A DNA stretch of 64,000 nucleotides from contig JAAYSF010000073.1 of the NCBI GenBank assembly GCA_012523975.1, positions 416 to 64,415 of the forward strand. The letters run 5' to 3'. Position 1 is the first letter of the stretch. Each line of letters opens with the position of its first letter. Origin of the DNA: Veillonellaceae bacterium (GTDB lineage: Bacteria; Bacillota; Negativicutes; JAAYSF01). Below are positions 1 through 64,000 of this stretch, piece by piece. A program made the translations under genes and the position numbers. The notes under the pieces are model-generated. The model searched no databases. It saw only the letters and a program-made list of their open reading frames with translations, and was not told the origin of the DNA.

Positions 1-40
1 TCAGAGTGGGGTAACTACTCTGTTGATATAGATTACCTCC

Positions 41-66
41 CGATTTTCCGTCTGTCTTAGGGCAGA
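41..66 (+). terminator. Rho-independent terminator hairpin (ccgtctg..cagacgg) followed by T-run
   Basis: Perfect 7-bp stem plus TTTTTT read directly from the sequence. Confidence 0.5.
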
Positions 67-109
67 CGGTTTTTTGCTAATACAGGGTTGAGAGAGGTTG
101 GATTATGGA

Positions 110-292
110 CTAATCTGAAAGGAAATCATAAACATTTTGGTTTGATTTGATGGCAGGATTGTCTCGTAAAAATACTTTCTCTTTATTTTTAGCGATTGCA
201 AAGTCCATATCTTTTCCGGCAGACATTAGCTGATTGGTGGTTTTTGAAATAGTTCGGAACTTTAGATATGAGCTATTATTTCGATATGTCAT
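110..292 (-). CDS. Hypothetical small protein (60 aa)
   Basis: ORF with an upstream GAGGTGG RBS 7 nt from the ATG. No recognisable domain. Confidence 0.25.
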   Translation of the reverse strand: MTYRNNSSYLKFRTISKTTNQLMSAGKDMDFAIAKNKEKVFLRDNPAIKSNQNVYDFLSD

Positions 293-313
293 TAATTGAC
301 CACCTCTGCAACA

Positions 314-442
314 CTATTTAAATTGTTCTTCTTGTTTTGCATAGACATCTTTCTGAATAGGTGGCGTCTCATTGCTCCTATTTTTAACGGTGTGCGGTAA
401 TTTGTAGCCGAGTTTTTCGCCGTAGCCGTCGGAACTTTTCAA
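314..442 (-). CDS. Hypothetical small hydrophilic protein (42 aa, TTG start)
   Basis: Strong AGGAGGTGA RBS 7 nt upstream of the TTG. Short ORF, not in the ORF track. Confidence 0.25.
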   Translation of the reverse strand: MKSSDGYGEKLGYKLPHTVKNRSNETPPIQKDVYAKQEEQFK

Positions 443-567
443 AAGAATCACCTCCTAATGCTAGTTTGACCAGAACGAGAATATCAAATCCGGGCAGTAA
501 AAAACTGGAGGTTCAAATAGACGTATTGCTTTATACAATATACAAGAAGATAGAGCTATCTCTACAA

Positions 568-596
568 TTGACAGAATATACAGAAAATAGTACAAT
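568..596 (+). promoter_or_regulatory. Consensus sigma-A-type promoter TTGACA-N17-TACAAT
   Basis: TTGACA at 568-573, 17-nt spacer, TACAAT at 591-596. Sits about 35 nt upstream of the small ORF at 632. Confidence 0.5.
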
Positions 597-631
597 TAAA
601 ATAACAGAAGAATAGAGAGGAGGCCTCCGCT

Positions 632-730
632 ATGGATACGATTAGACTTTGTATCATTAGTTTTGGAGTAGCTAGCCTGTTATCTCTCTGTGTTGTGTTA
701 ATTGTTTGTTTTAAAATCAAGGGTAATTAA
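632..730 (+). CDS. Small hydrophobic peptide (32 aa, MDTIRLCIISFGVASLLSLCVVLIVCFKIKGN), single predicted TM helix
   Basis: AGAGAGGAGG RBS 8 nt upstream. Own consensus promoter and an intrinsic terminator immediately downstream. Confidence 0.45.
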   Translation: MDTIRLCIISFGVASLLSLCVVLIVCFKIKGN

Positions 731-733
731 AAC

Positions 734-754
734 GAGCCTGCGGGCTCTTTTTTT
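734..754 (+). terminator. Intrinsic terminator (gagcctgcgggctc + T7)
   Basis: GC-rich hairpin followed by a T-run. An identical hairpin recurs at 2860. Confidence 0.6.
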
Positions 755-940
755 GCCGCCAGTCATATTCACAATTTATGATGCATAAGTAAAAGCATAG
801 TTTAACTGTGACGACCATAATATTGAATGCAATTTTGAACTTGAATTATAATTATCTATATGGTAATATTATCAATGGATAGGATTTTTTAGAAAAGGAT
901 TAAATTTATCTAGAATATATATAATTAGGGGGAGAAGAAA

Positions 941-1534
941 ATGAAAAATTTAAAAGGCACTAAAACGGCTGAAAACTTGCTCAAAGCATTCGCAGGTGAG
1001 TCCCAAGCTCGTAATCGCTATACTTATTACGCCTCGGTAGCGGAAAAAGAAGGCTATAAACAGATAAGAAATATTTTTATTGAAACAGCCGACAATGAAA
1101 AAGAGCATGCAAAAAGATTTTATAAGTTTTTACTCGAAGGATTCCAAGGCGAACTGCCGGCAATGATTGAGATTACTGCTGGTTTTCCTGTTGCTCAAGG
1201 CTGTACGCTGGACAACTTGAAGGCAGCCGCTGCTGGTGAAAACGAAGAGTGGTCTGACCTTTATCCCGCTTTTGCCAAAGTTGCTGAAGAAGAAGGTTTC
1301 CTGGAAATTGCTAAGGCTTTTAACATGATTGCATCGGCTGAAAAACGCCATGAGACACGTTACGTAAAATTAGCGAATAATATCAGCGAGGGTAAAGTAT
1401 TCAAAAAAGATAGCAAAGTATTGTGGAAGTGCGGCAACTGTGGTTATGTACATGAAGGAGAAGGTGCGCCTGATTTATGTCCGGCTTGTATCCATCCTAC
1501 AGCCCACTTTGAAGTATTCGTTGAAACTTACTAA
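941..1534 (+). CDS. rbr: Rubrerythrin (ferritin-like diiron domain plus C-terminal rubredoxin-like CxxC...CxxC domain)
   Basis: Diiron ExxH motifs in the N-terminal part. C-terminal CGNCGY...CPAC is typical of rubrerythrin. Confidence 0.9.
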
Positions 1535-1765
1535 TTTACCTACAAACATTAAGCGGAGCCATTATGGCTTCGCTTTAATTTTTACTTTGATTAACAAGGT
1601 GGAGTAATTAGTGGGCTAGCATATCGCTAATTTGTATGCTGATGGCTACAGCGCAGAAGATTATAAAGCAGTTAAGATGATTTTTAAAATGGGGGACATA
1701 GTGGGAGGCTATTTTTTTTTCTCTTGTCAATACTAATGTTAAATAGCGTAATAGTGAGGGAGTAT

Positions 1766-2842
1766 ATGACAATGCCAAGCTCACGCAATATTAGTATTGA
1801 AAAAGTTCGTTATCATGACTTGAATGACTTAGAAAAGATCTTTACTAAGGAATTTGGCGAAGAAGTAGACGTCGCAATAATTAGGCAGCGTATTCATCGA
1901 ATCCGGCAGTTTTATTTTGTGCTATTACCGCTTAGCGGTATTTCGTTGTGGCTTAAAAATCTGTTTAGTATCTATATTTGCCGGGTGGATGGAAAAGTTG
2001 CAGGCTTTATGCAGGTATCCTTTTTTAATCGCGGCCAATTGCATTTGGATTTCATTGCTATAAATAAAAAGTACCGCGGCCAAGGCTTGGGGACTTTAAT
2101 TCTGCGCAAACTGATCGATGGGGCGGCTCGTAATAATTACGATATTATTCTTGAAGTAAGAGCAGACAATCCGGCCTACAACCTCTATAAACGCCTGGGC
2201 TTTATTGATAAGGCCCAAATCCTTCATTATGATAAAGATATTGATAAAAGCCTCCCTGTGCCGAATACGGCTAAGTCGCGGCTTGGTGGGCTGCGCAAGC
2301 GTAATAATAATGATTGGCAGCAAATTTACGAGCTTTATCTTAAGAGCCTGCCTCTGAAGTTGCATCAAATAGCTCGCCGTGAGGTTCGTGAATTTAATCC
2401 AAACTTGTTTACCAAATCTCTTGAGTGGTTTAAAAACTATATGATGGGCATTGTTAAGCAGCAGTATGTTCTCGAAAGGCATGGCAGGATTGTCGGTAGT
2501 CTGGAATTACAAAGCTATTTAAAAGCACAGTCCCATATTATGAATGTAATGCTCGACTCCGAGCATGAATATTTGCGTGAACGGGTTTATATACAAGCTC
2601 TTCAATTACTCCGAGCATATAAGAGAGGAACAATCAGCACGACAATTTACCGTGATGGTATTGAAAAGCAGCAAGCACTGGAAAGGCTCGGCTTTGTAGA
2701 AAAAGAGGCATATTATTTAATGTTTCGCCCGGCGCATTTGCAGAATAAGGCTGCTCAGGAAAATAAACGCCATTCGGAAGGGGATTCTAATAAATTGCTG
2801 CCTCAAAAATTGCCGCGTCCGGAATATGTTGCTATAGAGTAA
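1766..2842 (+). CDS. GNAT family N-acetyltransferase with extended C-terminal domain
   Basis: Acetyl-CoA binding motif ...RGQGLGTLIL... of the GNAT fold. Start is ambiguous (ATG at 1766 or 1772; ORF opens at 1724). Confidence 0.65.
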   Translation: MTMPSSRNISIEKVRYHDLNDLEKIFTKEFGEEVDVAIIRQRIHRIRQFYFVLLPLSGISLWLKNLFSIYICRVDGKVAGFMQVSFFNRGQLHLDFIAINKKYRGQGLGTLILRKLIDGAARNNYDIILEVRADNPAYNLYKRLGFIDKAQILHYDKDIDKSLPVPNTAKSRLGGLRKRNNNDWQQIYELYLKSLPLKLHQIARREVREFNPNLFTKSLEWFKNYMMGIVKQQYVLERHGRIVGSLELQSYLKAQSHIMNVMLDSEHEYLRERVYIQALQLLRAYKRGTISTTIYRDGIEKQQALERLGFVEKEAYYLMFRPAHLQNKAAQENKRHSEGDSNKLLPQKLPRPEYVAIE

Positions 2843-2859
2843 AAACTGCCAAAAGAGCC

Positions 2860-2880
2860 TGCGGGCTCTTTTTTGAGGTC
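2860..2880 (+). terminator. Intrinsic terminator (same gagcctgcgggctc hairpin + T-run)
   Basis: Hairpin plus TTTTTT immediately after the GNAT stop codon. Confidence 0.6.
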
Positions 2881-2987
2881 CTGTCGGCACTTTGACATAT
2901 TAAATAAATATAAGTACAATAAAACGAGAATTCACTGGATATCTATGGCAAGTAAATCAGGTTAAATTTTAATAGAAGGTGAAGTTT

Positions 2988-3389
2988 ATGATTACAGTAA
3001 GAGAAAAAGTCCGTTTTGTTGAGACTGATATGATGGGTGTTGTTCATCATTCCAATTATTTCCGCTGGTTCGAGATGGGACGGGTGGAGTATTTAAGGCA
3101 AGCGGGTATTTTGTTGACTGAGATGATGGAGCGCGGTATTTTATTCCCGATAACAGAAGTAAGCTGTAAATATCATTCGTCGGCAAAGTTTGATGATTAC
3201 ATATTAATCGAAACCAAAATGATCGATTATTCCCGAGTAAAGATGGTTTTCTCTTATGAAGTGCGGCGGGAAGCGGATGGTATTCTTTTGGCAACTGGCC
3301 AAACGACGAATCTATTTACGACAAATGGAAAAATAACCAGGCTGCCTGCTGAGTATTATAGCAAGTTGGAAAAATTTACTGTAAAATGA
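2988..3389 (+). CDS. Acyl-CoA thioesterase, YbgC/4HBT (hotdog) family
   Basis: VRFVETDMMGVVHHSNYFRWFE motif typical of 4HBT thioesterases. RBS AAGGTGA upstream. Confidence 0.75.
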   Translation: MITVREKVRFVETDMMGVVHHSNYFRWFEMGRVEYLRQAGILLTEMMERGILFPITEVSCKYHSSAKFDDYILIETKMIDYSRVKMVFSYEVRREADGILLATGQTTNLFTTNGKITRLPAEYYSKLEKFTVK

Positions 3390-3436
3390 ATATGATGTTC
3401 ATTGAAAAGAGACACTAAGATACAGGGGGCGGCAGT

Positions 3437-4243
3437 ATGGGAAATAATGCGCCAATAGGGGTGTTTGACTCTGGGATCGGCGGGCTGACCGTAATGAAAG
3501 AATTGATTAATTTACTGCCAGGCGAGAATTTTATTTATTTTGGCGATACGGCTCGGGTGCCGTATGGATCGCGGCCTCCGGCAGAAATAAAGGAATTTAC
3601 CGATGATATAATGCGATTTTTATCAGCGCAGGACATAAAAATGGTTGTAATGGCTTGCAATGCTATGACCTCAGTTAGTTATGAGTTTGTTAAGGAGAAA
3701 TACAAACTTCCTACTGTTGGCGTTAATCGCGGCCTAGAAAGGGCAATTAAGCTAAGCACTACCAAAAAAATTGGGGTTATTGGCACGGTTGCAACAGTTA
3801 CCAGCCGCTTACATGAAAAGGAGTTATTCATACAGGATTCAAATGCTAAGATTTACGCGGTTGGGTGTCCCCAATTAGTGCCGTTGATTGAGAGCGGAAT
3901 TTTAGAGGGACCGCAGATTGAGGAAGCTGCTGCTGAATATCTCCTACCGCTAAAGCAGGCAGGGGTAGATGTTATAATACTGGCATGCACCCATTATCCA
4001 TTTATTACGGAGGTTATCAGCCGTTTCATGGGCAAGGGTACGGCTATTATAAACCCGGCTTGTGAAACAGCTCAGGACGCTTGGGAAATCTTGAAAAAAT
4101 CTGATCAGCTGGCGGCTAGAGGGCAAGGTTCAGTAGAATTATGCTTTTCGTCCGACCTTGAACAAGCCGCACGGATGGCAGGACATCTATTTGATACTAC
4201 AGCTGTTAGCTTTAGGTTGGTCAATCTGCAAGATTTTCGTTAA
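3437..4243 (+). CDS. murI: Glutamate racemase
   Basis: GVFDSGIGGLTV and ACTHYP motifs, with the paired catalytic Cys regions. Confidence 0.9.
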   Translation: MGNNAPIGVFDSGIGGLTVMKELINLLPGENFIYFGDTARVPYGSRPPAEIKEFTDDIMRFLSAQDIKMVVMACNAMTSVSYEFVKEKYKLPTVGVNRGLERAIKLSTTKKIGVIGTVATVTSRLHEKELFIQDSNAKIYAVGCPQLVPLIESGILEGPQIEEAAAEYLLPLKQAGVDVIILACTHYPFITEVISRFMGKGTAIINPACETAQDAWEILKKSDQLAARGQGSVELCFSSDLEQAARMAGHLFDTTAVSFRLVNLQDFR

Positions 4244-4318
4244 AGACCTAGAAAATTTGGGGAATTTTTGGTATAATTCTTAGTTGTAGTTTATATTGGT
4301 GTATATGGAGGATTTGTC

Positions 4319-4852
4319 GTGGAGTTTTTGTTTGGTTTAATTGTGCTGGTTGTCGTGGTTGTTCTCTCAGTTTGGATTTATATAGTCCGTCAAGGCGACG
4401 CCGAGTTTGAATTCTTAGTCGACCAGCGCACAGAGTTTACACTTGTAGACATGACGGAAAATACAGCAACTTTTTCGTGCAAGGTTCCGTTTGTAAACAA
4501 AGGAACACAAGATGGTACAATTATGGACGCCTATACCCGTCATCTTCTACCGTATGAGCAGTATGATGGCGTAGAGGTAAACTCACGCTTGGAACTTGAG
4601 ACAGCTCCACGTACCGACGGCTACTTTGAGGCTTTGATTGTTCCCAAGACGACTGGTCAGGCTGTTATTGTTACAGTTAAATTAACCGCCAAAAACGGGA
4701 ATATCCGTGAAGCTCTCGGCCAAATGGTGGACATGCCCATTGATATTGTGTACCAAATAGTTGCACGCAGCGAATGGTATATTACCAAAAACCGCTTAGT
4801 CATGAAGTCGCAGGAAATAGCAAAAGCAGCAGGCTTAAAACGCGCCGTATAG
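4319..4852 (+). CDS. Hypothetical membrane-anchored protein (N-terminal TM helix)
   Basis: Hydrophobic N-terminus. No recognisable domain. GTG start with a GGAGGA RBS. Confidence 0.5.
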   Translation: MEFLFGLIVLVVVVVLSVWIYIVRQGDAEFEFLVDQRTEFTLVDMTENTATFSCKVPFVNKGTQDGTIMDAYTRHLLPYEQYDGVEVNSRLELETAPRTDGYFEALIVPKTTGQAVIVTVKLTAKNGNIREALGQMVDMPIDIVYQIVARSEWYITKNRLVMKSQEIAKAAGLKRAV

Positions 4853-4874
4853 AATCGGTGCAGGAGGTAGTGTC

Positions 4875-5549
4875 ATGGCAGAATTAGAACTTAAACCGGT
4901 ACGTACCCGGATTTTAACTCCAGAAGATAACATTGTTGACGCAATTATAGAATATGCCCAAGATGATATTGGTCCCGATGATATTGTGTCGGTAGCAGAA
5001 AGTGTTGTTGCAATTACACAGGGGCAGGCTACTAGACCGGAAGAATTAAAACCGTCTTTTTTAGCTAAGGTTATGTGCCGGTTTGTACCGCAGAAGGGCA
5101 GTTTATCTAGCTGTTACGGCATGCAGGCCGCAATTAATGCAGAGGGTCAATGGCGGGTGTTTTTTGCCATGATTATGGGCTTTTTAGCTAAGATTATTGG
5201 TAAAGACGGCGTCTTTTACGAACTGGCCGGCAGACAAGCGGCCCTGATTGATGATGTTACCGGTACAATGCCGCCGTTTGATAAACATATTGTATACGGT
5301 CCGGACAATCCTAACGGAGTAGCTGAAGAGATCAAAAGCCGCTTGGGATGTTTTGGCGCAGCGGTTGCCGATGTTAATGACCTTAAACGGGCTGCAGTGC
5401 TGGGGATTTCATCTGGTTTGGACCCCGAAAGGTTGGCGCAGATCCTCATTGATAATCCCTTTGGCAATGCTTCTCAGAGGACGCCTATCGTTATTATCAA
5501 AAATTATGGAAAAGTTGAGGCAGCAGCACAGGCTAAAGCTTTGGGTTAA
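4875..5549 (+). CDS. CofE-like (F420-0:gamma-glutamyl ligase family, COG1478-like) protein of unknown function
   Basis: LKPVRTRILTPEDNIVDAII...DIVSVAESVV resembles the CofE-family N-terminus. Assignment is from memory of the family pattern. Confidence 0.4.
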   Translation: MAELELKPVRTRILTPEDNIVDAIIEYAQDDIGPDDIVSVAESVVAITQGQATRPEELKPSFLAKVMCRFVPQKGSLSSCYGMQAAINAEGQWRVFFAMIMGFLAKIIGKDGVFYELAGRQAALIDDVTGTMPPFDKHIVYGPDNPNGVAEEIKSRLGCFGAAVADVNDLKRAAVLGISSGLDPERLAQILIDNPFGNASQRTPIVIIKNYGKVEAAAQAKALG

Positions 5550-5625
5550 ATGACTACGTAAGAGGATAGAATAACACTATCCTCTTTATTGTTTAAACTA
5601 GAAGATTGCAAGGAGGCAGTAATAC

Positions 5626-6603
5626 GTGGCCCGCATTGGAATAACAACTACGGTGCCGGTTGAAATAATTTTGGCCGCCGGTCATATTCCTATAGATATT
5701 AATAATATTTTTATTGGGGACGAAGGCGCGCAGCGGCATGTGCAGGCTGCCGAGGACGCCGGTTATCCTCGAAATATCTGCGGCTGGATAAAGGGGTTAT
5801 ATTCTGTTGTTGTAAACAGTCCTGATATAGACAAAGTGCTAGCCGTTACTCAAGGCGACTGCAGTAATACTCATGCTCTGATGGAAACTTTTGAACATGC
5901 CGGTATTAGTACAATACCGTTTGCTTATCCATTTGACCGGGATTATGACCTTTTAAAACTTCAGATGGAAAAGCTTATGAAAGTCCTTGGAACCGACTGG
6001 GACGCTGTCCAAAAGACAAAGCAGCGTTTGGATAAAGTAAGGGCCAAAGTTAGAGAAATCGACCGCCTCACTTGGGAGGAAAACACTGTAAGCGGGTTTC
6101 ACAATCACCTGTATCAAGTATCGTGCAGTGATTTTAATGGTGATGTGGAAACCTTTGAAAAAGATGTTGATACATTTATTGTTAAGGCCGAAGCTGGAGA
6201 TGAGTTTAATGAAGAGCTCCGAATTGGTTACATAGGCGTACCGCCAATTTTTACTGACCTTTACCCCTATCTTGAACAAATGGGGGCTAGGGTGGTATTT
6301 AACGAGGTGCAGCGGCAATTCGCAATGCCGAATGAGGTTGAGGACGTGGTTGAACAATATCGGCTATACACATATCCGTACGGTGTTTTTGGCCGGATAG
6401 ACGACATTCGTAAAGAAGCTGAGAGGCGTAACCTTGATGGAATCATTCATTATGTTCAAAGTTTCTGTTTCAGACAAATTGAGGATATGATTCTTCGCGA
6501 ACGTTTAGATATCCCTATTCTGACAATCGAAGGTGACAAGCCGGGCAAGCTTGACGCGCGGACGCGGCTTAGAATTGATAGTTTCTTAGAAATGCTCCGG
6601 TGA
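5626..6603 (+). CDS. 2-hydroxyacyl-CoA dehydratase family protein (HgdB / D-component-like)
   Basis: Conserved Cys-containing motifs (NICGW, QGDCSNTHAL). Adjacent activase gene, as in hgd/had/bcr clusters. Confidence 0.5.
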   Translation: MARIGITTTVPVEIILAAGHIPIDINNIFIGDEGAQRHVQAAEDAGYPRNICGWIKGLYSVVVNSPDIDKVLAVTQGDCSNTHALMETFEHAGISTIPFAYPFDRDYDLLKLQMEKLMKVLGTDWDAVQKTKQRLDKVRAKVREIDRLTWEENTVSGFHNHLYQVSCSDFNGDVETFEKDVDTFIVKAEAGDEFNEELRIGYIGVPPIFTDLYPYLEQMGARVVFNEVQRQFAMPNEVEDVVEQYRLYTYPYGVFGRIDDIRKEAERRNLDGIIHYVQSFCFRQIEDMILRERLDIPILTIEGDKPGKLDARTRLRIDSFLEMLR

Positions 6604-6612
6604 GGTGATTAG

Positions 6613-7377
6613 ATGAGATGCGGGATTGATTTAGGCAGTCGCAGCGTAAAATTGGTAGTAATGGACGGCGAAGAAATAAAGTTTGAAAAAGTTTATGAAA
6701 CCGTTGAATTTTATCGTAATTTTGGTCGACGAACCGACGAGGGTATGGTAGTCGACTTTGCTGCGCTTGAAATAGGTGAGGTAACGCAAGTTACGGCTAC
6801 CGGTTATGGCCGAAATACTATTGATATTGTCGGCGCGACAGTTATTGCGGAGCTCAAAGCCCATACTGCAGGTGCTATCTGGCAGACCGGCCTAGAAGAT
6901 TTCACTTTGCTGGATCTAGGCGGGCAGGATAGCAAGGTAATTAAAGTGCGCAAGGGCAAAATGGTAGGCTTTGAAACTAATGATAAATGTGCTGCGAGTA
7001 CAGGCCGCTACTTGGAAAACATGGCAACTGTTCTGGGAATCAGTTTAGCCGAAATGAGCAGCTATAGTGAAAACCCGGTCGAATTGAATGCCACTTGCGC
7101 AATCTTTGGTGAGTCAGAACTTATCGGCCGAATTGTTGAGGGTCATAGTATTTCGGCATTAGCTGCCGGTGTCAACTATACCATTTTTAAGCGGATTAGA
7201 CCGATGCTGACGGCTCTGGCGAGCGAGACTATAATATTTACAGGTGGGGTTGCCTTGGGTAAGGCTATTCGCGAACTGATTGAGCGCGAACTCCAAGTTA
7301 AGGTGGTTGTGCCGAAACATCCGCAATTGAATGGAGCAATCGGCTGTGCAGTATATCAAGCGAAAAAGAGGCGATAA
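6613..7377 (+). CDS. CoA-substrate-specific enzyme activase (BadF/BadG/BcrA/BcrD ATPase family, HgdC-like)
   Basis: N-terminal GIDLGSRSVK ASKHA phosphate-1 motif. About 254 aa, typical of [4Fe-4S] activases. Confidence 0.7.
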   Translation: MRCGIDLGSRSVKLVVMDGEEIKFEKVYETVEFYRNFGRRTDEGMVVDFAALEIGEVTQVTATGYGRNTIDIVGATVIAELKAHTAGAIWQTGLEDFTLLDLGGQDSKVIKVRKGKMVGFETNDKCAASTGRYLENMATVLGISLAEMSSYSENPVELNATCAIFGESELIGRIVEGHSISALAAGVNYTIFKRIRPMLTALASETIIFTGGVALGKAIRELIERELQVKVVVPKHPQLNGAIGCAVYQAKKRR

Positions 7378-7379
7378 AT

Positions 7380-9056
7380 GTGCTGCTGGGGATTGATGTG
7401 GGGGGGACTTTTACTGATGCTGTAATTATTGCATCGGGCAGGATATTGGCTAGCGCTAAGAGGCAAACTACGCATCACGACCTTCTGGAAGGTATTTTAA
7501 ATGTCCTTGATGATATACTTCCGGCTATTGACCAGTCAAAGCTTAAAAGGGTAGCTCTTTCTACAACTATTGTCACAAATGCGTTAATCGAAGGCCGGAT
7601 TGAAAAGGTGGGGCTGTGTCTTGTTCCCGGACCAGGGTTTGACACTAGCAAAATTATTCCCGCTCCGGCCTTTATATTGTCTGGTTATATCGATCATCGC
7701 GGTCGGGAAGTAAAAAAAATCGAAAAGTCCGAAATCCAGGATTTTTGCAGGCGCAGCGCCGATATCGACGTATATGCCGTTGTCGGTAAGTTTGCAGTGC
7801 GGAATCCTAAACACGAGACACTGATGGCTGAATGGATAAAAGATGAAGCTAAACCAAGCCATATAACAATCGGGTCGGCAGTTTCGGGCAGTCTTAATTT
7901 TTGGCGGCGGACTAACTCAGCCTATTTTAATGCGGCCGTTTGGAGGCAGTTTAGCAATTTTTCTGCGGCCGTTGAACGGGCGTTGTTGCAAAGAAAGATT
8001 AGTGCGCCGGTTTACATATTAAAGGCCGATGGGGGAACGATGCCGCTGACGGCAGCCAAAACCCTACCTGTAGAGGCGGTTTTCACTGGGCCGGCTGCAA
8101 GTGTTTTAGGTATTATGGCAATGTATAATTCAGATCGTCCAGCAGTATCGGTAGATATCGGCGGGACGACAACCGATATTGCCCTTTGGGAAAATGGCAA
8201 GCCGTTATTTTCATCACGCGGCGCAATGATAAAAGGCTTTCCCACCTCTATTCGTTCGCTTCGCCTGAAGTCAGTTGGAATAGGCGGCGATAGCTTTATT
8301 TGGCGTGAGAATGGTGAATTAAGAGTCGGGCCAATGCGAAAAGGTCCGGCTATGGCAGCCGGCGGGAACTGGCCAGCTTTATCTGACGCCATGATTGTGG
8401 CAGGTTTGGCTAGGTTTGGCGACAAAAATAGAGCCCTTCAGGCTATTTCTCAAGTAGCTTTACCAGGGCAGTCGCTAACTGACGCTGCCTGGGCGGTGCT
8501 GAATACTGCAGCTGAAATTGTCAAAAAAGCTATCAATGATATGATTGACGAGCAAGCTGCTGAGCCTGTTTACCGGGTTGAGGATGTTATAAAAGCTGCT
8601 CGGTTTAAACCTGAGACCCTGATTGGAGTAGGCGGCGCAGCTGGCGGTCTGTCGCCTGTTATCGCCAAGCAATTCGGGATTCCTTGCCAAGTGCCAAACG
8701 GCGCAATGGTAGCAAACGCAGTCGGAGCCGCGGTTGCGCGCCCGACAATTGATATTACGCTCCGTGCTGATACTGCTGAAGGCTATTATTCGGTAGCTGA
8801 ACTTGGTGTTAAGCAAGCTCTCGCCAACCGCAGGCTAAGTCTTTCGGACGCCTATCAATTAGCCGTTAAATATTTGCAAGAGCGGGCTCGCCAGGTCGGG
8901 ATAGACGCCTCAGATGTTGAGGTTGTTCAACAGGAAGAGTTTAATTTAGTGAGAGGTTTTAACTCGACTGGTAAGATAATTAGCTCTCGTGTCCAAATTA
9001 AACCAGGTGTACTTATGCCAATTGATGATAGCGGGGCAAAGGGGGTATTGGAATGA
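7380..9056 (+). CDS. Hydantoinase/oxoprolinase (HyuA N-terminal-like) family protein
   Basis: LLGIDVGGTFTDAV start and internal DIGGTTTD motif typical of hydantoinase A-type ASKHA ATPases. Confidence 0.6.
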   Translation: MLLGIDVGGTFTDAVIIASGRILASAKRQTTHHDLLEGILNVLDDILPAIDQSKLKRVALSTTIVTNALIEGRIEKVGLCLVPGPGFDTSKIIPAPAFILSGYIDHRGREVKKIEKSEIQDFCRRSADIDVYAVVGKFAVRNPKHETLMAEWIKDEAKPSHITIGSAVSGSLNFWRRTNSAYFNAAVWRQFSNFSAAVERALLQRKISAPVYILKADGGTMPLTAAKTLPVEAVFTGPAASVLGIMAMYNSDRPAVSVDIGGTTTDIALWENGKPLFSSRGAMIKGFPTSIRSLRLKSVGIGGDSFIWRENGELRVGPMRKGPAMAAGGNWPALSDAMIVAGLARFGDKNRALQAISQVALPGQSLTDAAWAVLNTAAEIVKKAINDMIDEQAAEPVYRVEDVIKAARFKPETLIGVGGAAGGLSPVIAKQFGIPCQVPNGAMVANAVGAAVARPTIDITLRADTAEGYYSVAELGVKQALANRRLSLSDAYQLAVKYLQERARQVGIDASDVEVVQQEEFNLVRGFNSTGKIISSRVQIKPGVLMPIDDSGAKGVLE

Positions 9057-10375
9057 CTGCCAAAAAACCGCTTGGTCTGGTGTTTTTCCCGGCCTTTGAC
9101 TGGGCAATAACGCCAACTCATCCCGAACGTCAGGAAAGACTCTTATATACGCGTGATCAGATTGTGGAAGAGGGTCTTTTAGACATGCCTGAAATCTGCG
9201 AGTATAGACCGCGGCTGGCCACGTATCAAGATATTGAGCGAGTTCATCTCGGAGTGCCTGATATAGCCTCTTTAATTACCGATGCTCACTTAGTGTCGGC
9301 AGGCGGGGCAATTACGGCAGCCGAGGCTGTATTGAAGGGCGAGGTGGCCCGCTCTTTTGCTTTAGTGAGACCTCCCGGTCATCATGCCATGAAGGTTGTA
9401 CACGGCACGCGGGGTTTTTGCACAATAAATATTGAAGCAATTATGGTGGAATACTTACGTAAATACTATGGCATTAAGAAGGTCGCCATTGTTGACACTG
9501 ATGTTCATCATGGGGACGGGACCCAAGATATTTTTTATCATGATCCTGATACGTTATTTATTTCATTTCATCAGGATGGTCGTACATTATATCCTGGAAC
9601 AGGTTTTATGGATGAGATGGGCAGCCCTAACGCCTATTGCTCTAATATTAATATTCCGCTGCCGCCTGGGACAACTGACCAAGGTCTTCATTATGTACTT
9701 GACAATCTAATTGTGCCGATGTTAGCTGATTTCAAACCTGATCTCGTAATTAACTCAGCCGGGCAGGACAACCATTACAGCGATCCTTTAGCCAATATGG
9801 CTATAACTGCCCAAGGTTATGCCCGGTTGGCCGATAAGCTTAAGGCCGATATCGCCGTTTTAGAAGGTGGGTATTCGATTGAAGATGCCTTGCCCTATGT
9901 TAATGTTGGCATTATTTTGGCGATGGCTAATTTGGACTATCGAAAAGTTGTTGAACCGCATATTGAAGATTGCCCGAACCAAAGCGAAAAAACTACTTTG
10001 TATATTAGACAAATAGTCGATAAATGGCGCGGGATTTGGGCAGCCCGTGATTCTCTCAGGCGCGAAGCGATAGCGAAGGCTGGTGACTTCTGGGTCAGCC
10101 GGCGCGGCATATACTATGATGACAGCGGCATTAATGAGGAACGCCGTGAACGAGTGCGGGTGTGCCCGAAATGCTCTGGTTACTTCACTGTCGAGACAGA
10201 GGCCGAAGGATATGGTTTTGGGGCGAAGTCGGCATTTGCGGCTGTTGTTCCGCGGGATTCCTGCCCGCGTTGCAGAAAACAAGCCAAAGATGAAACGATT
10301 AAGGCAAGAAACCAGGGCCGCTATGGCCATTATTTTATCCAAGATAAGCAACAGGACGTTTTTGAGAAGTTATAG
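9053..10375 (+). CDS. Histone deacetylase/acetoin-utilization (AcuC/HDAC) family protein with C-terminal zinc-ribbon extension
   Basis: HHGDGTQDIFYHDPDTLFISFHQ catalytic-core motif. The C-terminal ~90 aa carry CPKCSG...CPRCRK. Confidence 0.7.
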   Translation: MTAKKPLGLVFFPAFDWAITPTHPERQERLLYTRDQIVEEGLLDMPEICEYRPRLATYQDIERVHLGVPDIASLITDAHLVSAGGAITAAEAVLKGEVARSFALVRPPGHHAMKVVHGTRGFCTINIEAIMVEYLRKYYGIKKVAIVDTDVHHGDGTQDIFYHDPDTLFISFHQDGRTLYPGTGFMDEMGSPNAYCSNINIPLPPGTTDQGLHYVLDNLIVPMLADFKPDLVINSAGQDNHYSDPLANMAITAQGYARLADKLKADIAVLEGGYSIEDALPYVNVGIILAMANLDYRKVVEPHIEDCPNQSEKTTLYIRQIVDKWRGIWAARDSLRREAIAKAGDFWVSRRGIYYDDSGINEERRERVRVCPKCSGYFTVETEAEGYGFGAKSAFAAVVPRDSCPRCRKQAKDETIKARNQGRYGHYFIQDKQQDVFEKL

Positions 10376-10404
10376 CGATAAGAAACAATACTTAGGAGGT
10401 AACC

Positions 10405-11148
10405 ATGACAAGAGTCGATGGACGCGATAAAGATGAACTGCGGAAAGTGAAAATAACACGCGATTATTTAAAATACGCTGAGGGGTCAGTTTTAATAGAA
10501 GTCGGCAATACAAAGGTTATTTGTGCGGCAACAATTGAAGACAAGGTACCGCATTTTTTGAAGGGTACTGGCGAAGGATGGATTACAGCTGAGTATTCAC
10601 TTCTGCCGCGGTCGACTCAGACGCGTAACGCCCGAGAGTCGGCGAAAGGCAAATTAACCGGCCGCACGCATGAAATTCAGCGGCTGATTGGCCGAGCGCT
10701 GCGCAGTGTTGTTGATTTGAAGGCGTTGGGGGAAAAGACTATCTGGATTGACTGTGATGTTGTTCAGGCTGATGGCGGGACAAGAACAGCTTCTATTACC
10801 GGAGCTTTTGTTGCCTTGGTTGATGCTGTCGATAAAATTTATTCAGATTCGGCCAAACCGTTCCCAGTTAAAGATTTTCTTGCGGCAATTAGTGTAGGAA
10901 TTGTCGGCGAAGATGCTGTGCTTGATTTATGCTATGAAGAAGACTCTAATGCTGTTGTAGATATGAATGTTGTCATGACGGGGTTTGGGCAATTTGTTGA
11001 GGTCCAAGGTACTGGTGAAAAGCACCCGTTTACCAGGAAGCAGTTTAATGACATGCTGGAGATTGGTGAAGCCGGTGTGAATAGACTGATTGACTATCAG
11101 AAAGATATTTTAGGACCGCTATCATGGAAGGTGGGGCGTGAAGGGTGA
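10405..11148 (+). CDS. rph: Ribonuclease PH
   Basis: Full-length match to RNase PH ([10 protein letters not shown]...[10 protein letters not shown]...). Confidence 0.9.
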
Positions 11149-11741
11149 TTGAGATAGTTATCGCCACTAAAAATGCCGGTAAGGTTGCTGAGTTTGCCGC
11201 TGCGTTGGCTGAATTGCCGGTGAAAGTTTTGTCGTTAACTGATTTTGGTGAAATTCCGGAAGCTGTTGAAGACGGTAGCACCTTTGCTGAGAACGCCGAA
11301 AAAAAAGCGCGTCATTACGCTCACCATACCGGCAAAGCATGCTTGGCTGATGACTCTGGGCTTGAGGTTGACGCTTTAGGAGGAGCGCCCGGCGTATATT
11401 CGGCGCGCTATGCTGGCGAGCATGCTACCGATTCGCTGAACAATATAAAGCTGCTCGATGAACTTATGAAAACAGGGAGTGATAATCGTTCCGGTCGATT
11501 TCGCTGCGCGTTGGCGTTTGCTGCCGACGATGGCAAAATCATTACTGCTGACGGAATATGTGAAGGTATTATTTTAGACAAGCCGCGCGGAAACGGCGGT
11601 TTTGGCTACGATCCGCTGTTTTATGTCCCACAATTCGGCAAAACATTTGCAGAACTTACTGTTGCTGAAAAAAACGTTATAAGTCATCGGGGTCTCGCCA
11701 TAAAAAATATGGCGGCCAAGCTGGTAGGATTTTTTAGATGA
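11145..11741 (+). CDS. rdgB: Non-canonical purine NTP pyrophosphatase (RdgB/HAM1 family)
   Basis: [13 protein letters not shown]...FGYDPLF motifs. Conserved rph-rdgB adjacency. Confidence 0.85.
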
Positions 11742-12214
11742 AGATCGGTGTTATTAGCGATACACATGGCAACATGACGGCGATAAAAAAGGCAGCTGAA
11801 GCGGCGGGGGCAGTTGACCTTTGGTTGCACTGCGGCGACTATAGCTGGGATAGCGATTACCTCAAGAGATTAACCGGTGTGCAGGTGATTGCAGCCAAGG
11901 GAAACTGTGATGGCGGTGCACCGACCAAGCTTGACGAATTTTTAAACCTCGAAGGACTGTCGATATGGCTGACACATGGACATCGCTACCATGTTAATCA
12001 AGGATTAGCGGAACTTCGATTTTGGGCAAGACAGTATGAGGCAGCTATCGTTGTTTTTGGTCACACTCACATTCCGGAATTAATAAAAGATGCTGAATCT
12101 TTACTGTTTAACCCCGGTAGCGCATCGCTGCCGTCTAATAATCAAAAGCCTACCTTTGGAATTATAACTATTGATGGAGATAATATTTCCGCCTGCCAAA
12201 TCGAATTACTATAG
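11738..12214 (+). CDS. Metallophosphoesterase (YfcE/MJ0936 family)
   Basis: GDTHG...GD...GN.D...GH.H metallophosphatase motifs. Confidence 0.75.
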   Translation: MKIGVISDTHGNMTAIKKAAEAAGAVDLWLHCGDYSWDSDYLKRLTGVQVIAAKGNCDGGAPTKLDEFLNLEGLSIWLTHGHRYHVNQGLAELRFWARQYEAAIVVFGHTHIPELIKDAESLLFNPGSASLPSNNQKPTFGIITIDGDNISACQIELL

Positions 12215-12307
12215 AAATAAGCGTCATAAAAGGCGCTTTTTTTTATGTAATGCATATATTGTATTGATGGCTGCAGCCGCAATATAAAGTATGAGGGGAG
12301 TCTGGAG

Positions 12308-12745
12308 ATGGAAGGTGAACGTCAAATACTAAAAGGGGCCGGAGTTTGTATTAGGTTCCTTGCTTTATTGATTGATGCCTTGGTTTTTTTGCCTATTTCT
12401 TATATTATTGCCGTTGTTTTTGGCACGTATGGATCTAGCGGTTTTGAGTTGGAAGGTCCGGGATTATTGTTAAGCACTTTGTTGGGCTTAGCTTACTATG
12501 TGTTGTTTGAAGGGAAAAAAGGTGCGACTCTAGGCAAGATGGCAGTCGGGTTAAAGGTGGTCAAGTTGGATGGAAGTCCTTGCGATGTCCGGGCAGCTGT
12601 GCTGAGAACAGTGCTCCGGGTTATTGACGCCTTGCCGGCCGCCTATATAATTGGTGTAATTTCAGTATGGGTAACTGAACTAAATCAACGGATTGGTGAT
12701 AAAGTCGCCGGAACAATTGTAGTCCGCGTTAAAAATCTTAAATAA
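12308..12745 (+). CDS. RDD family membrane protein
   Basis: Small hydrophobic protein with an RDD-like pattern. A terminator hairpin follows at 12759-12793. Confidence 0.5.
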   Translation: MEGERQILKGAGVCIRFLALLIDALVFLPISYIIAVVFGTYGSSGFELEGPGLLLSTLLGLAYYVLFEGKKGATLGKMAVGLKVVKLDGSPCDVRAAVLRTVLRVIDALPAAYIIGVISVWVTELNQRIGDKVAGTIVVRVKNLK

Positions 12746-12758
12746 TTCAGCATTGATA

Positions 12759-12793
12759 AAAGACTTAGGCGTAAAGTTCGCGCCTAAGTCTTT
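12759..12793 (+). terminator. Intrinsic terminator (agacttaggcg..cgcctaagtct + TTTTATT)
   Basis: 11-bp perfect stem followed by a T-rich tract. Confidence 0.6.
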
Positions 12794-12914
12794 TATTGGG
12801 TTTAAATGGTTAGGTAAATTTCCCCAAAAGCATTGTCTTTTGAATACGCATATGGGATAATATATTCATAAAAAGTAATTGGACTAATGGATTAATCCAA
12901 TATGCGAGGTAAAT

Positions 12915-13874
12915 ATGATTCTACAACGTTTTGGGATGCCCATATATCTTCAGGTGAAAAACTACATTCTGGAAAAGATAAAGGCGGGTGATTATAAACC
13001 TGGTTCCAAACTGCCTACCGAGCGGGATTTATCCGCTGAACTTGGTATAAGCCGGAATACAGTCAGTGCCGCCTATAAAGAGCTTTTAATGGAAGGCGTG
13101 CTTGAGGCTCGACAAGGCCGAGGGACGTTTGTTAAAGCTGTTGCAGACGATGATTTTCAAATAGACGCCGCCGGTAGTAAGCGGGAGCGACTACTCAGGC
13201 TAATTGACAATGCAATGGCGAAAGCGCAGGAATTGGGTTTTTCATTTGAACAGTTTGCTGCTATTGTCAGAATACGGGCTCAGGAAAAAGCTGTTGCAGT
13301 TCGCAGTATGCGCATAGCAGTTGTAGCTTGTGCCCCTGAACATGTGCATCACTATGTAAGTCAGATTGGTCAAACGGTCAATGTTAGTTTTGAAGAAATT
13401 AGTCTTCTGGAGTTGAGAACGGGAAAAGTTCCGGCAGAACTTCTGGTGGCATGCGATCTTGTTGTTACAGCAGTTGAACACAAATCTGAAGTAGCCGATT
13501 TAATGGGAGGAGATAAAACCAAGCTAATTACTGTAGCTGCCGTTCCGAACTTAGAAGCTGTTATTAAATTAGCGAGACTGGTAGTAGGAACAACAGTTGG
13601 AGTGGTTGCTGTCAGCAGTCATTATTTTGAATTATTTGAATCATTGCTGAGCAAGAATATGATTAGCGGGCTTAACCTTCAAGTTTGTTACTCCGATGAT
13701 CCCGAACAGCTACGGAAATTTATTGCGCAGCAAAGCGTTATAGTGGTGGCCGATGAACGCCAGAATGCTGTTCGACGATATGCGCAAGAAGGTCAGGATA
13801 TAATACCCTTCTATTATGAGATTGATCAGGGGTCTTTAAATCAGCTGCTGGCCAGATTGATTACGCCAGTATAA
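12915..13874 (+). CDS. GntR-family transcriptional regulator (N-terminal wHTH, unassigned C-terminal domain)
   Basis: DLSAELGISRNTVSAAYKEL wHTH signature. Sits directly upstream of the glutamate mutase operon. Confidence 0.75.
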   Translation: MILQRFGMPIYLQVKNYILEKIKAGDYKPGSKLPTERDLSAELGISRNTVSAAYKELLMEGVLEARQGRGTFVKAVADDDFQIDAAGSKRERLLRLIDNAMAKAQELGFSFEQFAAIVRIRAQEKAVAVRSMRIAVVACAPEHVHHYVSQIGQTVNVSFEEISLLELRTGKVPAELLVACDLVVTAVEHKSEVADLMGGDKTKLITVAAVPNLEAVIKLARLVVGTTVGVVAVSSHYFELFESLLSKNMISGLNLQVCYSDDPEQLRKFIAQQSVIVVADERQNAVRRYAQEGQDIIPFYYEIDQGSLNQLLARLITPV

Positions 13875-13961
13875 AGGGTAACCATAATACAAATGAATAT
13901 CATCAGTGTGGAATAAGCAGTGTGAACTGCCAATTTTTAAAATGCAAAGGGGTTTTAATAC

Positions 13962-14393
13962 ATGGAGAACAAGGTAAAAGTAGTTTTGGGTGTTATCGGT
14001 GCAGATTGTCACGCTGTAGGTAACAAAATTCTCAATCACGCTATTACCGCAGCGGGGTTTGAAGTGGTTAATCTGGGAGTTTTAGTGCCGCAGGAAGACT
14101 TTGTGAACGCTGCAATTGAAACTGATGCTAAAGCTATATTAGTAGCTTCGCTTTATGGACATGGTGAAATAGATTGCCGGGGACTTAGAGATCGCTGCCG
14201 TGAGGCTGGAATTGGCAATATTCTTCTCTATGTCGGCGGTAATCTTGTAGTTGGTAAAACTGATTTCGCCGAGGTTGAGAAAAAATTCACCGAAATGGGT
14301 TACGATAAGGTTTATGCGCCAGGTACACTGCCTGATCAAGTAACGGAAGATTTAAGAAGCGATCTTAAAAAGCGGGGGCTTTTAAGTGAATAA
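13962..14393 (+). CDS. glmS: Glutamate mutase (methylaspartate mutase) S subunit, B12-binding
   Basis: DxHxxG B12-binding motif ([10 protein letters not shown]). About 140 aa, as in C. tetanomorphum/cochlearium MutS. Confidence 0.9.
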
Positions 14394-15771
14394 TGTATTG
14401 CTCATTGATTTTGGCAGTACTTATACCAAAATCACGGCAGTAGATGTTGAGCGCGAGGCTATTTTGGGTACGGCCCGCGGGATAACAACAGTCGAAACTG
14501 ATATCATGGATGGCTTGAATCAGGCTCTTGAGGATTTATTCCAAAAAACCGGAAAGCTTGAATTCGTCAAAGTGCTAGGCTGTTCGAGTGCGGCCGGAGG
14601 ACTTAAAATGGTGGCCGTTGGTCTGGTGCCGGAACTCACGGCGGAAGCTGCAAAACGTGCAGCGCTAGGAGCAGGAGCAAAGATTCTCGGGGTATTTGGC
14701 AATGAGTTAAGTGAATATGAGATTGAAGAAATCGCGGCAATGAAACCTGATATTATCTTGCTGGCAGGTGGCACAGATGGCGGCAATAAAGAAGTCATTC
14801 TCCATAATGCCAATATGCTAAAAAACTTAGGCCAAGATGTGCCGATGGTAGTTGCCGGCAATAAATCGGTTACGCCGACGATAGTAAAGATTCTTTCTGA
14901 GACGATGACCGAAGTTCGTCATACTGAAAATGTCATGCCTAAGCTTAATGAATTAAATATCCAGCCGGCCCGGGAAACCATCCGCGAGATATTTTTGAAA
15001 CGAATTATCGCAGCCAAAGGGCTCAACCGAGCCAACAAGTTTGTCGATAAAATGGTCATGCCGACCCCGGCAGCCGTTCTTACGGCAGCTGAATTGCTGT
15101 CAATAGGCGGTCCGAATGAAACTGGGCTAGGCGATCTTATGGTAGTTGATATTGGTGGTGCAACAACGGATATATACTCGATAGCCAAGGGTGATCCGAC
15201 CAAAGCAAATGTTGCCCTGCGTGGTTTGCCTGAACCGTTTGCTAAGCGGACGGTAGAAGGTGACCTCGGGATGCGCTACAGTGCCGGAGCGCTGCTCAAG
15301 GCGGCCGGAGCTAATATAATTGCCGGCTATGCCGGGATACCGGAAGAAGAAGTTGTCCGATATGTCGATAAAGTAGCTCAAGAAATTGAGTACCTGCCGA
15401 AAGGCGAAAAGGAAGAAAAAACGGAAATTGCTATGGGGCGGGCCTGTACCAGTGTTAGCGCCGATCGTCACGCTGGTCACTTGGAGACAGTTTATACATT
15501 ATACGGCCCGGCGTTTGTTCAAGTTGGCAAAGATTTAACAGCCGTAAAGACAGTAGTCGGCACGGGTGGCGTAATTATCAATAATCCTCAACCTGAGGAG
15601 ATTCTCAGCGGTATAATGTTCGATCACTCTGTTCCGCATATTTTGAAACCGCAGGAACCTGAATATCTGATCGACAGCGATTATATCTTAGCGTCAATGG
15701 GTCTTTTAGGTGGAGAATATCCGGATTTAGCTGTTCGACTAATGAAAAAATATATTGTGCGGAGGGAATAA
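14386..15771 (+). CDS. glmL: Glutamate mutase accessory protein L (MutL/GlmL)
   Basis: Position between glmS and glmE. About 461 aa, ASKHA-like, [11 protein letters not shown]-terminus. Confidence 0.8.
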
Positions 15772-15773
15772 CA

Positions 15774-17225
15774 GTGGAATTAAAAAATAAAAAGTGGACG
15801 CATGCTGAATTTAATGCTGTGCGTGAAGAAGTACTTAAACAATGGCCTACCGGCGACGAAGTCAATTTTGAGGAAGCGGTAAAATATCATGAAACTATCC
15901 CGGCCAAGCGGCAGTTTGCAAAACGCTTAATAAAAGCTAAGAAAAATGGCGAAACGCTCACCCAGCCTAGAGCCGGTGTAGCTTTGATCAATGAACATAT
16001 CAATTTATTGAATTTCCTTCGCACTGAAGGTGAGGCTGATCTTTTGCCGACAACTATCGACAGTTACACCCGGCAAAATCAGTATAAAGAAGCCGAGAAC
16101 GGCATTGAAGAAAGTAAAAGGGCAGGGCGTTCGCTGCTAAACGGTTTTCCGGCCGTTAACCATGGGGTAAAAGGTGTCCGTCAAGTTGTAGAAAGTGTTG
16201 ATGCTCCGCTGCAAGTTCGTCATGGCACCCCTGATGCCCGTTTACTTACCGAAATAACGCTGGCCGGCGGTTACACCTCATATGAGGGCGGCGGAATTTC
16301 GTATAACATTCCGTATGCAAAGAGTGTATCACTGGAAAAAACAATTCTTGACTGGCAATATGCTGACCGTCTTGTCGGTTTGTATGCTGAGCATGGTATT
16401 GAGATCAACCGTGAACCGTTCGGGCCACTGACCGGCACTCTTGTTCCGCCCAGTATTTCCCATGCTATTGCTATTATCGAAGGGATGCTTGCGGCTGAAC
16501 AAGGTGTCAAAAATATAACTCTTGGTTACGGTCAATGCGGTAATTTAATTCAGGATGTTGCGGCTATCAAGTCGCTTGAGCAGCTGGCCGAAGAGTATTT
16601 TGCAAAGCATGGTTATAACGACTGTATTCTAACTACGGTCTTCCATCAGTGGATGGGCGGATTCCCGCAAGACGAGGCTAAAGCCTTTGCGGTAATTTCA
16701 TGGGGAGCGGCAGCGGCAGCTCTGTCCAAAGCAACTAAAGTAATTGTCAAAACTCCGCATGAAGCACTGGGGATTCCGACGAAAGAAGCTAATGCCCAGG
16801 GTCTCAGAGCTACCAAGCAAGCAATTAACATGCTGTTGGATCAGCCCTTCCCGATTACTAAGGAAGTTGAGCAGGAAATTGAAATTATTAAAGCAGAAAC
16901 GCGTTGTATTTTGGATAAAGTATTTGAACTAGGTAAGAACGACTATGCCATTGGAACTGTTAGAGCATTTCAGGCGGGCGTTCTTGATGTACCGTTTGCG
17001 CCAAGCAACTATACCCTCAACAAGATTTTACCGGCACGGGACAATACCGGCGCAGTAAGACTGTTTGATACCGGCAATCTGCCGTTCACCCAAGACCTTG
17101 TTGATTTTCATAAAATAAAAATGGATGAGCGCGCGAAAGCCGAAGGCCGCATCGCCAGTTTCCAAATGGTAATTGATGATATATATGCTATTTCAAAAGG
17201 CCGCCTTGTTGGCAGACCTAGATAA
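15774..17225 (+). CDS. glmE: Glutamate mutase (methylaspartate mutase) E subunit
   Basis: 483 aa TIM-barrel E subunit. Operon context glmS-L-E-mal. Confidence 0.85.
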
Positions 17226-17244
17226 TTAAGAGGAGATGTTCTTA

Positions 17245-18489
17245 ATGAAAATAAAAGACATTGTGTGTTCAAGAGGGCTAACAGGGTTTTATTTTGATGA
17301 CCAGCGGGCCATTAAAGCAGGTGCTGAGCATGATGGCTTCACATACATTGGCAATCCGGTCACTCCTAGCTTTCAGAAGGTGCGTCAAGCCGGCGAGTGT
17401 GTATCGGTGATGATTGTGCTTGAGGACGGACAGGTAGCTTATGGTGATTGCGCAGCTGTGCAATATAGCGGTGCCGGCGGGCGTGACCCATTGTTCTTGG
17501 CTGATGATTTTATTCCGGTTATCCAGCAAGAAATAAAGCCGCGGTTAGTTGGTCGTGAGCTCTCATCATTTAAAGCGCTGGCCGAAGAAATAGACAATAT
17601 GGTTGATTCGAAAACCGGCAAGCGCATTCATACTGCTCTGCGTTATGGTGTAACCCAGGCTATTCTTGATGCGGTAGCTAGAGCAAAACATAAATTGATG
17701 TGCGAAGTAATCGCTGAAGAATATAATACTCAAGTTAGTGACAAAGAGATTCCAGTCTTTACTCAATCAGGCGACGATCGTTATGATAACGCTGACAAGA
17801 TGATTATCAAAAAGGCTCAGGTACTGCCACATGCACTTATTAACCATGTAAAATCCAAGCTCGGCGATGACGGCAGCTTGCTGTTGGAATACGTTGAATG
17901 GTTAAAAAACCGCGTTTTGAAGCTTCGTACCGATGAAGACTACAACCCGGTGCTGCATATCGATGTCTATGGCACTATCGGCTTGGCATTTGACAATGAT
18001 ATTGCCAAAATTGTAGCCTATTTTGCAAAGTTAGAAAAAGCTGCTGCGCCTTTAAAGTTACGGATTGAAGGCCCTGTCGACGTTGAGGACCGCGACAAAC
18101 AAATTGCTATTTTGGCCGAGATTACCGAGCGTGTACATCAGGCTAATATTAAAGTTGAAATTGTCGCTGACGAATGGTGCAATACTTTTGAAGACATCAA
18201 ACTGTTTGCCGATAACCATGCGGGTGATATGCTGCAAATCAAAACGCCGGACCTTGGCGGTATAAACAATATTATTGAAGCCAATCTATATTGCAAACAA
18301 AAAGGTATTGGAGCCTACCAAGGCGGCACTTGCAATGAGACTGATCGTTCAGCACAAGTATGTGTACACATTGCAATGGCTACCCAGCCTGACCAAATGC
18401 TTGCCAAACCGGGCATGGGGGTAGACGAAGGATTAATGATTGTCTACAACGAAATGAACCGTATTCTGGCACTGCGTAAAGCTTATTAG
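17245..18489 (+). CDS. mal: 3-methylaspartate ammonia-lyase (beta-methylaspartase)
   Basis: MKIKDIVCSRGLTGFYFDDQ N-terminus. 413 aa enolase-superfamily enzyme. Confidence 0.9.
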   Translation: MKIKDIVCSRGLTGFYFDDQRAIKAGAEHDGFTYIGNPVTPSFQKVRQAGECVSVMIVLEDGQVAYGDCAAVQYSGAGGRDPLFLADDFIPVIQQEIKPRLVGRELSSFKALAEEIDNMVDSKTGKRIHTALRYGVTQAILDAVARAKHKLMCEVIAEEYNTQVSDKEIPVFTQSGDDRYDNADKMIIKKAQVLPHALINHVKSKLGDDGSLLLEYVEWLKNRVLKLRTDEDYNPVLHIDVYGTIGLAFDNDIAKIVAYFAKLEKAAAPLKLRIEGPVDVEDRDKQIAILAEITERVHQANIKVEIVADEWCNTFEDIKLFADNHAGDMLQIKTPDLGGINNIIEANLYCKQKGIGAYQGGTCNETDRSAQVCVHIAMATQPDQMLAKPGMGVDEGLMIVYNEMNRILALRKAY

Positions 18490-18529
18490 TTTTACAAGGC
18501 CGCAGCGGTGCAGATAATGGAGGTATAGT

Positions 18530-19462
18530 ATGAAACCAACAATTATTGAACAACTTATGTACGCCAGTTACTTTGCACCGCGGGGCCGTAATCGGATGTA
18601 TGTTCTTGGGCAGCAAATCAGTGAACGCTATTTATCACCGCTTGACAGACTGATAGGTGTCATTGGCGATGCGGGCGCAGGCAAATCATCGCTTATCAAA
18701 GGCATGTTTCCCGGCCTGGAACTAACTAATGATGATGACGGAGTAAATGTCAGACCGCTGCCGTTGCTTAAGAATGTTGATAAAGGTTTTTTTTCCAGCC
18801 ATTCGTATCATGTAGATATGAGATTTGAAATGGCTTTTACGCAACTGCATGTCTTGGCCGAGGCAGTAAAGCTGGCGCTCAAGAATAACAAGCGGGTCAT
18901 TGTTGAACACTTTGACCTGCTTTATCCTGCTTTAGGAATAAACGCCGAAGTTTTGATTGGGGTTGGCGGCGAAGTTATTGTTTCTCGTCCGACAGTCTTC
19001 GGACCTTTTCCGCAAGAAATCAAGGATGTTGTTGTAAAAACATTAAGGTACCGTAAAATGGCACATACTGCTGAGGACCTTACAAGTATGGTATTGACGA
19101 AAGACTATGGTGCCGGCCTACAATTTGGACATCGCGACGTTCATCACGGGTTTGTACTTGAGTATCCGGCTCTGATTGAGGCTGACCTTAACGAAGTTGA
19201 GAAGAAGGTAAACAAGATAATTGATGAGGGTATTAATGTATCATATTATGATGAGGGCCACATCAGAATTGGCGAGGATGTGTGGGATTGCTCAGGTCCT
19301 CGTACACATGTTAGAAACACTGAGAACATTGAGAACTTTCGTCTGTTCAAAGAATACAAGTTTGATCCAAAGGCCAATACGTTTCTTATTATCGGCCAAG
19401 TTGGACCGCTATCTGAAAATCTTGACGGGTTTGCCGGCGTAAGTTACGCTGTTTCGATATAA
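18530..19462 (+). CDS. P-loop NTPase-like protein of unknown function (uridine-kinase/PRK-like Walker A)
   Basis: GVIGDAGAGKSSL Walker A motif. Embedded between mal and the citramalate lyase genes. No confident family. Confidence 0.4.
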   Translation: MKPTIIEQLMYASYFAPRGRNRMYVLGQQISERYLSPLDRLIGVIGDAGAGKSSLIKGMFPGLELTNDDDGVNVRPLPLLKNVDKGFFSSHSYHVDMRFEMAFTQLHVLAEAVKLALKNNKRVIVEHFDLLYPALGINAEVLIGVGGEVIVSRPTVFGPFPQEIKDVVVKTLRYRKMAHTAEDLTSMVLTKDYGAGLQFGHRDVHHGFVLEYPALIEADLNEVEKKVNKIIDEGINVSYYDEGHIRIGEDVWDCSGPRTHVRNTENIENFRLFKEYKFDPKANTFLIIGQVGPLSENLDGFAGVSYAVSI

Positions 19463-19511
19463 TTTCCACAAATTGGAGTCAGCAGGACTGGCTCAAAGGG
19501 AGGCTTTAGGT

Positions 19512-19805
19512 TTGGGAATAATTTTAACGACTGCCCAGGCGGGCACCCTCGAATCAAGTGATATATTAGTTACTGTTTCCCCGCTTGCCGAAGGCTCCGG
19601 GACTGTTATTGAAATTGAAAGTATCGTGATGGCTCAATATGGCAGAGCTATTCGCCAAACCCTTGCTGGGGTTTTAGCTGAGCAGGGTATAGAAGACGTC
19701 TATCTGAAAGCAGTCGACAGAGGAGCTTTGGATTGTACCATTAAGGCACGTACTTTGGCAGCGCTTGGCAGGGCGGGCGCAGTGCTGAAGGGGGAGGTAC
19801 TGTAA
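19512..19805 (+). CDS. citD: Citrate/citramalate lyase acyl-carrier (gamma) subunit
   Basis: AGTLESSD prosthetic-group serine motif. Probable TTG start after an AAAGGGAGG RBS (the longer ORF opens at 19473). Confidence 0.8.
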   Translation: MGIILTTAQAGTLESSDILVTVSPLAEGSGTVIEIESIVMAQYGRAIRQTLAGVLAEQGIEDVYLKAVDRGALDCTIKARTLAALGRAGAVLKGEVL

Positions 19806-20680
19806 TGGATCTTAGAAGGACAATGCTGTTCATTCCGGGTAATAATCCCGGAATGCTGCAAAATGGCGGTGTGTTCGGCGCTGACTCGGTTATCTTAGAT
19901 GTCGAGGATGCGGTGGCTCCGGGCGAGAAAGATGCGGCGCGTCTATTGGTAGCCCATTCATTGCTTAATGTTAACTATGGGCGCAGCGAAACCGTTGTCC
20001 GGATAAATACCATAGACACTTTTGGCAAAGAAGATATAAGAACCCTTGTTCCGTGTCAGCCGGACCTGTTTCTGGTGCCCAAAGTAGAGTCGGCTGCAGA
20101 TATAAAAGCAGTGGTCTCCCTGATTGAAGCGGCTGAAAAGCCTGGTCAGAAACGGGTGAATTTGATTGCTTTGCTTGAAACGCCGCGTGGTATTGCCGAG
20201 GCGTATAATATTGCTAAGGCTGACGAACGCGTAGTCGCACTGGCCTTGGGTGCCGAGGATTATACGGCAGTGCTCGGCGCTAATCGTACAAAACAAGGAA
20301 CAGAGATATTCACAGCCCGCACGTTGATTGTAAATGCGGCGGCTGCGGCCGGCATCCAATCAATAGATACTCCGTACACCGATGCTAATGATGAGCAAGG
20401 ACTTTTAGAGGATACCGAGATGGCCAAACAACTTGGCTTTAAGGGTAAATTAGCTATAAATCCGCGGCAAATTGATATTATTCATGAGGTGTTTAATCCG
20501 ACTGAGCATGATATCGAATGGGCGGAGCGGGTTGTAGAGGCTATTCGGCTGGCCGAAGCCGAAGGCTCAGGCGTTGCATCACTTCACGGCAAAATGGTTG
20601 ATGCGCCTGTTGTTAATCGCGCAGAACGTATCCTATACTTAGCAAGGCTGTTGGGCTTGGTTAAGGAGGCTGAGATATGA
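19805..20680 (+). CDS. citE: Citrate/citramalate lyase beta subunit (citryl-CoA lyase, HpcH/HpaI aldolase fold)
   Basis: About 290 aa, CitE-like motifs. Operon position after citD. Confidence 0.85.
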   Translation: MDLRRTMLFIPGNNPGMLQNGGVFGADSVILDVEDAVAPGEKDAARLLVAHSLLNVNYGRSETVVRINTIDTFGKEDIRTLVPCQPDLFLVPKVESAADIKAVVSLIEAAEKPGQKRVNLIALLETPRGIAEAYNIAKADERVVALALGAEDYTAVLGANRTKQGTEIFTARTLIVNAAAAAGIQSIDTPYTDANDEQGLLEDTEMAKQLGFKGKLAINPRQIDIIHEVFNPTEHDIEWAERVVEAIRLAEAEGSGVASLHGKMVDAPVVNRAERILYLARLLGLVKEAEI

Positions 20681-22218
20681 GAAATGCAATTAATCGTGAA
20701 ATACCTGAGCAAATAGAGGGCTATGGCAAGGTAGTGCCCTTCGCCGGGGCCTTTAATACTCCGCCGAATATGGAGCGTCGGGCGCCTAAGGTAAAGATGG
20801 TTAGGCCCCGTCAAAGCAAGCTGTTAAATAGTTTAGAACAAGCATTTAAGGCCATACCGGTTGTCGACGGCATGACACTTTCGTTCCATCATCACTTTCG
20901 GAATGGTGATAAAGTTGTTAACATGGTATTGGCAACTGCGGCTCAACTCGGCATTAAGAATCTAAAAGTTGCGCTAAGTTCGGTTTTTCCGGTGCACAAA
21001 CCGTTAATCGATCATATTAAAAACGGTGTTGTTACCGCTCTTGACATCAACTACATGTCAGGGCCTGTCGCTCAGGCAATATCACACGGCATCTTAGCCA
21101 AGCCTGTAATTATGCGTACGCATGGCGGGCGGGCGCGGGCTATTGAGTGCGGACAGCTTAAAATTGACGTTGCTTTCATAGCCGCGCCTGCTGCCGACGA
21201 ATATGGCAATATTAACGGTGTTCAGGGTACCGCAGCCTGCGGTTCGCTTGGTTATGCTTTTCCTGACGCCCAATATGCCGACCATGTTATAGCGGTCACC
21301 GATTGTATTTTTGATTATCCGCTAATGCCTGTTTCGATCCCGCAAACTCGGGTTGATTATGTTGTAAAAGTCGACAGTGTTGGTGACCCTAAAGGAATAG
21401 TCTCCGGCACTACCCGTATTACTAAAGACCCGGTAGGCCTAAAAATTGCAGATAATGCAGCCAGGGTAATAAAAGCTGCCGGCCTGATAAAAGATGGCTT
21501 TTCCTTCCAAACGGGAGCTGGTGGAGCGTCGTTGGCTACAGCCCACTTTGTCCGTCAAATGATGGAGAAGCAGAATATAACCGGGAGTTTTGCATTAGGC
21601 GGAATAACCGGCTATATGGTAGAAATGCTGGAAAAGGGCTTGTTTAAAAAGCTAATGGATGTGCAAGGTTTTGACTTAGAAGCAGTCAGATCAATCGGAT
21701 CTAATCCTAACCACCTGGAAATTGGTGCTGATTATTACGCCAGTCCATACAATTCGGGGTGTACCGTAAATATGCTCGACGCTGTTATCTTAGGGGCAAC
21801 TGAAATTGACACCGACTTTAATGTAAACGTTGTTACTGGCTCTGACGGCGTTATAATGGGCGGTTCGGGCGGGCACGCCGATGCAGCGGCGGGAGCTGAA
21901 ATCACGATTGTTGTGGCCAATCTGTTGCGCGGTCGTTTGCCGATTATTGTTGACAAAGTATTAACCGTTACAACACCGGGTGAAACCATTGACGTACTGG
22001 TAACCGAACGCGGCGTAGCTGTAAATCCCCAGCGCGAAGATTTGAAAGAACAATTGAAAGCGGCGGGATTGTTGGTTAAAGATATTACTGAATTGAAAGC
22101 TTTGGCCGAAGATATTGCCGGCGAGCCTGATGCGGTAGTTACCGGTGATAATATTGTTGCTGTAGTTGAGTACCGTGACGGGACTATAATTGATGTTGTT
22201 CGCCAGGTGGTGGACTGA
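20677..22218 (+). CDS. citF: Citrate/citramalate lyase alpha subunit (citrate CoA-transferase)
   Basis: About 513 aa CitF-like. Operon order citD-E-F. Confidence 0.85.
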   Translation: MRNAINREIPEQIEGYGKVVPFAGAFNTPPNMERRAPKVKMVRPRQSKLLNSLEQAFKAIPVVDGMTLSFHHHFRNGDKVVNMVLATAAQLGIKNLKVALSSVFPVHKPLIDHIKNGVVTALDINYMSGPVAQAISHGILAKPVIMRTHGGRARAIECGQLKIDVAFIAAPAADEYGNINGVQGTAACGSLGYAFPDAQYADHVIAVTDCIFDYPLMPVSIPQTRVDYVVKVDSVGDPKGIVSGTTRITKDPVGLKIADNAARVIKAAGLIKDGFSFQTGAGGASLATAHFVRQMMEKQNITGSFALGGITGYMVEMLEKGLFKKLMDVQGFDLEAVRSIGSNPNHLEIGADYYASPYNSGCTVNMLDAVILGATEIDTDFNVNVVTGSDGVIMGGSGGHADAAAGAEITIVVANLLRGRLPIIVDKVLTVTTPGETIDVLVTERGVAVNPQREDLKEQLKAAGLLVKDITELKALAEDIAGEPDAVVTGDNIVAVVEYRDGTIIDVVRQVVD

Positions 22219-22219
22219 T

Positions 22220-23272
22220 ATGTCGTGGGGTGGTTTTGACGAACGTATTATTAATCTCAATAATGCGCGTCAAGTTAATGAAGTTAGGCAATTCTTGTCT
22301 AACTTCGATCTCATATTTGACGAAACTGCTATCGAGTATACAATGGCCTTATACCGGGATAATTCTATTATTGCGACAGGGTCGTTTATGGGAGAAGTTC
22401 TTCGGAATATTGCAGTCGAGGATTCTTTGCAGGGCGAGGGACTAACGTCGGTGGTTATTAGTCATTTGCTTAAAGCAGCCTCGCGTCGGGGGATTTTCCA
22501 TTATTTTATTTATACTAAACCAGAAAAGGCCCATTTATTTGCCGCGCTCGGCTTTAAAGAGATTGGCAAGGTTGAACCATATGCCGCTCTCTTGGAATCA
22601 GGGCTTGGGTCAATTGACAGCTATTGCCGGGAAATATCGGCAAGCGCCGCTAAATTGCCTCCGGAAAACCGGGCGTGTCTGGTAGTAAATTGCAACCCCT
22701 TTACGCTAGGGCACAAGGCTGTTATAGCCAAGGCGGCCGCTGAAAATCAAGGTGTGGTTGTCCTTGTGGTTAGTGAAGAAAAGTCAGTGTTTCCGTTTGA
22801 GGTACGGCTTGATTTAGTTAAAGCGGGATTATCGGAATATAATAATGTAGTGATTGTTCCGGCCGGAAAATATATTGTATCGGCCGCGACTTTTCCTGGG
22901 TATTTTACGCGGGGCGATGAGACGGTGTTGGCTCAGACAAGACTTGATGCTGAGATTTTCAGTCGTCATATCGCTCCAGCCTTAAAAGTAACTACCCGCT
23001 ACGTTGGTAGTGAACCCTACTGTTCAATAACCAGGGCATATAATCAGGCATTGCTGGAGGTTTTACCCCAAAAGGGGATCAAGGTAGTCGAGATGCCGCG
23101 CCTGGCGATTAACGGGGAAATAATCAGTGCCTCAAAAGTAAGGCAGGCTATTCGGGATAATGACTGGCAAACTGTAAGAAGGATGGTTCCCGACTCTACC
23201 TATTTGTATTTAATATCAGATGAGGGCAAACTAATTGCTAACATAATAAGGCGAGTTAAGTCCCGTCATTAA
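22220..23272 (+). CDS. citC: [Citrate (pro-3S)-lyase] ligase (N-terminal GNAT plus cytidylyltransferase-like domain)
   Basis: NCNPFTLGHKAVI nucleotidyltransferase (HxGH-like) motif. Size and context fit CitC. Confidence 0.8.
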   Translation: MSWGGFDERIINLNNARQVNEVRQFLSNFDLIFDETAIEYTMALYRDNSIIATGSFMGEVLRNIAVEDSLQGEGLTSVVISHLLKAASRRGIFHYFIYTKPEKAHLFAALGFKEIGKVEPYAALLESGLGSIDSYCREISASAAKLPPENRACLVVNCNPFTLGHKAVIAKAAAENQGVVVLVVSEEKSVFPFEVRLDLVKAGLSEYNNVVIVPAGKYIVSAATFPGYFTRGDETVLAQTRLDAEIFSRHIAPALKVTTRYVGSEPYCSITRAYNQALLEVLPQKGIKVVEMPRLAINGEIISASKVRQAIRDNDWQTVRRMVPDSTYLYLISDEGKLIANIIRRVKSRH

Positions 23273-23388
23273 GATGCCGGCAACGGGAAAACTAAAGCTA
23301 ATAGCTAGATATTCTGGTTAAAAACTGGTTGTCAACCTATTTGGATTGTGCTAAAATTAACGTGAATGTGGGTAATAGGAGGTAAAAA

Positions 23389-24231
23389 ATGCGTTCGATT
23401 AATGTTGAAGAAGTTACTCAGGCAGTGGCAAAGCTCTGTGTAGATGCTTGCTATTATTTGTCGGAGGATGTTTACGAAGCACTTGTCAAAGCTAAAGAAA
23501 CAGAAGAATCTCCACTAGGAAAAGATGTAATTAGCCAGATAGTGCAAAACGCCGATATCGCAAGAAACGAAGATAGGCCGATCTGTCAGGATACTGGTAT
23601 GACGGTCATTTTTATGGAAATCGGTCAAGATGTGCATTTTGTTGGCGGCAATCTCGAAGATGCAGTAAATGCCGGGGTTGCTAAAGGTTACACCGAAGGT
23701 TATCTTCGGAAGTCGGTAGTGGCCGAACCTCTATTCGACCGCAAAAACACGACTAACAATACTCCTGCTGTGATCCATACTTATATTGTTCCCGGTGACA
23801 AAGTTAAAATTAAAGTTGCTCCCAAAGGGTTCGGCAGTGAGAACAAAAGCGGGCTTAAAATGCTTGTTCCTGCTGACGGCGTAGAAGGAGTTAAAAAGGC
23901 AGTATTGGATATTGTTCAAAGTGCCGGTATGAACCCATGCCCGCCGACAGTTATTGGGGTTGGTATTGGCGGAACAATGGAAAAATCAGCAATCTTAGCT
24001 AAAAAGGCACTGCTTCGGTCAATCAAAGTGCGCAATCCGCATCCGGAGTATGCTAAATTAGAACAAGAACTTTTAGAAATGGTTAATAAAACTGGTATTG
24101 GACCTCAGCTTGGTGGTACCACAACAGCGCTTGCTGTAAACGTTGAATGGTATCCCACGCATATTGCTGGATTGCCTGTAAGTGTAAATATAAATTGCCA
24201 CGCTACAAGGCATGCTGAGATTGAGCTGTAA
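23389..24231 (+). CDS. Fe-S hydro-lyase (class I fumarate hydratase/tartrate dehydratase) alpha subunit, probable mesaconase
   Basis: FumA N-terminal domain homolog with Cys ligands (CQDTGM...). Context with the methylaspartate pathway. Confidence 0.8.
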   Translation: MRSINVEEVTQAVAKLCVDACYYLSEDVYEALVKAKETEESPLGKDVISQIVQNADIARNEDRPICQDTGMTVIFMEIGQDVHFVGGNLEDAVNAGVAKGYTEGYLRKSVVAEPLFDRKNTTNNTPAVIHTYIVPGDKVKIKVAPKGFGSENKSGLKMLVPADGVEGVKKAVLDIVQSAGMNPCPPTVIGVGIGGTMEKSAILAKKALLRSIKVRNPHPEYAKLEQELLEMVNKTGIGPQLGGTTTALAVNVEWYPTHIAGLPVSVNINCHATRHAEIEL

Positions 24232-24242
24232 GGAGGTGTAAA

Positions 24243-24803
24243 GTGATGGCAGAAAAAATTCGCATTACCACACCGCTAACTGATGAAGCGGCCCGTAAGC
24301 TTAAAGCAGGTGACAGCGTACTTATAAGCGGTGTTATCTATAGCGCTCGCGATGCAGCGCATAAGCGTATGGTTGAAACCTTAGATCGCGGTGAAAAATT
24401 ACCAGTTGATTTAACTAATCAAATTGTTTACTATTTGGGACCAACGCCTGCAAAACCAGGCAATCCGATTGGATCGGCTGGCCCTACTACTTCAGGCCGG
24501 ATGGACGCTTATGCTCCTAAGATTATTGAACAAGGCTTGAAAGGCATGATAGGCAAGGGTTCACGTTCCGCAGAGGTAGTAGATGCAATGAAAAAACATG
24601 GTGCTGTTTATTTTGCCGCTGTTGGCGGAGCTGCAGCGCTGATTTCAAAGTGTATTAAAAAGTACGAAGTACTGGCGTATGGCGATCTTGGCCCTGAGGC
24701 TATAGCAGCGTTGACGGTAGAAGACTTCCCGGCAATAGTCGTTGTCGACAGTGAAGGAAATAACTTTTACGAAGAAGGTCAAAAACCGTATCGCAGACTT
24801 TAA
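24243..24803 (+). CDS. Fe-S hydro-lyase beta subunit (class I fumarase C-terminal domain), mesaconase partner
   Basis: About 186 aa beta-subunit homolog immediately downstream of the alpha subunit. Confidence 0.8.
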   Translation: MMAEKIRITTPLTDEAARKLKAGDSVLISGVIYSARDAAHKRMVETLDRGEKLPVDLTNQIVYYLGPTPAKPGNPIGSAGPTTSGRMDAYAPKIIEQGLKGMIGKGSRSAEVVDAMKKHGAVYFAAVGGAAALISKCIKKYEVLAYGDLGPEAIAALTVEDFPAIVVVDSEGNNFYEEGQKPYRRL

Positions 24804-25012
24804 TTAATTCTTATTGTCGTTCATCTGTTTTAAAGTTCAAATACTGCTTACTGCGTATTAGATCCTCGTTATAGTGCCAAGCGCATTCATAATATTAAGA
24901 CAGATGCTATTTTTTTTGGCTAGATATAAGACAAGCAAAAATTAGGCTGCCAGATTGGCAGGGAGGCGGCGGCTCCGATTAATATCCGCCGAATATTACA
25001 GGAGGTAAAAGC

Positions 25013-25633
25013 ATGAACAACAATCTTGACTTTTATATCAGGCGCGTTCATTCGATTTCAGGTCTTGTTCCTATCGGTTTTTTCTTACTAGAGCATATCT
25101 TCTCGATCTCAACTGTACTAGGAGGCGGCGCAGCCTTTGATGCAACAGTTGCCAAACTTGCAGCTATTCCGGCCGAAATTATGCTGCCGCTTGAGATTTT
25201 TGCTATCGCTATTCCTTTCTTGTTCCATGCAATCTATGGACTGTACATAACCTTTAATGCTAAAAATAATCAGGGTGATTATGGTTATGTTCGCAACTGG
25301 CAGTTTTATTTGCAGCGCATGACCGCTCTTTATCTTGCAGTATTCCTCATCTGGCACGTAGGATATCTGCGTATCATGCTTAAAGGCAGCGGTGTACCTA
25401 TTAATTACGATTTAATGCATGGCTACCTATCCAACCCGATTGTGCTGGTTCTATATTGCATCGGTATTGTTGCAGCGATTTTCCACTTCACCAATGGTCT
25501 TTTCACAATGTCTATTACTTGGGGTGTAACAGTTGGTCCTCGCGCTCAGGCATTTGCGAACAAGATTGCTTGGGGATTATGCGCGGTACTGTCAATCGTT
25601 GCTGTAATGGCCACGATTGCCTTTGCATCCTAA
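25013..25633 (+). CDS. sdhC: Succinate dehydrogenase/fumarate reductase cytochrome b membrane anchor
   Basis: 5-TM 206-aa protein with conserved His ligands. Precedes the flavoprotein gene. Confidence 0.8.
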   Translation: MNNNLDFYIRRVHSISGLVPIGFFLLEHIFSISTVLGGGAAFDATVAKLAAIPAEIMLPLEIFAIAIPFLFHAIYGLYITFNAKNNQGDYGYVRNWQFYLQRMTALYLAVFLIWHVGYLRIMLKGSGVPINYDLMHGYLSNPIVLVLYCIGIVAAIFHFTNGLFTMSITWGVTVGPRAQAFANKIAWGLCAVLSIVAVMATIAFAS

Positions 25634-25671
25634 CTTAGTTATTTACATTAAAAATTAAGGAGAGAACCCGA

Positions 25672-27423
25672 GTGAAAAAGAAAATTATAGTTGTTGGCGG
25701 CGGTTTGTCCGGCTTAATGGCTACTTTAAAGATTTGCGAAGCCGGCGGCGAAGTTGATTTATTCTCGTATTGCCCGGTAAAACGTTCTCATTCCCTTTGT
25801 GCACAAGGCGGTATGAATGCTTGTATGGATACAAAGGGTGAAAATGATAGCACTTATGAACATTTTGATGATACTGTTTATGGTGGTGACTTCCTTGCCG
25901 ACCAGACTGCAATAAAAGGCATGTGCGAAGCCGCTCCTAAATTGATTAAAATGTTCGATCGTATGGGTGTTCCATTTACTCGTACAGCTGAAGGCTTAAT
26001 GGACCTTCGTAATTTCGGCGGTCAGAAAAACAAACGTACTTTATTTTCTGGTTCCACTACCGGTCAGCAACTTCTTTACGCGCTTGACGAACAAGTTCGT
26101 GCCTGGGAAGTAAAAGGTGCTGTTAAGAAATACGAATTCTGGGAATTCATCAAAATCATTAAAAATAAAGAAGGCATTTGCCGCGGTGCTGTATGCCAAG
26201 ACATGAATACCATGGAAATCAAAGCCTTCCGCGCTGATACAGTTATCCTGGCAACAGGCGGCCCTGGTATGATATTCGGCAGATGTACTGCTTCGACAAT
26301 CTGTAATGGTTCAGCAGTATCTGCTGTATACCAGCAAGGCGCTAAAATCGGTAACCCTGAATTTATTCAGATTCACCCGACCGCAATTCCTGGTTCCGAT
26401 AAAAACCGCTTAATGTCAGAAGCTTGCCGTGGTGAAGGCGGCCGTGTTTGGGTATATAAAGATGGTAAGCCTTGGTACTTCTTGGAAGAAATGTACCCTG
26501 CATATGGCAACCTTGTACCGCGTGACGTAGCATCTCGTGCGATTTACGATGTATGCGTAAACCAAAAACTTGGTATCGACGGCGAAAACAAAGTATATCT
26601 TGACCTTTCCCATATTCCGGCTGATTACCTCGAGCGTAAACTGGGCGGTATTCTGGAAATGTATTCGGAATTCGTGGGCGATGACCCCCGTAAAGTTCCG
26701 ATGCAAATTTATCCTTCCGTTCACTATTCCATGGGCGGTATCTGGGTAGATATTAAACACAATACCAACATTCCTGGTCTTATGGCATCTGGCGAATGTG
26801 ATTATCAATATCACGGTGCAAACCGTCTTGGTGCAAACTCACTTCTATCCGCTTGCTATTCTGGTACTGTATCCGGTCCGGAAGCTATGCGTTGGGCTAA
26901 ACAAGGGGAAAAAGGTTCAGAACTTACTGACGCAGAATTGAAAAAAGCCGAAGACGAAGCTCGCGCTGAATATGAAGCCATCTTAAAAATGGATGGACCA
27001 GAAAATGCGCATCAGCTACACCATGAACTCGGTAACTTAATGACCAGATACGTTACCATCGAGCGTGTGAATAAAGACCTTGATTACTGTTTCGCTGAAG
27101 TAAAGAAAATTCTTAAACGTTGGGATAATATCGGCCTAACTGACAGATCAACCTGGGCAAACCAAGAAGCAATGTTTGTAAGACAGCTTCGCAATATGAT
27201 TATTTATGCTTTAGTAATAACCAAAGCAGCACGTATGCGTGATGAAAGCCGCGGCGCGCACTACAAGCGCGAATTCCCAACCCGTGATGACGAACGCTTC
27301 ATGAAGATTACAATCGCTGAATATGACCCGGCAACAGAAGAACCTATAATTAGCTATGAGGATTTTGATCATTCGCTGGTTAAACCGCGTCCTCGTAACT
27401 ATGCTGTTGCCAAAAAAGCGTAA
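25672..27423 (+). CDS. sdhA: Succinate dehydrogenase/fumarate reductase flavoprotein subunit
   Basis: N-terminal FAD-binding GGGLSGL. Covalent-FAD His region and RxxH active site. Confidence 0.9.
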   Translation: MKKKIIVVGGGLSGLMATLKICEAGGEVDLFSYCPVKRSHSLCAQGGMNACMDTKGENDSTYEHFDDTVYGGDFLADQTAIKGMCEAAPKLIKMFDRMGVPFTRTAEGLMDLRNFGGQKNKRTLFSGSTTGQQLLYALDEQVRAWEVKGAVKKYEFWEFIKIIKNKEGICRGAVCQDMNTMEIKAFRADTVILATGGPGMIFGRCTASTICNGSAVSAVYQQGAKIGNPEFIQIHPTAIPGSDKNRLMSEACRGEGGRVWVYKDGKPWYFLEEMYPAYGNLVPRDVASRAIYDVCVNQKLGIDGENKVYLDLSHIPADYLERKLGGILEMYSEFVGDDPRKVPMQIYPSVHYSMGGIWVDIKHNTNIPGLMASGECDYQYHGANRLGANSLLSACYSGTVSGPEAMRWAKQGEKGSELTDAELKKAEDEARAEYEAILKMDGPENAHQLHHELGNLMTRYVTIERVNKDLDYCFAEVKKILKRWDNIGLTDRSTWANQEAMFVRQLRNMIIYALVITKAARMRDESRGAHYKREFPTRDDERFMKITIAEYDPATEEPIISYEDFDHSLVKPRPRNYAVAKKA

Positions 27424-27441
27424 AAAGGAGGTTGGATAATC

Positions 27442-28200
27442 ATGGCAGAAAATAAGAAAAAAGTTCATTTTATTATAGAAAGACAAGATGGTCCTAACTC
27501 CAAACCTTACACAGAAGAGTTTGAAGTTGACTATCGCCCTGCACTTAATGTTGTTGCGTGTCTTATGGAAATTCAAAAGAATCCTGTAACAAAAGACGGC
27601 AAAAAGACAACTGCCCCTGTTTGGGAATGTAACTGTCTTGAAAAAGTTTGCGGTGCGTGCACAATGGTTATTAATGGTAAGGTTCAACAAGCATGCTCAG
27701 CATTGATTGATCACCTGCAACAGCCAATTCGCCTTGCGCCGGCTCGTACCTTCCCTGTTATCCGTGACCTTCACATTGACCGTACCTTAATGTTTGAAAA
27801 CTTAAAACGCATTCAAGGTTGGGTAAAGGTTGATGGAACCTGGGAAGTGCATAACGATGCTCCGCGTCAGAATCCGAGGGTTGCTCAAGAAGCATACGAG
27901 ATTTCCCGCTGCATGACTTGCGGATGCTGTATGGAAGCCTGCCCTAACGTTAACCCTGGTTCAGATTTCATCGGACCACAGCCATTAGGACAAGTGCATT
28001 TGTTCAACTTGCACCCAATTGGTGAGTATTTTAAGGAAGATCGCCTGAATGCAATTATGGCCAAAGGTGGTATCGCTAGCTGCGGTAACAGCCAAAACTG
28101 CGTACAAGCTTGCCCTAAGGAAATTAAACTTACCACTTATATTGCTAAATTGAACAGAGAAACTAATAAACAAGCCCTGAAAAATCTGTTCAATAAGTAA
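27442..28200 (+). CDS. sdhB: Succinate dehydrogenase/fumarate reductase iron-sulfur subunit
   Basis: 2Fe-2S and 4Fe-4S/3Fe-4S Cys clusters (CxxxxCxxC...CMTCGCC...CPK). Confidence 0.9.
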   Translation: MAENKKKVHFIIERQDGPNSKPYTEEFEVDYRPALNVVACLMEIQKNPVTKDGKKTTAPVWECNCLEKVCGACTMVINGKVQQACSALIDHLQQPIRLAPARTFPVIRDLHIDRTLMFENLKRIQGWVKVDGTWEVHNDAPRQNPRVAQEAYEISRCMTCGCCMEACPNVNPGSDFIGPQPLGQVHLFNLHPIGEYFKEDRLNAIMAKGGIASCGNSQNCVQACPKEIKLTTYIAKLNRETNKQALKNLFNK

Positions 28201-28342
28201 GCCGCAAAGTTATAGTTTAAGATTTGCTATGACAAGCATTTTGTGATAATATAAGTTATGTGATTAGTAGCCAAGGCTTTTCGCCTTGGCTACTAATTTA
28301 ACTAATTCCTAAGATTCAATAAATATTTCCAAAAGAAAAGTA

Positions 28343-28371
28343 TTGACTGTTATGTAACCTTATGATACAAT
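28343..28371 (+). promoter_or_regulatory. Sigma-A-type promoter TTGACT-N17-TACAAT (extended TG) for the tRNA operon
   Basis: Consensus -35, 17-nt spacer, TGaTACAAT -10. About 15 nt upstream of tRNA-Pro. Confidence 0.55.
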
Positions 28372-28386
28372 AGTTTTTGTGATTAA

Positions 28387-28463
28387 CGGGGCGTGGCTCA
28401 GTTTGGTAGAGCACCTGGCTTGGGACCAGGGGGTCGCAGGTTCGAATCCTGCCGCTCCGACCA
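28387..28463 (+). tRNA. tRNA-Pro (anticodon TGG)
   Basis: Cloverleaf with acceptor cggggcg/cgctccg, anticodon loop cTTGGGa, encoded CCA. Confidence 0.9.
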
Positions 28464-28477
28464 CAATATAATAATAA

Positions 28478-28551
28478 GCGGGTGTAGCTCAATGGTAGAG
28501 CCCTAGCCTTCCAAGCTAGTCACGTGGGTTCGATTCCCATCACCCGCTCCA
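28478..28551 (+). tRNA. tRNA-Gly (anticodon TCC)
   Basis: Cloverleaf with acceptor gcgggtg/cacccgc, anticodon loop cTTCCAa, encoded CCA. Confidence 0.9.
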
Positions 28552-28556
28552 ATTTT

Positions 28557-28633
28557 GTCCCAGTAGCTCAGTTGGATAGAGCAACGGCCTTCTAAGCCGT
28601 GTGTCGGGAGTTCGAATCTCTCCTGGGACGCCA
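28557..28633 (+). tRNA. tRNA-Arg (anticodon TCT)
   Basis: Cloverleaf with acceptor gtcccag/ctgggac, anticodon loop cTTCTAa, encoded CCA. Confidence 0.9.
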
Positions 28634-28647
28634 TTGAATTTTAGCAT

Positions 28648-28690
28648 AAAAGCCATCTAGTAAAATTACTAGATGGCTTCTTATTTAGTG
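28648..28690 (+). terminator. Intrinsic terminator after the tRNA cluster (aagccatctagtaa..ttactagatggctt + T-rich)
   Basis: 14-bp stem hairpin followed by CTTATTT. Confidence 0.55.
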
Positions 28691-28759
28691 CAGATTGAAT
28701 CAAATTTATCTGATGACCAAGACGGTAATACTCCCGGCTTCTCACTTTATACATCTATC

Positions 28760-29173
28760 TTATATTAGCTCATTCTTATTGAAAAAAATTTCGATTTCTC
28801 GCTCCGCGCTGCTAATACTATCTGATCCGTGAATAATATTTCTTTCTATTGTCAGTCCGAAGTCGCCGCGGATTGTGCCTGGTGCTGCTTCCGCTGGATT
28901 AGTGGGGCCAATCATTGCGCGTACAATTTTGACTGCATTTTCACCGGTAAGAACCATAGCTAAAACGGGGCCTGACATTATATAATTTACAAGATTGCTA
29001 TTGAAACTTTTACCTCTATGCTCTTTATAATGCTCATCAGCCTGCTCAGCCAATATATTAAAAAATTTTACTCCTGCAATTTTTAGCCCACGCCGTTCAA
29101 ATCGACTAATTATATCTCCGCAGACACCTTTGGCCACGCCATCGGGCTTAATTAATACAAATGTTCTTTCCAC
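28760..29173 (-). CDS. ndk: Nucleoside diphosphate kinase
   Basis: ERTFVLIKPDGV...NIIHGSD motifs. Probable GTG start (MERTF...) with a GAGGAAA RBS. The ORF-track start at 29188 is TTG. Confidence 0.9.
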   Translation of the reverse strand: MERTFVLIKPDGVAKGVCGDIISRFERRGLKIAGVKFFNILAEQADEHYKEHRGKSFNSNLVNYIMSGPVLAMVLTGENAVKIVRAMIGPTNPAEAAPGTIRGDFGLTIERNIIHGSDSISSAEREIEIFFNKNELI

Positions 29174-29197
29174 TGGCTTTCCTCGCAATCATCGAAT

Positions 29198-29367
29198 TAT
29201 CTTATATCGTGTTGTTCCATAATTTCTGATTCCGAGCCATGGACACCACACTCAGGGCAAAACCATGACCGTAATCTGAGCAATACGGCTTTATCATCAA
29301 ACTCATAATTTAACTTCGTGTATTTTACTGTTTTTTCATCATGCTCACACCAAGCTTTTTTCTCCAT
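29198..29367 (-). CDS. Small zinc-ribbon protein (56 aa; WCEHD...CPEC)
   Basis: Under the 60-aa ORF-track cutoff. GAGGGGTGG RBS 5 nt from the ATG. Co-oriented with ndk, gap 9-24 nt. Confidence 0.45.
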
Positions 29368-29382
29368 AAGAACCACCCCTCA

Positions 29383-29419
29383 CAATATGATAGAATATAT
29401 TGAATATTCTATCATATTG
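29383..29419. promoter_or_regulatory. Perfect 16-bp inverted repeat with 5-nt spacer (CAATATGATAGAATAT-attga-ATATTCTATCATATTG), operator-like
   Basis: Read directly from the sequence. Lies in the promoter region of the minus-strand zinc-ribbon/ndk unit and in the divergent intergenic region. Confidence 0.5.
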
Positions 29420-29550
29420 CCATCGCTCCGCGCAATTATTTCAAAGATTTTTTATCAACATATGTACCACCCGGGTATTGATGAGCAGGATTTATTATCT
29501 TTAAGTATGAAAATATAATAATATAGTAAAATAATGCTGGAGGTTAGGTT

Positions 29551-30000
29551 ATGAATAAGCATGAGTATTTACAACAGATAGCAGCAGAACACGACTATAA
29601 TTACAATTGTTACGAGGTCGACTGTGAGCAGTTTATTAGCAATCTAATTAAAGGCTTTATGAACTACCTGGGAGGCCAACCCAATATTCTGAAACTTGCC
29701 CCCTATGGGAACTATGATAGGAATATTTCTTACTCTTTTACTGAAGCGGTTGAATTTAGTAGTGAAGACAACCTAAAACGCTTTGGTTTGCTCTTAATTC
29801 TTGGAATACATAAAATTAATCATATCAAATTTAAAATTGGCAAAGTCAAGGGTAAGTATTATGTCGGTGTAGGTGTTGGTGAAGAAAGTAAAGAATTCTA
29901 TATTGAAGATCAACAGGCATGTAATTTATCAATCGTGTATGATTACATTTATAAGACTTATGAAGATTATTATAAGGCAGAAATTAAGGCTAACATATGA
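29551..30000 (+). CDS. Hypothetical protein (149 aa, Tyr/Asn-rich, AT-rich)
   Basis: ORF with a GGAGG RBS. No recognisable domain. Terminator-like hairpin at 30008-30050. Confidence 0.45.
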   Translation: MNKHEYLQQIAAEHDYNYNCYEVDCEQFISNLIKGFMNYLGGQPNILKLAPYGNYDRNISYSFTEAVEFSSEDNLKRFGLLLILGIHKINHIKFKIGKVKGKYYVGVGVGEESKEFYIEDQQACNLSIVYDYIYKTYEDYYKAEIKANI

Positions 30001-30181
30001 TATAAACAAGACCGTCATAACGGCTATTCGCCGATGACGGTCTTCTTGTTCAAGTTGCTAACTAGCTTTTACCACTTAGACGATAAAAAACACGCATGGC
30101 AGGAGTATGGTCAAAAATTAGAAGACTTTTCATATGTCTTTTGGACATACTAATTGTAAGTACTAAAGTGGAGGTGCTTGT

Positions 30182-30382
30182 ATGACCCTGGAAAAGCATA
30201 TAAAAGCTGGCGGAGATGCAGGATTTAATGCTAAGGAATTAAAACTCAACAAATTCGTCAAAAAGCTGCCTGAGGATAAGCAGGAAACACTGTACAAAGA
30301 ATTGAAATCTCACGGAGCTATTGACAATCCCGTCACATATACCGAAACGCATCTCGAGGGTGGTATAGAAGACGAACTTTGA
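30182..30382 (+). CDS. Hypothetical small protein (66 aa)
   Basis: GGAGGTG RBS upstream. A terminator hairpin with T-run follows at 30398-30436. Confidence 0.4.
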   Translation: MTLEKHIKAGGDAGFNAKELKLNKFVKKLPEDKQETLYKELKSHGAIDNPVTYTETHLEGGIEDEL

Positions 30383-30438
30383 TTGCTAATGAGTAAGCGA
30401 CCGTCTAAAGCCTCACGGGCTAATGACGGTCGTTTTCA

Positions 30439-30624
30439 TTAAAAGGTGCTATCAGGCCAGAGAAGGCCTTTAACCAAAATCACAGCTACCAATATGCCAA
30501 ATAAAATGAACAGTATGCCTCTATTTATTTGCTTAAGCTTAAGGTTATAAAAGCCGGCCCAGAACAAAGTAAGCGTTAAAAGGATTAGGCCAACCATACC
30601 GGTAATATCAAATAACTTCTCCAC
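30439..30624 (-). CDS. Small two-TM membrane protein (61 aa, GTG start)
   Basis: AAAGGAG RBS 9 nt upstream of the GTG. Two hydrophobic helices. Confidence 0.45.
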   Translation of the reverse strand: MEKLFDITGMVGLILLTLTLFWAGFYNLKLKQINRGILFILFGILVAVILVKGLLWPDSTF

Positions 30625-30894
30625 AGGTGTCCACTCCTTTAATTCGGCATTTTTGAAATGGGGTTTTGTTATTATTCTCCATATTGTCAGTATACCCTAT
30701 ATGAGTATATATACAAACACAACTTTAATGCAGCAATTTTGCAGGAAGAACAAAGCAAATCTCGAAGGTATAATAATATTCCTGGAACAAGCGGAGGCTA
30801 AAGGAGATACATTATTTTTCAATAGCTCAGATTCCGTAGCGCAATGGGAGAATTAAAGCTTATATCATTCTTAATATGATTCGGGAGGAAATAG

Positions 30895-31329
30895 ATGCGA
30901 ATTGCAGTCATTGACGGGCAGGGCGGCGGTATGGGCAAGGTAATTATTGAGCGACTACGGCGTGAATTTCACGACAAAGTAGAAGTTTTGGCCCTTGGTA
31001 CTAACTCCTTGGCTACTGCAGCAATGCTGAAAGCGGGTGCAAATGAAGGCGCGACTGGTGAAAATGCAATCATCTATAATGCAAACGAGGTTGACTGGAT
31101 AGTAGGATCGCTTAGCATTATTGTCGCTAATTCCATGCAGGGCGAGTTATCGCCCAACATGGCTGCCGCCATAGCGAGCAGCAAAGCTAAAAAACTTTTA
31201 CTGCCTATCCACCGCAGTAATATCGAAATTATTGGAATCGCGGCTGAACCATTGCCGCACCTTGTTGAAATGCTATTGGCCCAAATTAGAAAATGTATGG
31301 AGATGGAGGATAAAAATGTGCGAGGCTAA
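30895..31329 (+). CDS. Hypothetical protein (144 aa; possibly DUF3842-like)
   Basis: MRIAVIDGQGGGMGK N-terminus. Overlaps the start of the CooT-like gene (operon). Confidence 0.45.
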   Translation: MRIAVIDGQGGGMGKVIIERLRREFHDKVEVLALGTNSLATAAMLKAGANEGATGENAIIYNANEVDWIVGSLSIIVANSMQGELSPNMAAAIASSKAKKLLLPIHRSNIEIIGIAAEPLPHLVEMLLAQIRKCMEMEDKNVRG

Positions 31330-31513
31330 TGTATATATCCACCATGGTGGTAAAGAAGAATTACTTCTTGAGCGGGTAGATAAATTAATACCGCAGGGTA
31401 ATGAAATCTATCTTGAGAACATATTTGGACAACGTAAAACAATAGTAGCTCGCATTAAGGAATTACACCTTGTGGATCACCGCATAATATTAGAACGTAC
31501 TGACAATCAGTAA
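31316..31513 (+). CDS. CooT-family small nickel-binding protein (65 aa, N-terminal Met-Cys)
   Basis: MCEANVYI... N-terminus matches the CooT-family (PF10133) signature, whose Cys2 is a Ni ligand. Confidence 0.55.
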   Translation: MCEANVYIHHGGKEELLLERVDKLIPQGNEIYLENIFGQRKTIVARIKELHLVDHRIILERTDNQ

Positions 31514-31663
31514 ATATGCATTATACTATGATTTTTGCTGGAGTCTTTTTGTTTTACCTTGATTTTTTATCTCATTTCAATAATAATTGATATAATAAAT
31601 AGTATGTAAAACGAGTTTTCTGCTGTTTCAGAACCGCACATTTGTAATTTAGGAGGGAAACAT

Positions 31664-32959
31664 ATGTTGAAAGAATATGCGCTGGGATTTGGAGACGGCG
31701 AATTTAAAATTTCACTGCCTGAAGAACGCGTCATAAATTTTGTGGAAGGAAAACACTATGAGGCCGTTGCTGACGTACCAGCAGCCGTTAAAGTTGCATT
31801 GAATAACCCAATTGGTACGCCGCCGTTAAAAGAAGTCGTAAAAAAAGGTGATAGCGTAGCTATAATTGCCAGCGATATAACCCGTAAATGGGTTCGCCAT
31901 GATCTTTTTTTGCCGGTTCTTTTAAATGAATTAAATGAAGCAGGTATTCCTGATTCAGATATAAAAATTGTAGTTAGTCTTGGTGCTCATCGTTATCATA
32001 CTGATGAAGAAAATGTAGCAACCTACGGTCAAGAAGTTGTAGATCGCGTTGAGATTGTGCAAAGCTATGCTCCTAAAACCGAAGACTTTGTTTTTATTGG
32101 TAAAACTTCACGCGGCAATGAGACTTGGATTAATAAGCACGTTGCCAATGCTGACAAAGTAATTCTCACGGGTGGTATTGTTTATCACTTGATGGCCGGT
32201 TTCGGCGGTGGAAGAAAAGCTATTATGCCTGGTGTCTCGGGTTATGCAAGTATTCAAGCTAATCATAGATTGTGCCTGCATGAAGAAGTCGGTAAAGGCA
32301 TAAGCCCCCGCTGCGTATCTGGCAAACTTGAAGGTAATTTTATGAATGAAGATATGACTGAAATGGCCGCACTAGCAAAACCGGCGTTCTTGCTCAATGC
32401 AGTACTTACAGCTGAAGGCCAGATTGCTCGTATTGTGGCCGGACATTGGTATGATGCTTGGCTCGAGGGAACTAAGACAGTAGAAGAAATCTTCGGCGTT
32501 CCAATTAACGGAAAGGCTGACCTTGTAATTGCCTCAGCTGGCGGATTCCCTAAAGATATCAACTTGTATCAAGGTTCAAAAACTATTGATAATGCCTATA
32601 TTGCAGCCAAAGAAGACGGTGTTATTATTATGCTGCTTGAGTGTCGTGATATTATGGAGCCGCCTGATTTCAGCGGCTGGTTCAACTATGAATCGTTATA
32701 TGATCGTGAAATTGCTTTGCGCGACGGATTTACCGTGCCAGGTTTTATTGCCTTAAAATGCGGCGCCATGGCTAGACAAATCCCGATGATTCTTGTAACC
32801 CTTCCGGAGAACAAGGCTTTTGTTGAAAAGGCTGGGTTTATTGCTGCGGAAACATTGGATGAGGCAATTGCTATTGCTGAACAAAAGCTTGGCCGTAAAG
32901 ACTATACCGTAACTGTAATGCCTCATGCTGCCAATACTATGCCGATCCTCAAAAAGTAA
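31664..32959 (+). CDS. LarA-family (nickel-pincer-nucleotide-dependent 2-hydroxyacid racemase/epimerase, DUF2088) protein
   Basis: 431 aa with LarA-like N-terminal domain architecture. Includes a GGGRK motif region. Confidence 0.7.
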   Translation: MLKEYALGFGDGEFKISLPEERVINFVEGKHYEAVADVPAAVKVALNNPIGTPPLKEVVKKGDSVAIIASDITRKWVRHDLFLPVLLNELNEAGIPDSDIKIVVSLGAHRYHTDEENVATYGQEVVDRVEIVQSYAPKTEDFVFIGKTSRGNETWINKHVANADKVILTGGIVYHLMAGFGGGRKAIMPGVSGYASIQANHRLCLHEEVGKGISPRCVSGKLEGNFMNEDMTEMAALAKPAFLLNAVLTAEGQIARIVAGHWYDAWLEGTKTVEEIFGVPINGKADLVIASAGGFPKDINLYQGSKTIDNAYIAAKEDGVIIMLLECRDIMEPPDFSGWFNYESLYDREIALRDGFTVPGFIALKCGAMARQIPMILVTLPENKAFVEKAGFIAAETLDEAIAIAEQKLGRKDYTVTVMPHAANTMPILKK

Positions 32960-33117
32960 ATAAGTGATAGTTGACCTTTATAGTAAAATATTTGGCAAGG
33001 TAGATCGGTTTTATTAAGCTGATTTTACCTTGTTTTTTTATATACTAATATCATTTTGCATAATTGACTGATACTCACCATAAATATCTATGTAGGACAT
33101 GGATAGGAGTTGGTGAT

Positions 33118-34416
33118 GTGAAAGTCTTAACAATGCTGCTGCTTTGGTATTTTACGCTGATGGGGACGGTCTATGCCGAACCTGGCGAAATAATTGACAA
33201 TGTTGCAATTACTGGAAAGGCAGTAGCCATCAGTGTGGAAGATATTAGAACGGCAGCAGAATTAGAAAGTGTCGTTGCTATCGGTGAAATGGAACAGATA
33301 AAAATGACCTTCTTTTTGTCGGGGCAATTTATCGAAAAGAATGCGGTTCTAGTAAAAAAAACCTCTGATAAAGGCTACGAATTTGGGAATTATGGTCTCA
33401 CCATGAAATATTGGGGACAGCTAAGAGACGACGAAATAGCGAAAGAGTTAACGGGGGCAGGGGAGATACTGCAAAATACACTTGGGGTATCAGCTAAATT
33501 TGTCCGCCCGCCATATAATTACTACGAGAATGATTTTCTTAAAGCAGCCTATGCTAACTTTCTCAGCGTTATTCGTGGTTTAGATACTAGCGACTGGACA
33601 ATAAATTCACCGCAAGCAATTATCGACAAAATAAAAAACTCTGCTGCCAGCGGTGATATTATTAGCATAAATATGAAGGCAAAACACTCAGCCGCCGCTC
33701 TGCCGGAAGTAATTCGCGAGCTCAAGGGTATGGGCTTCGAAATTGTGACCGTCTCCCAACTGCTTGCGAAAGTTCCGCCAAAGGCAGTAAAGTCGCCGAA
33801 GGCTATTCACCCATTTGCTGTCATAAGCCGGGTGAGCGAGGCTAGTCCTAAAGTTGCCCTAACATTTGATGACGGAGGGAGTAGTTATAGGGTAGATACT
33901 ATTCTTGATGTTTTAAGGGCTAATGAGGTTCACTCGACCTTTTTTTTATCTGGTGATTGGGCAGAAAACAACCCAAACTTGGTACGTAAAATAGCAGAAG
34001 AAGGGCATGAGATTGCCAACCATTCATATTCGCATCCAGTTTTTTCTTGGCTTGGGGCGGATGCCATCGCAGCTGAGCTTATTAGTACGGAAACTGCGTT
34101 AAAGAAAGGTATAGGTGATGCGCCGGCAAGATATTTCCGTCCGCCTTATGGAGATTATAACAATTATGTAATAGAGGAGGTTAGAAACCTAGGCTATGAA
34201 GCTATTGTTTTATGGGACGTTGATACCCGGGACTGGAGTGGGTTATCCTCAGAAACTATAATAAATAGGGTTATTAGTCAAGTAACGGGCGGTTCAATTG
34301 TTCTTTTTCATCTCCACGCTCCAGGAACGCCCGATGCATTAAGTCAGATAATACCGCTTTTAAAAGATCGTGGCTATGTGTTGACTACTGTTGGAGCAAT
34401 ATTAGAAAGTGTATGA
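33118..34416 (+). CDS. Secreted polysaccharide deacetylase (NodB/CE4) with duplicated domains
   Basis: Signal peptide after a GTG start. C-terminal domain carries TFDDG...HSYSHP CE4 motifs. The N-terminal domain is degenerate. Confidence 0.75.
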   Translation: MKVLTMLLLWYFTLMGTVYAEPGEIIDNVAITGKAVAISVEDIRTAAELESVVAIGEMEQIKMTFFLSGQFIEKNAVLVKKTSDKGYEFGNYGLTMKYWGQLRDDEIAKELTGAGEILQNTLGVSAKFVRPPYNYYENDFLKAAYANFLSVIRGLDTSDWTINSPQAIIDKIKNSAASGDIISINMKAKHSAAALPEVIRELKGMGFEIVTVSQLLAKVPPKAVKSPKAIHPFAVISRVSEASPKVALTFDDGGSSYRVDTILDVLRANEVHSTFFLSGDWAENNPNLVRKIAEEGHEIANHSYSHPVFSWLGADAIAAELISTETALKKGIGDAPARYFRPPYGDYNNYVIEEVRNLGYEAIVLWDVDTRDWSGLSSETIINRVISQVTGGSIVLFHLHAPGTPDALSQIIPLLKDRGYVLTTVGAILESV

Positions 34417-34472
34417 CCTAGGTCTAATGTGGTGGTGTATTAAGTGAGGAAAAAATTCTTATTGATTTTATG

Positions 34473-34501
34473 TTGACAATAATCTATTTCGATTATATAA
34501 T
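34473..34501 (+). promoter_or_regulatory. Sigma-A-type promoter TTGACA-N17-TATAAT upstream of tRNA-Arg
   Basis: Exact consensus hexamers with 17-nt spacing. Confidence 0.6.
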
Positions 34502-34521
34502 ATACAAGTAATCGCTGATGT

Positions 34522-34598
34522 GACTCCGTAGCTCAGCTGGATAGAGCGTTTGACTACGAATCAAAAGGTCGCAGGTTCGAATCCTGCCGGGGTCGCCA
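34522..34598 (+). tRNA. tRNA-Arg (anticodon ACG)
   Basis: Cloverleaf with acceptor gactccg/cggggtc, anticodon loop ctACGaa, encoded CCA. Confidence 0.9.
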
Positions 34599-34604
34599 TT
34601 ATTA

Positions 34605-34635
34605 GCACCAGAAAAAATCTGGTGTTTTGTTTTCG
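34605..34635 (+). terminator. Intrinsic terminator (gcaccaga-aaaaa-tctggtgt + T-run)
   Basis: Hairpin plus TTTTGTTTT. Confidence 0.55.
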
Positions 34636-34676
34636 CTAAGCCTGTTCCGAAAGGGTAAAAAACGAAAAAATAATCG

Positions 34677-34705
34677 TTGACATAAACTTAGCAGCATGAT
34701 ATAAT
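34677..34705 (+). promoter_or_regulatory. Sigma-A-type promoter TTGACA-N17-TATAAT upstream of the tRNA-His-Gln-Lys-Leu cluster
   Basis: Exact consensus hexamers with 17-nt spacing. Confidence 0.6.
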
Positions 34706-34732
34706 GGAATTCGTCGTCAGGGACAAAAACAT

Positions 34733-34809
34733 GGTGGCTGTGGTGAAGCGGTTAACACGGCGGATTGTGGCTCCGTTACTCGAGGGTTCGAATCCCTTCA
34801 GTCACCCCA
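34733..34809 (+). tRNA. tRNA-His (anticodon GTG) with encoded G-1
   Basis: Extra 5' G pairs with C73. Anticodon loop ttGTGgc. Encoded CCA. Confidence 0.85.
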
Positions 34810-34839
34810 TTTATTTAACAATTATTACAATGTATATAT

Positions 34840-34915
34840 AGGGGCGTAGCCAAGTCGGTAAGGCAACGGACTTTGACTCCGTCATGCGTTGGTTCGAGTC
34901 CAGCCGCCCCTGCCA
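34840..34915 (+). tRNA. tRNA-Gln (anticodon TTG)
   Basis: Acceptor aggggcg/cgcccct, anticodon loop ctTTGac, encoded CCA. Confidence 0.85.
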
Positions 34916-34929
34916 TTGATGTTACTAAT

Positions 34930-35005
34930 GACCCACTAGCTCAGTCGGTAGAGCACCTGACTTTTAATCAGGGTGTCGATGGTTCGAGTCCATCGTGGGT
35001 CACCA
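34930..35005 (+). tRNA. tRNA-Lys (anticodon TTT)
   Basis: Acceptor gacccac/gtgggtc, anticodon loop ctTTTaa, encoded CCA. Confidence 0.9.
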
Positions 35006-35022
35006 TTTAAAATTCAATACAT

Positions 35023-35105
35023 GCGGGAGTGGCGGAATTGGCAGACGCACCAGACTTAGGATCTGGCGGGTGACCGTGGGGGTTCAAGTCCCTTCTCCCG
35101 CACCA
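35023..35105 (+). tRNA. tRNA-Leu (anticodon TAG), canonical copy
   Basis: Type II tRNA with long variable arm. Acceptor gcgggag/ctcccgc, loop ctTAGga, CCA. Confidence 0.9.
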
Positions 35106-35123
35106 ATTCAAACAATGATAAGG

Positions 35124-35150
35124 CTTACAGAGCAAACTGTAGGTCTTTTT
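35124..35150 (+). terminator. Intrinsic terminator after first tRNA-Leu (cttacag..ctgtagg + TCTTTTT)
   Basis: Hairpin plus T-run. Confidence 0.45.
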
Positions 35151-35299
35151 ACTTTTTGCCTTGATTTCCAAATGCAATGGGAGGCAGAGCTATTAGCCAG
35201 CCTTGAGCATATGCCTACATTTACTTATCTTATTAAAAAAAGACTAGCAAAGTAAGCAGCTTTATGTTATCATGTAATAGTTGCAACACACCAATATAT

Positions 35300-35381
35300 G
35301 CGGGAGTGGCGGAATTGGCAGACGCACCAGACTTAGGATCTGGCGGGTGACCGTGGGGGTTCAAGTCCCTTCCCCGCACCA
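35300..35381 (+). tRNA. tRNA-Leu (TAG) second copy with a 1-nt deletion at the T-stem/acceptor 3' strand (possibly defective)
   Basis: Identical to copy 1 except ...cccttccccgcacca versus ...cccttctcccgcacca. This leaves a 6-nt or mismatched acceptor 3' strand. Confidence 0.6.
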
Positions 35382-35402
35382 ATTTTTCTAAATGCATGCT
35401 TT

Positions 35403-35437
35403 AGGCTTTCAGGAATTTGTCCTGAAAGCCTTTTTAT
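35403..35437 (+). terminator. Intrinsic terminator (aggctttcagga..cctgaaagcct + TTTTT)
   Basis: 11-bp stem followed by a T-run. Confidence 0.6.
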
Positions 35438-35586
35438 TTTATCTACCAGGTTTTAATGAATATAATTCCGGTGACAGAAATGCAGTCAGTGCTTGTTCTT
35501 TTGCCATGGCAAAGAAGATAGCAGGATATTGCTAATGTAAATATCTAGTAATATAATGACCTTAAAGGAGATAAGGGAGTGAGGGC

Positions 35587-36141
35587 GTGAACAAAGAAAA
35601 GTGCTGCTCCGGAATGGCGGTTGAGCTGAAGGGTTGCAGCAAGAGTAATAATAGTAGCTTAGATGAACCCGCCGAGAAAAAAACCCTTATTGAGTTTATG
35701 TTTATTGATTTAACAACGTGTGACCGTTGTATTGGCACTGATGCCAGTTTAGACGAGGCGATTGGCGAGGCGTCACTGTTTCTGCGTAATATCGGATATA
35801 ATGTTGAAGTGCGGAAGACTTTAGTAGAAGATGAACAGCAGGCAGAGGCGTTGGGATTTATCAGTTCGCCGACAATTCGAATTAACGGGCGCGATATCCA
35901 ACTCGATATTAAAGAGAGTCGGTGCAGCTGCTGCGGGGAAATTGCCGGGCAGGATATTGATTGCCGGGTTTGGATTTGGCAGGGTAGAGAATACACTGCG
36001 CCGCCCAAGGCCATGATTATTGACGCCATACTTCGCAATATCTATGGAGCTAAGAGAACCATGGTTTTGCCGCAGAGGCCTAAGCAGGTTCCGGATAACT
36101 TAAAGCGCTTTTTTGCTGCGGTTTCTAAACAAAAGCAATAA
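35587..36141 (+). CDS. Cys-rich hypothetical protein (possibly DUF2703/thioredoxin-like)
   Basis: Multiple CxxC-like motifs (CDRC, CSCCGE). No confident family. Confidence 0.45.
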   Translation: MNKEKCCSGMAVELKGCSKSNNSSLDEPAEKKTLIEFMFIDLTTCDRCIGTDASLDEAIGEASLFLRNIGYNVEVRKTLVEDEQQAEALGFISSPTIRINGRDIQLDIKESRCSCCGEIAGQDIDCRVWIWQGREYTAPPKAMIIDAILRNIYGAKRTMVLPQRPKQVPDNLKRFFAAVSKQKQ

Positions 36142-36157
36142 TATAGTGCGAAAAAAT

Positions 36158-36179
36158 AAACACCAGAAATCTGGTGTTT
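36158..36179. terminator. Hairpin terminator (aaacaccag-aaat-ctggtgttt), probably for the minus-strand gene (T-run on minus)
   Basis: 9-bp stem. A-run on the plus side equals a T-run on the minus strand. Confidence 0.5.
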
Positions 36180-36189
36180 AAACGTAATA

Positions 36190-36654
36190 CTAATTAACAT
36201 TTCCCCAAGTCATATTGGGTTCGGTATATTCAGGCGGCGTTATATTGATAAATTCAGATTGGCCGTTATTCAGGACCTGCAGGTCAATGGTACCGAGCTT
36301 AAGTCTTTTGGGGCCATAGACACATACGCGGAGATTAACCAATGCGCCTTTATCGGTTTCGATGATTGCCTTTCCGGTTGACTTACCCGCCATAACGATG
36401 ACTTCTGATTTTTCTTTGCTGGGTGAATCACCTCGGCTCCAAATAAGTTTAATACTTTCCGGTTTGGCCAAGTCGGTATCTTTTGTTAAGAAAGTATAAT
36501 TCCAAAATATATTAGCCTGATCAATGTTAACGTTAACTGAGAGTTTTGCTTTAGGTTTTTCCAGTGACGGTGCTGCCTGAGCTGGGGATAGGACTAGGAA
36601 CGAAGCGGCAAGCAAGACAAAACAACATAATGTAAAGCGTAGTAGCTGTTTCAA
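36190..36654 (-). CDS. Secreted hypothetical protein with signal peptide
   Basis: N-terminal MKQLLRFTLCCFVLLAASFLVLSPAQA signal. No recognised domain. Confidence 0.5.
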   Translation of the reverse strand: MKQLLRFTLCCFVLLAASFLVLSPAQAAPSLEKPKAKLSVNVNIDQANIFWNYTFLTKDTDLAKPESIKLIWSRGDSPSKEKSEVIVMAGKSTGKAIIETDKGALVNLRVCVYGPKRLKLGTIDLQVLNNGQSEFINITPPEYTEPNMTWGNVN

Positions 36655-36794
36655 TGTTGGTTACCTCCATCAATAGCTTTATTCCAAGTATATCATAATT
36701 TTACACTTAGTACCATAATAGAAAAAGTTTAGAACCTGTTTTATAATTGTATGATATAATAGTGACCATATTTATGTAGCTGGAGGATGACATT

Positions 36795-37160
36795 GTGACA
36801 AAAGAAGAAATTACAGCAATGAAGCCGGGGCGGGATCTTGATGTTAAGGTTGCATTAGCAGTGATGGATTATATGTGGCTTACGCACCTGATTCATTTTA
36901 GTGAAGAAATGACTGTTAAATGGTTAGGGACGCAGGCCGACCTTGCCGAATCCAAGGGAGCCTTTGTAGCTGTAAAGCCAGAGAAAGTATATGCTTTAAA
37001 GTTGCGTGACAGATTTGATGAGGCTGTTCCCCAATATTCTACTGATGCCAACGCTGCGAGGCTGGTTATTGAAAAATTAGCTGCTAGCGGCTATCAGCTT
37101 GCAGGTGATATGAGTCCGGAACAAATCTGCAAAGCAGCTTTAGAAAAAGTTGCATTATAA
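36795..37160 (+). CDS. Hypothetical protein (121 aa)
   Basis: ORF with a GGAGGATGA RBS region. Strong terminator at 37172-37215. Confidence 0.45.
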   Translation: MTKEEITAMKPGRDLDVKVALAVMDYMWLTHLIHFSEEMTVKWLGTQADLAESKGAFVAVKPEKVYALKLRDRFDEAVPQYSTDANAARLVIEKLAASGYQLAGDMSPEQICKAALEKVAL

Positions 37161-37171
37161 TTACGCGCAAG

Positions 37172-37215
37172 ATTAAAGATCGGTGTTAGAGCTGAGCCTA
37201 ACGCCGATCTTTTAT
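37172..37215 (+). terminator. Intrinsic terminator (13-bp stem agatcggtgttag..ctaacgccgatct + TTTTATTT)
   Basis: Long stem with one G-U pair, followed by a T-run. Confidence 0.65.
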
Positions 37216-37298
37216 TTATAATTCAATGAGGATATATTGGTAAAAAATCACATAGAATGCACCGAGCCTTGAAAATGCTAATCATATGAGGTGATAAG

Positions 37299-38345
37299 AT
37301 GTCCATGCCGAAAATTCTTGGGGTGGCTACAGCGGTGCCGAAACATGCTGTTAACCAAGACGAGGTAAAGCAATTTGTCGCTGCTATGTTTAACGACAAT
37401 TTCCATGGGCTTGGGCGAATGTTGTCCATTTTTGATAATGGCAATATAAAAACTCGGTACTTCTCTTGTCCGCTCGATTGGTATTCGAAACCCCATTCGT
37501 TCAATGAAGCAAATAACCAGTTCGAAAAAACGGCGCTCGAGCTTGCAATCAATGCGGTCTCGTCGGCAATTGAACGTGCTGGGGTAGATCCCCAAGATAT
37601 TAGCGGCGTGGTATTTGTAACTTCAACGGGTATTACTACTCCTACCTTAGATGCAAAGCTTATTCAGAAGTTAGGCTTATCTTTTCATTCCGTTCGTCTC
37701 CCTGTATGGGGATTGGGCTGTGCCGGCGGGATAAGCGGGCTGGCTCGAGCAGCTGAGATGGCTAATTCGCTGCCGAGTAGCTATGTAGTAGTTGTTTCGG
37801 TTGAATTATGCAGTATTACCTTTCAGCAAAACGACTTTTCTAAGTCAAATTTAGTTGGCACAAGTATTTTTGCTGATGGAGCTGCCGCCGCAGTGTTGGG
37901 GTTAAATGGGGCGGGGCCGGAAATAATCGGAAGCTACAGCACCTTGTTTCCGGATACTGAGGACATTATGGGATGGGATGTTGTTGAAACAGGGCTGAAA
38001 GTTCGCTTTTCCCGGGATATACCAAGTATTATTAGGCGGCATCTGCCCAAGTTATTAGATGAGGCCTGCAGCTGCTGGGGGCTGACACAGGCAGAAATAA
38101 ATCATTATATTGTTCACCCGGGCGGGGCCAAAGTCCTTACGGCCTATAACGAAAGTCTTGGCCTTATTAACGGTGAGCTGGCTGAAGCTGAGGACATCCT
38201 TAAACACTATGGCAATATGTCGAGTGCGTCAGTTTTCTTTGTTTTAGAGCAGTTTTTAGCAAACACTTCTGCTAATAATAGCTACGGCGTTATGTTGGCG
38301 CTAGGGCCTGGTTTTAGCGCAGAGCAGGTGTTATTCCGATGGTAG
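37299..38345 (+). CDS. bpsA: Type III polyketide synthase (chalcone/stilbene synthase family, BpsA-like)
   Basis: Active-site GLGCAGG Cys motif. About 348 aa. Followed by an ICMT-family methyltransferase, as in B. subtilis bpsA-bpsB. Confidence 0.8.
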   Translation: MSMPKILGVATAVPKHAVNQDEVKQFVAAMFNDNFHGLGRMLSIFDNGNIKTRYFSCPLDWYSKPHSFNEANNQFEKTALELAINAVSSAIERAGVDPQDISGVVFVTSTGITTPTLDAKLIQKLGLSFHSVRLPVWGLGCAGGISGLARAAEMANSLPSSYVVVVSVELCSITFQQNDFSKSNLVGTSIFADGAAAAVLGLNGAGPEIIGSYSTLFPDTEDIMGWDVVETGLKVRFSRDIPSIIRRHLPKLLDEACSCWGLTQAEINHYIVHPGGAKVLTAYNESLGLINGELAEAEDILKHYGNMSSASVFFVLEQFLANTSANNSYGVMLALGPGFSAEQVLFRW

Positions 38346-38854
38346 TAACTTGTAGTCTTATCTTAGTGGCTGTTATAATTATTGAAAGAATCTTTGAAAT
38401 TAGGCTGGCGGCTCGTAATCGAAGAATTGTATCAGCAATGGGGGTCAAAGAATACGGTCGCAAGCATTATCCCTTGATGGTGCTGCTTCACACTGGCTGG
38501 CTGTTTGGGTGGCTGTCAGAAGCGCTGTTATATAACCGTTTGAGTGAAGTATGGTATGTATGGCTTGCTTTATTTTTACTGGCTGAAATTTTGCGCTATT
38601 GGTGCATATTAAGTTTGGGACAATTTTGGAATACTCGGATTTTTGTTGTTCCGGGTACCCGCCTTGTACAGCGAGGTCCTTATCGGTTTATGACTCATCC
38701 TAATTATTTGGCGGTATCGGTTGTTTTATTAAGTGTGCCGCTTATCTTCTCTGCTTATATAACGGCAATTGCTGCAACAATCTTGAACGCAGCCTTGCTG
38801 TTGTGCATTCGTATACCCGCTGAAGAACGGGCTCTCAAAAGTATAAGCAAATAA
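38339..38854 (+). CDS. bpsB: Isoprenylcysteine carboxyl methyltransferase (ICMT) family membrane methyltransferase, BpsB-like
   Basis: Multi-TM 171-aa protein with a C-terminal ICMT-like motif (...HPNYLAV...EE..L). Start overlaps the PKS gene end. Confidence 0.65.
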   Translation: MVVTCSLILVAVIIIERIFEIRLAARNRRIVSAMGVKEYGRKHYPLMVLLHTGWLFGWLSEALLYNRLSEVWYVWLALFLLAEILRYWCILSLGQFWNTRIFVVPGTRLVQRGPYRFMTHPNYLAVSVVLLSVPLIFSAYITAIAATILNAALLLCIRIPAEERALKSISK

Positions 38855-38865
38855 GACTGCAAAAG

Positions 38866-38894
38866 GGTGGCGCGATGGCCACCCTTTGTCGTTG
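38866..38894 (+). terminator. Intrinsic terminator hairpin (aaagggtggc..gccaccctttg)
   Basis: GC-rich 10-bp stem immediately after the bpsB stop. Confidence 0.5.
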
Positions 38895-39098
38895 CACTAT
38901 TTACATTTGGAGGATTCTTTGTTTTTGGAACTCGGGGCAATTTCTTTTGAAAACTCAGTAGATGAACTACTGCTTTTCTTGTCGTTTTTTCCGCCCGGAA
39001 GGTCTTTAAAACCCATATTATCACCTCCGGTGTTAGTATTACCCATCTTTTACAAAGATAAACCGAAGATGACAAAATTACCTTATTTTTAGCGTAAG

Positions 39099-40760
39099 CT
39101 ATTTCAGAACAGCACCGGTATTAGCCGAACTGACAAGCTTAGCATAGCGGGCAAGATAGCCAGTTTTTACTTTAGGTTCGGGCTTGACCCAGGCAGCTTT
39201 GCGGGCTGCTAGCTCGTCGTCGCTCAAAGCTACATTAAGCTTGCGGCCGGGGATATCTATCGAAACGATATCGCCTTCTTTTAACAGGCCAATCGGTCCG
39301 CCGTCCATAGCTTCGGGCGAGACATGACCGATGCAGGCACCGCGGGTTGCTCCGCTGAACCGGCCATCAGTCAACAGTGCGACACGCAGCCCCATACCGG
39401 TGATAACGGCAGTTGGGTTAAGCATCTCCCGCATGCCGGGGCCGCCTTTCGGGCCTTCATAACGAATGATAACAACGTCGCCATCCTTTACCTGCTTACC
39501 AATTATAGCATCAATAGCTTCTTCTTCGGAGTCAAAGACACGGGCCGGTCCTTCGAACACGAGCATGTCTTCGGTTACGGCACTTTCTTTGACAACGGCG
39601 GTATCGGGAGCAAGATTACCTTTGAGAATAGCAATGCCGCCGGTCTTGCGGTATGGATTATCGATTGCTTTTATTACATCAGAGCGGGTTATTTCTGCAT
39701 TTTTGATTCTGTCCGCAACAGTACCGGATACGGTAAGGGCTTCAGTATGGATAAGGCCGGCCTTAGACAGTTCCTTCATAACGGCTGAGATTCCGCCAGC
39801 CTCGTTCAGGTCTTGAAGATGGTGGGTGCCGCCTGGGCTAAGTTTTGTTATATATGGGGTTTTGGCGCTTATTGCGTCAAACAGTTCAAGTGGTAATTCG
39901 AGACCTGACTCGTGGGCAATTGCTGTCAGGTGAAGCACTGTATTGGATGATCCGCCGATACCCATATCAACAGTTATGGCGTTTTCGAAAGCTTTCATAG
40001 TCATGATGTCGCGCGGTTTTATATCTTTAGCAACTAAATCGATTATCATAGAACCTGCTTTTTTTGCCAGCATGCGGCGGGCGCCAAACTGGGCGGCAGG
40101 GATAGTTCCGTTTCCAGGAAGTGCCATACCGAGAGCTTCGGTCAAACAGTTCATCGAGTTGGCAGTAAATAACCCGGCGCATGAGCCGCATCCTGGGCAC
40201 CCTGCTTTCTCGAGGGAGTCAAGCTCGGCAACTGTGATTTTACCGCTTTCGTATAAGCCGGCAGCCTCAAACAGGTTACTTACGCTAATATCTTTCCCGC
40301 TATAGCGACCGGCCATCATGGGACCGCCGCTGACGACGATGCACGGGATGTTTAGTCTGGCAGCGGCCATTAACATACCGGGGACTATTTTGTCACAGTT
40401 AGGTATAAGCACAAGACCATCAAGGGCGTGAGCTGTAGCAACTGATTCGATAGAATCGGCGATTAGTTCGCGGCTGGCCAGAGGGAACTTCATGCCTTCA
40501 TGGCCCATGGCAATGCCGTCGCAAATACCGATTGCCGGGAATTCCATAGGTGTGCCACCGGCAGATGCTACGCCAAGTTTGACGGCGTCGGCAATATCCC
40601 TAAGATGAATGTGACCTGGAATTATTTCGTTAAAAGCATTTACTACCCCGATTAGCGGTTTCTGCAAATCCTCCGGGGTATAGCCCATAGCATAGAATAA
40701 TGCCCGATGGGCAGCTCGAGTAGAACCTTTTTTTACAATATTGCTGCGCAAGGAACTCAC
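39099..40760 (-). CDS. ilvD: Dihydroxy-acid dehydratase
   Basis: Full-length match to IlvD (LRSN...CDGIAMGH...[12 protein letters not shown]...). Start is ambiguous (GTG at 40760 or in-frame TTG at 40751). Confidence 0.9.
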
Positions 40761-41003
40761 TCCCTTATAAAAGTGTTATTGTTGTAGTATATACATTAGA
40801 TGTTTGTTCACAATATCCTGCTTTTGGGCGCGGCGGAGAAGGCCTTAAAATTATTCCAGTGGCGCATATTAACAGTAGATGGTATTAATCCGAAGGGTTA
40901 TGAAAAACGACTTTTGGTCATTAATACATGTAATTCAATAACCGATACAGGAAATTTGAGATGGTTTCACGAACAATATCCAAAATTATATATGGAGGCC
41001 TAC

Positions 41004-41855
41004 ATGCGGAAGAAAACTATTCAATATTTTTTTGTCAGTCTTGGGTGTATAATTAGCAGCTGTTCGATAAATCTTTTACTTGTTCCTAACCATTTTCTCA
41101 GTGGCGGAATCAGTGGCTTGGCAATAATCTTTTATTATTTATTTAAGCTGCCTATTGGTCTGCAGATTTTTTTAATGAACGTCCCACTGCTTGTAGCCGC
41201 TTACCGTAATCTCGGCAAAGAGTATACTACGATAGCGATTTATGGCACAATTTGGTTTTCGGTTGCTATAGATGCAACTCGATTTCTAAATAACTGGAAG
41301 GTCCTTGATGATCCACTACTCGCCGCCATTATGGGCGGTGTGATGTCCGGAATTGGAAGCGGCCTGATTTTCCGTGTCGATGGAAGTTCTGGCGGATTAG
41401 ATATAATCGCAGCTATCGTAAAGAAAAAATACTCTCTTAATGTTGGGTTTGTAAGCTTTGCAATTAATTGTGCTATTATGCTTATTGCGGCAGGCTTATT
41501 TGGACTTAAGCTAGCGGTTTTGACGCTAATTTCGATGTTTGTCAGCGCGAATGTTACCGATAAGGTTGTAGAAGGTTTCAATAGGAAGAAAACAATCTAT
41601 ATTGTCTCATATAACTCCGAACAGATAGTTAAAACCATTTTACAGGAGGTTGGCCGCGGTGTAACTATCTTACGTGGCGAGGGAGCCTTTACTAGACAGG
41701 AAAAAGAGGTAATCTTTGTTGTGGTGAGTTTAACGCAAATTGCAAAGATTAAAGCGCTGGTTCATGAGGCTGATCCTTATGCCTTTATGATAATGCAGGA
41801 CGCTGCCGAAGTGCTGGGACGAGGATTTACTCTACCAGGCAGCAAACAGCTTTAA
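41004..41855 (+). CDS. YitT-family (DUF161/DUF2179) membrane protein
   Basis: Multi-TM domain plus a C-terminal DUF2179-like domain. TGGAGG RBS before the ATG at 41004. The ORF-track extension to 40800 is probably untranslated. Confidence 0.65.
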   Translation: MRKKTIQYFFVSLGCIISSCSINLLLVPNHFLSGGISGLAIIFYYLFKLPIGLQIFLMNVPLLVAAYRNLGKEYTTIAIYGTIWFSVAIDATRFLNNWKVLDDPLLAAIMGGVMSGIGSGLIFRVDGSSGGLDIIAAIVKKKYSLNVGFVSFAINCAIMLIAAGLFGLKLAVLTLISMFVSANVTDKVVEGFNRKKTIYIVSYNSEQIVKTILQEVGRGVTILRGEGAFTRQEKEVIFVVVSLTQIAKIKALVHEADPYAFMIMQDAAEVLGRGFTLPGSKQL

Positions 41856-41878
41856 TAGATGAAGTGAGCCTTGGTTCA

Positions 41879-41908
41879 GATGGAGTTTGATGGAGTTTAA
41901 TGGAGTTT
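41879..41908. repeat. Three tandem 10-bp direct repeats (GATGGAGTTT x3)
   Basis: Read directly from the sequence. Lies between the yitT stop and the bidirectional terminator. Confidence 0.6.
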
Positions 41909-41928
41909 ACAGCGTCGTGGTCACCGGA

Positions 41929-41964
41929 CAAAAAAACGCTCTACCCAAATGGGTAGGGCGTTTT
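41929..41964. terminator. Bidirectional intrinsic terminator (A7-cgctctaccc-aaat-gggtagggcg-T4)
   Basis: 10-bp stem flanked by an A-run and a T-run. Terminates yitT (+) and the rSAM/Cys-rich-peptide operon (-). Confidence 0.65.
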
Positions 41965-41976
41965 CAGTACAAGCAT

Positions 41977-42369
41977 TTAATATGGGCGGCAGTCAGGTTT
42001 GCATTGGCGGGGACGGCAGGACGGATTGCAAGTGCTGGCAGGGCGGCATTGGCGCGGGTAACAATAGCGGGGGTAGCAGTAGCTTGGGCCACACCATCTA
42101 GGATTGCAGTAACGCGGATTGCAGTTGGGCGCGCAGCGCGGATTACAGCTAGGGCTGCAGGTAGGATAGCAATTTGGTCTGCAGGATGGTTTACAGCCAG
42201 GCGAGCAGGCCGGATTGCAGGTAGGTGAGCAATTTGGCCTACAGGGGGTTCCTGTTGGGTAACAGCCTATTTGTCTTTCATTGTCATAATAGTCAATTTC
42301 ATCTTCCCATTCGGCTATTTCGGGGTCTTCCCATTTAGGGCGTCTTGTGTCTTCAAACATAAATTTCAT
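41977..42369 (-). CDS. Cysteine-rich repeat peptide (about 130 aa) with acidic N-terminal leader-like region and about 21 Cys in (C-x-P-x)n / (C-x-P-x-x)n repeats
   Basis: ORF translationally coupled to the upstream rSAM gene (ATGA overlap at 42366-42369; alternative ATG at 42378). The (CxPx) repeat is read from the translation. Confidence 0.6.
   Translation of the reverse strand: MKFMFEDTRRPKWEDPEIAEWEDEIDYYDNERQIGCYPTGTPCRPNCSPTCNPACSPGCKPSCRPNCYPTCSPSCNPRCAPNCNPRYCNPRWCGPSYCYPRYCYPRQCRPASTCNPSCRPRQCKPDCRPY
42000..42240. repeat. Degenerate 12-nt periodic tandem repeats (GCAGGNNGGATT-like) encoding the CxPx tetrads
   Basis: Recurring ggattgcag motifs. Generates a spurious Ala/Arg-rich + strand ORF (41887-42228). 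Confidence 0.55.
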
Positions 42370-43610
42370 TCCTCCCATTTACCAGTATAAGGGTTATACG
42401 AGCACCCACATGAGCATGCCAACCACCGTTTGTTTGGGTCGCTGCCTTGCGCTAGCGGCCGGCAGTCGCTGCAGGCATAGCGAAACTCACAATCTTTGCA
42501 TTTCTCTACATGATCCTTGGTTGTACGCCAACATTGCTGTAAAGGCTGTCCGCGAAGTACCTCCGTAAGAGATTCCGTGAGTATGTTTCCGCATATTTGG
42601 CTGCGGGCAAATATGCAGGGAATAATGTCGCCAGTCGCGGTGACAGCTATTTTCCCTGCTAGGCAGCTGTGATGCATCTGGGCTTTGGCAAAGCTCTCGG
42701 CATCGGTATAAAACGGAGGTTTAATAGGTTGCTTAGTATACATTGAAGGAATTAATTCTTTGTCATCACCGCGGCCTGTTGGTCTAACAACGTCAGGGGG
42801 GTTGACTTCGACGCCGAGTTGCTGGCAGAGATCCATGATTTTCTGTGGCTCGGTTTCATTTGCTTTCATTATAATAGAAGCAATGCGCAAAGGAATCTGG
42901 GCTGCAATGATCTTTTTTATGGCTGTAAGGGTCTTGTCAAAGCTGCCTTGATTAAGGGTAACTTTATCGTGAATTTCACTGCAGTCGGAGTAAATCGTTG
43001 TAGCGATGCTTACATCGTTTTCTTTGAAAAAATTAATGCAAGAATCGTCGACTAGGGTAGCATTAGTGAATATTTCAATAAATTCATAGCCGGATTTTTT
43101 AGCTTTAACTACCAATTCGCGCCATTTTGGGTACATCAGGGGTTCGCCCCCAATAAGCTGAATGGCAGTTGCGCCGGCTTGACGAGCCTCATCGATCAGA
43201 CTCAGCCATCTTTCATGGGGTACACAATCCTTAGTTTCGATTACCGGACCGCTGGTAGCGTAACAGTGCAGGCAGCGATTATTACACTTGGATGTCAGCT
43301 CTAACCAGAGAAATTCAAGTCTGATGTCATCTGCTACCTGTACTTCGGCAGTCGGCGCTTTTATCCCCGGGTCAAAAGTATAGAGCGAGCCAACACCTTT
43401 TCCGGTGAGATCATCAAGAAAACTTAAGTATTTCTTACTATTGGAATTAGTAACATCAAGCAATTTATCCAGAGAGTGTTCCTGACAGGCCAACAGCAAT
43501 TGAACAGCGCCATTGTTTATCGAATAAACTTTCCCGCTTTGGAAGTCATAAATAGCACCGCGTTTTGCTCCCTTAACCAGTCTGCAGTCCTTATTCAATC
43601 GGTAATACAA
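42366..43610 (-). CDS. Radical SAM enzyme with N-terminal PqqD-like RRE domain and C-terminal SPASM/twitch Cys-rich domain (RiPP maturase-like)
   Basis: CNNRCLHC CxxxCxxC motif. N-terminal ~90 aa with the PqqD-like pattern (KVYSINNGAVQLLLAC). C-terminal Cys cluster (CxxxxxC...CxxCxxC...C). Confidence 0.75.
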   Translation of the reverse strand: MYYRLNKDCRLVKGAKRGAIYDFQSGKVYSINNGAVQLLLACQEHSLDKLLDVTNSNSKKYLSFLDDLTGKGVGSLYTFDPGIKAPTAEVQVADDIRLEFLWLELTSKCNNRCLHCYATSGPVIETKDCVPHERWLSLIDEARQAGATAIQLIGGEPLMYPKWRELVVKAKKSGYEFIEIFTNATLVDDSCINFFKENDVSIATTIYSDCSEIHDKVTLNQGSFDKTLTAIKKIIAAQIPLRIASIIMKANETEPQKIMDLCQQLGVEVNPPDVVRPTGRGDDKELIPSMYTKQPIKPPFYTDAESFAKAQMHHSCLAGKIAVTATGDIIPCIFARSQICGNILTESLTEVLRGQPLQQCWRTTKDHVEKCKDCEFRYACSDCRPLAQGSDPNKRWLACSCGCSYNPYTGKWEE

Positions 43611-43694
43611 GATGGATTCCCTCCTTTAACTCTGGGCCTGGTACATAATATGCAAAATTGTCGGCATGGTGTGTCTTTGTGTTAATAAAGTATG

Positions 43695-43723
43695 TTGACA
43701 AGTTTTTGTAAATGGTATATAAT
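43695..43723 (+). promoter_or_regulatory. Sigma-A-type promoter TTGACA-N17-TATAAT for tRNA-Gly
   Basis: Exact consensus. About 30 nt upstream of the tRNA. Confidence 0.6.
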
Positions 43724-43753
43724 AAATTTCGTTGTCAGGGGTCGAAGTAAAAT

Positions 43754-43828
43754 GCGGAAGTAGCTCAGTGGTAGAGCATCGCCTTGCCAAGGCGAGGGTC
43801 GCGAGTTCGAATCTCGTTTTCCGCTCCA
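43754..43828 (+). tRNA. tRNA-Gly (anticodon GCC)
   Basis: Acceptor gcggaag/tttccgc, anticodon loop ttGCCaa, encoded CCA. Confidence 0.9.
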
Positions 43829-44054
43829 TAGAAGGTAAGCAAAAACCAGCAGGGGTGACTGCTGGTTTTTAGCATATCTCTTGTTTTTGTTATACAATTA
43901 TGGTATCATTAAGCGCATGACATGCTGAAATAACCCTGATTTTTTTAAAAAATAATTGGGGAAACCGTGAAATTTATGCCAAAATTGGTAATGCTATATT
44001 TGGCGGGAAAGCTTGTCGTATATTTTGCAACTACATAGGGAGGATATAGCATCA

Positions 44055-45344
44055 ATGAAAACAACGGCCGAAAGAATAGAAAAGAATAAAGTGGTATTGG
44101 AAATAGAGGTACCGCAGGAAGAAGTAGCAAAGGCGATTGATAAAGCGTATCATAAACTGGCTGGTAAGGTTAATATCCCTGGTTTCCGTAAGGGTAAAGC
44201 ACCGCGTAAAGTTATCGAGATGCGCCTCGGAAAAGAAGTACTGCTTGACGAAGCATTCGACATTATAGCTCCCGCGGCATATTCCAAAGCAATTGAGGAA
44301 CAAAAAGTTGAGCCGGTAACTCGTCCCCAGATTGAGGTTGTAGCTTTAACTGAAGATCAGCCTTTAGTTTTCAAAGCTACGGTTATCACGAAGCCTGAAG
44401 TGAAGCTTGGCCAATATAAAGGACTCAAAATTGAGAAAAAGGTTGAACCGGTTACTGACGAAAAAATTGCAGAAGAACTCGAAAATCTCCGCAACCGCCA
44501 TGCTAAGATGGTTGTTGCTGAGGATGCAGCAATCGAAAACGGTGACTTTGCTATCATCGATTTTGAAGGCTTTATTGACGATGTTGCATTTGAAGGTGGC
44601 GCTGGTAAGAGCTATCCGCTTCAAATTGGATCCGGCAGTTTTATTCCCGGTTTTGAAGAACAGCTTATCGGCGCTAAAGCTGGCGAAGAGCGCGATGTAA
44701 AAGTTGTTTTCCCGACAGAATACCATGCAGCTGATTTAGCCGGCAAGGAAGCAGTATTCAAAGTTAAAATTAACGATGTTAAACGGAAAGAAATGCCGAC
44801 ATTAGATGATGATTTTGCCAAGGATGTCAGTGAGTTCGAAACGGTTGAGGAATTAAAGGCTGATATCAAGAATAAATTAGAAAAGGCAGCCGAAGAAAAA
44901 GCTGACCGTGAATTCCAAAATGAAGCCATTAAACAAGTGGTTGAAAGCTCTGAACTGGATATTCCTGATGTAATGGTCGAAAGCCGTATCGACAATATGA
45001 TTAATGACTTGGCAATTAACATTGAAAACCGTGGTATGAAACTTGACCAGTATTTAGCCTATGCCAAGATGGATATGGACGGCTTGCGGGAAAGCTATCG
45101 TGAAGCGGCTGTGGTGAATGTTAAAACCGACTTGGTTCTTGAAGAAATTGTAAAGGCTGAAAATATCGAGGCAAGCGCTGAAGATCTTAAAGCTGAAGTC
45201 GCTGCAATGGCCCAAGCATACGCCGCTCCCGTCGAAGAAGTTGAGAAGATTATCCGCAAGCAAGGACATCTGAACGCTTTAGTGCAATCAGTACTTCGCA
45301 AGAAGGCGGCTAAATTTATTATTGATGGTACTGAAAAAGAGTAA
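44055..45344 (+). CDS. tig: Trigger factor
   Basis: Full-length PPIase chaperone (GFRKGKAPR ribosome-binding motif). GGGAGGA RBS. Confidence 0.9.
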   Translation: MKTTAERIEKNKVVLEIEVPQEEVAKAIDKAYHKLAGKVNIPGFRKGKAPRKVIEMRLGKEVLLDEAFDIIAPAAYSKAIEEQKVEPVTRPQIEVVALTEDQPLVFKATVITKPEVKLGQYKGLKIEKKVEPVTDEKIAEELENLRNRHAKMVVAEDAAIENGDFAIIDFEGFIDDVAFEGGAGKSYPLQIGSGSFIPGFEEQLIGAKAGEERDVKVVFPTEYHAADLAGKEAVFKVKINDVKRKEMPTLDDDFAKDVSEFETVEELKADIKNKLEKAAEEKADREFQNEAIKQVVESSELDIPDVMVESRIDNMINDLAINIENRGMKLDQYLAYAKMDMDGLRESYREAAVVNVKTDLVLEEIVKAENIEASAEDLKAEVAAMAQAYAAPVEEVEKIIRKQGHLNALVQSVLRKKAAKFIIDGTEKE

Positions 45345-45397
45345 GCAGTATCAGTTAGTAAGTTAATTCTCTGACAAAATGAAAAGAGGTGATTTTC

Positions 45398-46000
45398 ATG
45401 AGTTTTGTGCCAATAGTTGTTGAGCAGTCAAATCGCGGCGAAAGAGCATACGATATTTACTCACGTCTTTTAAAAGACCGTATCATTTTCCTTGGTGGCC
45501 CCATCGACGATACCGTAGCTAATCTGGTTATTGCCCAGTTACTGTTCTTAGAGTCCGAAGACCCTGATAAGGATATTCATTTGTACATTAACAGTCCAGG
45601 CGGGGTTGTAACAGCAGGATTGGCAATATATGATACAATGCAGTACATTAAGCCCAATGTTTCAACCATCTGTCTAGGAATGGCTGCAAGCATGGCTGCA
45701 GTACTTCTGGCTGCCGGCGCTAAAGGAAAACGATATGCTCTCCCCTATGCGCGCGTTATGATTCATCAGCCGTTGGGCGGAGCTCAGGGGCAAGCTACCG
45801 ACATTGAAATTCACGCCCGGGAAATTTTACGGATGCGGGGATTACTCAATGACATACTTGTCAATCATACCGGTCAGCCGCTGGAGAATATTCAGCGTGA
45901 TACTGAACGTGATTTCTTTATGTCGAGCCAACAAGCCAAAGAATATGGTATAATTGACTCGGTAATAGTTCGAGGTGAGCGCAAGGATAATCCCAAATAG
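45398..46000 (+). CDS. clpP: ATP-dependent Clp protease proteolytic subunit
   Basis: Ser-His-Asp catalytic-triad regions ([13 protein letters not shown]). Confidence 0.95.
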
Positions 46001-46009
46001 AGAGGTGAT

Positions 46010-47275
46010 ATGATGTTGAAATTTGGGGATGATAAGGGTCAATTGAAGTGCTCATTTTGCGGCAAGTTGCAAGAGCAAGTCAAAAAGCTCGTTGCGGGTC
46101 CTGGCGTATATATTTGTGACGAATGCATTGAATTATGCAATGAAATAATTGAAGAAGAACTAAATGAAGATATTGACGTAGAACTAAAAGATATTCTAAA
46201 GCCGAAAGAGATTAAAGAAATTCTCGATCAATATGTTATTGGTCAGGAGGACGCAAAAAAATCACTCTCGGTCGCTGTCTATAATCATTACAAGAGGATT
46301 AATCTTGCCAATAAAATGGACGATGTCGAGCTGCAAAAGTCAAATATCGTCATGTTAGGGCCAACCGGCAGTGGTAAGACGCTGTTGGCTCAAACTCTAG
46401 CTAAGATTTTGAATGTGCCGTTCGCCATTGCCGATGCTACCTCGTTAACTGAGGCTGGATACGTTGGTGAAGATGTTGAGAATATCCTTCTCAAGCTTAT
46501 TCAGGCTGCTGATTATGATGTAGAAAAGGCGGAAAAGGGTATCGTATACATCGATGAAATTGATAAGATTGCCCGTAAGTCGGAAAATCCGTCAATTACT
46601 CGTGATGTTTCAGGCGAAGGTGTACAGCAAGCCTTGCTGAAAATCCTGGAAGGCACTGTCGCCAGTGTACCGCCACAAGGCGGGCGTAAGCATCCGCACC
46701 AGGAATTTATTCAGATTGACACCACTAATATCTTGTTTATCTGTGGTGGCGCCTTCGACGGAATTGATAAAATTATCAGTGCCCGTACGGGTAAGAAAAC
46801 GATGGGCTTTGGTGCAGAGATTGAGAGTAAGGAGAAGAAAAAGGTCGGCGAAATCTTAAAAAAGATATTGCCTGAAGACTTGTTAAGATTCGGCCTTATT
46901 CCCGAATTTGTCGGTCGATTACCTGTTATCGTAACCTTGGATGCACTCGATGAAGAGGCACTCATTCGGATTCTGCTCGAACCAAAGAATGCCCTTGTCA
47001 AGCAATACCAAAAATTCCTTGAACTTGACAATGTACAGCTTGAGTTTAAGGAAGATGCTCTTAAAGCTATCTCTAGCGAGGCGCTAAAACGTAACACGGG
47101 CGCAAGGGGACTCAGAGCCATCATTGAGAGCATTATGCGCAATGTGATGTATGAAATTCCGTCGCGGACAGATATTGTAAAATGTACAGTAACTAAAGAT
47201 GTAGTAGTTAACAATGAAGAACCAATATTAGTTACTGTTGACAGAAAAAGCAAGAAAAAAGAAGAATCCGCCTAA
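46010..47275 (+). CDS. clpX: ATP-dependent Clp protease ATP-binding subunit ClpX
   Basis: N-terminal C4 zinc finger CSFCGK...CDEC. Walker A GPTGSGKT. Confidence 0.95.
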
Positions 47276-47276
47276 A

Positions 47277-47311
47277 CAAAGGAGATATATCTCCTTTGTT
47301 TTTTTATTTTC
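47277..47311 (+). terminator. Intrinsic terminator (acaaaggagatatatctcctttgt + T-run)
   Basis: Perfect hairpin followed by TTTTTTTATTTT. Confidence 0.7.
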
Positions 47312-47500
47312 CGTGCCTAAAGTATAACTTCCTGATTGCGAAATAAGTACGACATAAGCTTGGTTTTATATGACTTATGTGGCGGCTTTTGCTAGGATAA
47401 AATCACCTTGCTTGCCCATACTAGAATCATAGTGCCATTAGGAAAAAATTTGCCGGCCTGTTGGCGAATTGTAGATGCGGGAAGGAGGGTTTGTGGCTAA

Positions 47501-49201
47501 GTGGATTATGCCGTAAATATCATCACGGTGATTCAATTCTTTTTTGCCATTGTCATCGGCATGTACTTTCTGAATCTTCTGCGGTCGCAACAAGGTAACC
47601 GTGTGGCAGTAGAGCGTGAATCAAAGAAGGAAATGGACAAGCTGCAAAAACTTAGGGAGGTTTCATTAACCGAACCGCTTGCGGAAAAAACCCGTCCTAC
47701 CACATTTGCCGAAATCATTGGTCAGGAAGAAGGATTGAAAGCGCTACGAGCCGCGCTTTGCGGCCCAAATCCGCAGCACGTTCTTATCTACGGACCGCCG
47801 GGAATAGGCAAGACAGCAGCTGCAAGGCTGATTTTAGACGAAGCCAAGCGTAATCCGCTGTCACCCTTTAGTGCAGCAGCCAAGTTTATTGAAATGGATG
47901 CTACAACAGCCAGATTCGATGAACGCGGCATCGCTGATCCACTGATTGGTACAGTCCATGATCCAATTTACCAAGGCGCTGGACCTATGGGGGTTGCGGG
48001 CATTCCGCAGCCAAAACCAGGTGCTGTTACGAAAGCACATGGCGGGTTATTGTTCATTGATGAGATCGGTGAACTCCACCATATTCAAATGAACAAGCTG
48101 CTTAAGGTACTTGAAGACCGAAAGGTATTTCTGGAAAGCTCGTATTATAATAGCGAAGATACAAATATCCCTACCCATATTCACGATATGTTTCAAAACG
48201 GCCTGCCGGCTGATTTTCGTTTGGTTGGGGCAACAACACGTACACCGCAGGACATACCGCCGGCAATAAGGTCGCGTTGCGTAGAAATTTTCTTTCGCCC
48301 GCTTAATGCGGAAGAAGTGGGTATTGTAGCAAGAAATGCTGCCCAAAAAGTCAAATTTGAAATTGAGGATTCGGCTATCGAGGTAATAAAGAATTATGCT
48401 ATGAATGGCCGTGATGCAGTAAATATTGTTCAGATTGCGGCGGGAGTAGCTTTAAATCACCATGGTCAAAAAATAACCGGGCAGGACGTCGAATGGGTAG
48501 TAAACTTCGGCCAATATAATCCCCGGCCGGATAAGAAGGTGCCGCTTAAGCCGCAAATAGGTTTTGCTAATGGCTTAGCGGTATATGGAGCCAATATTGG
48601 TATGGTCATGGAAATCGAAGTTTCAGCAGTTCCTAACCCCTGTGGAACTGGAAAACTGACAGTTACAGGGGTTATTGATGAAGAGGAAATCGGAGTACCA
48701 GGCCGAACCATGCGGCGTAAAAGTATGGCCAAAGGTTCGCTAGAAAATGTTCTAACTGTGTTGGCTAATCGATGCGGTATTGATTATCACAAGTATGATA
48801 TCCATGTTAATTTTCCGGGAGGCGGACCGATTGATGGACCGTCGGCCGGTATAACAGTCGCTGTTGCCATCTATTCTGCAGTTATGGGCATTCCGATCGA
48901 CAATCAGGTGGCCATGACTGGAGAAATATCAATCCGGGGACTAGTCAAACCGGTAGGCGGCGTTAGTGCTAAGGTCAATGCTGCAATCCAAGCTGGTGCT
49001 AAGAAAATAATAATACCACAAGAAAACTGGCAGGAAATATATCGAAATATGGAGGCACAGGTAATTGGTATAAACACGCTGGAAGAGGCGTTGGAGCATG
49101 CTCTGCTGAAAAACGCGGATGCAGGAAGGGATGACAAAGCAGCCTTGCAACCAGAGGTTTTGGCAGCCGCCGGGGTTCCCAGTGTGTTTAGTCCAAGTTA
49201 A
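47501..49201 (+). CDS. lonB: Lon-like ATP-dependent protease LonB (sporulation-type, N-terminal TM)
   Basis: N-terminal TM helix, AAA+ Walker A GPPGIGKT, C-terminal Lon Ser-Lys protease domain (DGPSAGIT). GTG start after a GGAAGGAGGG RBS. Confidence 0.85.
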   Translation: MDYAVNIITVIQFFFAIVIGMYFLNLLRSQQGNRVAVERESKKEMDKLQKLREVSLTEPLAEKTRPTTFAEIIGQEEGLKALRAALCGPNPQHVLIYGPPGIGKTAAARLILDEAKRNPLSPFSAAAKFIEMDATTARFDERGIADPLIGTVHDPIYQGAGPMGVAGIPQPKPGAVTKAHGGLLFIDEIGELHHIQMNKLLKVLEDRKVFLESSYYNSEDTNIPTHIHDMFQNGLPADFRLVGATTRTPQDIPPAIRSRCVEIFFRPLNAEEVGIVARNAAQKVKFEIEDSAIEVIKNYAMNGRDAVNIVQIAAGVALNHHGQKITGQDVEWVVNFGQYNPRPDKKVPLKPQIGFANGLAVYGANIGMVMEIEVSAVPNPCGTGKLTVTGVIDEEEIGVPGRTMRRKSMAKGSLENVLTVLANRCGIDYHKYDIHVNFPGGGPIDGPSAGITVAVAIYSAVMGIPIDNQVAMTGEISIRGLVKPVGGVSAKVNAAIQAGAKKIIIPQENWQEIYRNMEAQVIGINTLEEALEHALLKNADAGRDDKAALQPEVLAAAGVPSVFSPS

Positions 49202-49211
49202 GGGGGTTATT

Positions 49212-49406
49212 ATGGATAAATTAGCTTTATTGCTCGTTATTGTTGGGGCATTGAATTGGCTTCTAATCGGGGTATTGAATTTTGATCTAGTAGCGTCAAT
49301 TTTTGGTGGTCAAAACTCCTTTTTAAGCCGCGCTGTGTATACGTTGGTTGGCTTGGCAGGTATTTGGTCACTTGGCCTTTTATTCAGGGATAAAGGAAGA
49401 GCATAG
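49212..49406 (+). CDS. DUF378-family small membrane protein (64 aa)
   Basis: ALNWLLIGVLNFDLVASIFGG motif characteristic of DUF378. GGGGG RBS. Confidence 0.55.
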   Translation: MDKLALLLVIVGALNWLLIGVLNFDLVASIFGGQNSFLSRAVYTLVGLAGIWSLGLLFRDKGRA

Positions 49407-49411
49407 GTAAA

Positions 49412-49442
49412 AAAATAAGCCCTCGCTAAGAGGGCTTATTAA
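49412..49442. terminator. Bidirectional terminator hairpin (ataagccctc-gctaa-gagggcttat)
   Basis: 10-bp stem flanked by A-run and T-rich sequence. Lies between convergent genes. Confidence 0.6.
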
Positions 49443-50913
49443 TTTGCAACATATTTCTAAACTCATCTCCTGTAAGTGATTCTTTATCCAAGAGTATGTC
49501 GAGAATTTTAGCAGCTGTTTCTTGCTGAGTTATAAGCACAGATCGAACATAATTTTCAACGTCTCTTAGTATTTCACTCATAGTTGAGTGCAGCAGCTCC
49601 GGCGGCAAGCTGTCAGCTGAGACAATACCTAAGCTCGACATCCCGCCCTGAATAATTTGTTTAGCTAACTCAGTGGCCTGATTAAAGTCATTTGACGCGC
49701 CGGTACTGCGGTTGCCAAGCGTTAATTCTTCTGCAACGGCTCCGGCTAAGGCGACAGCAATTTTTTTCTTTAGTTGATCTAAGGTATACAAATAAATATC
49801 ATTTTCTTGCGTTTGCCTTACATAGCCCAAAGCATTGCTACGAGAGGCTACATTAATAGTTGCGACCGAGCCCGGCTTTGAGATTTCACTAAGCAGGGCA
49901 TGCCCAATTTCATGGACGGCAATACGCTGCTTTTCTTCCGGACTCGGCAGGCGATCAAGTTTTTCGCCCATAATTACCTTATCGATAGCACTTCTAAGAT
50001 GGTGGGGCAATATCTGGTGCTGGTCTTCACGCAACGCTAAAATTGCGGCCTCATTGGCCAGACTTTCAAGATGGGCACCGGAAAAGCCCATTGTTGCGTC
50101 TGCAATTTCCTCGAGGCAGACATCTTCAGCCAATGGTTTATTCCTGGTATGCAAAGCCAGAATCTGCAGACGACCTTTTTTATCAGGCAAATCCACTTTA
50201 ACCTGCCTGTCAAAACGCCCTGGCCGCAGCAGAGCGGGATCAAGCATATCAGGACGATTAGTTGCGGCAATTATTAACAATCTTACAGTTTCGTCTGAGG
50301 CTAAACCGTCCATTTGAACTAGCAGCTCGTTGAGCGTTTGTTCATGCTCCATATGACTATTAGCCTCACCGCGCTTGCCGCCTAATATTTCAATCTCGTC
50401 AATAAAAATGACGGCACTTTGTTTCCCTTGTTTTCTCGCTATGGTTTTGGCCTGACTGAATAATTGACGGATTCGTTTGGCACCGACCCCAACATACATC
50501 TCAACAAATTCTGAACCGCTCGCAGCCAGGAATACTGAATCGGTATAATGGGCGGCTGCCTTGGCCAGCAATGTTTTTCCCGTGCCGGGCGGGCCATTTA
50601 GCAAAATGCCCTTTAGCGGTCTTATTCCTAACCTTTTGATACTTTCAACATCTTTAATAAACTCTAAAGCCTCGCGCAATTCATTTTTGGCCACATCCTG
50701 GCCGCCAATATCGTCGAGACTAACCACACTGACCGTTGTCTCTTTATGCGGAGCGGCAAACGATTTTCCGCCTTGGCGCATATTATTAAAATAGAGGATA
50801 GCGCCTATAAATGCGGCGAAAAAAATAAAGGGTAGTATATTTATTCCCTGCCACACAAGGAATGCCGTTAATGCAATGACGATACCGGCGGCGATTTCTT
50901 TGGTATACATCAT
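49426..50913 (-). CDS. Short FtsH-like AAA+ zinc metalloprotease (AAA domain plus M41 HEIGH peptidase, lacking the large extracytoplasmic domain)
   Basis: N-terminal TM hairpin. Walker A GPPGTGKT, second region of homology, HEIGHAL zinc motif. 495 aa versus about 600+ for canonical FtsH. Confidence 0.7.
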   Translation of the reverse strand: MMYTKEIAAGIVIALTAFLVWQGINILPFIFFAAFIGAILYFNNMRQGGKSFAAPHKETTVSVVSLDDIGGQDVAKNELREALEFIKDVESIKRLGIRPLKGILLNGPPGTGKTLLAKAAAHYTDSVFLAASGSEFVEMYVGVGAKRIRQLFSQAKTIARKQGKQSAVIFIDEIEILGGKRGEANSHMEHEQTLNELLVQMDGLASDETVRLLIIAATNRPDMLDPALLRPGRFDRQVKVDLPDKKGRLQILALHTRNKPLAEDVCLEEIADATMGFSGAHLESLANEAAILALREDQHQILPHHLRSAIDKVIMGEKLDRLPSPEEKQRIAVHEIGHALLSEISKPGSVATINVASRSNALGYVRQTQENDIYLYTLDQLKKKIAVALAGAVAEELTLGNRSTGASNDFNQATELAKQIIQGGMSSLGIVSADSLPPELLHSTMSEILRDVENYVRSVLITQQETAAKILDILLDKESLTGDEFRNMLQINKPS

Positions 50914-51470
50914 TTCACCTCCGGTTGGCCGGCTTGGCGGGGAACAACTATATACATATCGGCGTCGGCTTTTTTTAATCCTAAATAAACATTAACAGAG
51001 TCTACATAAACTTGAGCTTCGACACCATTAACTGCGGCCTTTTGTACAATTTGCTCAGCCATAGAGGCAAAGTTGCCTGTAGCAATACCTTCCTGAACAA
51101 ATAAATGGACATTATAATACACTTGTTCTAATTCGGGCGTGCGGTTATCCTTTATGACCACGCTGAACTGGTTATCCCCCAAGATAGCGGCAGCACCTTC
51201 ATAAACGGTTTGGTAAGTTTTCTGCAGGTTCTTCACATTAGTTAATGAAATGTGAAGTTTGGCTGTACCGCTGATTTTGTTATTACTATCTACATAAAAA
51301 GAATCTATGCCATTAATGTTGTTAAGCACCTTCGCTAAAGGTTTATCGACTGCGTACCGCTGCCATAGAAATTGCCCTCCGCCTAAAATAATTAGCGTCA
51401 GGATAATAGCAGCTAGCACGACAGATAACCGGTTTTTATTAATGTTCACTATAGGGTACCTCCTTTGCAC
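50910..51470 (-). CDS. Hypothetical single-pass membrane protein (186 aa), co-transcribed with the FtsH-like gene
   Basis: N-terminal TM helix. ATGA overlap with the downstream FtsH-like gene. Confidence 0.5.
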   Translation of the reverse strand: MQRRYPIVNINKNRLSVVLAAIILTLIILGGGQFLWQRYAVDKPLAKVLNNINGIDSFYVDSNNKISGTAKLHISLTNVKNLQKTYQTVYEGAAAILGDNQFSVVIKDNRTPELEQVYYNVHLFVQEGIATGNFASMAEQIVQKAAVNGVEAQVYVDSVNVYLGLKKADADMYIVVPRQAGQPEVK

Positions 51471-51652
51471 GCTGCTTAGTTAACATAAAGTATTATAGCA
51501 TTTAGCTAAAACAGGCGCAAAGGTAAATAAAGCTTACTGTTTAGGTAATAAGGCTGGCAATAAAGGATTTTTACAAAGCGGGTAAGAATATTTATAAATG
51601 TTGGTGTGGAAAATAGTAGTGCTAAACGTAAACTAAAGGAGGCGAAAACATC

Positions 51653-53977
51653 GTGGCAAAGAAAAATCGTATAATTCCATTATTGCCACTTCGTGGCATT
51701 CTGGTTTTTCCATATATGATTATTCATCTTGATGTCGGGCGTGAAAAATCGATAGGTGCCTTAGAAGAATCTATGGTTCACGACCGCCAAATAATGCTGG
51801 CAACCCAAAAAGAGGCGCAAAATGACGCGCCTAATCCTGAAGATATATTTGAATTCGGTACAGTGGCTGAAATAAAGCAGCTTTTAAAACTTCCCGGAGG
51901 TACAATTAGAGTACTCGTTGAAGGGTTGCATCGCGCTAAGATAACGAACTACATGGATTTAGACCCTTTTTACAAGGTAGAAATAGAAGAATTTGCTGAA
52001 ACAGAGGCAAAAACTCCAGAAGTTGAGGCCCTTACCCGTACAGCTATCCATCAGTTTGAACAATGGGTTAAGCTGAGTAAAAAAATCCCCCCCGAAACGC
52101 TTGTTTCGGTGGTGGTTGTTGAAGAACCCGGCAGACTGACTGATCTTATTGCGAGCCATTTATCCCTAAAGATTGAGGATAAGCAGGCGCTGTTAGATGC
52201 TGTTGATATTAAAGAACGTTTAAGCAAGCTCTGTGAGATTCTTGGGCGGGAGATGGAAATTCTTGAGCTTGAAAAGAAAATTAATGTCCGAGTCCGCAAG
52301 CAGATGGAGAGAACGCAAAAAGAATATTATTTGCGTGAGCAGCTAAAAGCAATCCAAAAAGAATTGGGCGAGAAAGATGATCGTACTGCGGAAGCTGATG
52401 AGTATCGTGAACGGCTAAAACAGCAGCCTGACTTACCGCCTGAAGTAACCGAGAAAATCACTAAAGAGATTGAGCGGCTGGAAAAAATGCCGCCGATGGC
52501 AGCTGAAAGTGCTGTTATCCGTACTTATCTGGATTGGCTTTTAGCGTTGCCTTGGACACATGAAACAGAAGACAATCTAGATATTGCTACAGCCGAACAA
52601 ATTCTCAATGAAGATCACTATGGCCTTGAGAAGGTTAAAGAACGAATCTTAGAATACTTATCTATCCGAAAGCTTGCCGATAAGATGAAGGGGCCTATTC
52701 TTTGCCTCGTTGGTCCGCCTGGTGTCGGAAAAACCTCTTTGGCCCGATCAATCGCCCGGTCGATGGACCGTAAATTTGTCCGTGTTTCGCTAGGTGGAGT
52801 GCGTGACGAGGCCGAGATCCGCGGCCATCGCCGTACGTATGTAGGGGCGCTACCTGGACGTATCATACAGGGAATGCGCAATGCCGACTCGCGCAATCCA
52901 ATATTTTTATTAGATGAAATTGACAAGATGAGCGCAGATTTTAGAGGTGATCCGTCGGCTGCTTTGCTCGAAGTTCTCGATCCAGAACAAAATAATACCT
53001 TCAGTGATCATTATATAGAAATCCCCTTTGACCTATCACAAGTGTTATGGGTTGTAACAGCAAATGTCATGCATAATATTCCCAGGCCGCTGCTTGACCG
53101 TATGGAAATAATAAGTATAGCCGGGTACACTGAAGAAGAAAAGATTCAAATTGCAAAACGTTACCTTATTCCAAAACAGATGCGGGATCATGGACTTAAT
53201 GAGAAACAAATTTTCTTCTCCGAAGGTACTTTGCAAAAAGTTATTAGTGATTACACGCGTGAAGCCGGCGTACGTAATCTAGAACGCAATATTGCAGGAT
53301 TATGCCGAAAAGTTGCGCGGCAAATTGTACAAAATAAAAAGTCGAGCGTTAAGGTAACTGCCCAGAATCTCCACACCTTTTTAGGAGCCCCAAAATTTCG
53401 CCGTCGCCAGGCTGAAGGTAAAGCTGAAGTTGGCGTAACTACCGGCTTGGCATGGACAGAAGTAGGCGGCGAGGTGTTAAATACTGAGGTTTCGATTATG
53501 AAAGGCAAAGGCAAACTACTTTTAACGGGACAGCTCGGTGAAGTTATGCGCGAGTCTGCGCAAGCCGGCTTAAGCTATATTAGGTCACGGGTTAAGGGAC
53601 TTGGCATTGACGAAGAGTTTTATGAGAAAAATGATATTCACATTCATCTGCCAGAAGGAGCTATTCCTAAAGATGGGCCATCCGCCGGTATAACTATGGC
53701 TACAGCGATGGTATCAGCGCTCACCGGTACACCGGTGCGCAATGATATTGCGATGACAGGCGAAATAACCTTGCGGGGTCGGGTGCTGCCCGTAGGTGGC
53801 ATTAAAGAAAAGGTACTTGCCGCTCATCGGCTGGGAATTAACACGATTATTATGCCTAAAGAAAATCAGCGGGATATTGATGAGATTCCGGCTAACGTTA
53901 AACGTCACTTAGAATTTGTCTTAGTAGAGCATATGGACCAAGTATTAGACCGGGCACTGGTGAAAGAGAATGACTGA
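51653..53977 (+). CDS. lonA: ATP-dependent Lon protease (LonA)
   Basis: N-terminal LON domain, AAA+ [10 protein letters not shown]-terminal DGPSAG / K catalytic dyad. 774 aa. Confidence 0.95.
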
Positions 53978-54599
53978 TGATAATGCAATAAATATTATTG
54001 CGGCTAAGTATGCCGCATCGGCGGTGCGAGCTGATCAATACCCGGACCCGGAAGAAGAAATATGTGAAATCGCGTTTATTGGGCGTTCAAATGTTGGAAA
54101 ATCATCGCTTATAAATTCTTTAGCCCGGCGGCATGGGCTTGCCAGAACGAGCAGAACGCCGGGTAAGACCCAGACTCTTAATTTTTACCGGTTGGCCGCC
54201 AAAATAAATGATAACCGTCAGGACTTTTATATCGTTGACTTGCCGGGTTACGGCTATGCCCGAACCGGTCAAACTAACAGGCGCCAGTGGGCTAAGTTTT
54301 CGGAAGATTATATGCTGAGGTCCCCGCGGTTAAAGCTTATTTGCCATCTAATTGATATAAGGCATCCGCCGATGCCCAGTGATATCGCAGCCTATCGTTG
54401 GTTGATAGAGCATAATCTTCCTGTACAATTGATAGCAACCAAGGCCGATAAAATTAGTCGAATGGGTTTAAAGAAACAAGTTGAAACAATAAAAAAAGGT
54501 TTAGGGGCAATAAACAATAATATACTTGCCTATTCATCAGAAAAGGGTTTTGGACGGGATGAATTACTTGACGTAATCGGCCTGGTTTTGTTAAAATGA
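53970..54599 (+). CDS. engB: Ribosome biogenesis GTP-binding protein YsxC/EngB
   Basis: G1 [10 protein letters not shown]3 DLPGYG, G4 TKADK. Conserved lonA-engB adjacency. Confidence 0.9.
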
Positions 54600-54687
54600 A
54601 TCAGGCTGGAGGAGGACAGCTAATGCTGTCCTCCTTTAAGATGTGAACTTATGGCCGGCCATACAGCAATTAAGATAGGGGTATGTT

Positions 54688-55137
54688 ATGCTCACGTCAT
54701 TTGACAAAGAATTACTTAATATCTTGCAGACAAAGTTGCCGATAGCCAGTAGTCCTTTTGCAGAAATTGCAGACCGGCTAGATTCTGATGAAAAAACGGT
54801 TATTGATAGATTGAGATATTTGAAGGAGCACGGATACATACGCAAGATAGGGGCCTTTTTTGATTCAACAAGCTTAGGCTATGTCGGTACACTAGTTGCT
54901 GCCAAGGTCGAGCCGGAACATATTGAAGAGGTTGCGCAGATAATAAATACTTATGAAGGTGTAACTCATAATTATGAGCGCGACGGCATCTTAAATTTAT
55001 GGTTTACGCTTATGGTGCCAGATATTGCCAGTCAAAAACGAATTTTAAGCGAAATTCAAGGTCTTAAAGGAGTTTTGAAGCTTATTAATCTTCCTGCAAA
55101 TAAAAAATATAAGGTAAGTGTCCAGTTTAAACTTTAG
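54688..55137 (+). CDS. Lrp/AsnC-like protein, probable siroheme decarboxylase subunit (AhbA/NirD-L-like)
   Basis: LL..LQ...P....PF.EIA..L...E..V..RL..L.E.GYIRKIGA pattern typical of NirDLGH/AhbAB. Tandem pair of paralogs. Confidence 0.55.
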   Translation: MLTSFDKELLNILQTKLPIASSPFAEIADRLDSDEKTVIDRLRYLKEHGYIRKIGAFFDSTSLGYVGTLVAAKVEPEHIEEVAQIINTYEGVTHNYERDGILNLWFTLMVPDIASQKRILSEIQGLKGVLKLINLPANKKYKVSVQFKL

Positions 55138-55170
55138 GCTGCGCTATGAGCACTAACGGAGGTAAAAATA

Positions 55171-55647
55171 ATGCTTGATGCCTTAGATAAAAAAATTATT
55201 GCTGCCATGCAGGACGAATTTCCGCTTGTAGCAGAACCTTATAAGGAAATTGCTCTTCGAGTCGGTATCAGCGAACCCGAATTATTGGACAGGCTTAGGA
55301 ATTATCGTCGGACCGGAAAAATCCGTAAAATGGGCGCAGTCTTGAAACACCGCGAAGTGGGCTTTGCCGCTAATGCCTTGTGTGCATGGATTGTACCGGA
55401 AGATAGAATGGATGAAGTTGGCAAGATTATGATGGAACATCCGGCGATTACACATGCTTACTCCCGAGCACCGCAGCCCGAATGGCCATATAATTTTTAT
55501 ATAATGCTGCATGCCCACACTCGGGAAGAGTGTTGCAAGATGGCGGAAGAACTAGCATCAGCCACTGGCCTAAATCAATACACAATGCTCTTTAGCACTC
55601 GGGAATACAAGAAAGCTAGCATGCGGTATTTTGTCGAAAAAGGATAG
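55171..55647 (+). CDS. Lrp/AsnC-like protein, probable siroheme decarboxylase subunit (AhbB/NirG-H-like)
   Basis: Same family pattern (LDKKIIAAMQDEFPLVAEPYKEIA...GKIRKMGA). Paired with the upstream paralog. Confidence 0.55.
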   Translation: MLDALDKKIIAAMQDEFPLVAEPYKEIALRVGISEPELLDRLRNYRRTGKIRKMGAVLKHREVGFAANALCAWIVPEDRMDEVGKIMMEHPAITHAYSRAPQPEWPYNFYIMLHAHTREECCKMAEELASATGLNQYTMLFSTREYKKASMRYFVEKG

Positions 55648-55892
55648 AAATTTTGCTAATATTAAAAAATTACTCGAAAATTCTCAAATGAAAAAGGAAT
55701 ATGCTGCAAATTGTCGAATAATGAAATGAGATTAATAGCTTAAGATTATAAGTTCTATTCTGCAGGTTTTATTCACTTATTACTAAGTTTGATTTAAATA
55801 TTCCTAGTGATAAGTGTTTAAAATAAACAAGGGTTGTTTGTTTAAACTATATAAAGATAAGTGAGGTGATAAGATCAAATAATATCTCGTTC

Positions 55893-55905
55893 CTGGGTAT
55901 AATTT
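55893..55905 (+). promoter_or_regulatory. Extended -10 promoter element (TGgTATAAT) upstream of the lactate permease gene
   Basis: cctGGGTATAAT about 105 nt upstream of the lctP start. Confidence 0.4.
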
Positions 55906-56010
55906 AAAACTTCATAGGGTATACTCAGCATTGAACGAAAAACGCATCACGATACGTATAACTTAAAATTTTTTGTACGTTGAAAACATTATTGAAAGGG
56001 TGTTAATACA

Positions 56011-57639
56011 GTGACATGGACGCAAGTTTATGATCCAATGAATAACCTCGCGCTATCAGCGTTTTTAGCCGCAATACCTATTATTATCATATTCTATTTG
56101 TTGGCTATACGTAAGACGCCTGGCCAAATCGCAGGTGCGGTTGCAATGGTAGCAGCAGTTGCAGTAGCAATTTTTGCTTACGGAATGCCTGCTTCTACTG
56201 CGCTTACTGCAACAGCGATGGGTGCGCTTTACGGTGTATTCCCTATCTTCTGGATAGTTATCACAGCAATCTTTATTTACAACATGACAGTTGAAACCGG
56301 TCAATTCGAAATTGTTAAGAACTCGATTGCAACAATTACCGATGACCGCCGTCTGCAAGCTCTGTTAGTTGCCTTCTCCTTCGGTGCTTTCCTTGAAGGT
56401 GCTGCTGGTTTCGGTACTCCGGTTGCAATTTCAGCCGGTATGCTTGTTGGTCTTGGTTTTAATCCGCTCTACGCTGCAGGTCTTTGCTTGATTGCAAACA
56501 CTGCGCCGGTTGCGTTCGGTGGTATTGGTATTCCAATTATCGTTGCCGGTCAGGTCAGTGGCGTTGAAACTATGAAGATTTCCCAAATGGTTGGTCGTCA
56601 GTTGCCATTCTTATCCGTAATCATCCCTATCTGGTTGGTTGTACTGATGGCTGGTTGGAAATCCGCAATGGAAGTACTTCCTGCATGTCTGGTTGCCGGT
56701 GTAGCTTTCGCTGGCCTTCAATGGTGGTCTTCTAACTTCCTTGGACCAGAACTTCCCGACATTCTGTCTTCATTGGCAGCAATTATTTCTCTTACACTGT
56801 TCCTCAAAGTTTGGAAACCTGTTAAAGTATGGCGCTTTGAAAACGAACCGAAAGTTAATGCTGCGGCAACCCTGCCGACTTACACTTCCGGACAAATCTT
56901 CAAAGCATGGTCTCCGTTCATTATCCTTACAGTATTCGTAATCCTTTGGGGTCTTAAGCCTGTGGCAGCAGTGCTTGACTCTGCAACAATTAAATGGTTT
57001 GTACCTGGTCTTCACAAAGTTGTAACTCAAGTAGCTCCGATTGCTAAGGAGCCTGTCCAAATGGCTGCTCTTTTCAAAATTAACTGGCTGAGCGCTGCAG
57101 GTACTGCATTATTATTCTCAAGCATCGTGTCTGCACTGATTCTTGGCGTTGGCCCTTCAAGATACCTTAGCATTTTTGGCAAAACCTTTATGCAATTGAG
57201 AAAGCCGCTTATTACTATCCCTTGCGTACTTGGTCTTGCTTATGTTATGAACTACTCCGGCATGAGCGCTACTCTTGGCCTGCTGCTTGCTGGAACAGGT
57301 AGCTACTTCCCGTTCTTTGCTCCGCTTCTTGGCTGGGTAGGCGTATTCCTGACTGGTTCTGATACTTCCGCTAACGCATTGTTCGGTAACCTTCAAGCTG
57401 TTACCGCTGAGCAAGTTGGCGTTGATCCGGTCCTGACTGTAGCCGCTAACTCCTCTGGTGGTGTTACTGGTAAAATGATTTCACCGCAAAGTATCGCGGT
57501 TGCAACTGCAGCTACCGGTCTTGTTGGTAAAGAGGGCGAACTCTTCAGCTTTACTGTAATGCACTCCTTCATCTTAGCTTTAGCTGTGTGTTTGATGACT
57601 TATGCTCAAGCATATGTTCTAAACTGGATGATTCCTTAA
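56011..57639 (+). CDS. lctP: L-lactate permease (LctP family) paralog 1
   Basis: 542 aa, about 14 TM. LctP-family N-terminal motif (W.Q.YDP) and overall similarity. GTG start. Confidence 0.85.
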   Translation: MTWTQVYDPMNNLALSAFLAAIPIIIIFYLLAIRKTPGQIAGAVAMVAAVAVAIFAYGMPASTALTATAMGALYGVFPIFWIVITAIFIYNMTVETGQFEIVKNSIATITDDRRLQALLVAFSFGAFLEGAAGFGTPVAISAGMLVGLGFNPLYAAGLCLIANTAPVAFGGIGIPIIVAGQVSGVETMKISQMVGRQLPFLSVIIPIWLVVLMAGWKSAMEVLPACLVAGVAFAGLQWWSSNFLGPELPDILSSLAAIISLTLFLKVWKPVKVWRFENEPKVNAAATLPTYTSGQIFKAWSPFIILTVFVILWGLKPVAAVLDSATIKWFVPGLHKVVTQVAPIAKEPVQMAALFKINWLSAAGTALLFSSIVSALILGVGPSRYLSIFGKTFMQLRKPLITIPCVLGLAYVMNYSGMSATLGLLLAGTGSYFPFFAPLLGWVGVFLTGSDTSANALFGNLQAVTAEQVGVDPVLTVAANSSGGVTGKMISPQSIAVATAATGLVGKEGELFSFTVMHSFILALAVCLMTYAQAYVLNWMIP

Positions 57640-57640
57640 A

Positions 57641-57731
57641 CTTACTAATAGAGAGCAGCCTAATAAGCTGCTCTCTTATTTTTTTTAAAGGCGACTGCTG
57701 ATTAAATTTTTCAGCAGCCGCCTTTTTCTTC
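57641..57731 (+). terminator. Two tandem intrinsic terminators (agagagcagc..gctgctctct+T8 ; ggcgactgctg..cagcagccgcc+T5)
   Basis: Two consecutive GC-rich hairpins, each followed by a T-run. Confidence 0.65.
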
Positions 57732-57825
57732 ATGTTTTGCGAAAAATTTGGTTATGCTAGTCGTATGACTTATGTTTAAGGGGATGATCTCCTCTAAACA
57801 CAGCTACATATCAGGAGGTGCTTTT

Positions 57826-58902
57826 ATGGCTGAAGTTTCACTAAAAGGTGAACAAAGAGTGTTTATGACAGGCAATGAAGTTATTGCTTGGGCCGCAGTT
57901 GCTGCAAAAGTGGACATTATGTATGGTTACCCGATAACTCCACAGAATGAAATAATGCACTATTGGACACGGCTGGCGCCTAAGCACAATAAGAAGTTTC
58001 TCCAGACGGAGGACGAAATTTCTGCCGGATTTACTTCGCTGGGCGGCGTCTTGTCTGGGCGAAAAGCATTCACGGCAACTGCTGGACCAGGCAACGTATT
58101 AATGCAGGAATCTGCCGGCATGGCAGAAATGATGCGCTTGCCCATGGTCTATGTAATCCAGCAGCGTGGCGGTCCTTCGACGGCGACAGTTATTTATGCC
58201 CAGCAGGAAACAACGCTTACAACCTTTGGCGGTAATGGCGAAGGTCATCGGATTGTGTATTCAACGGCCGGGCATCAGGAATTGTTTGACTACACGATTA
58301 AAGCCTTTAATAGCGCTTGGACTTATCGGTTTCCGACGTTTATTCTAGGTGACGGCTATCAGGCCAAGATGCGGGAGCCGCTTACAATCTACGATCCCGA
58401 AGAACGCGGAATAACATTAGTTAAGCCTGAGCCTATTCTAGGCGACACCGAAAGACCGGACCGTCCATACAAACATTTGCGCAATACCTATAATACTGAA
58501 GATGAGCTTTACAATGTTGTAATGGCAAATCAACGCGATTGGGATGCAATGGCTGATAAGGTGGTTGAATGGGACGCTAAAGGCTGCGAAGATGCTGACA
58601 TTATTATTGTAACTCATGGCATAGTATCGCGCGCTGGCCTTGGAGCCTACAATCAGCTTAGAGCAGAGGGTAAGAAAGTCGGCTATTTCCGTCCGATTAC
58701 TGTGCGGCCCTTCCCAGGAAAACAACTGCAAGAGGCTATGAAAAATGCTAAAAAGCTCTTAATAGCAGAATCGGCTTATGGTCAGCTATTAAAGCTGGTA
58801 CAAACCCATACCTACGGAAGTACCATTGAAATAGCTACCCTGCTTAAACCCGGTGTCGGCATCACCAGCGAAGAAATTTACGAAGAGTGTAGTAAGCTTT
58901 AA
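57826..58902 (+). CDS. 2-oxoacid:ferredoxin oxidoreductase alpha subunit (PorA/KorA/VorA-like)
   Basis: POR N-terminal domain motifs. AGGAGG RBS 7 nt before the ATG at 57826. Confidence 0.8.
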   Translation: MAEVSLKGEQRVFMTGNEVIAWAAVAAKVDIMYGYPITPQNEIMHYWTRLAPKHNKKFLQTEDEISAGFTSLGGVLSGRKAFTATAGPGNVLMQESAGMAEMMRLPMVYVIQQRGGPSTATVIYAQQETTLTTFGGNGEGHRIVYSTAGHQELFDYTIKAFNSAWTYRFPTFILGDGYQAKMREPLTIYDPEERGITLVKPEPILGDTERPDRPYKHLRNTYNTEDELYNVVMANQRDWDAMADKVVEWDAKGCEDADIIIVTHGIVSRAGLGAYNQLRAEGKKVGYFRPITVRPFPGKQLQEAMKNAKKLLIAESAYGQLLKLVQTHTYGSTIEIATLLKPGVGITSEEIYEECSKL

Positions 58903-58922
58903 GAATAGGAAGGAGGACTACC

Positions 58923-59699
58923 ATGCAAGAACTCAAAGAACAGGGAACTCTTCAGCCGGCTATGCCCACATGCTGGAATGAAGAAACTAAGCCTCATAAA
59001 TTTTGTCCGGGCTGCGGACATGGGATTATTTTGAAGGCATTAGGCGAAGCTATTGATGAACTCGGAATTAAGGGAAAAATGGTTTATGGCTGTGATATTG
59101 GTTGTTCGTTATTAGCGTGGGATTTTTTTGCGATTGATACTGTGCAAACTCACCATGGTCGGACAACCCCGGTAATTACCGGTATGAAGCGTGCTAATCC
59201 CGATATTATCGGTGTTGCCTATATGGGAGACGGCGGCGGTTATGCAATTGGCTCGCAACACTTATTTAATGCAGCTGTTCGTAATGAGAAAATCACGATA
59301 ATTTTGTGCAATAACTGTAACTATGGAATGACAGGCGGACAGATGGCGCCTACAACGCTGCCGGGCATGAAAACAGAAACAAGCCCTTACGGCCGCGATA
59401 TCGAAGCAACCGGCGCTCCGACTAAAGGACCGGAAATGGTAGCGGCAGTAGCGCCTGAAGGAGCTTATGTGGCTCGTGGTACTATTGCTAATCCTCGTCA
59501 GATGAAAGGCTTTATTAAGAAGGCATTGGAAAATCAAATCGCTGGCCGCGGACTATCATTTGTTGAATGTTTATCAAGCTGTCCAACCAACTGGAGGACC
59601 AATGCCAAACAAACCTGGGAGTTTGTGGAGAAAGACATGACAGAGTATTTTAAGGTTGGCGAACTGCGTGTGCCGTCCGAGATGAAGGAGGGAAAATAA
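58923..59699 (+). CDS. 2-oxoacid:ferredoxin oxidoreductase beta subunit (TPP-binding)
   Basis: CPGCGHGI Fe-S/TPP motif and GDGG TPP-binding motif. Confidence 0.85.
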   Translation: MQELKEQGTLQPAMPTCWNEETKPHKFCPGCGHGIILKALGEAIDELGIKGKMVYGCDIGCSLLAWDFFAIDTVQTHHGRTTPVITGMKRANPDIIGVAYMGDGGGYAIGSQHLFNAAVRNEKITIILCNNCNYGMTGGQMAPTTLPGMKTETSPYGRDIEATGAPTKGPEMVAAVAPEGAYVARGTIANPRQMKGFIKKALENQIAGRGLSFVECLSSCPTNWRTNAKQTWEFVEKDMTEYFKVGELRVPSEMKEGK

Positions 59700-60415
59700 T
59701 GGCGAGGGTAACTAAAGTTGCTTTAGCGGGTGAAGGCGGACAAGGCGTACAGTCAATTGCCGAAATATTAGCTGAAGCTGCTAATGAAGAAGGGAAAAAT
59801 GCCCTATACATACCTAACTTTGGGGTGGAACAAAGGGGCGGTGTATCAATTGCTTATGTGCAAATAAGTGATGGTCATATCGGCGCACCAAAGTTTATTG
59901 AAGCCGACATTCTCATTCCGTTAAGTCCGCGGGCTGTTCATCGAACAACTGAACATGCCGGTAAAAACACCATCTACATTTATGATAATTCTCTGGTCGC
60001 TGAGGGTGAAGTCAATGACAACATTGTAGGCTTGCAATATTTTGACGTCACCCCGCCTTGCCCGACAGCAGACCAACCGAATAAAGATTTACCGCAGGAC
60101 ATGATTGCCGGCGAACCTAAAACTTGTTCATTCAGTCGCCCCGGTCCTGGTATTGATCCTAAAGATATCCCAGAAGTAAAAAAGGTTATTGCAATACCAG
60201 CCAATGATATTGCGAAAGATGAACTACATCCCCGCGTATTTAACATTATCATACTGGGCGCCGTAATCGCTGCTACCGAGGTACTGCCGTTGGATGCTAT
60301 CAAAAAAGCTCTCGAAGCTAAGCTCGGCCATAAGTTTGAAGCCAACCCCAAACTGCGCGATATGAATTATCAGGCACTTGAGCGCGGTTATAATCTAATT
60401 AAAGGCGCAATGTAG
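59699..60415 (+). CDS. 2-oxoacid:ferredoxin oxidoreductase gamma subunit (with about 50-aa insertion)
   Basis: LAGEGGQGVQSIAEIL gamma-subunit signature. 238 aa, longer than the typical about 180 aa. Confidence 0.8.
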   Translation: MARVTKVALAGEGGQGVQSIAEILAEAANEEGKNALYIPNFGVEQRGGVSIAYVQISDGHIGAPKFIEADILIPLSPRAVHRTTEHAGKNTIYIYDNSLVAEGEVNDNIVGLQYFDVTPPCPTADQPNKDLPQDMIAGEPKTCSFSRPGPGIDPKDIPEVKKVIAIPANDIAKDELHPRVFNIIILGAVIAATEVLPLDAIKKALEAKLGHKFEANPKLRDMNYQALERGYNLIKGAM

Positions 60416-60428
60416 AGGAGGGGAAAAC

Positions 60429-60680
60429 ATGGCAAAAGTAGATTGGGAATCATCGAAGCACGATAATGCTAAAGGGAACTGGGCGATTTTTCCGGGCTTA
60501 TGTAAGGGGTGTGGCTTGTGTATTGAAAAATGTCCGGTAAAATGTATCGCATGGTCGCCCGAAGATTTAGGAGTATACGGAACGCCGCGTGTTCAGGCTG
60601 ATATGGATAAATGCATTGTCTGTGGAATTTGCCAAATGGTATGCCCTGACTGTGCAATAAGGGTAGAAAAAAAGAAATAG
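60429..60680 (+). CDS. 2-oxoacid:ferredoxin oxidoreductase delta subunit (2x[4Fe-4S] ferredoxin)
   Basis: Two CxxCxxCxxxCP motifs (CKGCGLCIEKCP, CIVCGICQMVCP). Confidence 0.85.
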   Translation: MAKVDWESSKHDNAKGNWAIFPGLCKGCGLCIEKCPVKCIAWSPEDLGVYGTPRVQADMDKCIVCGICQMVCPDCAIRVEKKK

Positions 60681-60743
60681 GTAGACTTAATACCTTCAGA
60701 TGGTGTATTATAGAGTCAGACTTGTCTTGTAGGTGATAGCAAC

Positions 60744-61712
60744 GTGAATAAAAATACCATGTTCGAGATCATACAAAATGATCTGACTGTACTAGAAACT
60801 GAACTGATTTCTGTAATACACTCCCAGGAAGATTTAATAACCGATATTGGGGGGCACTTGGTTAAGGCTGGAGGTAAGCGCTTACGACCAGCCTTATATT
60901 TAGTGTGCGCGCGGAGCAGAGCCGCCGAACTAAAGGATATCCTGCCAATGGCTCTGGCAATCGAGATGATTCATATGGCTACCTTAGTTCATGATGATGT
61001 CATTGATGATGCCTCGACTCGTCGCGGCCGACCAACAGCTAATGCATGCTGGGGTAATTATCAGTCAGTATTGACCGGAGACTACCTGTTTGCCAAAGCA
61101 TTTTCGGTAGTGGCCGTGCATGTTGATAAAGCCATGCTAAAAGTCTTGACCGATGTCATGTGCTCAATGTGCGAAGGTGAAATAATTCAGGATAAAGATA
61201 CCTTTAACCCTGATCAGTCGGAAGAGCAATATTTGACTAGGATTGCCAAGAAAACAGCTGATTTTATAGCGGCCAGCTGTGAGTTGGGCGGTATGGCAGC
61301 CGGATTACCTGCCGATGATGTCGCGGCGTTGCGCAAGTACGGTTATTCAATTGGAATGGCATTTCAGATTACCGACGATATTCTTGACATAACGGCTTCG
61401 TCCGAGCAAATTGGAAAGCCGGCCGGTAATGATTTGCGCCAGGGCATAGTTACTCTGCCGGTGATTTACGCACTGAATAATAGTGAACGCCATAATGAGC
61501 TTCGTGAAATTGTCTCGAATCGTTCACTTACTGAAGAAGAGATTAAAAAGGGACTTAAGATAATTTATGAAACTTCGGCGGTTGAGTACTCATATCAGCA
61601 GGTAGCTAACTATCTAAATGCGGCCCGCAGCGTGCTGCCGCTCACACTCCCTTTAGAACTCAAAGAGTGTCTACTCGAAGTGGCCGACTTCGTTGGTCTT
61701 CGCAAGTATTAA
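60744..61712 (+). CDS. Trans-polyprenyl diphosphate synthase (heptaprenyl/octaprenyl diphosphate synthase-like)
   Basis: First DDxxD motif LVHDDVIDD and second motif ITDDILD. 322 aa. Confidence 0.85.
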   Translation: MNKNTMFEIIQNDLTVLETELISVIHSQEDLITDIGGHLVKAGGKRLRPALYLVCARSRAAELKDILPMALAIEMIHMATLVHDDVIDDASTRRGRPTANACWGNYQSVLTGDYLFAKAFSVVAVHVDKAMLKVLTDVMCSMCEGEIIQDKDTFNPDQSEEQYLTRIAKKTADFIAASCELGGMAAGLPADDVAALRKYGYSIGMAFQITDDILDITASSEQIGKPAGNDLRQGIVTLPVIYALNNSERHNELREIVSNRSLTEEEIKKGLKIIYETSAVEYSYQQVANYLNAARSVLPLTLPLELKECLLEVADFVGLRKY

Positions 61713-61726
61713 TCGATGTGCAATAG

Positions 61727-61759
61727 TAAAGGCTTACCTTAACGGGTAAGCCTTTTTGT
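61727..61759 (+). terminator. Intrinsic terminator (aaaggcttacc..gggtaagccttt + TTGTTTG)
   Basis: 11-bp stem followed by a T-rich tract. Confidence 0.6.
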
Positions 61760-62156
61760 TTGCAATTGGCCATAAGACCAAGTTACCATAATTTTGGATA
61801 CAATATAAAATTTACCATTATAACTAGAAAAAGGAGGATTTTATATATTAGATATCGAAAGTGATAATTTATAGCATAATTCGATTAATTCTATTCATTT
61901 AAACTGTTGAAAATTTTGCGAATAGTTCAACTTGACTGCTTTGTTTGTTTATTATGCAGATCGTTCATTCGATCTGCTAGTCTTAGCCGCAATTCAGGTA
62001 AAGGAGGTGAAACAGTGTCTAAAGCGGCTTCATTGAATTTTCTGGTGTGTAATTCCGGAAGGGATTGTAGACCAGGGAGGGAGATGATGCTCAATAACAT
62101 ACTGCTTTTTAGGATTCATAATCAAAGATTAAATAATATAAAAGGAAGTGTATGTT

Positions 62157-63788
62157 ATGCAGTGGACCCAGATCTATGATCCGATGGGTAATATTGTTTT
62201 ATCCGCAGTTGTAGCAGGTATTCCTTTGTACATTCTCTTGTATATGCTTGGTGTTATGAAAAAGCCTGGTCATTATGCTGCTGCGGCCGGAACACTGGCT
62301 GCCGCCCTTGTGGCAATTTTTGTTTGGGGAATGCCGGCAGGCTTAGCAATTAATTCAATTTTATGCGGTGCCGCATTCGGTCTTTTTCCAATAGTTTGGA
62401 TAGTTATTACCGCTATTTGGGTATACAACATGACGGTTGAGTCCGGCGAGTTTGAAATCATCAAGAACTCGTTAGCCTCCATTACAGAAGACCGTCGGCT
62501 GCAAGCTTTATTTGTAGCTTTTGCTTTTGGTTCATTCATTGAAGGTACTGCCGGTTTTGGTACTCCGGTAGCAATAACAGCAGCCATGCTGGTTGGTCTT
62601 GGTTTTAACCCGGTATACGCTGCTAGTATCTGCCTGATTGCCAATACAGCACCAGTTGCTTTCGGTGGCATTGGTATTCCAATCATCGTAGCAGCTCAAG
62701 TTTCGCAACTTGACATTATGCATATCAGCCAAATTGTTGGCCGTCAGTTACCGTTCTTGTCAATCATCGTCCCGTTGTGGGTTGCTGTTACCATGAGTGG
62801 TTGGAAACGCTCGATGGAAGTTCTGCCAGCGCTATTAGTCGCCGGTATTTGCTTTGCGGTTACCCAATTCTACACAGCTAACTATATCAGTCCGTACCTC
62901 CCGGACATCACATCAGCTATTGTTACCATCGTTGGTTTAGGTTTATTCCTCAAAGTTTGGAAACCGGCGACAATTTGGCGCTTTCCTGACGAAGTAAATA
63001 CCGGTAGCGGAAAAGAAGAACTCCGGTATTCACCTGGCGAAGTTATTCGCGCATGGATGCCCTACATCCTGCTCGCGATATTGGTATTCCTCTGGGGTTA
63101 TGGCCCAGTGAAAAGCGTGTTAGCAACAACAAATATCAACATTCCTTGGCCTGGTCTTCATAATGAGATTACCAAAGCTGCTCCGATAGTTGCTAAGAAT
63201 ACTCCTTACGGTGCTGTATATACCTTTGGTTGGCTCTCTGCAGGCGGCACAGCTATTCTGATCTCGGGTATCCTTTCCATCTTTGTTATCCCGAATTACG
63301 GTGCTAGCCGCGCTGCTTCTTGCTTCTTCAAGACCATTAGAATTCTTGTTTTCCCGATTATCACTATTGCTACGATTCTTGGTTTAGCATATCTGATGAA
63401 CTATTCAGGTATGAGCGCTACAATGGGTCTTGCCTTTACTAAGACAGGCGCTTTGTTCCCGTTCTTTGCTCCGATACTTGGCTGGCTCGGTGTATTTTTA
63501 ACTGGTTCTGATACATCGTCGAATGCCCTGTTCTCGTCCTTACAAAGAACTACTGCTGAACAAATCGGTGTTGATCCCCACCTGACTGTTGCAGCTAACT
63601 CTTCCGGCGGTGTCTGTGGTAAAATGATTTCGCCGCAAAGTATCTCGGTTGCAACTGCTGCTACAGGCTTAGTTGGTGAAGAGGGTACTATCTTCCGGTT
63701 TACCCTTAAGCATAGTATCGCGATGCTGGCACTTGTAGCTGCCATGACCTATCTGCAAGCCTATACATTGAGTTGGATGCTTCCATAA
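62157..63788 (+). CDS. lctP: L-lactate permease (LctP family) paralog 2
   Basis: Clear paralog of 56011-57639 (same motifs throughout). ATG at 62157, 10 nt after AAAGGAAG. The ORF-track start at 62148 is GTG. Confidence 0.85.
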   Translation: MQWTQIYDPMGNIVLSAVVAGIPLYILLYMLGVMKKPGHYAAAAGTLAAALVAIFVWGMPAGLAINSILCGAAFGLFPIVWIVITAIWVYNMTVESGEFEIIKNSLASITEDRRLQALFVAFAFGSFIEGTAGFGTPVAITAAMLVGLGFNPVYAASICLIANTAPVAFGGIGIPIIVAAQVSQLDIMHISQIVGRQLPFLSIIVPLWVAVTMSGWKRSMEVLPALLVAGICFAVTQFYTANYISPYLPDITSAIVTIVGLGLFLKVWKPATIWRFPDEVNTGSGKEELRYSPGEVIRAWMPYILLAILVFLWGYGPVKSVLATTNINIPWPGLHNEITKAAPIVAKNTPYGAVYTFGWLSAGGTAILISGILSIFVIPNYGASRAASCFFKTIRILVFPIITIATILGLAYLMNYSGMSATMGLAFTKTGALFPFFAPILGWLGVFLTGSDTSSNALFSSLQRTTAEQIGVDPHLTVAANSSGGVCGKMISPQSISVATAATGLVGEEGTIFRFTLKHSIAMLALVAAMTYLQAYTLSWMLP

Positions 63789-63810
63789 AAAGTTAATAAA
63801 TGGTCTTTTT

Positions 63811-63838
63811 GCAGCAGCTTCGGCTGCTGCTTTTTTTT
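63811..63838 (+). terminator. Intrinsic terminator (gcagcagc-ttcg-gctgctgc + T8)
   Basis: Perfect 8-bp GC stem followed by TTTTTTTT. Confidence 0.7.
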
Positions 63839-64000
63839 ATCCATAATTAAGGGAAAATTCCGAAAGATTAGCAATTGCGAGTGCCGTGGAGAATTCCCAA
63901 GGTACATGGATGTGCTATGTGGTGAGACGGCCATTATCAATAATTATAAAAAAATATCTAAAAATAGGGTTGAATATGAAGGAATTTCATATTATTTATA

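Follow-up and report, generated by a model that had tools for sequence, protein, structure and literature searches.

Described relatives of the proteins considered here include HadC and DCCP, which the HGD-D-like protein of the locus resembles in fold and in three aligned cysteines, and the CofE of A. fulgidus, whose fold is shared by a second protein. For the hydantoinase-A-like ATPase, the best relatives in the PDB are N-methylhydantoinase, 5-oxoprolinase, and acetophenone carboxylase alpha/gamma; the ATPase differs in having no partner of the HyuB type, the place of HyuB being taken by an HDAC-type protein that has HDAC6, HDAH, and APAH as its closest solved relatives. Kronen and Berg (2015; PMC4682846) drew “MurI” and “HgdBC” in methylaspartate clusters without a function. 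Our literature search found no published function for any of the three modules described below and no described pathway for the five-gene set, as an earlier note on this DNA had surmised.

Within the window (the whole 64-kb stretch of DNA that was analyzed), the five ORFs are real and have exactly the coordinates given in Table 1, and all family assignments of that note were right, including the HGD-D-like and hydantoinase-A-like calls (Table 1). The genes are separated by 76, 9, and 2 nt; the values given previously (77, 10, and 3 nt) were each one too high because they had been computed as start minus end, whereas the 4-nt overlap of the last pair was correct. We consider it reasonably likely that the locus is a lineage-specific mosaic of three independently conserved modules known from strict anaerobes, C (4319-5549), A (5626-7377), and B (7380-10375), put side by side in Sporomusales-type Negativicutes. 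Their insertion site would be an old Firmicute neighborhood, murI ... rph-rdgB-yfcE, and in most Firmicute loci the rph-rdgB-yfcE trio is likewise found 3′ of HGD-D.

Table 1. Features of the locus and its flanks, in window coordinates
Feature	Module	Coordinates	Strand	Evidence
murI (glutamate racemase)		3437-4243	+	TIGR00067, 223.8 bits (cut-off 146.65)
Promoter-like site, 5′ of 177-aa ORF		4249-4277	+	TAGAAA-17-TATAAT with extended TG
177-aa protein with N-terminal transmembrane helix	C, gene 1	4319-4852	+	No family match
Divergent CofE-fold protein	C, gene 2	4875-5549	+	PF01996 (F420_ligase), 36.8 bits (cut-off 25)
Terminator-like/attenuator hairpin	C/A boundary	5560-5586	+	AAGAGGATAG...CTATCCTCTT then U-run; scan match
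HGD-D-type protein, 325 aa (minimal domain)	A, gene 1	5626-6603	+	PF06050 (HGD-D), 136.7 bits
HgdC/HadI-type activase (“archerase”), ASKHA ATPase	A, gene 2	6613-7377	+	TIGR00241, 186.4 bits (cut-off 125.4); BcrAD_BadFG, 121 bits
Hydantoinase-A/oxoprolinase-A-type ASKHA ATPase, 558 aa	B, gene 1	7380-9056	+	PF05378 (Hydant_A_N), 107 bits; PF01968 (Hydantoinase_A), 148 bits
Class-II HDAC/APAH-type zinc amidohydrolase with C-terminal extension	B, gene 2	9053-10375	+	PF00850 (Hist_deacetyl), 234.9 bits
Cys4 zinc ribbon, HDAC tail	B	10163-10273	+	C371-x2-C374 ... C404-x2-C407
rph (RNase PH), rdgB (XTP/dITP diphosphatase), yfcE-type phosphodiesterase		10405-12214	+	NCBIfam: TIGR01966, 377 bits; NF011397, 261 bits; TIGR00040, 105 bits
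Terminator-like hairpin with U8 run, 3′ of yfcE		12219-12238	+	Consensus scan
Methylaspartate-pathway (glutamate fermentation) operon, complete		12915-24803	+	NCBIfam equivalogs and tblastn

The proposal that the five genes form one transcription unit could not be confirmed in that form, there being a hairpin between the first two genes, a sixth gene upstream, and a string of genes that runs on to 12219. The sixth gene, encoding a protein that matched nothing in Pfam, NCBIfam, or PADLOC, ends 22 nt 5′ of the CofE-like gene, and its homologues lie immediately 5′ of that gene in all 10 Negativicute-type loci assessed. The promoter-like site in front of it (10/12 consensus matches) is a weak candidate found by scanning alone. 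The hairpin, a 10-bp stem followed by a U-run inside the 76-nt gap 3′ of the CofE-like gene, has no match among Rfam families; at least six related genera share its sequence and position, with equivalent intergenic hairpins in L001, L004, L005, L006, L009, and L010. Downstream of the HDAC gene, 29 nt precede rph and two 4-nt overlaps follow (rdgB and yfcE); the first terminator-like site in the scan lies beyond yfcE, and the trio is probably on one transcript with the HDAC gene. The conserved hairpin, the co-conserved upstream ORF, and the packed rph-rdgB-yfcE genes together suggest a likely layout of two transcripts, covering 4319-5549 and 5626-12214.

Of 77 diverse members of the HGD-D-like family, over 90% have C52, C79, and C281, and no other cysteine is conserved among them. 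The family profile matches DCCP (E = 7e-22), HadC (5e-17), and BzdN, with whose cysteines these three align, and the AF2 model of the protein gives TM-scores of 0.74 with HadC and 0.73–0.77 with DCCP. The predicted cofactor of the protein is a [4Fe-4S] cluster in which one iron is open. In the activase, the ASKHA phosphate motifs are kept and C126 and C162 are invariant (53/53 homologues); these two cysteines are predicted to hold a subunit-bridging [4Fe-4S] cluster. The activase gene adjoins the HGD-D-like gene in 58 of 75 loci, the two are fused as a single chain in at least eight family representatives, and the window contains only one gene of each kind, in keeping with the lone short HGD-D-type subunit with its own HgdC-type activase that the earlier note had described. 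Module A is most likely an ATP-driven electron-injection [4Fe-4S] enzyme with three Cys ligands, similar to HadC and DCCP. Judging from its families, this two-component system would use ATP hydrolysis in the activase to push a low-potential electron from the bridging cluster to the three-Cys cluster of the partner, a single-gene and presumably homodimeric protein, where the free iron could take a substrate oxygen, leading to ketyl-type elimination or reduction.

Module B is a self-contained, translationally coupled gene pair; one gene encodes the ATPase and the other a class-II HDAC-type zinc amidohydrolase whose catalytic residues are intact. The ATPase motifs DxGGTxTD, DIGGTxTD, and GGxA are kept, including in Moorella, and the HDAC-type residues H110, H111, D148, D150, H152, D239, and Y273 are invariant. 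The ribbon that the earlier note had recognized in the tail is real: each of the 10 Negativicute homologues has all four of its cysteines, as do the Moorella proteins. The HDAC gene begins before the ATPase gene has ended, the two overlapping by 4 nt; an overlap of this size is also the mode among the metagenome loci. At least 519 relatives were found in the metagenome scan; in the best 80, which were examined and span a GC content of 29–66%, the ATPase gene is immediately 5′ of the HDAC gene in 74, and every other gene family is present in 13 of them at most. Syntrophales, Syntrophobacteraceae, and Deltaproteobacteria are among the sources named, and Moorella is also represented in these loci. 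About 70 metagenome loci of diverse origin carry module B by itself, with neither module A nor C nearby except for module C in Moorella-type loci. The pair may hydrolyze an N-acyl, amide, or lactam bond with the assistance of ATP.

As for module C, the PF01996 match is confined to the N-terminal two thirds of the CofE-like protein, and the CofE equivalog models score 21.5 and 17.5 bits versus cut-offs of 274 and 180, which rules out an F420 CofE orthologue and bears out the earlier observation that the gene lies outside an F420 context. Entries for A. fulgidus CofE (2phn, 2g9i, and 7uld) were the sole significant PDB matches of the AF2 model (pLDDT 80), the fold being common over the full length (E about 1e-6, TM-score about 0.55) but sequence identity just 15–18%. 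As a predicted NTP-dependent carboxylate-amine ligase, the protein might, together with its membrane-anchored partner, activate a carboxylate and make an amide bond on a cell-wall-related molecule rather than on F420. An orthologue with 43–46% identity is found in Moorella, Ammonifex, Pelotomaculum, Desulfofundulus, and Thermanaeromonas, coupled to a gene for Amidase_3 (MurNAc-L-Ala amidase). This amidase gene is 5′ and on the same strand in all eight non-Negativicute contexts, adjoining or overlapping the CofE-like gene in six. Further neighbors outside Negativicutes are Amj, MurJ, MurT/GatD, L,D-transpeptidase, PBP5, and Ddl, and in Moorella and Desulfotomaculum-type bacteria the gene lies amid peptidoglycan genes; in three of these contexts a pyruvoyl arginine decarboxylase gene is directly 3′.

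The neighborhood comparison suggested in the earlier note covered 170 related loci and resolves the three modules; it scored gene adjacency rather than genome-wide co-occurrence, and divergent partners can be missed because homologues were detected by tblastn at E < 1e-5. The full set proved to be confined to Sporomusales-type Negativicutes (L001-L009 and L013-L015; nine GTDB species loci plus Sporomusa ovata). The order C-A-B is identical across several genera of this group (Sporomusa, Pelosinus, Dendrosporobacter, and others), and therefore selection may keep the modules together there. In the Selenomonadales locus L010, the CofE-like, HGD-D, and activase genes are present and both genes of module B are absent. 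Modules A and C are at separate places in one genus in three cases (Desulfofundulus, L036/L087; Pelotomaculum, L020/L086; Ammonifex, L060/L085) and 4–6 kb apart in L042 and L091. In Moorellaceae, B and C are divergent neighbors, a second juxtaposition that is independent of the first and a hint that these two modules are functionally linked.

Since the modules are conserved separately and joined only in Sporomusa-type bacteria, a single pathway is not supported. The earlier note had proposed ATP-activated radical chemistry on an N-acyl or amide substrate for this combination; taken as a dedicated pathway that evolves as one and has a single such substrate, the five (really six) genes would act in order, the ligase or amidohydrolase preparing the substrate and the ATP-activated radical enzyme then dehydrating or reducing it. 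The tight packing of the genes, their constant order and content in all Sporomusales-type loci, the position beside murI and 2.5 kb from the methylaspartate operon, and the adjoining B and C of Moorellaceae would fit this idea, but each module is far commoner alone than with the others, L010 lacks module B, Moorellaceae have no module A near B and C, a conserved terminator-like hairpin separates the CofE-like and HGD-D genes, and there is no CoA-transferase or CoA-ligase gene to supply a classical 2-hydroxyacyl-CoA dehydratase. We regard a single pathway as quite unlikely and favor the mosaic of modules.

Close relatives of module A occur in at least 589 species-level genomes, without B or C in Desulfotomaculia, Peptococcia, Syntrophomonadia, Heliobacteria, Thermoanaerobacteraceae, and Geobacteraceae, and most of 80 species loci contain the HGD-D/activase pair without the other modules. 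Across Firmicutes, murI is the conserved upstream neighbor of the pair (within 1.6 kb of the HGD-D-like gene in 37 of the 72 loci that could be assessed; 32/46 have it somewhere in the upstream flank), and in Geobacteraceae it is a divergent neighbor. A methylaspartate-pathway gene is present in 25 of 80 module A loci; in Desulfitobacteriaceae, the pair lies within the cluster, with gntR-glmSLE-MAL on one side and fumAB/citDEFC on the other, and Fe-S hydrolyase alpha/beta genes are immediately 3′ of the pair in about 10 further loci. The gene contexts of module A most often point to glutamate, D-glutamate, or C5-dicarboxylate metabolism, a link that could be inherited Firmicute synteny rather than function; beyond Firmicutes other genes adjoin the module, namely queD/queE and MTHFR in Armatimonadota and rtcA in one Thermodesulfobacteriota locus.

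These contexts also bear on the possibility that A, B, and C share one physiological theme, namely that they turn over or modify the peptidoglycan stem peptide, which contains D-glutamate. The target of the amidase and the CofE-like ligase would then be the MurNAc-lactyl or D-Glu carboxylate, the HDAC-like protein and its ATPase would hydrolyze an amide, the HGD-D/activase pair would carry out a radical step on a D-configured 2-substituted acid, and MurI and the methylaspartate pathway would dispose of glutamate. The coupling of the CofE-like gene to Amidase_3 among Amj, MurJ, MurT, YkuD, PBP5, and Ddl genes, the Firmicute backbone Amidase_3 - murI - HGD-D - activase, the murI and Germane genes adjoining the HGD-D operon in Geobacteraceae, and the Moorellaceae B-C arrangement all agree with this. 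We nevertheless consider it unlikely: module B has no cell-wall neighbors in about 70 diverse loci, module A of Armatimonadota is accompanied by queD/queE and genes of folate metabolism, ketyl-radical chemistry is not required for any known reaction of peptidoglycan, and no signal peptide is obvious in the ~300-aa amidases of Moorella and L042. Very unlikely, in our view, is that the HGD-D/activase pair acts not on a glutamate-derived acid but in nucleic-acid/7-deazaguanine chemistry (e.g., as a third type of epoxyqueuosine reductase) or in reductive reactivation of a cobalamin enzyme. It would account for queD (TIGR03367 above cut-off) and a queE-like gene directly 5′ of HGD-D in all four Armatimonadota loci, for an RNase-Z-like MBL gene, rph, and rdgB 3′ of HGD-D in Firmicutes, for rtcA 3′ of it in one Thermodesulfobacteriota locus (L075), and for recurrent B12 enzymes nearby, namely glutamate mutase clusters, a short MetH without the reactivation domain in Geobacteraceae, and S-methyl_trans/MTHFR genes in Armatimonadota. 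Yet none of these associations extends beyond a single lineage, and each could reflect a gene order passed on by descent; the rph-rdgB-yfcE genes are an ancient housekeeping block that also occurs where the pair is absent; and the literature search found no paper linking the pair to such chemistry.

The methylaspartate operon of the window comprises gntR, glmS, glmL, glmE, the methylaspartate ammonia-lyase gene (MAL), an AlaX-like gene, citD/E/F, citC, and the Fe-S hydrolyase alpha/beta genes. NCBIfam equivalogs scored above cut-off for glmS, glmL, glmE, MAL, citC, and the hydrolyase subunits, and citD/E/F were picked up by tblastn.

The locus is a real, correctly classified, and undescribed mosaic, in which known enzyme superfamilies enter into new partnerships. 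The DNA belongs to a Sporomusaceae-type Negativicute MAG that bears the label ‘Veillonellaceae bacterium’. All five ORFs described in the earlier note are present on the forward strand at the positions listed in the table, and domain searches upheld its family assignment for each of them, including the HGD-D-like one. The zinc-ribbon tail that had been read at the end of the HDAC-type protein is borne out by four invariant cysteines (C371, C374, C404, and C407), and the statement that only one dehydratase-like subunit is encoded is correct, as the 64 kb window contains no further HGD-D-like gene and no further activase gene. The spacing needs a small correction: the gaps are 76, 9, and 2 nt rather than 77, 10, and 3 nt, whereas the 4-nt overlap of the last gene pair stands.

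Positions and supporting evidence for the genes and putative transcription signals at the locus and downstream of it
Feature	Position (nt)	Strand	Evidence and remarks
177-aa membrane-anchored ORF	4319-4852	+	22 nt upstream of the CofE-like gene, which it always accompanies
CofE-like	4875-5549	+	F420_ligase 36.8 bits, above the gathering threshold; first two thirds of the model only
Terminator-like/attenuator hairpin	5560-5586	+	10-bp stem followed by a U-run; lies in the one sizeable gap
HGD-D-like	5626-6603	+	HGD-D PF06050 136.7 bits; 325 aa
Activase	6613-7377	+	BcrAD_BadFG; acyl-CoA dehydratase activase TIGR00241 186 bits; 254 aa
Hydantoinase-A-like ATPase	7380-9056	+	Hydant_A_N PF05378 107 bits and Hydantoinase_A PF01968 148 bits; 558 aa
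HDAC-type	9053-10375	+	Hist_deacetyl 235 bits, plus tail
rph, rdgB, yfcE-type	downstream of HDAC gene	+	29-nt gap, then two 4-nt overlaps
Terminator-like site	12219-12238	+	after the yfcE-type gene
Methylaspartate operon	12915-24803	+	complete set for glutamate fermentation: gntR, glmS, glmL, glmE, methylaspartate ammonia-lyase, AlaX-like, citD/E/F, citC, Fe-S hydrolyase alpha/beta (mesaconase type)

The proposal that the five genes form one transcription unit is not borne out as stated, since a conserved hairpin separates the CofE-like gene from the HGD-D-like gene, a sixth gene lies upstream, and rph-rdgB-yfcE follow downstream. Based on the hairpin, the closely spaced 177-aa ORF, the packed rph-rdgB-yfcE genes, and the terminator-like site behind them, the sequence likely comprises two units, 4319-5549 and 5626-12214. 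The hairpin occurs at the equivalent intergenic position in six related loci from Sporomusa, Pelosinus, Dendrosporobacter, and other relatives (L001, L004, L005, L006, L009, and L010), and its stem, GAGGATAG/CTATCCTC, is nearly unchanged in sequence across genera. It matched no Rfam family, and a search of positions 3000-14000 for riboswitches and other known RNA elements returned no Rfam match except one chance miRNA hit. In the window, the approximately 40 nt between the hairpin and the next start codon leave scant space for a promoter. The hairpin may act as an attenuator and not as a simple terminator; read-through is possible. Upstream of murI, the window encodes a rubrerythrin, a 372-aa GNAT acetyltransferase, and a 4HBT thioesterase (941-3389); in Sporomusa ovata, a 4HBT thioesterase gene, in place of murI, directly precedes the 177-aa ORF and the CofE-like gene.

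The HGD-D-like protein and the HgdC-type activase (module A) clearly act together, in the manner of the HgdC/HadI and DCCP-R systems. Relatives were sought in one genome per species, which yielded at least 589, and neighborhoods were taken from the best 80. Among these, the activase gene adjoins the HGD-D-like gene in 58 of 75 assessable loci, and HGD-D and BcrAD are fused into one chain in at least eight representatives of the family. The activase keeps its ASKHA motifs, and its cluster cysteines, C126 and C162, are invariant in 53/53 homologues. By analogy with the HgdC/HadI and DCCP-R systems, it would drive electron transfer to the HGD-D-like protein at the expense of ATP. In the HGD-D-like protein, C52, C79, and C281 are conserved in >90% of 77 diverse members, no other cysteine is conserved, and profile alignment places these three on the cluster cysteines of DCCP and HadC. 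From this pattern, we predict a [4Fe-4S] site with three cysteine ligands and one non-Cys iron. The radical dehydratase/reductase-type chemistry suggested in the earlier note is sound for module A at the family level. In seven loci of Desulforudis, Ammonifex, or Peptococcaceae type (L049, L050, L051, L056, L066, L042, and L091), an MBL gene directly follows the HGD-D-like gene, with no activase gene at the locus; there, any activase must be encoded elsewhere, or the HGD-D-like protein must be reduced in another way.

Searched against solved structures, the family profile matched DCCP best (E = 7e-22), with the beta subunit HadC (5e-17) and BzdN also being found, and a Foldseek search with the AF2 model (pLDDT 80) gave TM scores of 0.74 for HadC (3o3n_B, E = 2.5e-13), 0.72-0.73 for HadB, and 0.73-0.77 for DCCP. 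Module A thus shares with the 2-hydroxyacyl-CoA dehydratases (HadBC/HadI and HgdAB/HgdC) the fold, the three cysteines that line up with the HadC cluster ligands, and a dedicated HgdC-type activase with two cluster cysteines. Those enzymes, however, are heterodimers of paralogous alpha and beta subunits of approximately 375-420 aa, whereas module A encodes a single and shorter subunit that is nearest to the non-catalytic beta-type subunits; when the neighborhoods of 80 related loci were examined, a second HGD-D-like ORF was seen in one (L075). The hosts differ as well, as those of module A include non-fermenting anaerobes such as Geobacteraceae and Syntrophomonas. Within 941-12745 of the window, the neighbors are genes for rubrerythrin, GNAT, 4HBT thioesterase, murI, rph, rdgB, yfcE, and an RDD protein, and no CoA-transferase or CoA-ligase gene was found.

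In gene architecture, module A resembles the pair of DCCP and its reductase DCCP-R (Carboxydothermus; PDB 6eno and 7yyl), in which a single-gene protein is likewise served by its own ATP-dependent reductase. DCCP is defined by a motif of seven cysteines, six of which ligate an [8Fe-9S] cluster (PMC7317905). Membership in the DCCP family was rejected because the HGD-D-like protein has three conserved cysteines only instead of the 7-Cys motif. With NF040772, it reaches 46.1 bits where 350 would be required, and it is some 95 residues shorter than DCCP. The plasmalogen synthase PlsA/PlsR and the glycerol ester reductase Ger act on non-CoA substrates (PMC9702350, PMC13159169), which shows that the BCR/HAD superfamily is not confined to CoA esters. 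These are large multidomain enzymes, with two activase domains, DUF2229, and HGD-D pieces (BBDH...) distributed over one or two proteins (PMC13159169); identity with either was rejected because module A consists of one small HGD-D protein and a single-domain activase and lacks DUF2229. A role of the pair as mesaconase of the methylaspartate pathway is unlikely, since the usual Fe-S hydrolyase alpha/beta genes are also present, both in the window and at many other loci.

The commonest genomic association of module A is with glutamate and D-glutamate metabolism. In Firmicutes, the backbone reads Amidase_3 - murI - HGD-D - activase - (RNase-Z-like MBL) - rph - rdgB - yfcE, and murI lies within 1.6 kb upstream of the HGD-D-like gene in 37 of 72 loci. 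In Geobacteraceae, murI is a divergent neighbor, beside a Germane-domain gene and a short MetH gene. At least one methylaspartate-pathway gene occurs in 25 of the 80 module A loci: in Desulfitobacteriaceae, the pair has gntR-glmS-glmL-glmE-methylaspartate ammonia-lyase on one side and Fe-S hydrolyase and citramalate-lyase genes on the other, and Fe-S hydrolyase alpha/beta genes directly follow the activase gene in Syntrophomonadaceae, Heliobacteriaceae, and others. Kronen & Berg 2015 drew ‘MurI’ and ‘HgdBC’ in methylaspartate clusters without commenting on their function (PMC4682846). Much of this signal falls within one phylum, and the association could therefore reflect inherited gene order. 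In Armatimonadota (L059, L064, L077, and L082), queD and a queE-like radical SAM gene come before the HGD-D-like gene, genes for MTHFR and a stand-alone homocysteine S-methyltransferase lie in between, and no activase gene is adjacent. That module A serves queuosine chemistry or cobalamin reactivation is of low probability. One Thermodesulfobacteriota locus, L075 (2292-6824), has a radical SAM/SPASM gene and the second HGD-D/DUF2229-like ORF before the HGD-D-like gene and RtcA after it, and is a possible heterodimeric variant.

Further genes recur in the neighborhood of module A. An AtuA-like + DUF4387 gene pair stands right after the HGD-D/activase genes in L011 (4791-6492) and L012 (11958-13656), and directly after the HGD-D-like gene in L046 (9319-10976), where no activase was detected. 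The window also encodes a 310-aa protein between methylaspartase and citD (18530-19462), with a faint AlaX/tRNA_SAD-like match alone. Elsewhere in Firmicutes (L044 12574-13542, L011, and L012), this protein is encoded between the MBL gene and rph, which makes it an uncharacterized recurrent member of the HGD-D neighborhood.

The hydantoinase-A-like ATPase and the HDAC-type amidohydrolase (module B) have orthologues in Moorella thermoacetica (56% identity) and Neomoorella glycerini (40%), with the tail included and with similarly overlapping genes. A scan of metagenomes, with an alignment of the HDAC subfamily as query, yielded at least 519 relatives, the best 80 of which are full length, are 60-86% identical to the Moorella protein, and come from DNA of 29-66% GC. 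In 74 of these 80 loci, the ATPase gene lies directly upstream of the HDAC gene, with a modal overlap of 4 nt, and any other gene family occurs in at most 13; modules A and C were not found near them, except on the Moorella-like contig L092. Module B is thus a self-contained, widespread two-gene unit. Its source names include Syntrophales, Syntrophobacteraceae, and Deltaproteobacteria; the unit is found widely both in syntrophic Deltaproteobacteria-type lineages and in Firmicutes.

All catalytic residues of the HDAC-type protein are present (H110, H111, D148, D150, H152, D239, and Y273, all invariant), in agreement with an alignment to HDAC6. With its HH dyad, its zinc ligands (D-x-H and D), and its GGY tyrosine, it has the full catalytic set of class II HDACs (HDAC6, HDAH, APAH, and AcuC), but differs from them in a conserved N-terminal motif, LGLVFFPAFDWAI, a 140-aa tail carrying the Cys4 zinc ribbon, and its obligate pairing with an ASKHA ATPase. 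Source records label it just ‘histone deacetylase’ or ‘AcuC-like’, and no NCBIfam model matched it. In the ATPase, the two HyuA domains are present and the ASKHA nucleotide motifs are intact, and its closest solved relatives are HyuA/HyuB enzymes, i.e., 5-oxoprolinase, N-methylhydantoinase, caprolactamase, and acetophenone carboxylase. Unlike these, it is 558 rather than approximately 690 aa long, and HyuB is absent, the coupled partner being the HDAC-type zinc hydrolase; its hydantoinase/oxoprolinase equivalog scores are far under the cut-offs. Module B would catalyze ATP-assisted amide hydrolysis with the HDAC-type protein in HyuB’s place, which suggests a new build of ATP-dependent amidohydrolase. 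The idea that the ATPase is a close paralogue of the window’s GlmL was dropped, as tblastn gave no match at E < 0.01; all that was seen was a weak match to MutL at the N terminus.

Module C consists of the 177-aa ORF and the CofE-like gene. In a Foldseek search of the PDB with the AF2 model of the CofE-like protein (pLDDT 80), the sole significant matches were A. fulgidus CofE structures (full length, E ~1e-6), at 15-18% identity; a profile search barely detected PDB CofE (E = 0.16). The protein therefore shares its fold over the whole length with CofE, the F420-0:gamma-glutamyl ligase. It is not a CofE orthologue, scoring 21.5 against a cut-off of 274 with NF009809 and 17.5 against 180.65 with TIGR01916, and its conserved partner is a small membrane protein in Negativicutes and a peptidoglycan amidase elsewhere. 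D126, D127, D166, and N168 are invariant within the subfamily, which is well represented in Moorella, Desulfofundulus, Desulfotomaculum, Ammonifex, Thermanaeromonas, and Pelotomaculum. Its hosts are not known to produce F420.

In 8/8 contexts from outside Negativicutes, the CofE-like gene is located downstream of an Amidase_3 gene of the same orientation, and the two overlap or abut in six; the gene for the small membrane protein occupies the amidase’s place in Negativicutes. Other neighbors outside Negativicutes are Amj, MurJ, MurT/GatD, L,D-transpeptidase, PBP5, and Ddl, and a pyruvoyl arginine decarboxylase gene directly follows the CofE-like gene in three contexts. The best inference is that the protein is a cell-wall-related amide ligase. 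Module C shows that the CofE fold has a further use beyond F420 biosynthesis, in association with cell-wall genes. The string Amj (lipid II flippase) - CofE-like - pyruvoyl-dependent arginine decarboxylase is conserved in L042 (15890-17916), L087 (7032-9143), and L091 (6970-9107), where two Amidase_3 genes and a gene for an L,D-transpeptidase come before it, and ties an agmatine-forming enzyme to cell-wall genes.

Sporomusales-type loci (L001-L009 and L013-L015) are the only ones that combine all three modules, in a comparison that measures adjacency at loci, which is different from genome-wide co-occurrence, and in which homologue detection is bound to tblastn thresholds. The co-occurrence of the five genes across genomes, which the earlier note had set as a check, is at this level confined to that group: the Selenomonadales locus L010 has modules C and A without B, Moorellaceae have B and C with no A nearby, and in most other lineages a locus carries just one of the three modules. 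Several genera have A and C at separate sites. Some protein searches listed only close Negativicute relatives of at least 73% identity and said little on distribution. A single five-gene pathway, as the tight packing in the window might suggest, is not the best reading, although the repeated juxtaposition of B and C may be meaningful. The idea of an anti-phage defense system was dropped, as none of the six proteins had a PADLOC match. The earlier note did not recognize a described pathway here, and rightly so, as we found no description of the gene combination in the literature.

A bolder joint reading, which we regard as quite improbable, would unite the modules in cell-wall chemistry: a new cytoplasmic, peptidoglycan-modifying CofE-fold ligase that is also the Negativicute polyamine enzyme, with modules A and B drawn into the process. 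Such a ligase would activate a stem carboxylate of lipid II or a muropeptide, either the D-Glu alpha-carboxylate or the MurNAc lactyl carboxylate, and join it in amide linkage to an amine, for example agmatine, putrescine, or cadaverine. The polyamine-ligase idea is attractive because Negativicute peptidoglycan carries polyamines on the D-Glu alpha-carboxylate (PMC10628300). If true, the ligase would be the genetically unidentified Negativicute enzyme responsible for the polyamine-modified peptidoglycan to which the outer membrane is tethered through OmpM, and in Sporomusales, modules A and B would have been recruited to its D-glutamate/cell-wall process. The mosaic of three separately conserved modules is the preferred reading, and naming these genes ‘F420 ligase’, ‘2-hydroxyglutaryl-CoA dehydratase’, ‘hydantoinase’, or ‘histone deacetylase’ is misleading. 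The leads of greatest value are the orphan archerase pair with its wide distribution, the ATPase pair in which an HDAC-type protein stands in for HyuB, and the CofE-fold enzyme tied to peptidoglycan genes. At least 589 species of strict anaerobes, among them Geobacteraceae, Syntrophomonas, Desulfotomaculia, and Negativicutes, carry module A, and its substrate, once found, would add a new reaction to the few known for ATP-driven ketyl-radical enzymes, namely those of dehydratases, benzoyl-CoA reductases, plasmalogen/ether synthases, and DCCP.

Some MAG labels among the related loci are apparently wrong. L009, labeled ‘Patescibacteria group’, carries a typical Sporomusaceae-type locus, and L091, labeled Armatimonadetes, encodes a CofE-like protein that is 85% identical to that of the Bacillota MAG L042, with which it shares a Firmicute gene order.

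Follow-up and report, generated by a model that had tools for sequence, protein, structure and literature searches.

A radical-SAM/SPASM enzyme gene and a small, unannotated gene for a C-x-P repeat protein form a real two-gene unit in the window, by which we mean the whole analysed stretch of 64,000 nt. We put the chance at roughly one in two that the two make up an enzyme-substrate pair of the RiPP type, in which each C-x-P unit of the peptide would be modified, probably by a local thioether, during sporulation. The anatomy of the locus, its conservation and synteny, the invariance of C-x-P, the charge balance of leader and core and a conserved promoter element, all observed here, are the ground on which this putative chemistry and timing stand. 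On the minus strand, the enzyme gene comes first and is followed, after a gap of 5 nt, by the peptide ORF. The features are as follows.

41929-41964, no single strand: bidirectional intrinsic terminator, common to the peptide gene (minus) and the convergent yitT gene (plus)
41977-42360, minus strand: precursor peptide gene, 127 aa plus stop, absent from the source metagenome's gene calls
41980-42264, minus strand: basic core, residues 33-127, net charge +12, with 21 C-x-P triads and 22 Pro
42265-42360, minus strand: acidic leader, residues 1-32, net charge -8
42366-43610, minus strand: radical-SAM/SPASM peptide maturase, 414 aa, TTG start
42370-42375, minus strand: Shine-Dalgarno (SD) GGGAGG for the peptide, within the 3' end of the enzyme gene, read from the sequence
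42402-42665, minus strand: SPASM domain, PF13186 match, seven invariant Cys
43263-43286, minus strand: CX3CX2C radical-SAM cluster motif (C109, C113 and C116, CNNRCLHC), invariant in the alignments of relatives
43341-43610, minus strand: predicted PqqD-like RiPP recognition element (RRE), N-terminal, about residues 1-90
43642-43653, minus strand: conserved 12-mer GCATATTATGTA preceding the enzyme gene, with a sigma-K/E-type -10 pattern (CATA-N3-T)
43668-43674, minus strand: ACACACC, -35-like 'AC' element, 15-19 nt upstream of the 12-mer
43695-43828, plus strand: sigma-A promoter and tRNA-Gly(GCC), the cassette boundary, outside the cassette and divergent from it

The terminator stretch (41925-41972, minus strand) folds with -20.1 kcal/mol (z = -5.9), a terminator scan matched at 41956-41941, and the stem has an A-tract before it and a U-tract after it, so that the terminator is bidirectional, as an earlier reading of this DNA from its sequence alone had claimed. 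At the other end, a perfect TTGACA-17-TATAAT promoter (43695-43723) precedes the tRNA-Gly(GCC) at 43754-43828, and this divergent arrangement was the same in about 20 loci checked. The sequence-only reading had correctly taken this promoter as the boundary, but had missed that the cassette also has a promoter-like element of its own. The neighbours of the pair are ilvD, a YitT membrane protein gene, tig and clpP, and no transporter or peptidase adjoins it, which agrees with what had been said before.

The enzyme has the architecture of a peptide maturase. The ORF in which CNNRCLHC had been pointed out was found as described, with the spacing C109-x3-C113-x2-C116, and matches Pfam Radical_SAM PF04055 at 6.5e-18. 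Its Cys-rich C-terminal region, read earlier as SPASM-like, matches PF13186 at 2.8e-8; C316, C332, C371, C374, C380, C383 and C403 do not vary among 44 relatives (30-42% identity), and the domain has the 7-Cys pattern for two auxiliary clusters. An eighth invariant Cys was not found in the enzyme alignments, and a count of seven presumably agrees with auxiliary cluster I having an open site, as it does in CteB. The enzyme start codon is TTG or GTG in 30 loci, and the peptide start is ATG.

For the N-terminus, a PqqD-like pattern had been proposed. In Pfam, the window enzyme itself has no match to PF05402 (PqqD) there, but 14 of the 36 N-termini taken from homologues match it (best 1.6e-10), and the AF2 model of this region has four strands and then three helices (pLDDT 70-90). 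The best Foldseek matches, over the whole length, were SkfB, SuiB, CteB and TigE, all of them RRE-bearing peptide maturases, while the matches to anSME, PqqE and MoaA cover only about 320 columns. By sequence, the best PDB match is the thioether synthase SkfB (2.8e-15). The assignment of the N-terminal domain as a PqqD-type RRE is supported by the family, the modelled topology and the fold matches, and not by the window sequence alone. Likewise supported is the overall architecture, in which an enzyme made up of a fused RRE, a radical-SAM core and a complete SPASM domain is tightly coupled to an acidic-leader precursor rich in Cys.

The JGI contig annotation has no gene at the peptide ORF. An ATGA overlap between the enzyme stop and the start of an ORF of about 130 aa had been described, and the overlap exists (ATG at 42369), with the longest ORF running from 42378 (133 aa). 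However, the likely start is ATG 42360 (MFEDTRRPKW...), which gives 127 aa; located 5 nt past the enzyme stop and 9 nt past GGGAGG, it is preferred because of its SD spacing and its alignment with the start Met of homologues. In an alignment of 36 Sporomusaceae precursors, the leader motif PKW-x-x-PE-x-x-x-W ... ER ... (I/V)G is conserved. In the window peptide, x-Pro follows 21 of 21 Cys, and the Cys-Cys spacings are 4 (12 times), 5 (six times), 6 and 7 (once each), in accordance with the acidic leader, the roughly 21 Cys and the drift from tetrads to pentads that had been noticed before. The 12-nt periodicity claimed for the core DNA did not hold, since Tandem Repeats Finder gave only a 15-nt unit in 2.1 copies at 42052-42083; the periodicity is at the protein level. 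The core contains 18% Cys, is rich in Pro, Arg, Trp and Cys, and has almost no Asp, Glu or Thr. Averaged over precursors, leader and core have charges of -8.95 and +8.95. AF2 yields no fold for the peptide (pLDDT 37.6), the precursor has no signal peptide, and only 3 homologues were obtained from a search of 5.8 billion proteins.

Across genomes, the C-x-P triad is what defines the family, which reaches far beyond sporulators; the sequence-only reading had missed both points. x-Pro follows 608 of 621 Cys (98%) in 43 precursors, and Ser never substitutes for Cys in the triads. Positions +1 and +3 vary freely, the family-wide Cys spacing ranges from 3 to 9 (mode 5), and the number of units per precursor, 10 to 28, differs even between close relatives. 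Trp, Phe and Tyr together account for about 38% at +1, a position where Gly, Ala, Ser, Asn and Arg are frequent as well; Arg stands at +4 in only 4% of units and is commoner at +3. For example, Pelosinus cores are (C-W-P-R-Q-Q)n, and many other cores are C-(F/Y/W)-P-R. A C-x-P ORF adjoins the enzyme in 63 of 80 loci compared with 4 of 508 control windows, in support of the earlier placement of an RRE-rSAM-SPASM enzyme beside a Cys-rich precursor, here co-oriented with it. Enzymes of only 30-40% identity in Patescibacteria, methanogens, Bathyarchaeota and others also adjoin C-x-P peptides; in some lineages the peptide gene lies upstream of the enzyme gene, and the pairing holds in either order in bacteria and archaea. 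The representatives search yielded 594 enzyme clusters (50% identity, E <= 1e-30).

In about 40 Sporomusaceae genomes, the pair is found at the same place, divergent from tRNA-Gly-tig-clpP, and it is conserved in the spore-forming Negativicutes examined as a vertically inherited, syntenic core locus. In some Sporomusaceae, the peptide gene is decayed or missing (loci L018, L023, L039 and L043). The close enzyme group is confined to Sporomusaceae-type genomes with this synteny, a restriction to sporulators that is confounded with phylogeny, and relatives at greater distance are present in bacteria and archaea that do not form spores.

The promoter-like element of the cassette is distinct from the tRNA promoter and fits a sigma-K/E mother-cell promoter. 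The 12-mer is exact in the window and 34 loci, occurs once per locus and always stands before the first gene of the pair, whichever gene that is. The 'AC' element was obtained from position counts over 39 aligned promoters, and divergent lineages retain AC...CATA-N3-T with a variable middle. As a test for sigma-K/E, we used a -10 box CATA-N3-T(A) and a -35 'AC' about 16-18 nt upstream, the consensus being that of C. difficile, and the window has both. In C. difficile, sigma-K promoters have 'AC' at -35 and CATATAAT at -10 (PMC3789822). The 12-mer could also be an operator, because CATAtTATG is a 4-1-4 palindrome. In Pelosinus, a Coat_F gene lies near the cassette and is without the 12-mer motif. 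Sporomusaceae have been described as the sole sporulating family of the Negativicutes (PMC9827899). A RiPP and a spore-associated structural protein had earlier been set against each other; the evidence suggests that both may hold, since the pair is a syntenic core locus of sporulating Negativicutes and has a sigma-K/E-like promoter.

In the reading that we prefer, the fused PqqD-like domain would bind the acidic leader through its PKW..PE...W motif, and the radical-SAM/SPASM core would move along the disordered, Arg-rich core of the peptide and modify every C-x-P triad once and locally. A short-range thioether is the most likely outcome; the Cys sulfur, possibly bound at an open site of auxiliary cluster I, would be joined to a carbon within the triad. 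Candidate acceptors are Pro at +2 and C-alpha of the residue at +1, and the modified peptide would form a ladder of small rings. The Sporomusaceae operon would be read from the putative sigma-K/E-type mother-cell promoter, and the product, made late in sporulation, may be placed in or on the spore or freed at mother-cell lysis. Several observations count against this. The core is nearly free of Asp, Glu and Thr, the acceptors of known C-beta/C-gamma thioethers, and a leader peptidase or exporter is absent. The mixed set of closest curated models described below, the possible operator, the Coat_F gene without the motif, the confounding with phylogeny and the peptide genes decayed or missing in some Sporomusaceae also weigh against it. 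No precedent for a Cys-Pro link was found in the literature searched, and sequence cannot separate thioether formation from other Cys-centred reactions. We regard as rather unlikely a bolder version, in which the C-x-P triad marks a new, widespread RiPP class with an unprecedented Cys-centred reaction (e.g. a three-residue Cys-to-Pro thioether ring) and a cationic 'ring ladder' is cross-linked into the diderm spore surface in a structural or protective role.

The enzyme and peptide families are uncharacterised, as the sequence-only reading had supposed, and are not covered by any NCBIfam or Pfam family. The window enzyme (best 25 of 78 models inspected), 44 diverse relatives (25 of 67 families) and 8 distant enzymes (all matches with E <= 1e-25) stay below the cut-offs of the NCBIfam models, the peptide matches zero families in Pfam and NCBIfam, and we found no paper in a literature search that describes the pair. 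The closest curated models are mixed and include the heme enzymes AhbD and NirJ, C-C cross-linkers and sactisynthases. The top-scoring one for the window enzyme is grasp-with-spasm TIGR04193, at 118.5 bits mostly over the SPASM/C-terminal region; this is below the 175-bit cut-off, and no ATP-grasp ligase is nearby. The TIGR04193 family sits in graspetide loci of Bacteroidetes (PMC8939145).

Among known systems, the ranthipeptide SCIFF with CteB/Tte1186 has a similar minimal cassette of a small Cys-rich peptide and an RRE-rSAM-SPASM enzyme. SCIFF is also a core, lineage-wide locus without exporter or protease whose physiological role is still unexplained, and CteB (5wgg/5why) is a whole-length fold match to the window enzyme. 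However, SCIFF has about 45 aa and six Cys compared with 127 aa and 21 C-x-P units here, the peptide gene here comes after the enzyme gene, and the window core lacks Thr, Asp and Glu acceptors. Membership was rejected, as the best 25 NCBIfam matches include no SCIFF model, all of the matches listed are far below their cut-offs and the peptide has none. Freyrasin PapA/PapB and NxxcA/NxxcB share with our pair a repeated short motif in variable number and a single rSAM-SPASM enzyme, and each motif copy is thought to receive one local modification; in contrast, their motif is C-x3-D or N-x-x-C, only Pro is a fixed candidate acceptor here, and no curated model is in common. The CXXX-repeat system of Haft (TIGR04117/TIGR04115) is alike in concept, with an rSAM/SPASM maturase beside a peptide having Cys at every fourth residue, which is the case for 12 of 20 spacings in the window peptide, with 3 to 9 and a mode of 5 across the family. 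The CXXX-repeat cassette has a third 'modification system protein', which is absent at the window locus. A relation to such Haft-type pairs had been suggested earlier and was not borne out: the best 25 of 78 models for the window enzyme include neither CcpM nor the CXXX-repeat maturase TIGR04115, both are also missing from the matches listed for the 44 relatives and 8 distant enzymes, and the window peptide has no TIGR04117 match. A Tat-bearing Woesearchaeal precursor gave a weak TIGR04117 match (16.2 bits, cut-off 50).

The Cys could instead be oxidised rather than cross-linked, which we hold to be improbable. C-beta H-abstraction would give a thioaldehyde and then formylglycine, as in anSME, or a 5-thio-oxazole, as in SbtM; the peptide would become a cross-linker with many aldehydes or a poly-thiooxazole that binds metal. 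anSME/AtsB is likewise a radical-SAM enzyme with a SPASM domain whose target Cys lies in a C-x-P context, and the sulfatase motif that it recognises, C-x-P-x-R, is built around C-x-P (PMC10114670; PMC13638132). Its structures 4k37-4k39 are significant fold matches (E ~1e-8), SbtM is a precedent for a radical-SAM enzyme that converts a peptide Cys into a thio-oxazole, and the invariance of Cys and Pro only would fit a Cys-centred reaction with Pro shaping the turn. In anSMEcpe, eight Cys ligate both auxiliary clusters, compared with the seven invariant Cys here. Moreover, anSME lacks an RRE and acts on a folded sulfatase, its fold match is confined to the core, it is missing from the best 25 NCBIfam models, and no sulfatase gene is nearby. 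Its motif C/S-x-P/A-x-R is also poorly matched by units that have C-x-P in 98% of cases but Arg at +4 in only 4%, and the absence of Ser in place of Cys is at odds with anSME-type enzymes, which accept Ser.

The charge balance described above may also belong to a secreted cationic antimicrobial or signalling RiPP (sactibiotic or quorum-regulated, ranthipeptide-like) with no structural role in the spore, in which the anionic leader serves as a pro-piece and keeps a toxic basic core neutralised until the core is released; this we likewise consider to have a low probability. The cancelling charges and the Pro-, Arg-, Trp- and Cys-rich core are in its favour, as are the HExxH protein, possibly a leader peptidase, adjacent to patescibacterial versions, the Tat signals (TIGR01409) on Woesearchaeal precursors, and SkfB, the best PDB match, which makes a sporulation-linked killing factor. 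However, no protease, exporter or immunity gene is conserved beside the pair in Sporomusaceae, the locus is a vertically inherited core and not a variable island, and the precursor lacks a signal peptide. This alternative and the preferred reading would be reconciled if the product were freed when the mother cell lyses.

Very improbable, in our view, is a C-C cross-link of the triceptide/WprB type that bridges the central Pro by joining the side chains of residues +1 and +3 (e.g. Trp, Tyr or Phe to Arg), with the Cys left for another use such as metal binding or disulfides. WprB joins Trp-C5 to Arg-C-gamma at repeated W-P-R motifs (PMC11851443), a three-residue unit with central Pro that Pelosinus cores have in every unit, many other cores have C-(F/Y/W)-P-R, and WgkB is among the better NCBIfam matches across the family (best 1.5e-33). 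However, it is Cys and Pro that are invariant here; +1 and +3 are hypervariable, with aromatics in only about 38% of units at +1 rather than in every motif, the window peptide has only two Y-P-R units in 21 triads, and distant relatives lack the aromatic or Arg pattern. The 98% C-x-P rule would be left unexplained, and WprB is a twitch enzyme without auxiliary cluster I and with a separate RRE (PMC11851443), in contrast to the full SPASM domain and fused RRE here. Least probable of all is a metallothionein-like peptide that binds metal or Fe-S clusters with free thiols, the enzyme having another substrate or making only a minor change: the Cys content of the core, its predicted disorder without ligands and the high demand of anaerobes for metals and Fe-S clusters would fit, but the adjacency in either gene order across bacteria and archaea, the conserved leader with a fused RRE, the variable Cys spacing and the use of C-x-C and C-x-x-C by metallothioneins, rather than an invariant Pro at +2, argue against it.

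If the preferred reading is true, sporulating Negativicutes have a family-wide product comparable in status to the unexplained SCIFF peptides of Clostridia, and, unlike SCIFF, one with a clear sequence rule, namely to modify every Cys-x-Pro. With this rule, an enzyme can be assigned to hundreds of small ORFs that lack annotation in Patescibacteria, methanogens and other archaea. Such precursors are systematically missed by gene callers, as the uncalled gene in the source contig and the few homologues in the protein search illustrate, and a C-x-P scan beside SPASM enzymes would recover them. A new radical-SAM reaction would become definable, and a late sporulation gene pair would gain a function in diderm spore-formers, whose spore envelopes are poorly known.

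The cassette, which pairs the gene of a radical-SAM/SPASM protein (the enzyme) with that of a Cys-rich peptide (the precursor), has the following layout in the window.

42366-43610, minus strand: enzyme ORF, 414 aa, TTG start, AGGAGG 8 nt upstream
42360-41980, minus strand: peptide ORF, 127 aa, beginning 5 nt past the enzyme stop (TGA)
41925-41972, both directions: terminator hairpin, -20.1 kcal/mol, z = -5.9, with flanking A and U tracts
43754-43828, divergent from the cassette: tRNA-Gly(GCC) gene with a perfect sigma-A promoter

The sequence-only reading placed the peptide start in an ATGA overlap with the enzyme stop. This overlap is present at 42369, but the likely start is the ATG at 42360, as judged from its spacing to GGGAGG (42370-42375) and the alignment of its Met with homologue starts; the peptide of the closest genome begins MSEDTKRPKW..., matching this Met, and the longest version of the ORF has 133 aa from 42378. 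Because of the tracts on its flanks, the hairpin is considered to stop transcription of the peptide gene and of yitT, which converges on it, so that the bidirectional terminator proposed earlier is confirmed, as is the divergent tRNA-Gly promoter. When the leader region was searched against Rfam, nothing except the tRNA was detected, with no riboswitch or other known RNA. In the gene calls of JGI metagenome 3300062814 the enzyme is listed and no gene is given at the peptide position, and a peptide search of a 5.8-billion-protein set returned three homologues only, a count that fits gene callers skipping the peptide.

The window precursor consists of a leader of 32 aa with a net charge of -8 and a core of 95 aa with a net charge of +12, which contains 21 Cys and 22 Pro. 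All 21 Cys are followed by x-Pro, with Cys spacings of 4 (12 times), 5 (six times), and also 6 and 7. The 12-nt periodicity previously noted in the core DNA is present at the protein level, to which we assign it because Tandem Repeats Finder detected no 12-nt DNA array. Across the family, the leader follows the consensus PKW(E/D)xPE(M/I)xxW, an acidic run, (E/D)R..(I/V)G and then C.P(S/T)x(S/T)PC.P, and the mean charges of leader and core are -8.95 and +8.95 (net 0.0 +/- 3.9, for related sequences that are not independent trials). As a description of the same related sequences, the pooled cores contain 24.6% Pro, 18.4% Cys, 11.3% Arg and 8.9% Gln, with Asp and Glu together at only 0.4%. AF2 predicted no stable fold for the peptide (pLDDT 37.6) and was otherwise uninformative. 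Pfam and NCBIfam matched no family in 11 precursors, save for two partial exceptions on one Woesearchaeal precursor, namely the Tat signal TIGR01409 over its cut-off and the CXXX-repeat target model TIGR04117 at a sub-threshold 16 bits.

The pair is widely conserved. The enzyme matches 858 proteins of the 5.8-billion-protein set. Identity is 60-86% among the top 120, which come under the names Sporomusa, Pelosinus, Propionispora, Lucifera, Methylomusa and Dendrosporobacter; annotated homologues bear generic or wrong names such as 'PqqA peptide cyclase', 'AlbA' and 'GTP 3',8-cyclase'. An exhaustive search of representatives gave 594 enzyme clusters (50% identity, E <= 1e-30), most aligned full-length. 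Among 80 genome loci fetched around enzyme relatives, a co-oriented neighbouring ORF with at least three C-x-P (Cys-x-Pro) triads was found in 63, compared with 4 of 508 size-matched control windows from the same loci. In about 40 Sporomusaceae-type loci the enzyme is divergent from tRNA-Gly-tig-clpP, an arrangement identical to that of the window, and such comparisons best fit a core locus that is passed on vertically, as opposed to an island. The peptide ORF lies directly 3' of the enzyme, or 5' of it in a second set of loci, with the same leader and C-x-P core. The repeated unit differs between groups, being (CWPRQQ)n in Pelosinus, (CFPRQ)n, (CQPSWSPCRPNQPIG)n in Sporomusa and (CRPCPPSQ)n in a paralogous group. 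In 43 such precursors x-Pro follows 608 of 621 Cys, while positions +1 and +3 and the Cys spacing (3-9) are free to vary, and the number of units ranges from 10 to 28, differing even between close relatives. Distant enzymes (30-40% identical) occur in bacteria (Patescibacteria, delta- and gammaproteobacteria, Cytophagia, Clostridia) and archaea (Methanosarcinales, Bathyarchaeota, Thermoproteota, Woesearchaeota); their C-x-P ORFs also adjoin the enzyme, and 148 of 160 Cys there obey the rule. Downstream of the Sporomusaceae cassettes, no conserved accessory gene was present in more than 11 of 53 loci.

Several variants of the cassette were also observed. In Sporomusa silvacetica (locus L018, ~7230-7330) the peptide gene keeps its leader and stops before any core, and locus L023 (~7240-7400) has an in-frame stop within the leader; unless the repeat collapsed in assembly, the enzyme can apparently outlast decay of the peptide. 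Some genomes carry a second, paralogous cassette (loci L021, L026, L030, L031, L050, L016 and L049) with the peptide upstream and the (CRPCPPSQ)n core; its leader is MYEDNDMRPVYSPEIVDW, and the sequence upstream of it differs. Both L014 and L049 are present in one Sporomusa MAG, and one paralogous copy, broken by a run of N, is found on a contig that bears the label Ruminiclostridium sufflavum. Patescibacterial pairs come with either of two conserved HExxH proteins (HEFGH or HEIMH; ~270-300 aa), candidate leader peptidases without a match in Pfam.

L066 7559-8455, minus strand: HExxH protein
L070 5074-5883, minus strand: HExxH protein
L054, L055, L057, L059, L063, L065, L067, L069 and L079: homologues of these

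In Woesearchaeota (L074, 3507-5951, plus strand), four or five tandem C-x-P precursors lie upstream of the enzyme; the one at 4856-5299 bears the confirmed Tat signal and its neighbours likewise have RRDF(I/L)RKAG N-termini, which would imply modification in the cytoplasm before export. Precursors from archaea, deltaproteobacteria and Cytophagia (L056, L058, L060, L061, L071 and L073; upstream of the enzyme) have their C-x-P units mid-sequence, with a conserved amphipathic helix (such as ...IDEITAKVERITAEIETLRKRIAPK) at the end, which suggests that recognition in these precursors may use a follower, not a leader.

The enzyme carries the radical-SAM motif CNNRCLHC (C109-x3-C113-x2-C116) and matches Pfam Radical_SAM (6.5e-18) and SPASM (2.8e-8). 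In 44 relatives (30-42% identity), the CX3CX2C and GGE motifs and the SPASM residues C316, C332, C371, C374, C380, C383 and C403 are invariant, and no eighth invariant Cys was found. The AF2 model (mean pLDDT 71) is good at residues 1-77 and the barrel and poor at 275-300 and 372-414. In Foldseek searches of the PDB, SkfB, SuiB, CteB and TigE, all four RRE-bearing peptide maturases (RRE, the PqqD-like RiPP recognition element), ranked top over ~410 columns, and anSME, PqqE and MoaA aligned over ~320 columns only; SkfB was also the best PDB match by sequence (2.8e-15). Although the window N-terminus, claimed earlier to be PqqD-like, gave no PqqD match itself, 14 of 36 homologous N-termini did (best 1.6e-10), and the modelled domain has four strands followed by three helices; an RRE in the window enzyme is therefore supported by within-family homology and topology. 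A PDB profile search with this domain gave sub-threshold winged-helix and TbiB1 matches only. The invariance of two Cys of the RRE, C9 (43584) and C42 (43485), holds for 17 Sporomusaceae enzymes and does not extend to the family at large.

Searches against NCBIfam and Pfam covered the enzyme, the 44 relatives, 8 distant enzymes and the 11 precursors, and no NCBIfam model reached its cut-off for any of these enzymes. The best model for the window enzyme was grasp-with-spasm TIGR04193 (118.5 bits against a cut-off of 175), and the relatives had best E-values of ~1e-43 with TIGR04053, StsB and AhbD. The SCIFF, CcpM, CXXX-repeat and anSME maturase models were absent among the matches listed for the window enzyme, relatives and distant enzymes, so the suggested kinship with CcpM-type maturases of Cys-rich peptides was abandoned. 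With no curated model at cut-off, membership in SCIFF, CcpM, CXXX-repeat, anSME and grasp-with-spasm was rejected, and the pair, as far as such models can tell, falls outside every named family tested. In function it comes closest to SCIFF, likewise a minimal, exporter-free cassette found throughout a lineage.

From Sporomusa to archaea, conservation is limited to the Cys and the Pro two residues on. Since units are also freely gained or lost, we propose that the enzyme would perform one local modification event per C-x-P triad, for which the repeat motifs of PapB (C-x3-D), NxxcB (N-x-x-C), TigE/TvgB (TVGG) and WprB (W-P-R) provide precedents; nested hairpin bridges, as in classical sactipeptides, would fit this pattern poorly. 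Thioether formation is the most likely chemistry, at a probability of roughly 45%, based on the Cys-rich substrate, the fused RRE, the complete SPASM lacking an eighth Cys for auxiliary cluster I, and sactisynthases as the closest relatives of solved structure. Either Pro or the C-alpha of residue +1 would act as acceptor; Gly is found at +1, and Asp, Glu and Thr, the usual acceptors, are absent. The rival to thioether formation is oxidation of Cys to formylglycine or a thio-oxazole, as anSME accepts the C-x-P core of the sulfatase motif as substrate, and SbtM provides a precedent. Alternatively, the peptide could be a plain metal-binding protein. A WprB-like cross-link between +1 and +3 is disfavoured by the hypervariability of both positions.

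Expression of the cassette may be linked to sporulation. An exact copy of the 12-mer GCATATTATGTA stands in the window (43642-43653, minus strand) and in 34 loci, and the rest of the intergenic region is unconserved. It occurs once per locus, always ahead of the first gene of the pair; for example, it precedes the peptide where this comes first (L040), and in L016 the peptide alone. A C/A-rich 'CAC(A/C)C' lies 15-19 nt 5' of it. More divergent lineages retain AC...CATA-N3-T with an altered middle triplet (CATACAAT, CATAGAAT, CATAGTAT, CATATAAT, CATATGAT), and Pelosinus has a second copy of the relaxed element upstream (CATATTATA). Nearly all loci have the relaxed pattern in the 200 nt that precede the operon, against a background in the same loci of ~1 per 17 kb of strand, as estimated from the match list. 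From this conservation and the mutual resemblance of the C. difficile sigma-E and sigma-K -10 boxes (PMC3789822), we infer a mother-cell sporulation promoter, more likely of the sigma-K type. Transcription would then be expected to start ~7 nt past the 12-mer, near 43635. The element may instead be an operator, as CATAtTATG forms a small palindrome; a sigma-A promoter was rejected, because the conserved flanks GCA/GTA and the -35 'CAC' misfit TTGACA/TATAAT. A second copy of the 12-mer in the window as a sign of a regulon was also rejected, since the lone one-mismatch match falls within a GNAT gene and fits chance. TTG or GTG is the start codon of the enzyme in 30 of 30 loci inspected, and ATG, with a strong SD before it, is that of the peptide, which would favour making more substrate than enzyme.

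According to PMC9827899, no family of Negativicutes other than the Sporomusaceae sporulates, and the close enzyme group is confined to Sporomusaceae-type genomes, a distribution confounded with phylogeny. As a rival view, the product would be a secreted cationic peptide, not a spore component. In Pelosinus (L022 10068-10547, plus strand, and five more loci), a Coat_F spore-coat gene (PF07875, 1.3e-26) lies ~2.8 kb downstream; no promoter motif common to it and the cassette was found, its upstream region having a conserved ATGAATAnAAT, not the 12-mer. Elsewhere in the window (37299-38854, plus strand), the gene of a type III polyketide synthase (Chal_sti_synt N and C domains) precedes that of an ICMT-family methyltransferase, and only ~3 kb separates them from the cassette. 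These two genes match the dquA/dquB alkylpyrone cluster, which PMC9827899 reports to be restricted to sporulating Negativicutes, and the upstream CATAGAAT (37251-37258), with ATATA ~15 nt ahead, resembles a sigma-E-type promoter. A gene for an FtsH-like AAA + M41 protease, preceded by a 186-aa ORF without a Pfam family (49426-51470, minus strand), forms an opposite-strand insert between lonB (47501-49201) and the next large plus-strand gene.

In conclusion, the pair is known in kind, as a radical-SAM/SPASM maturase with a Cys-rich precursor. The searchable literature (Sporomusa/Pelosinus radical SAM, CXXX and CxP repeats, Patescibacterial ranthipeptides, Negativicutes spore coats, TIGR families) contained no description of the enzyme/C-x-P family, and the C-x-P motif, the charge-balanced precursor, the putative sporulation-type promoter and the spread to Patescibacteria and archaea are not described there or in curated libraries.
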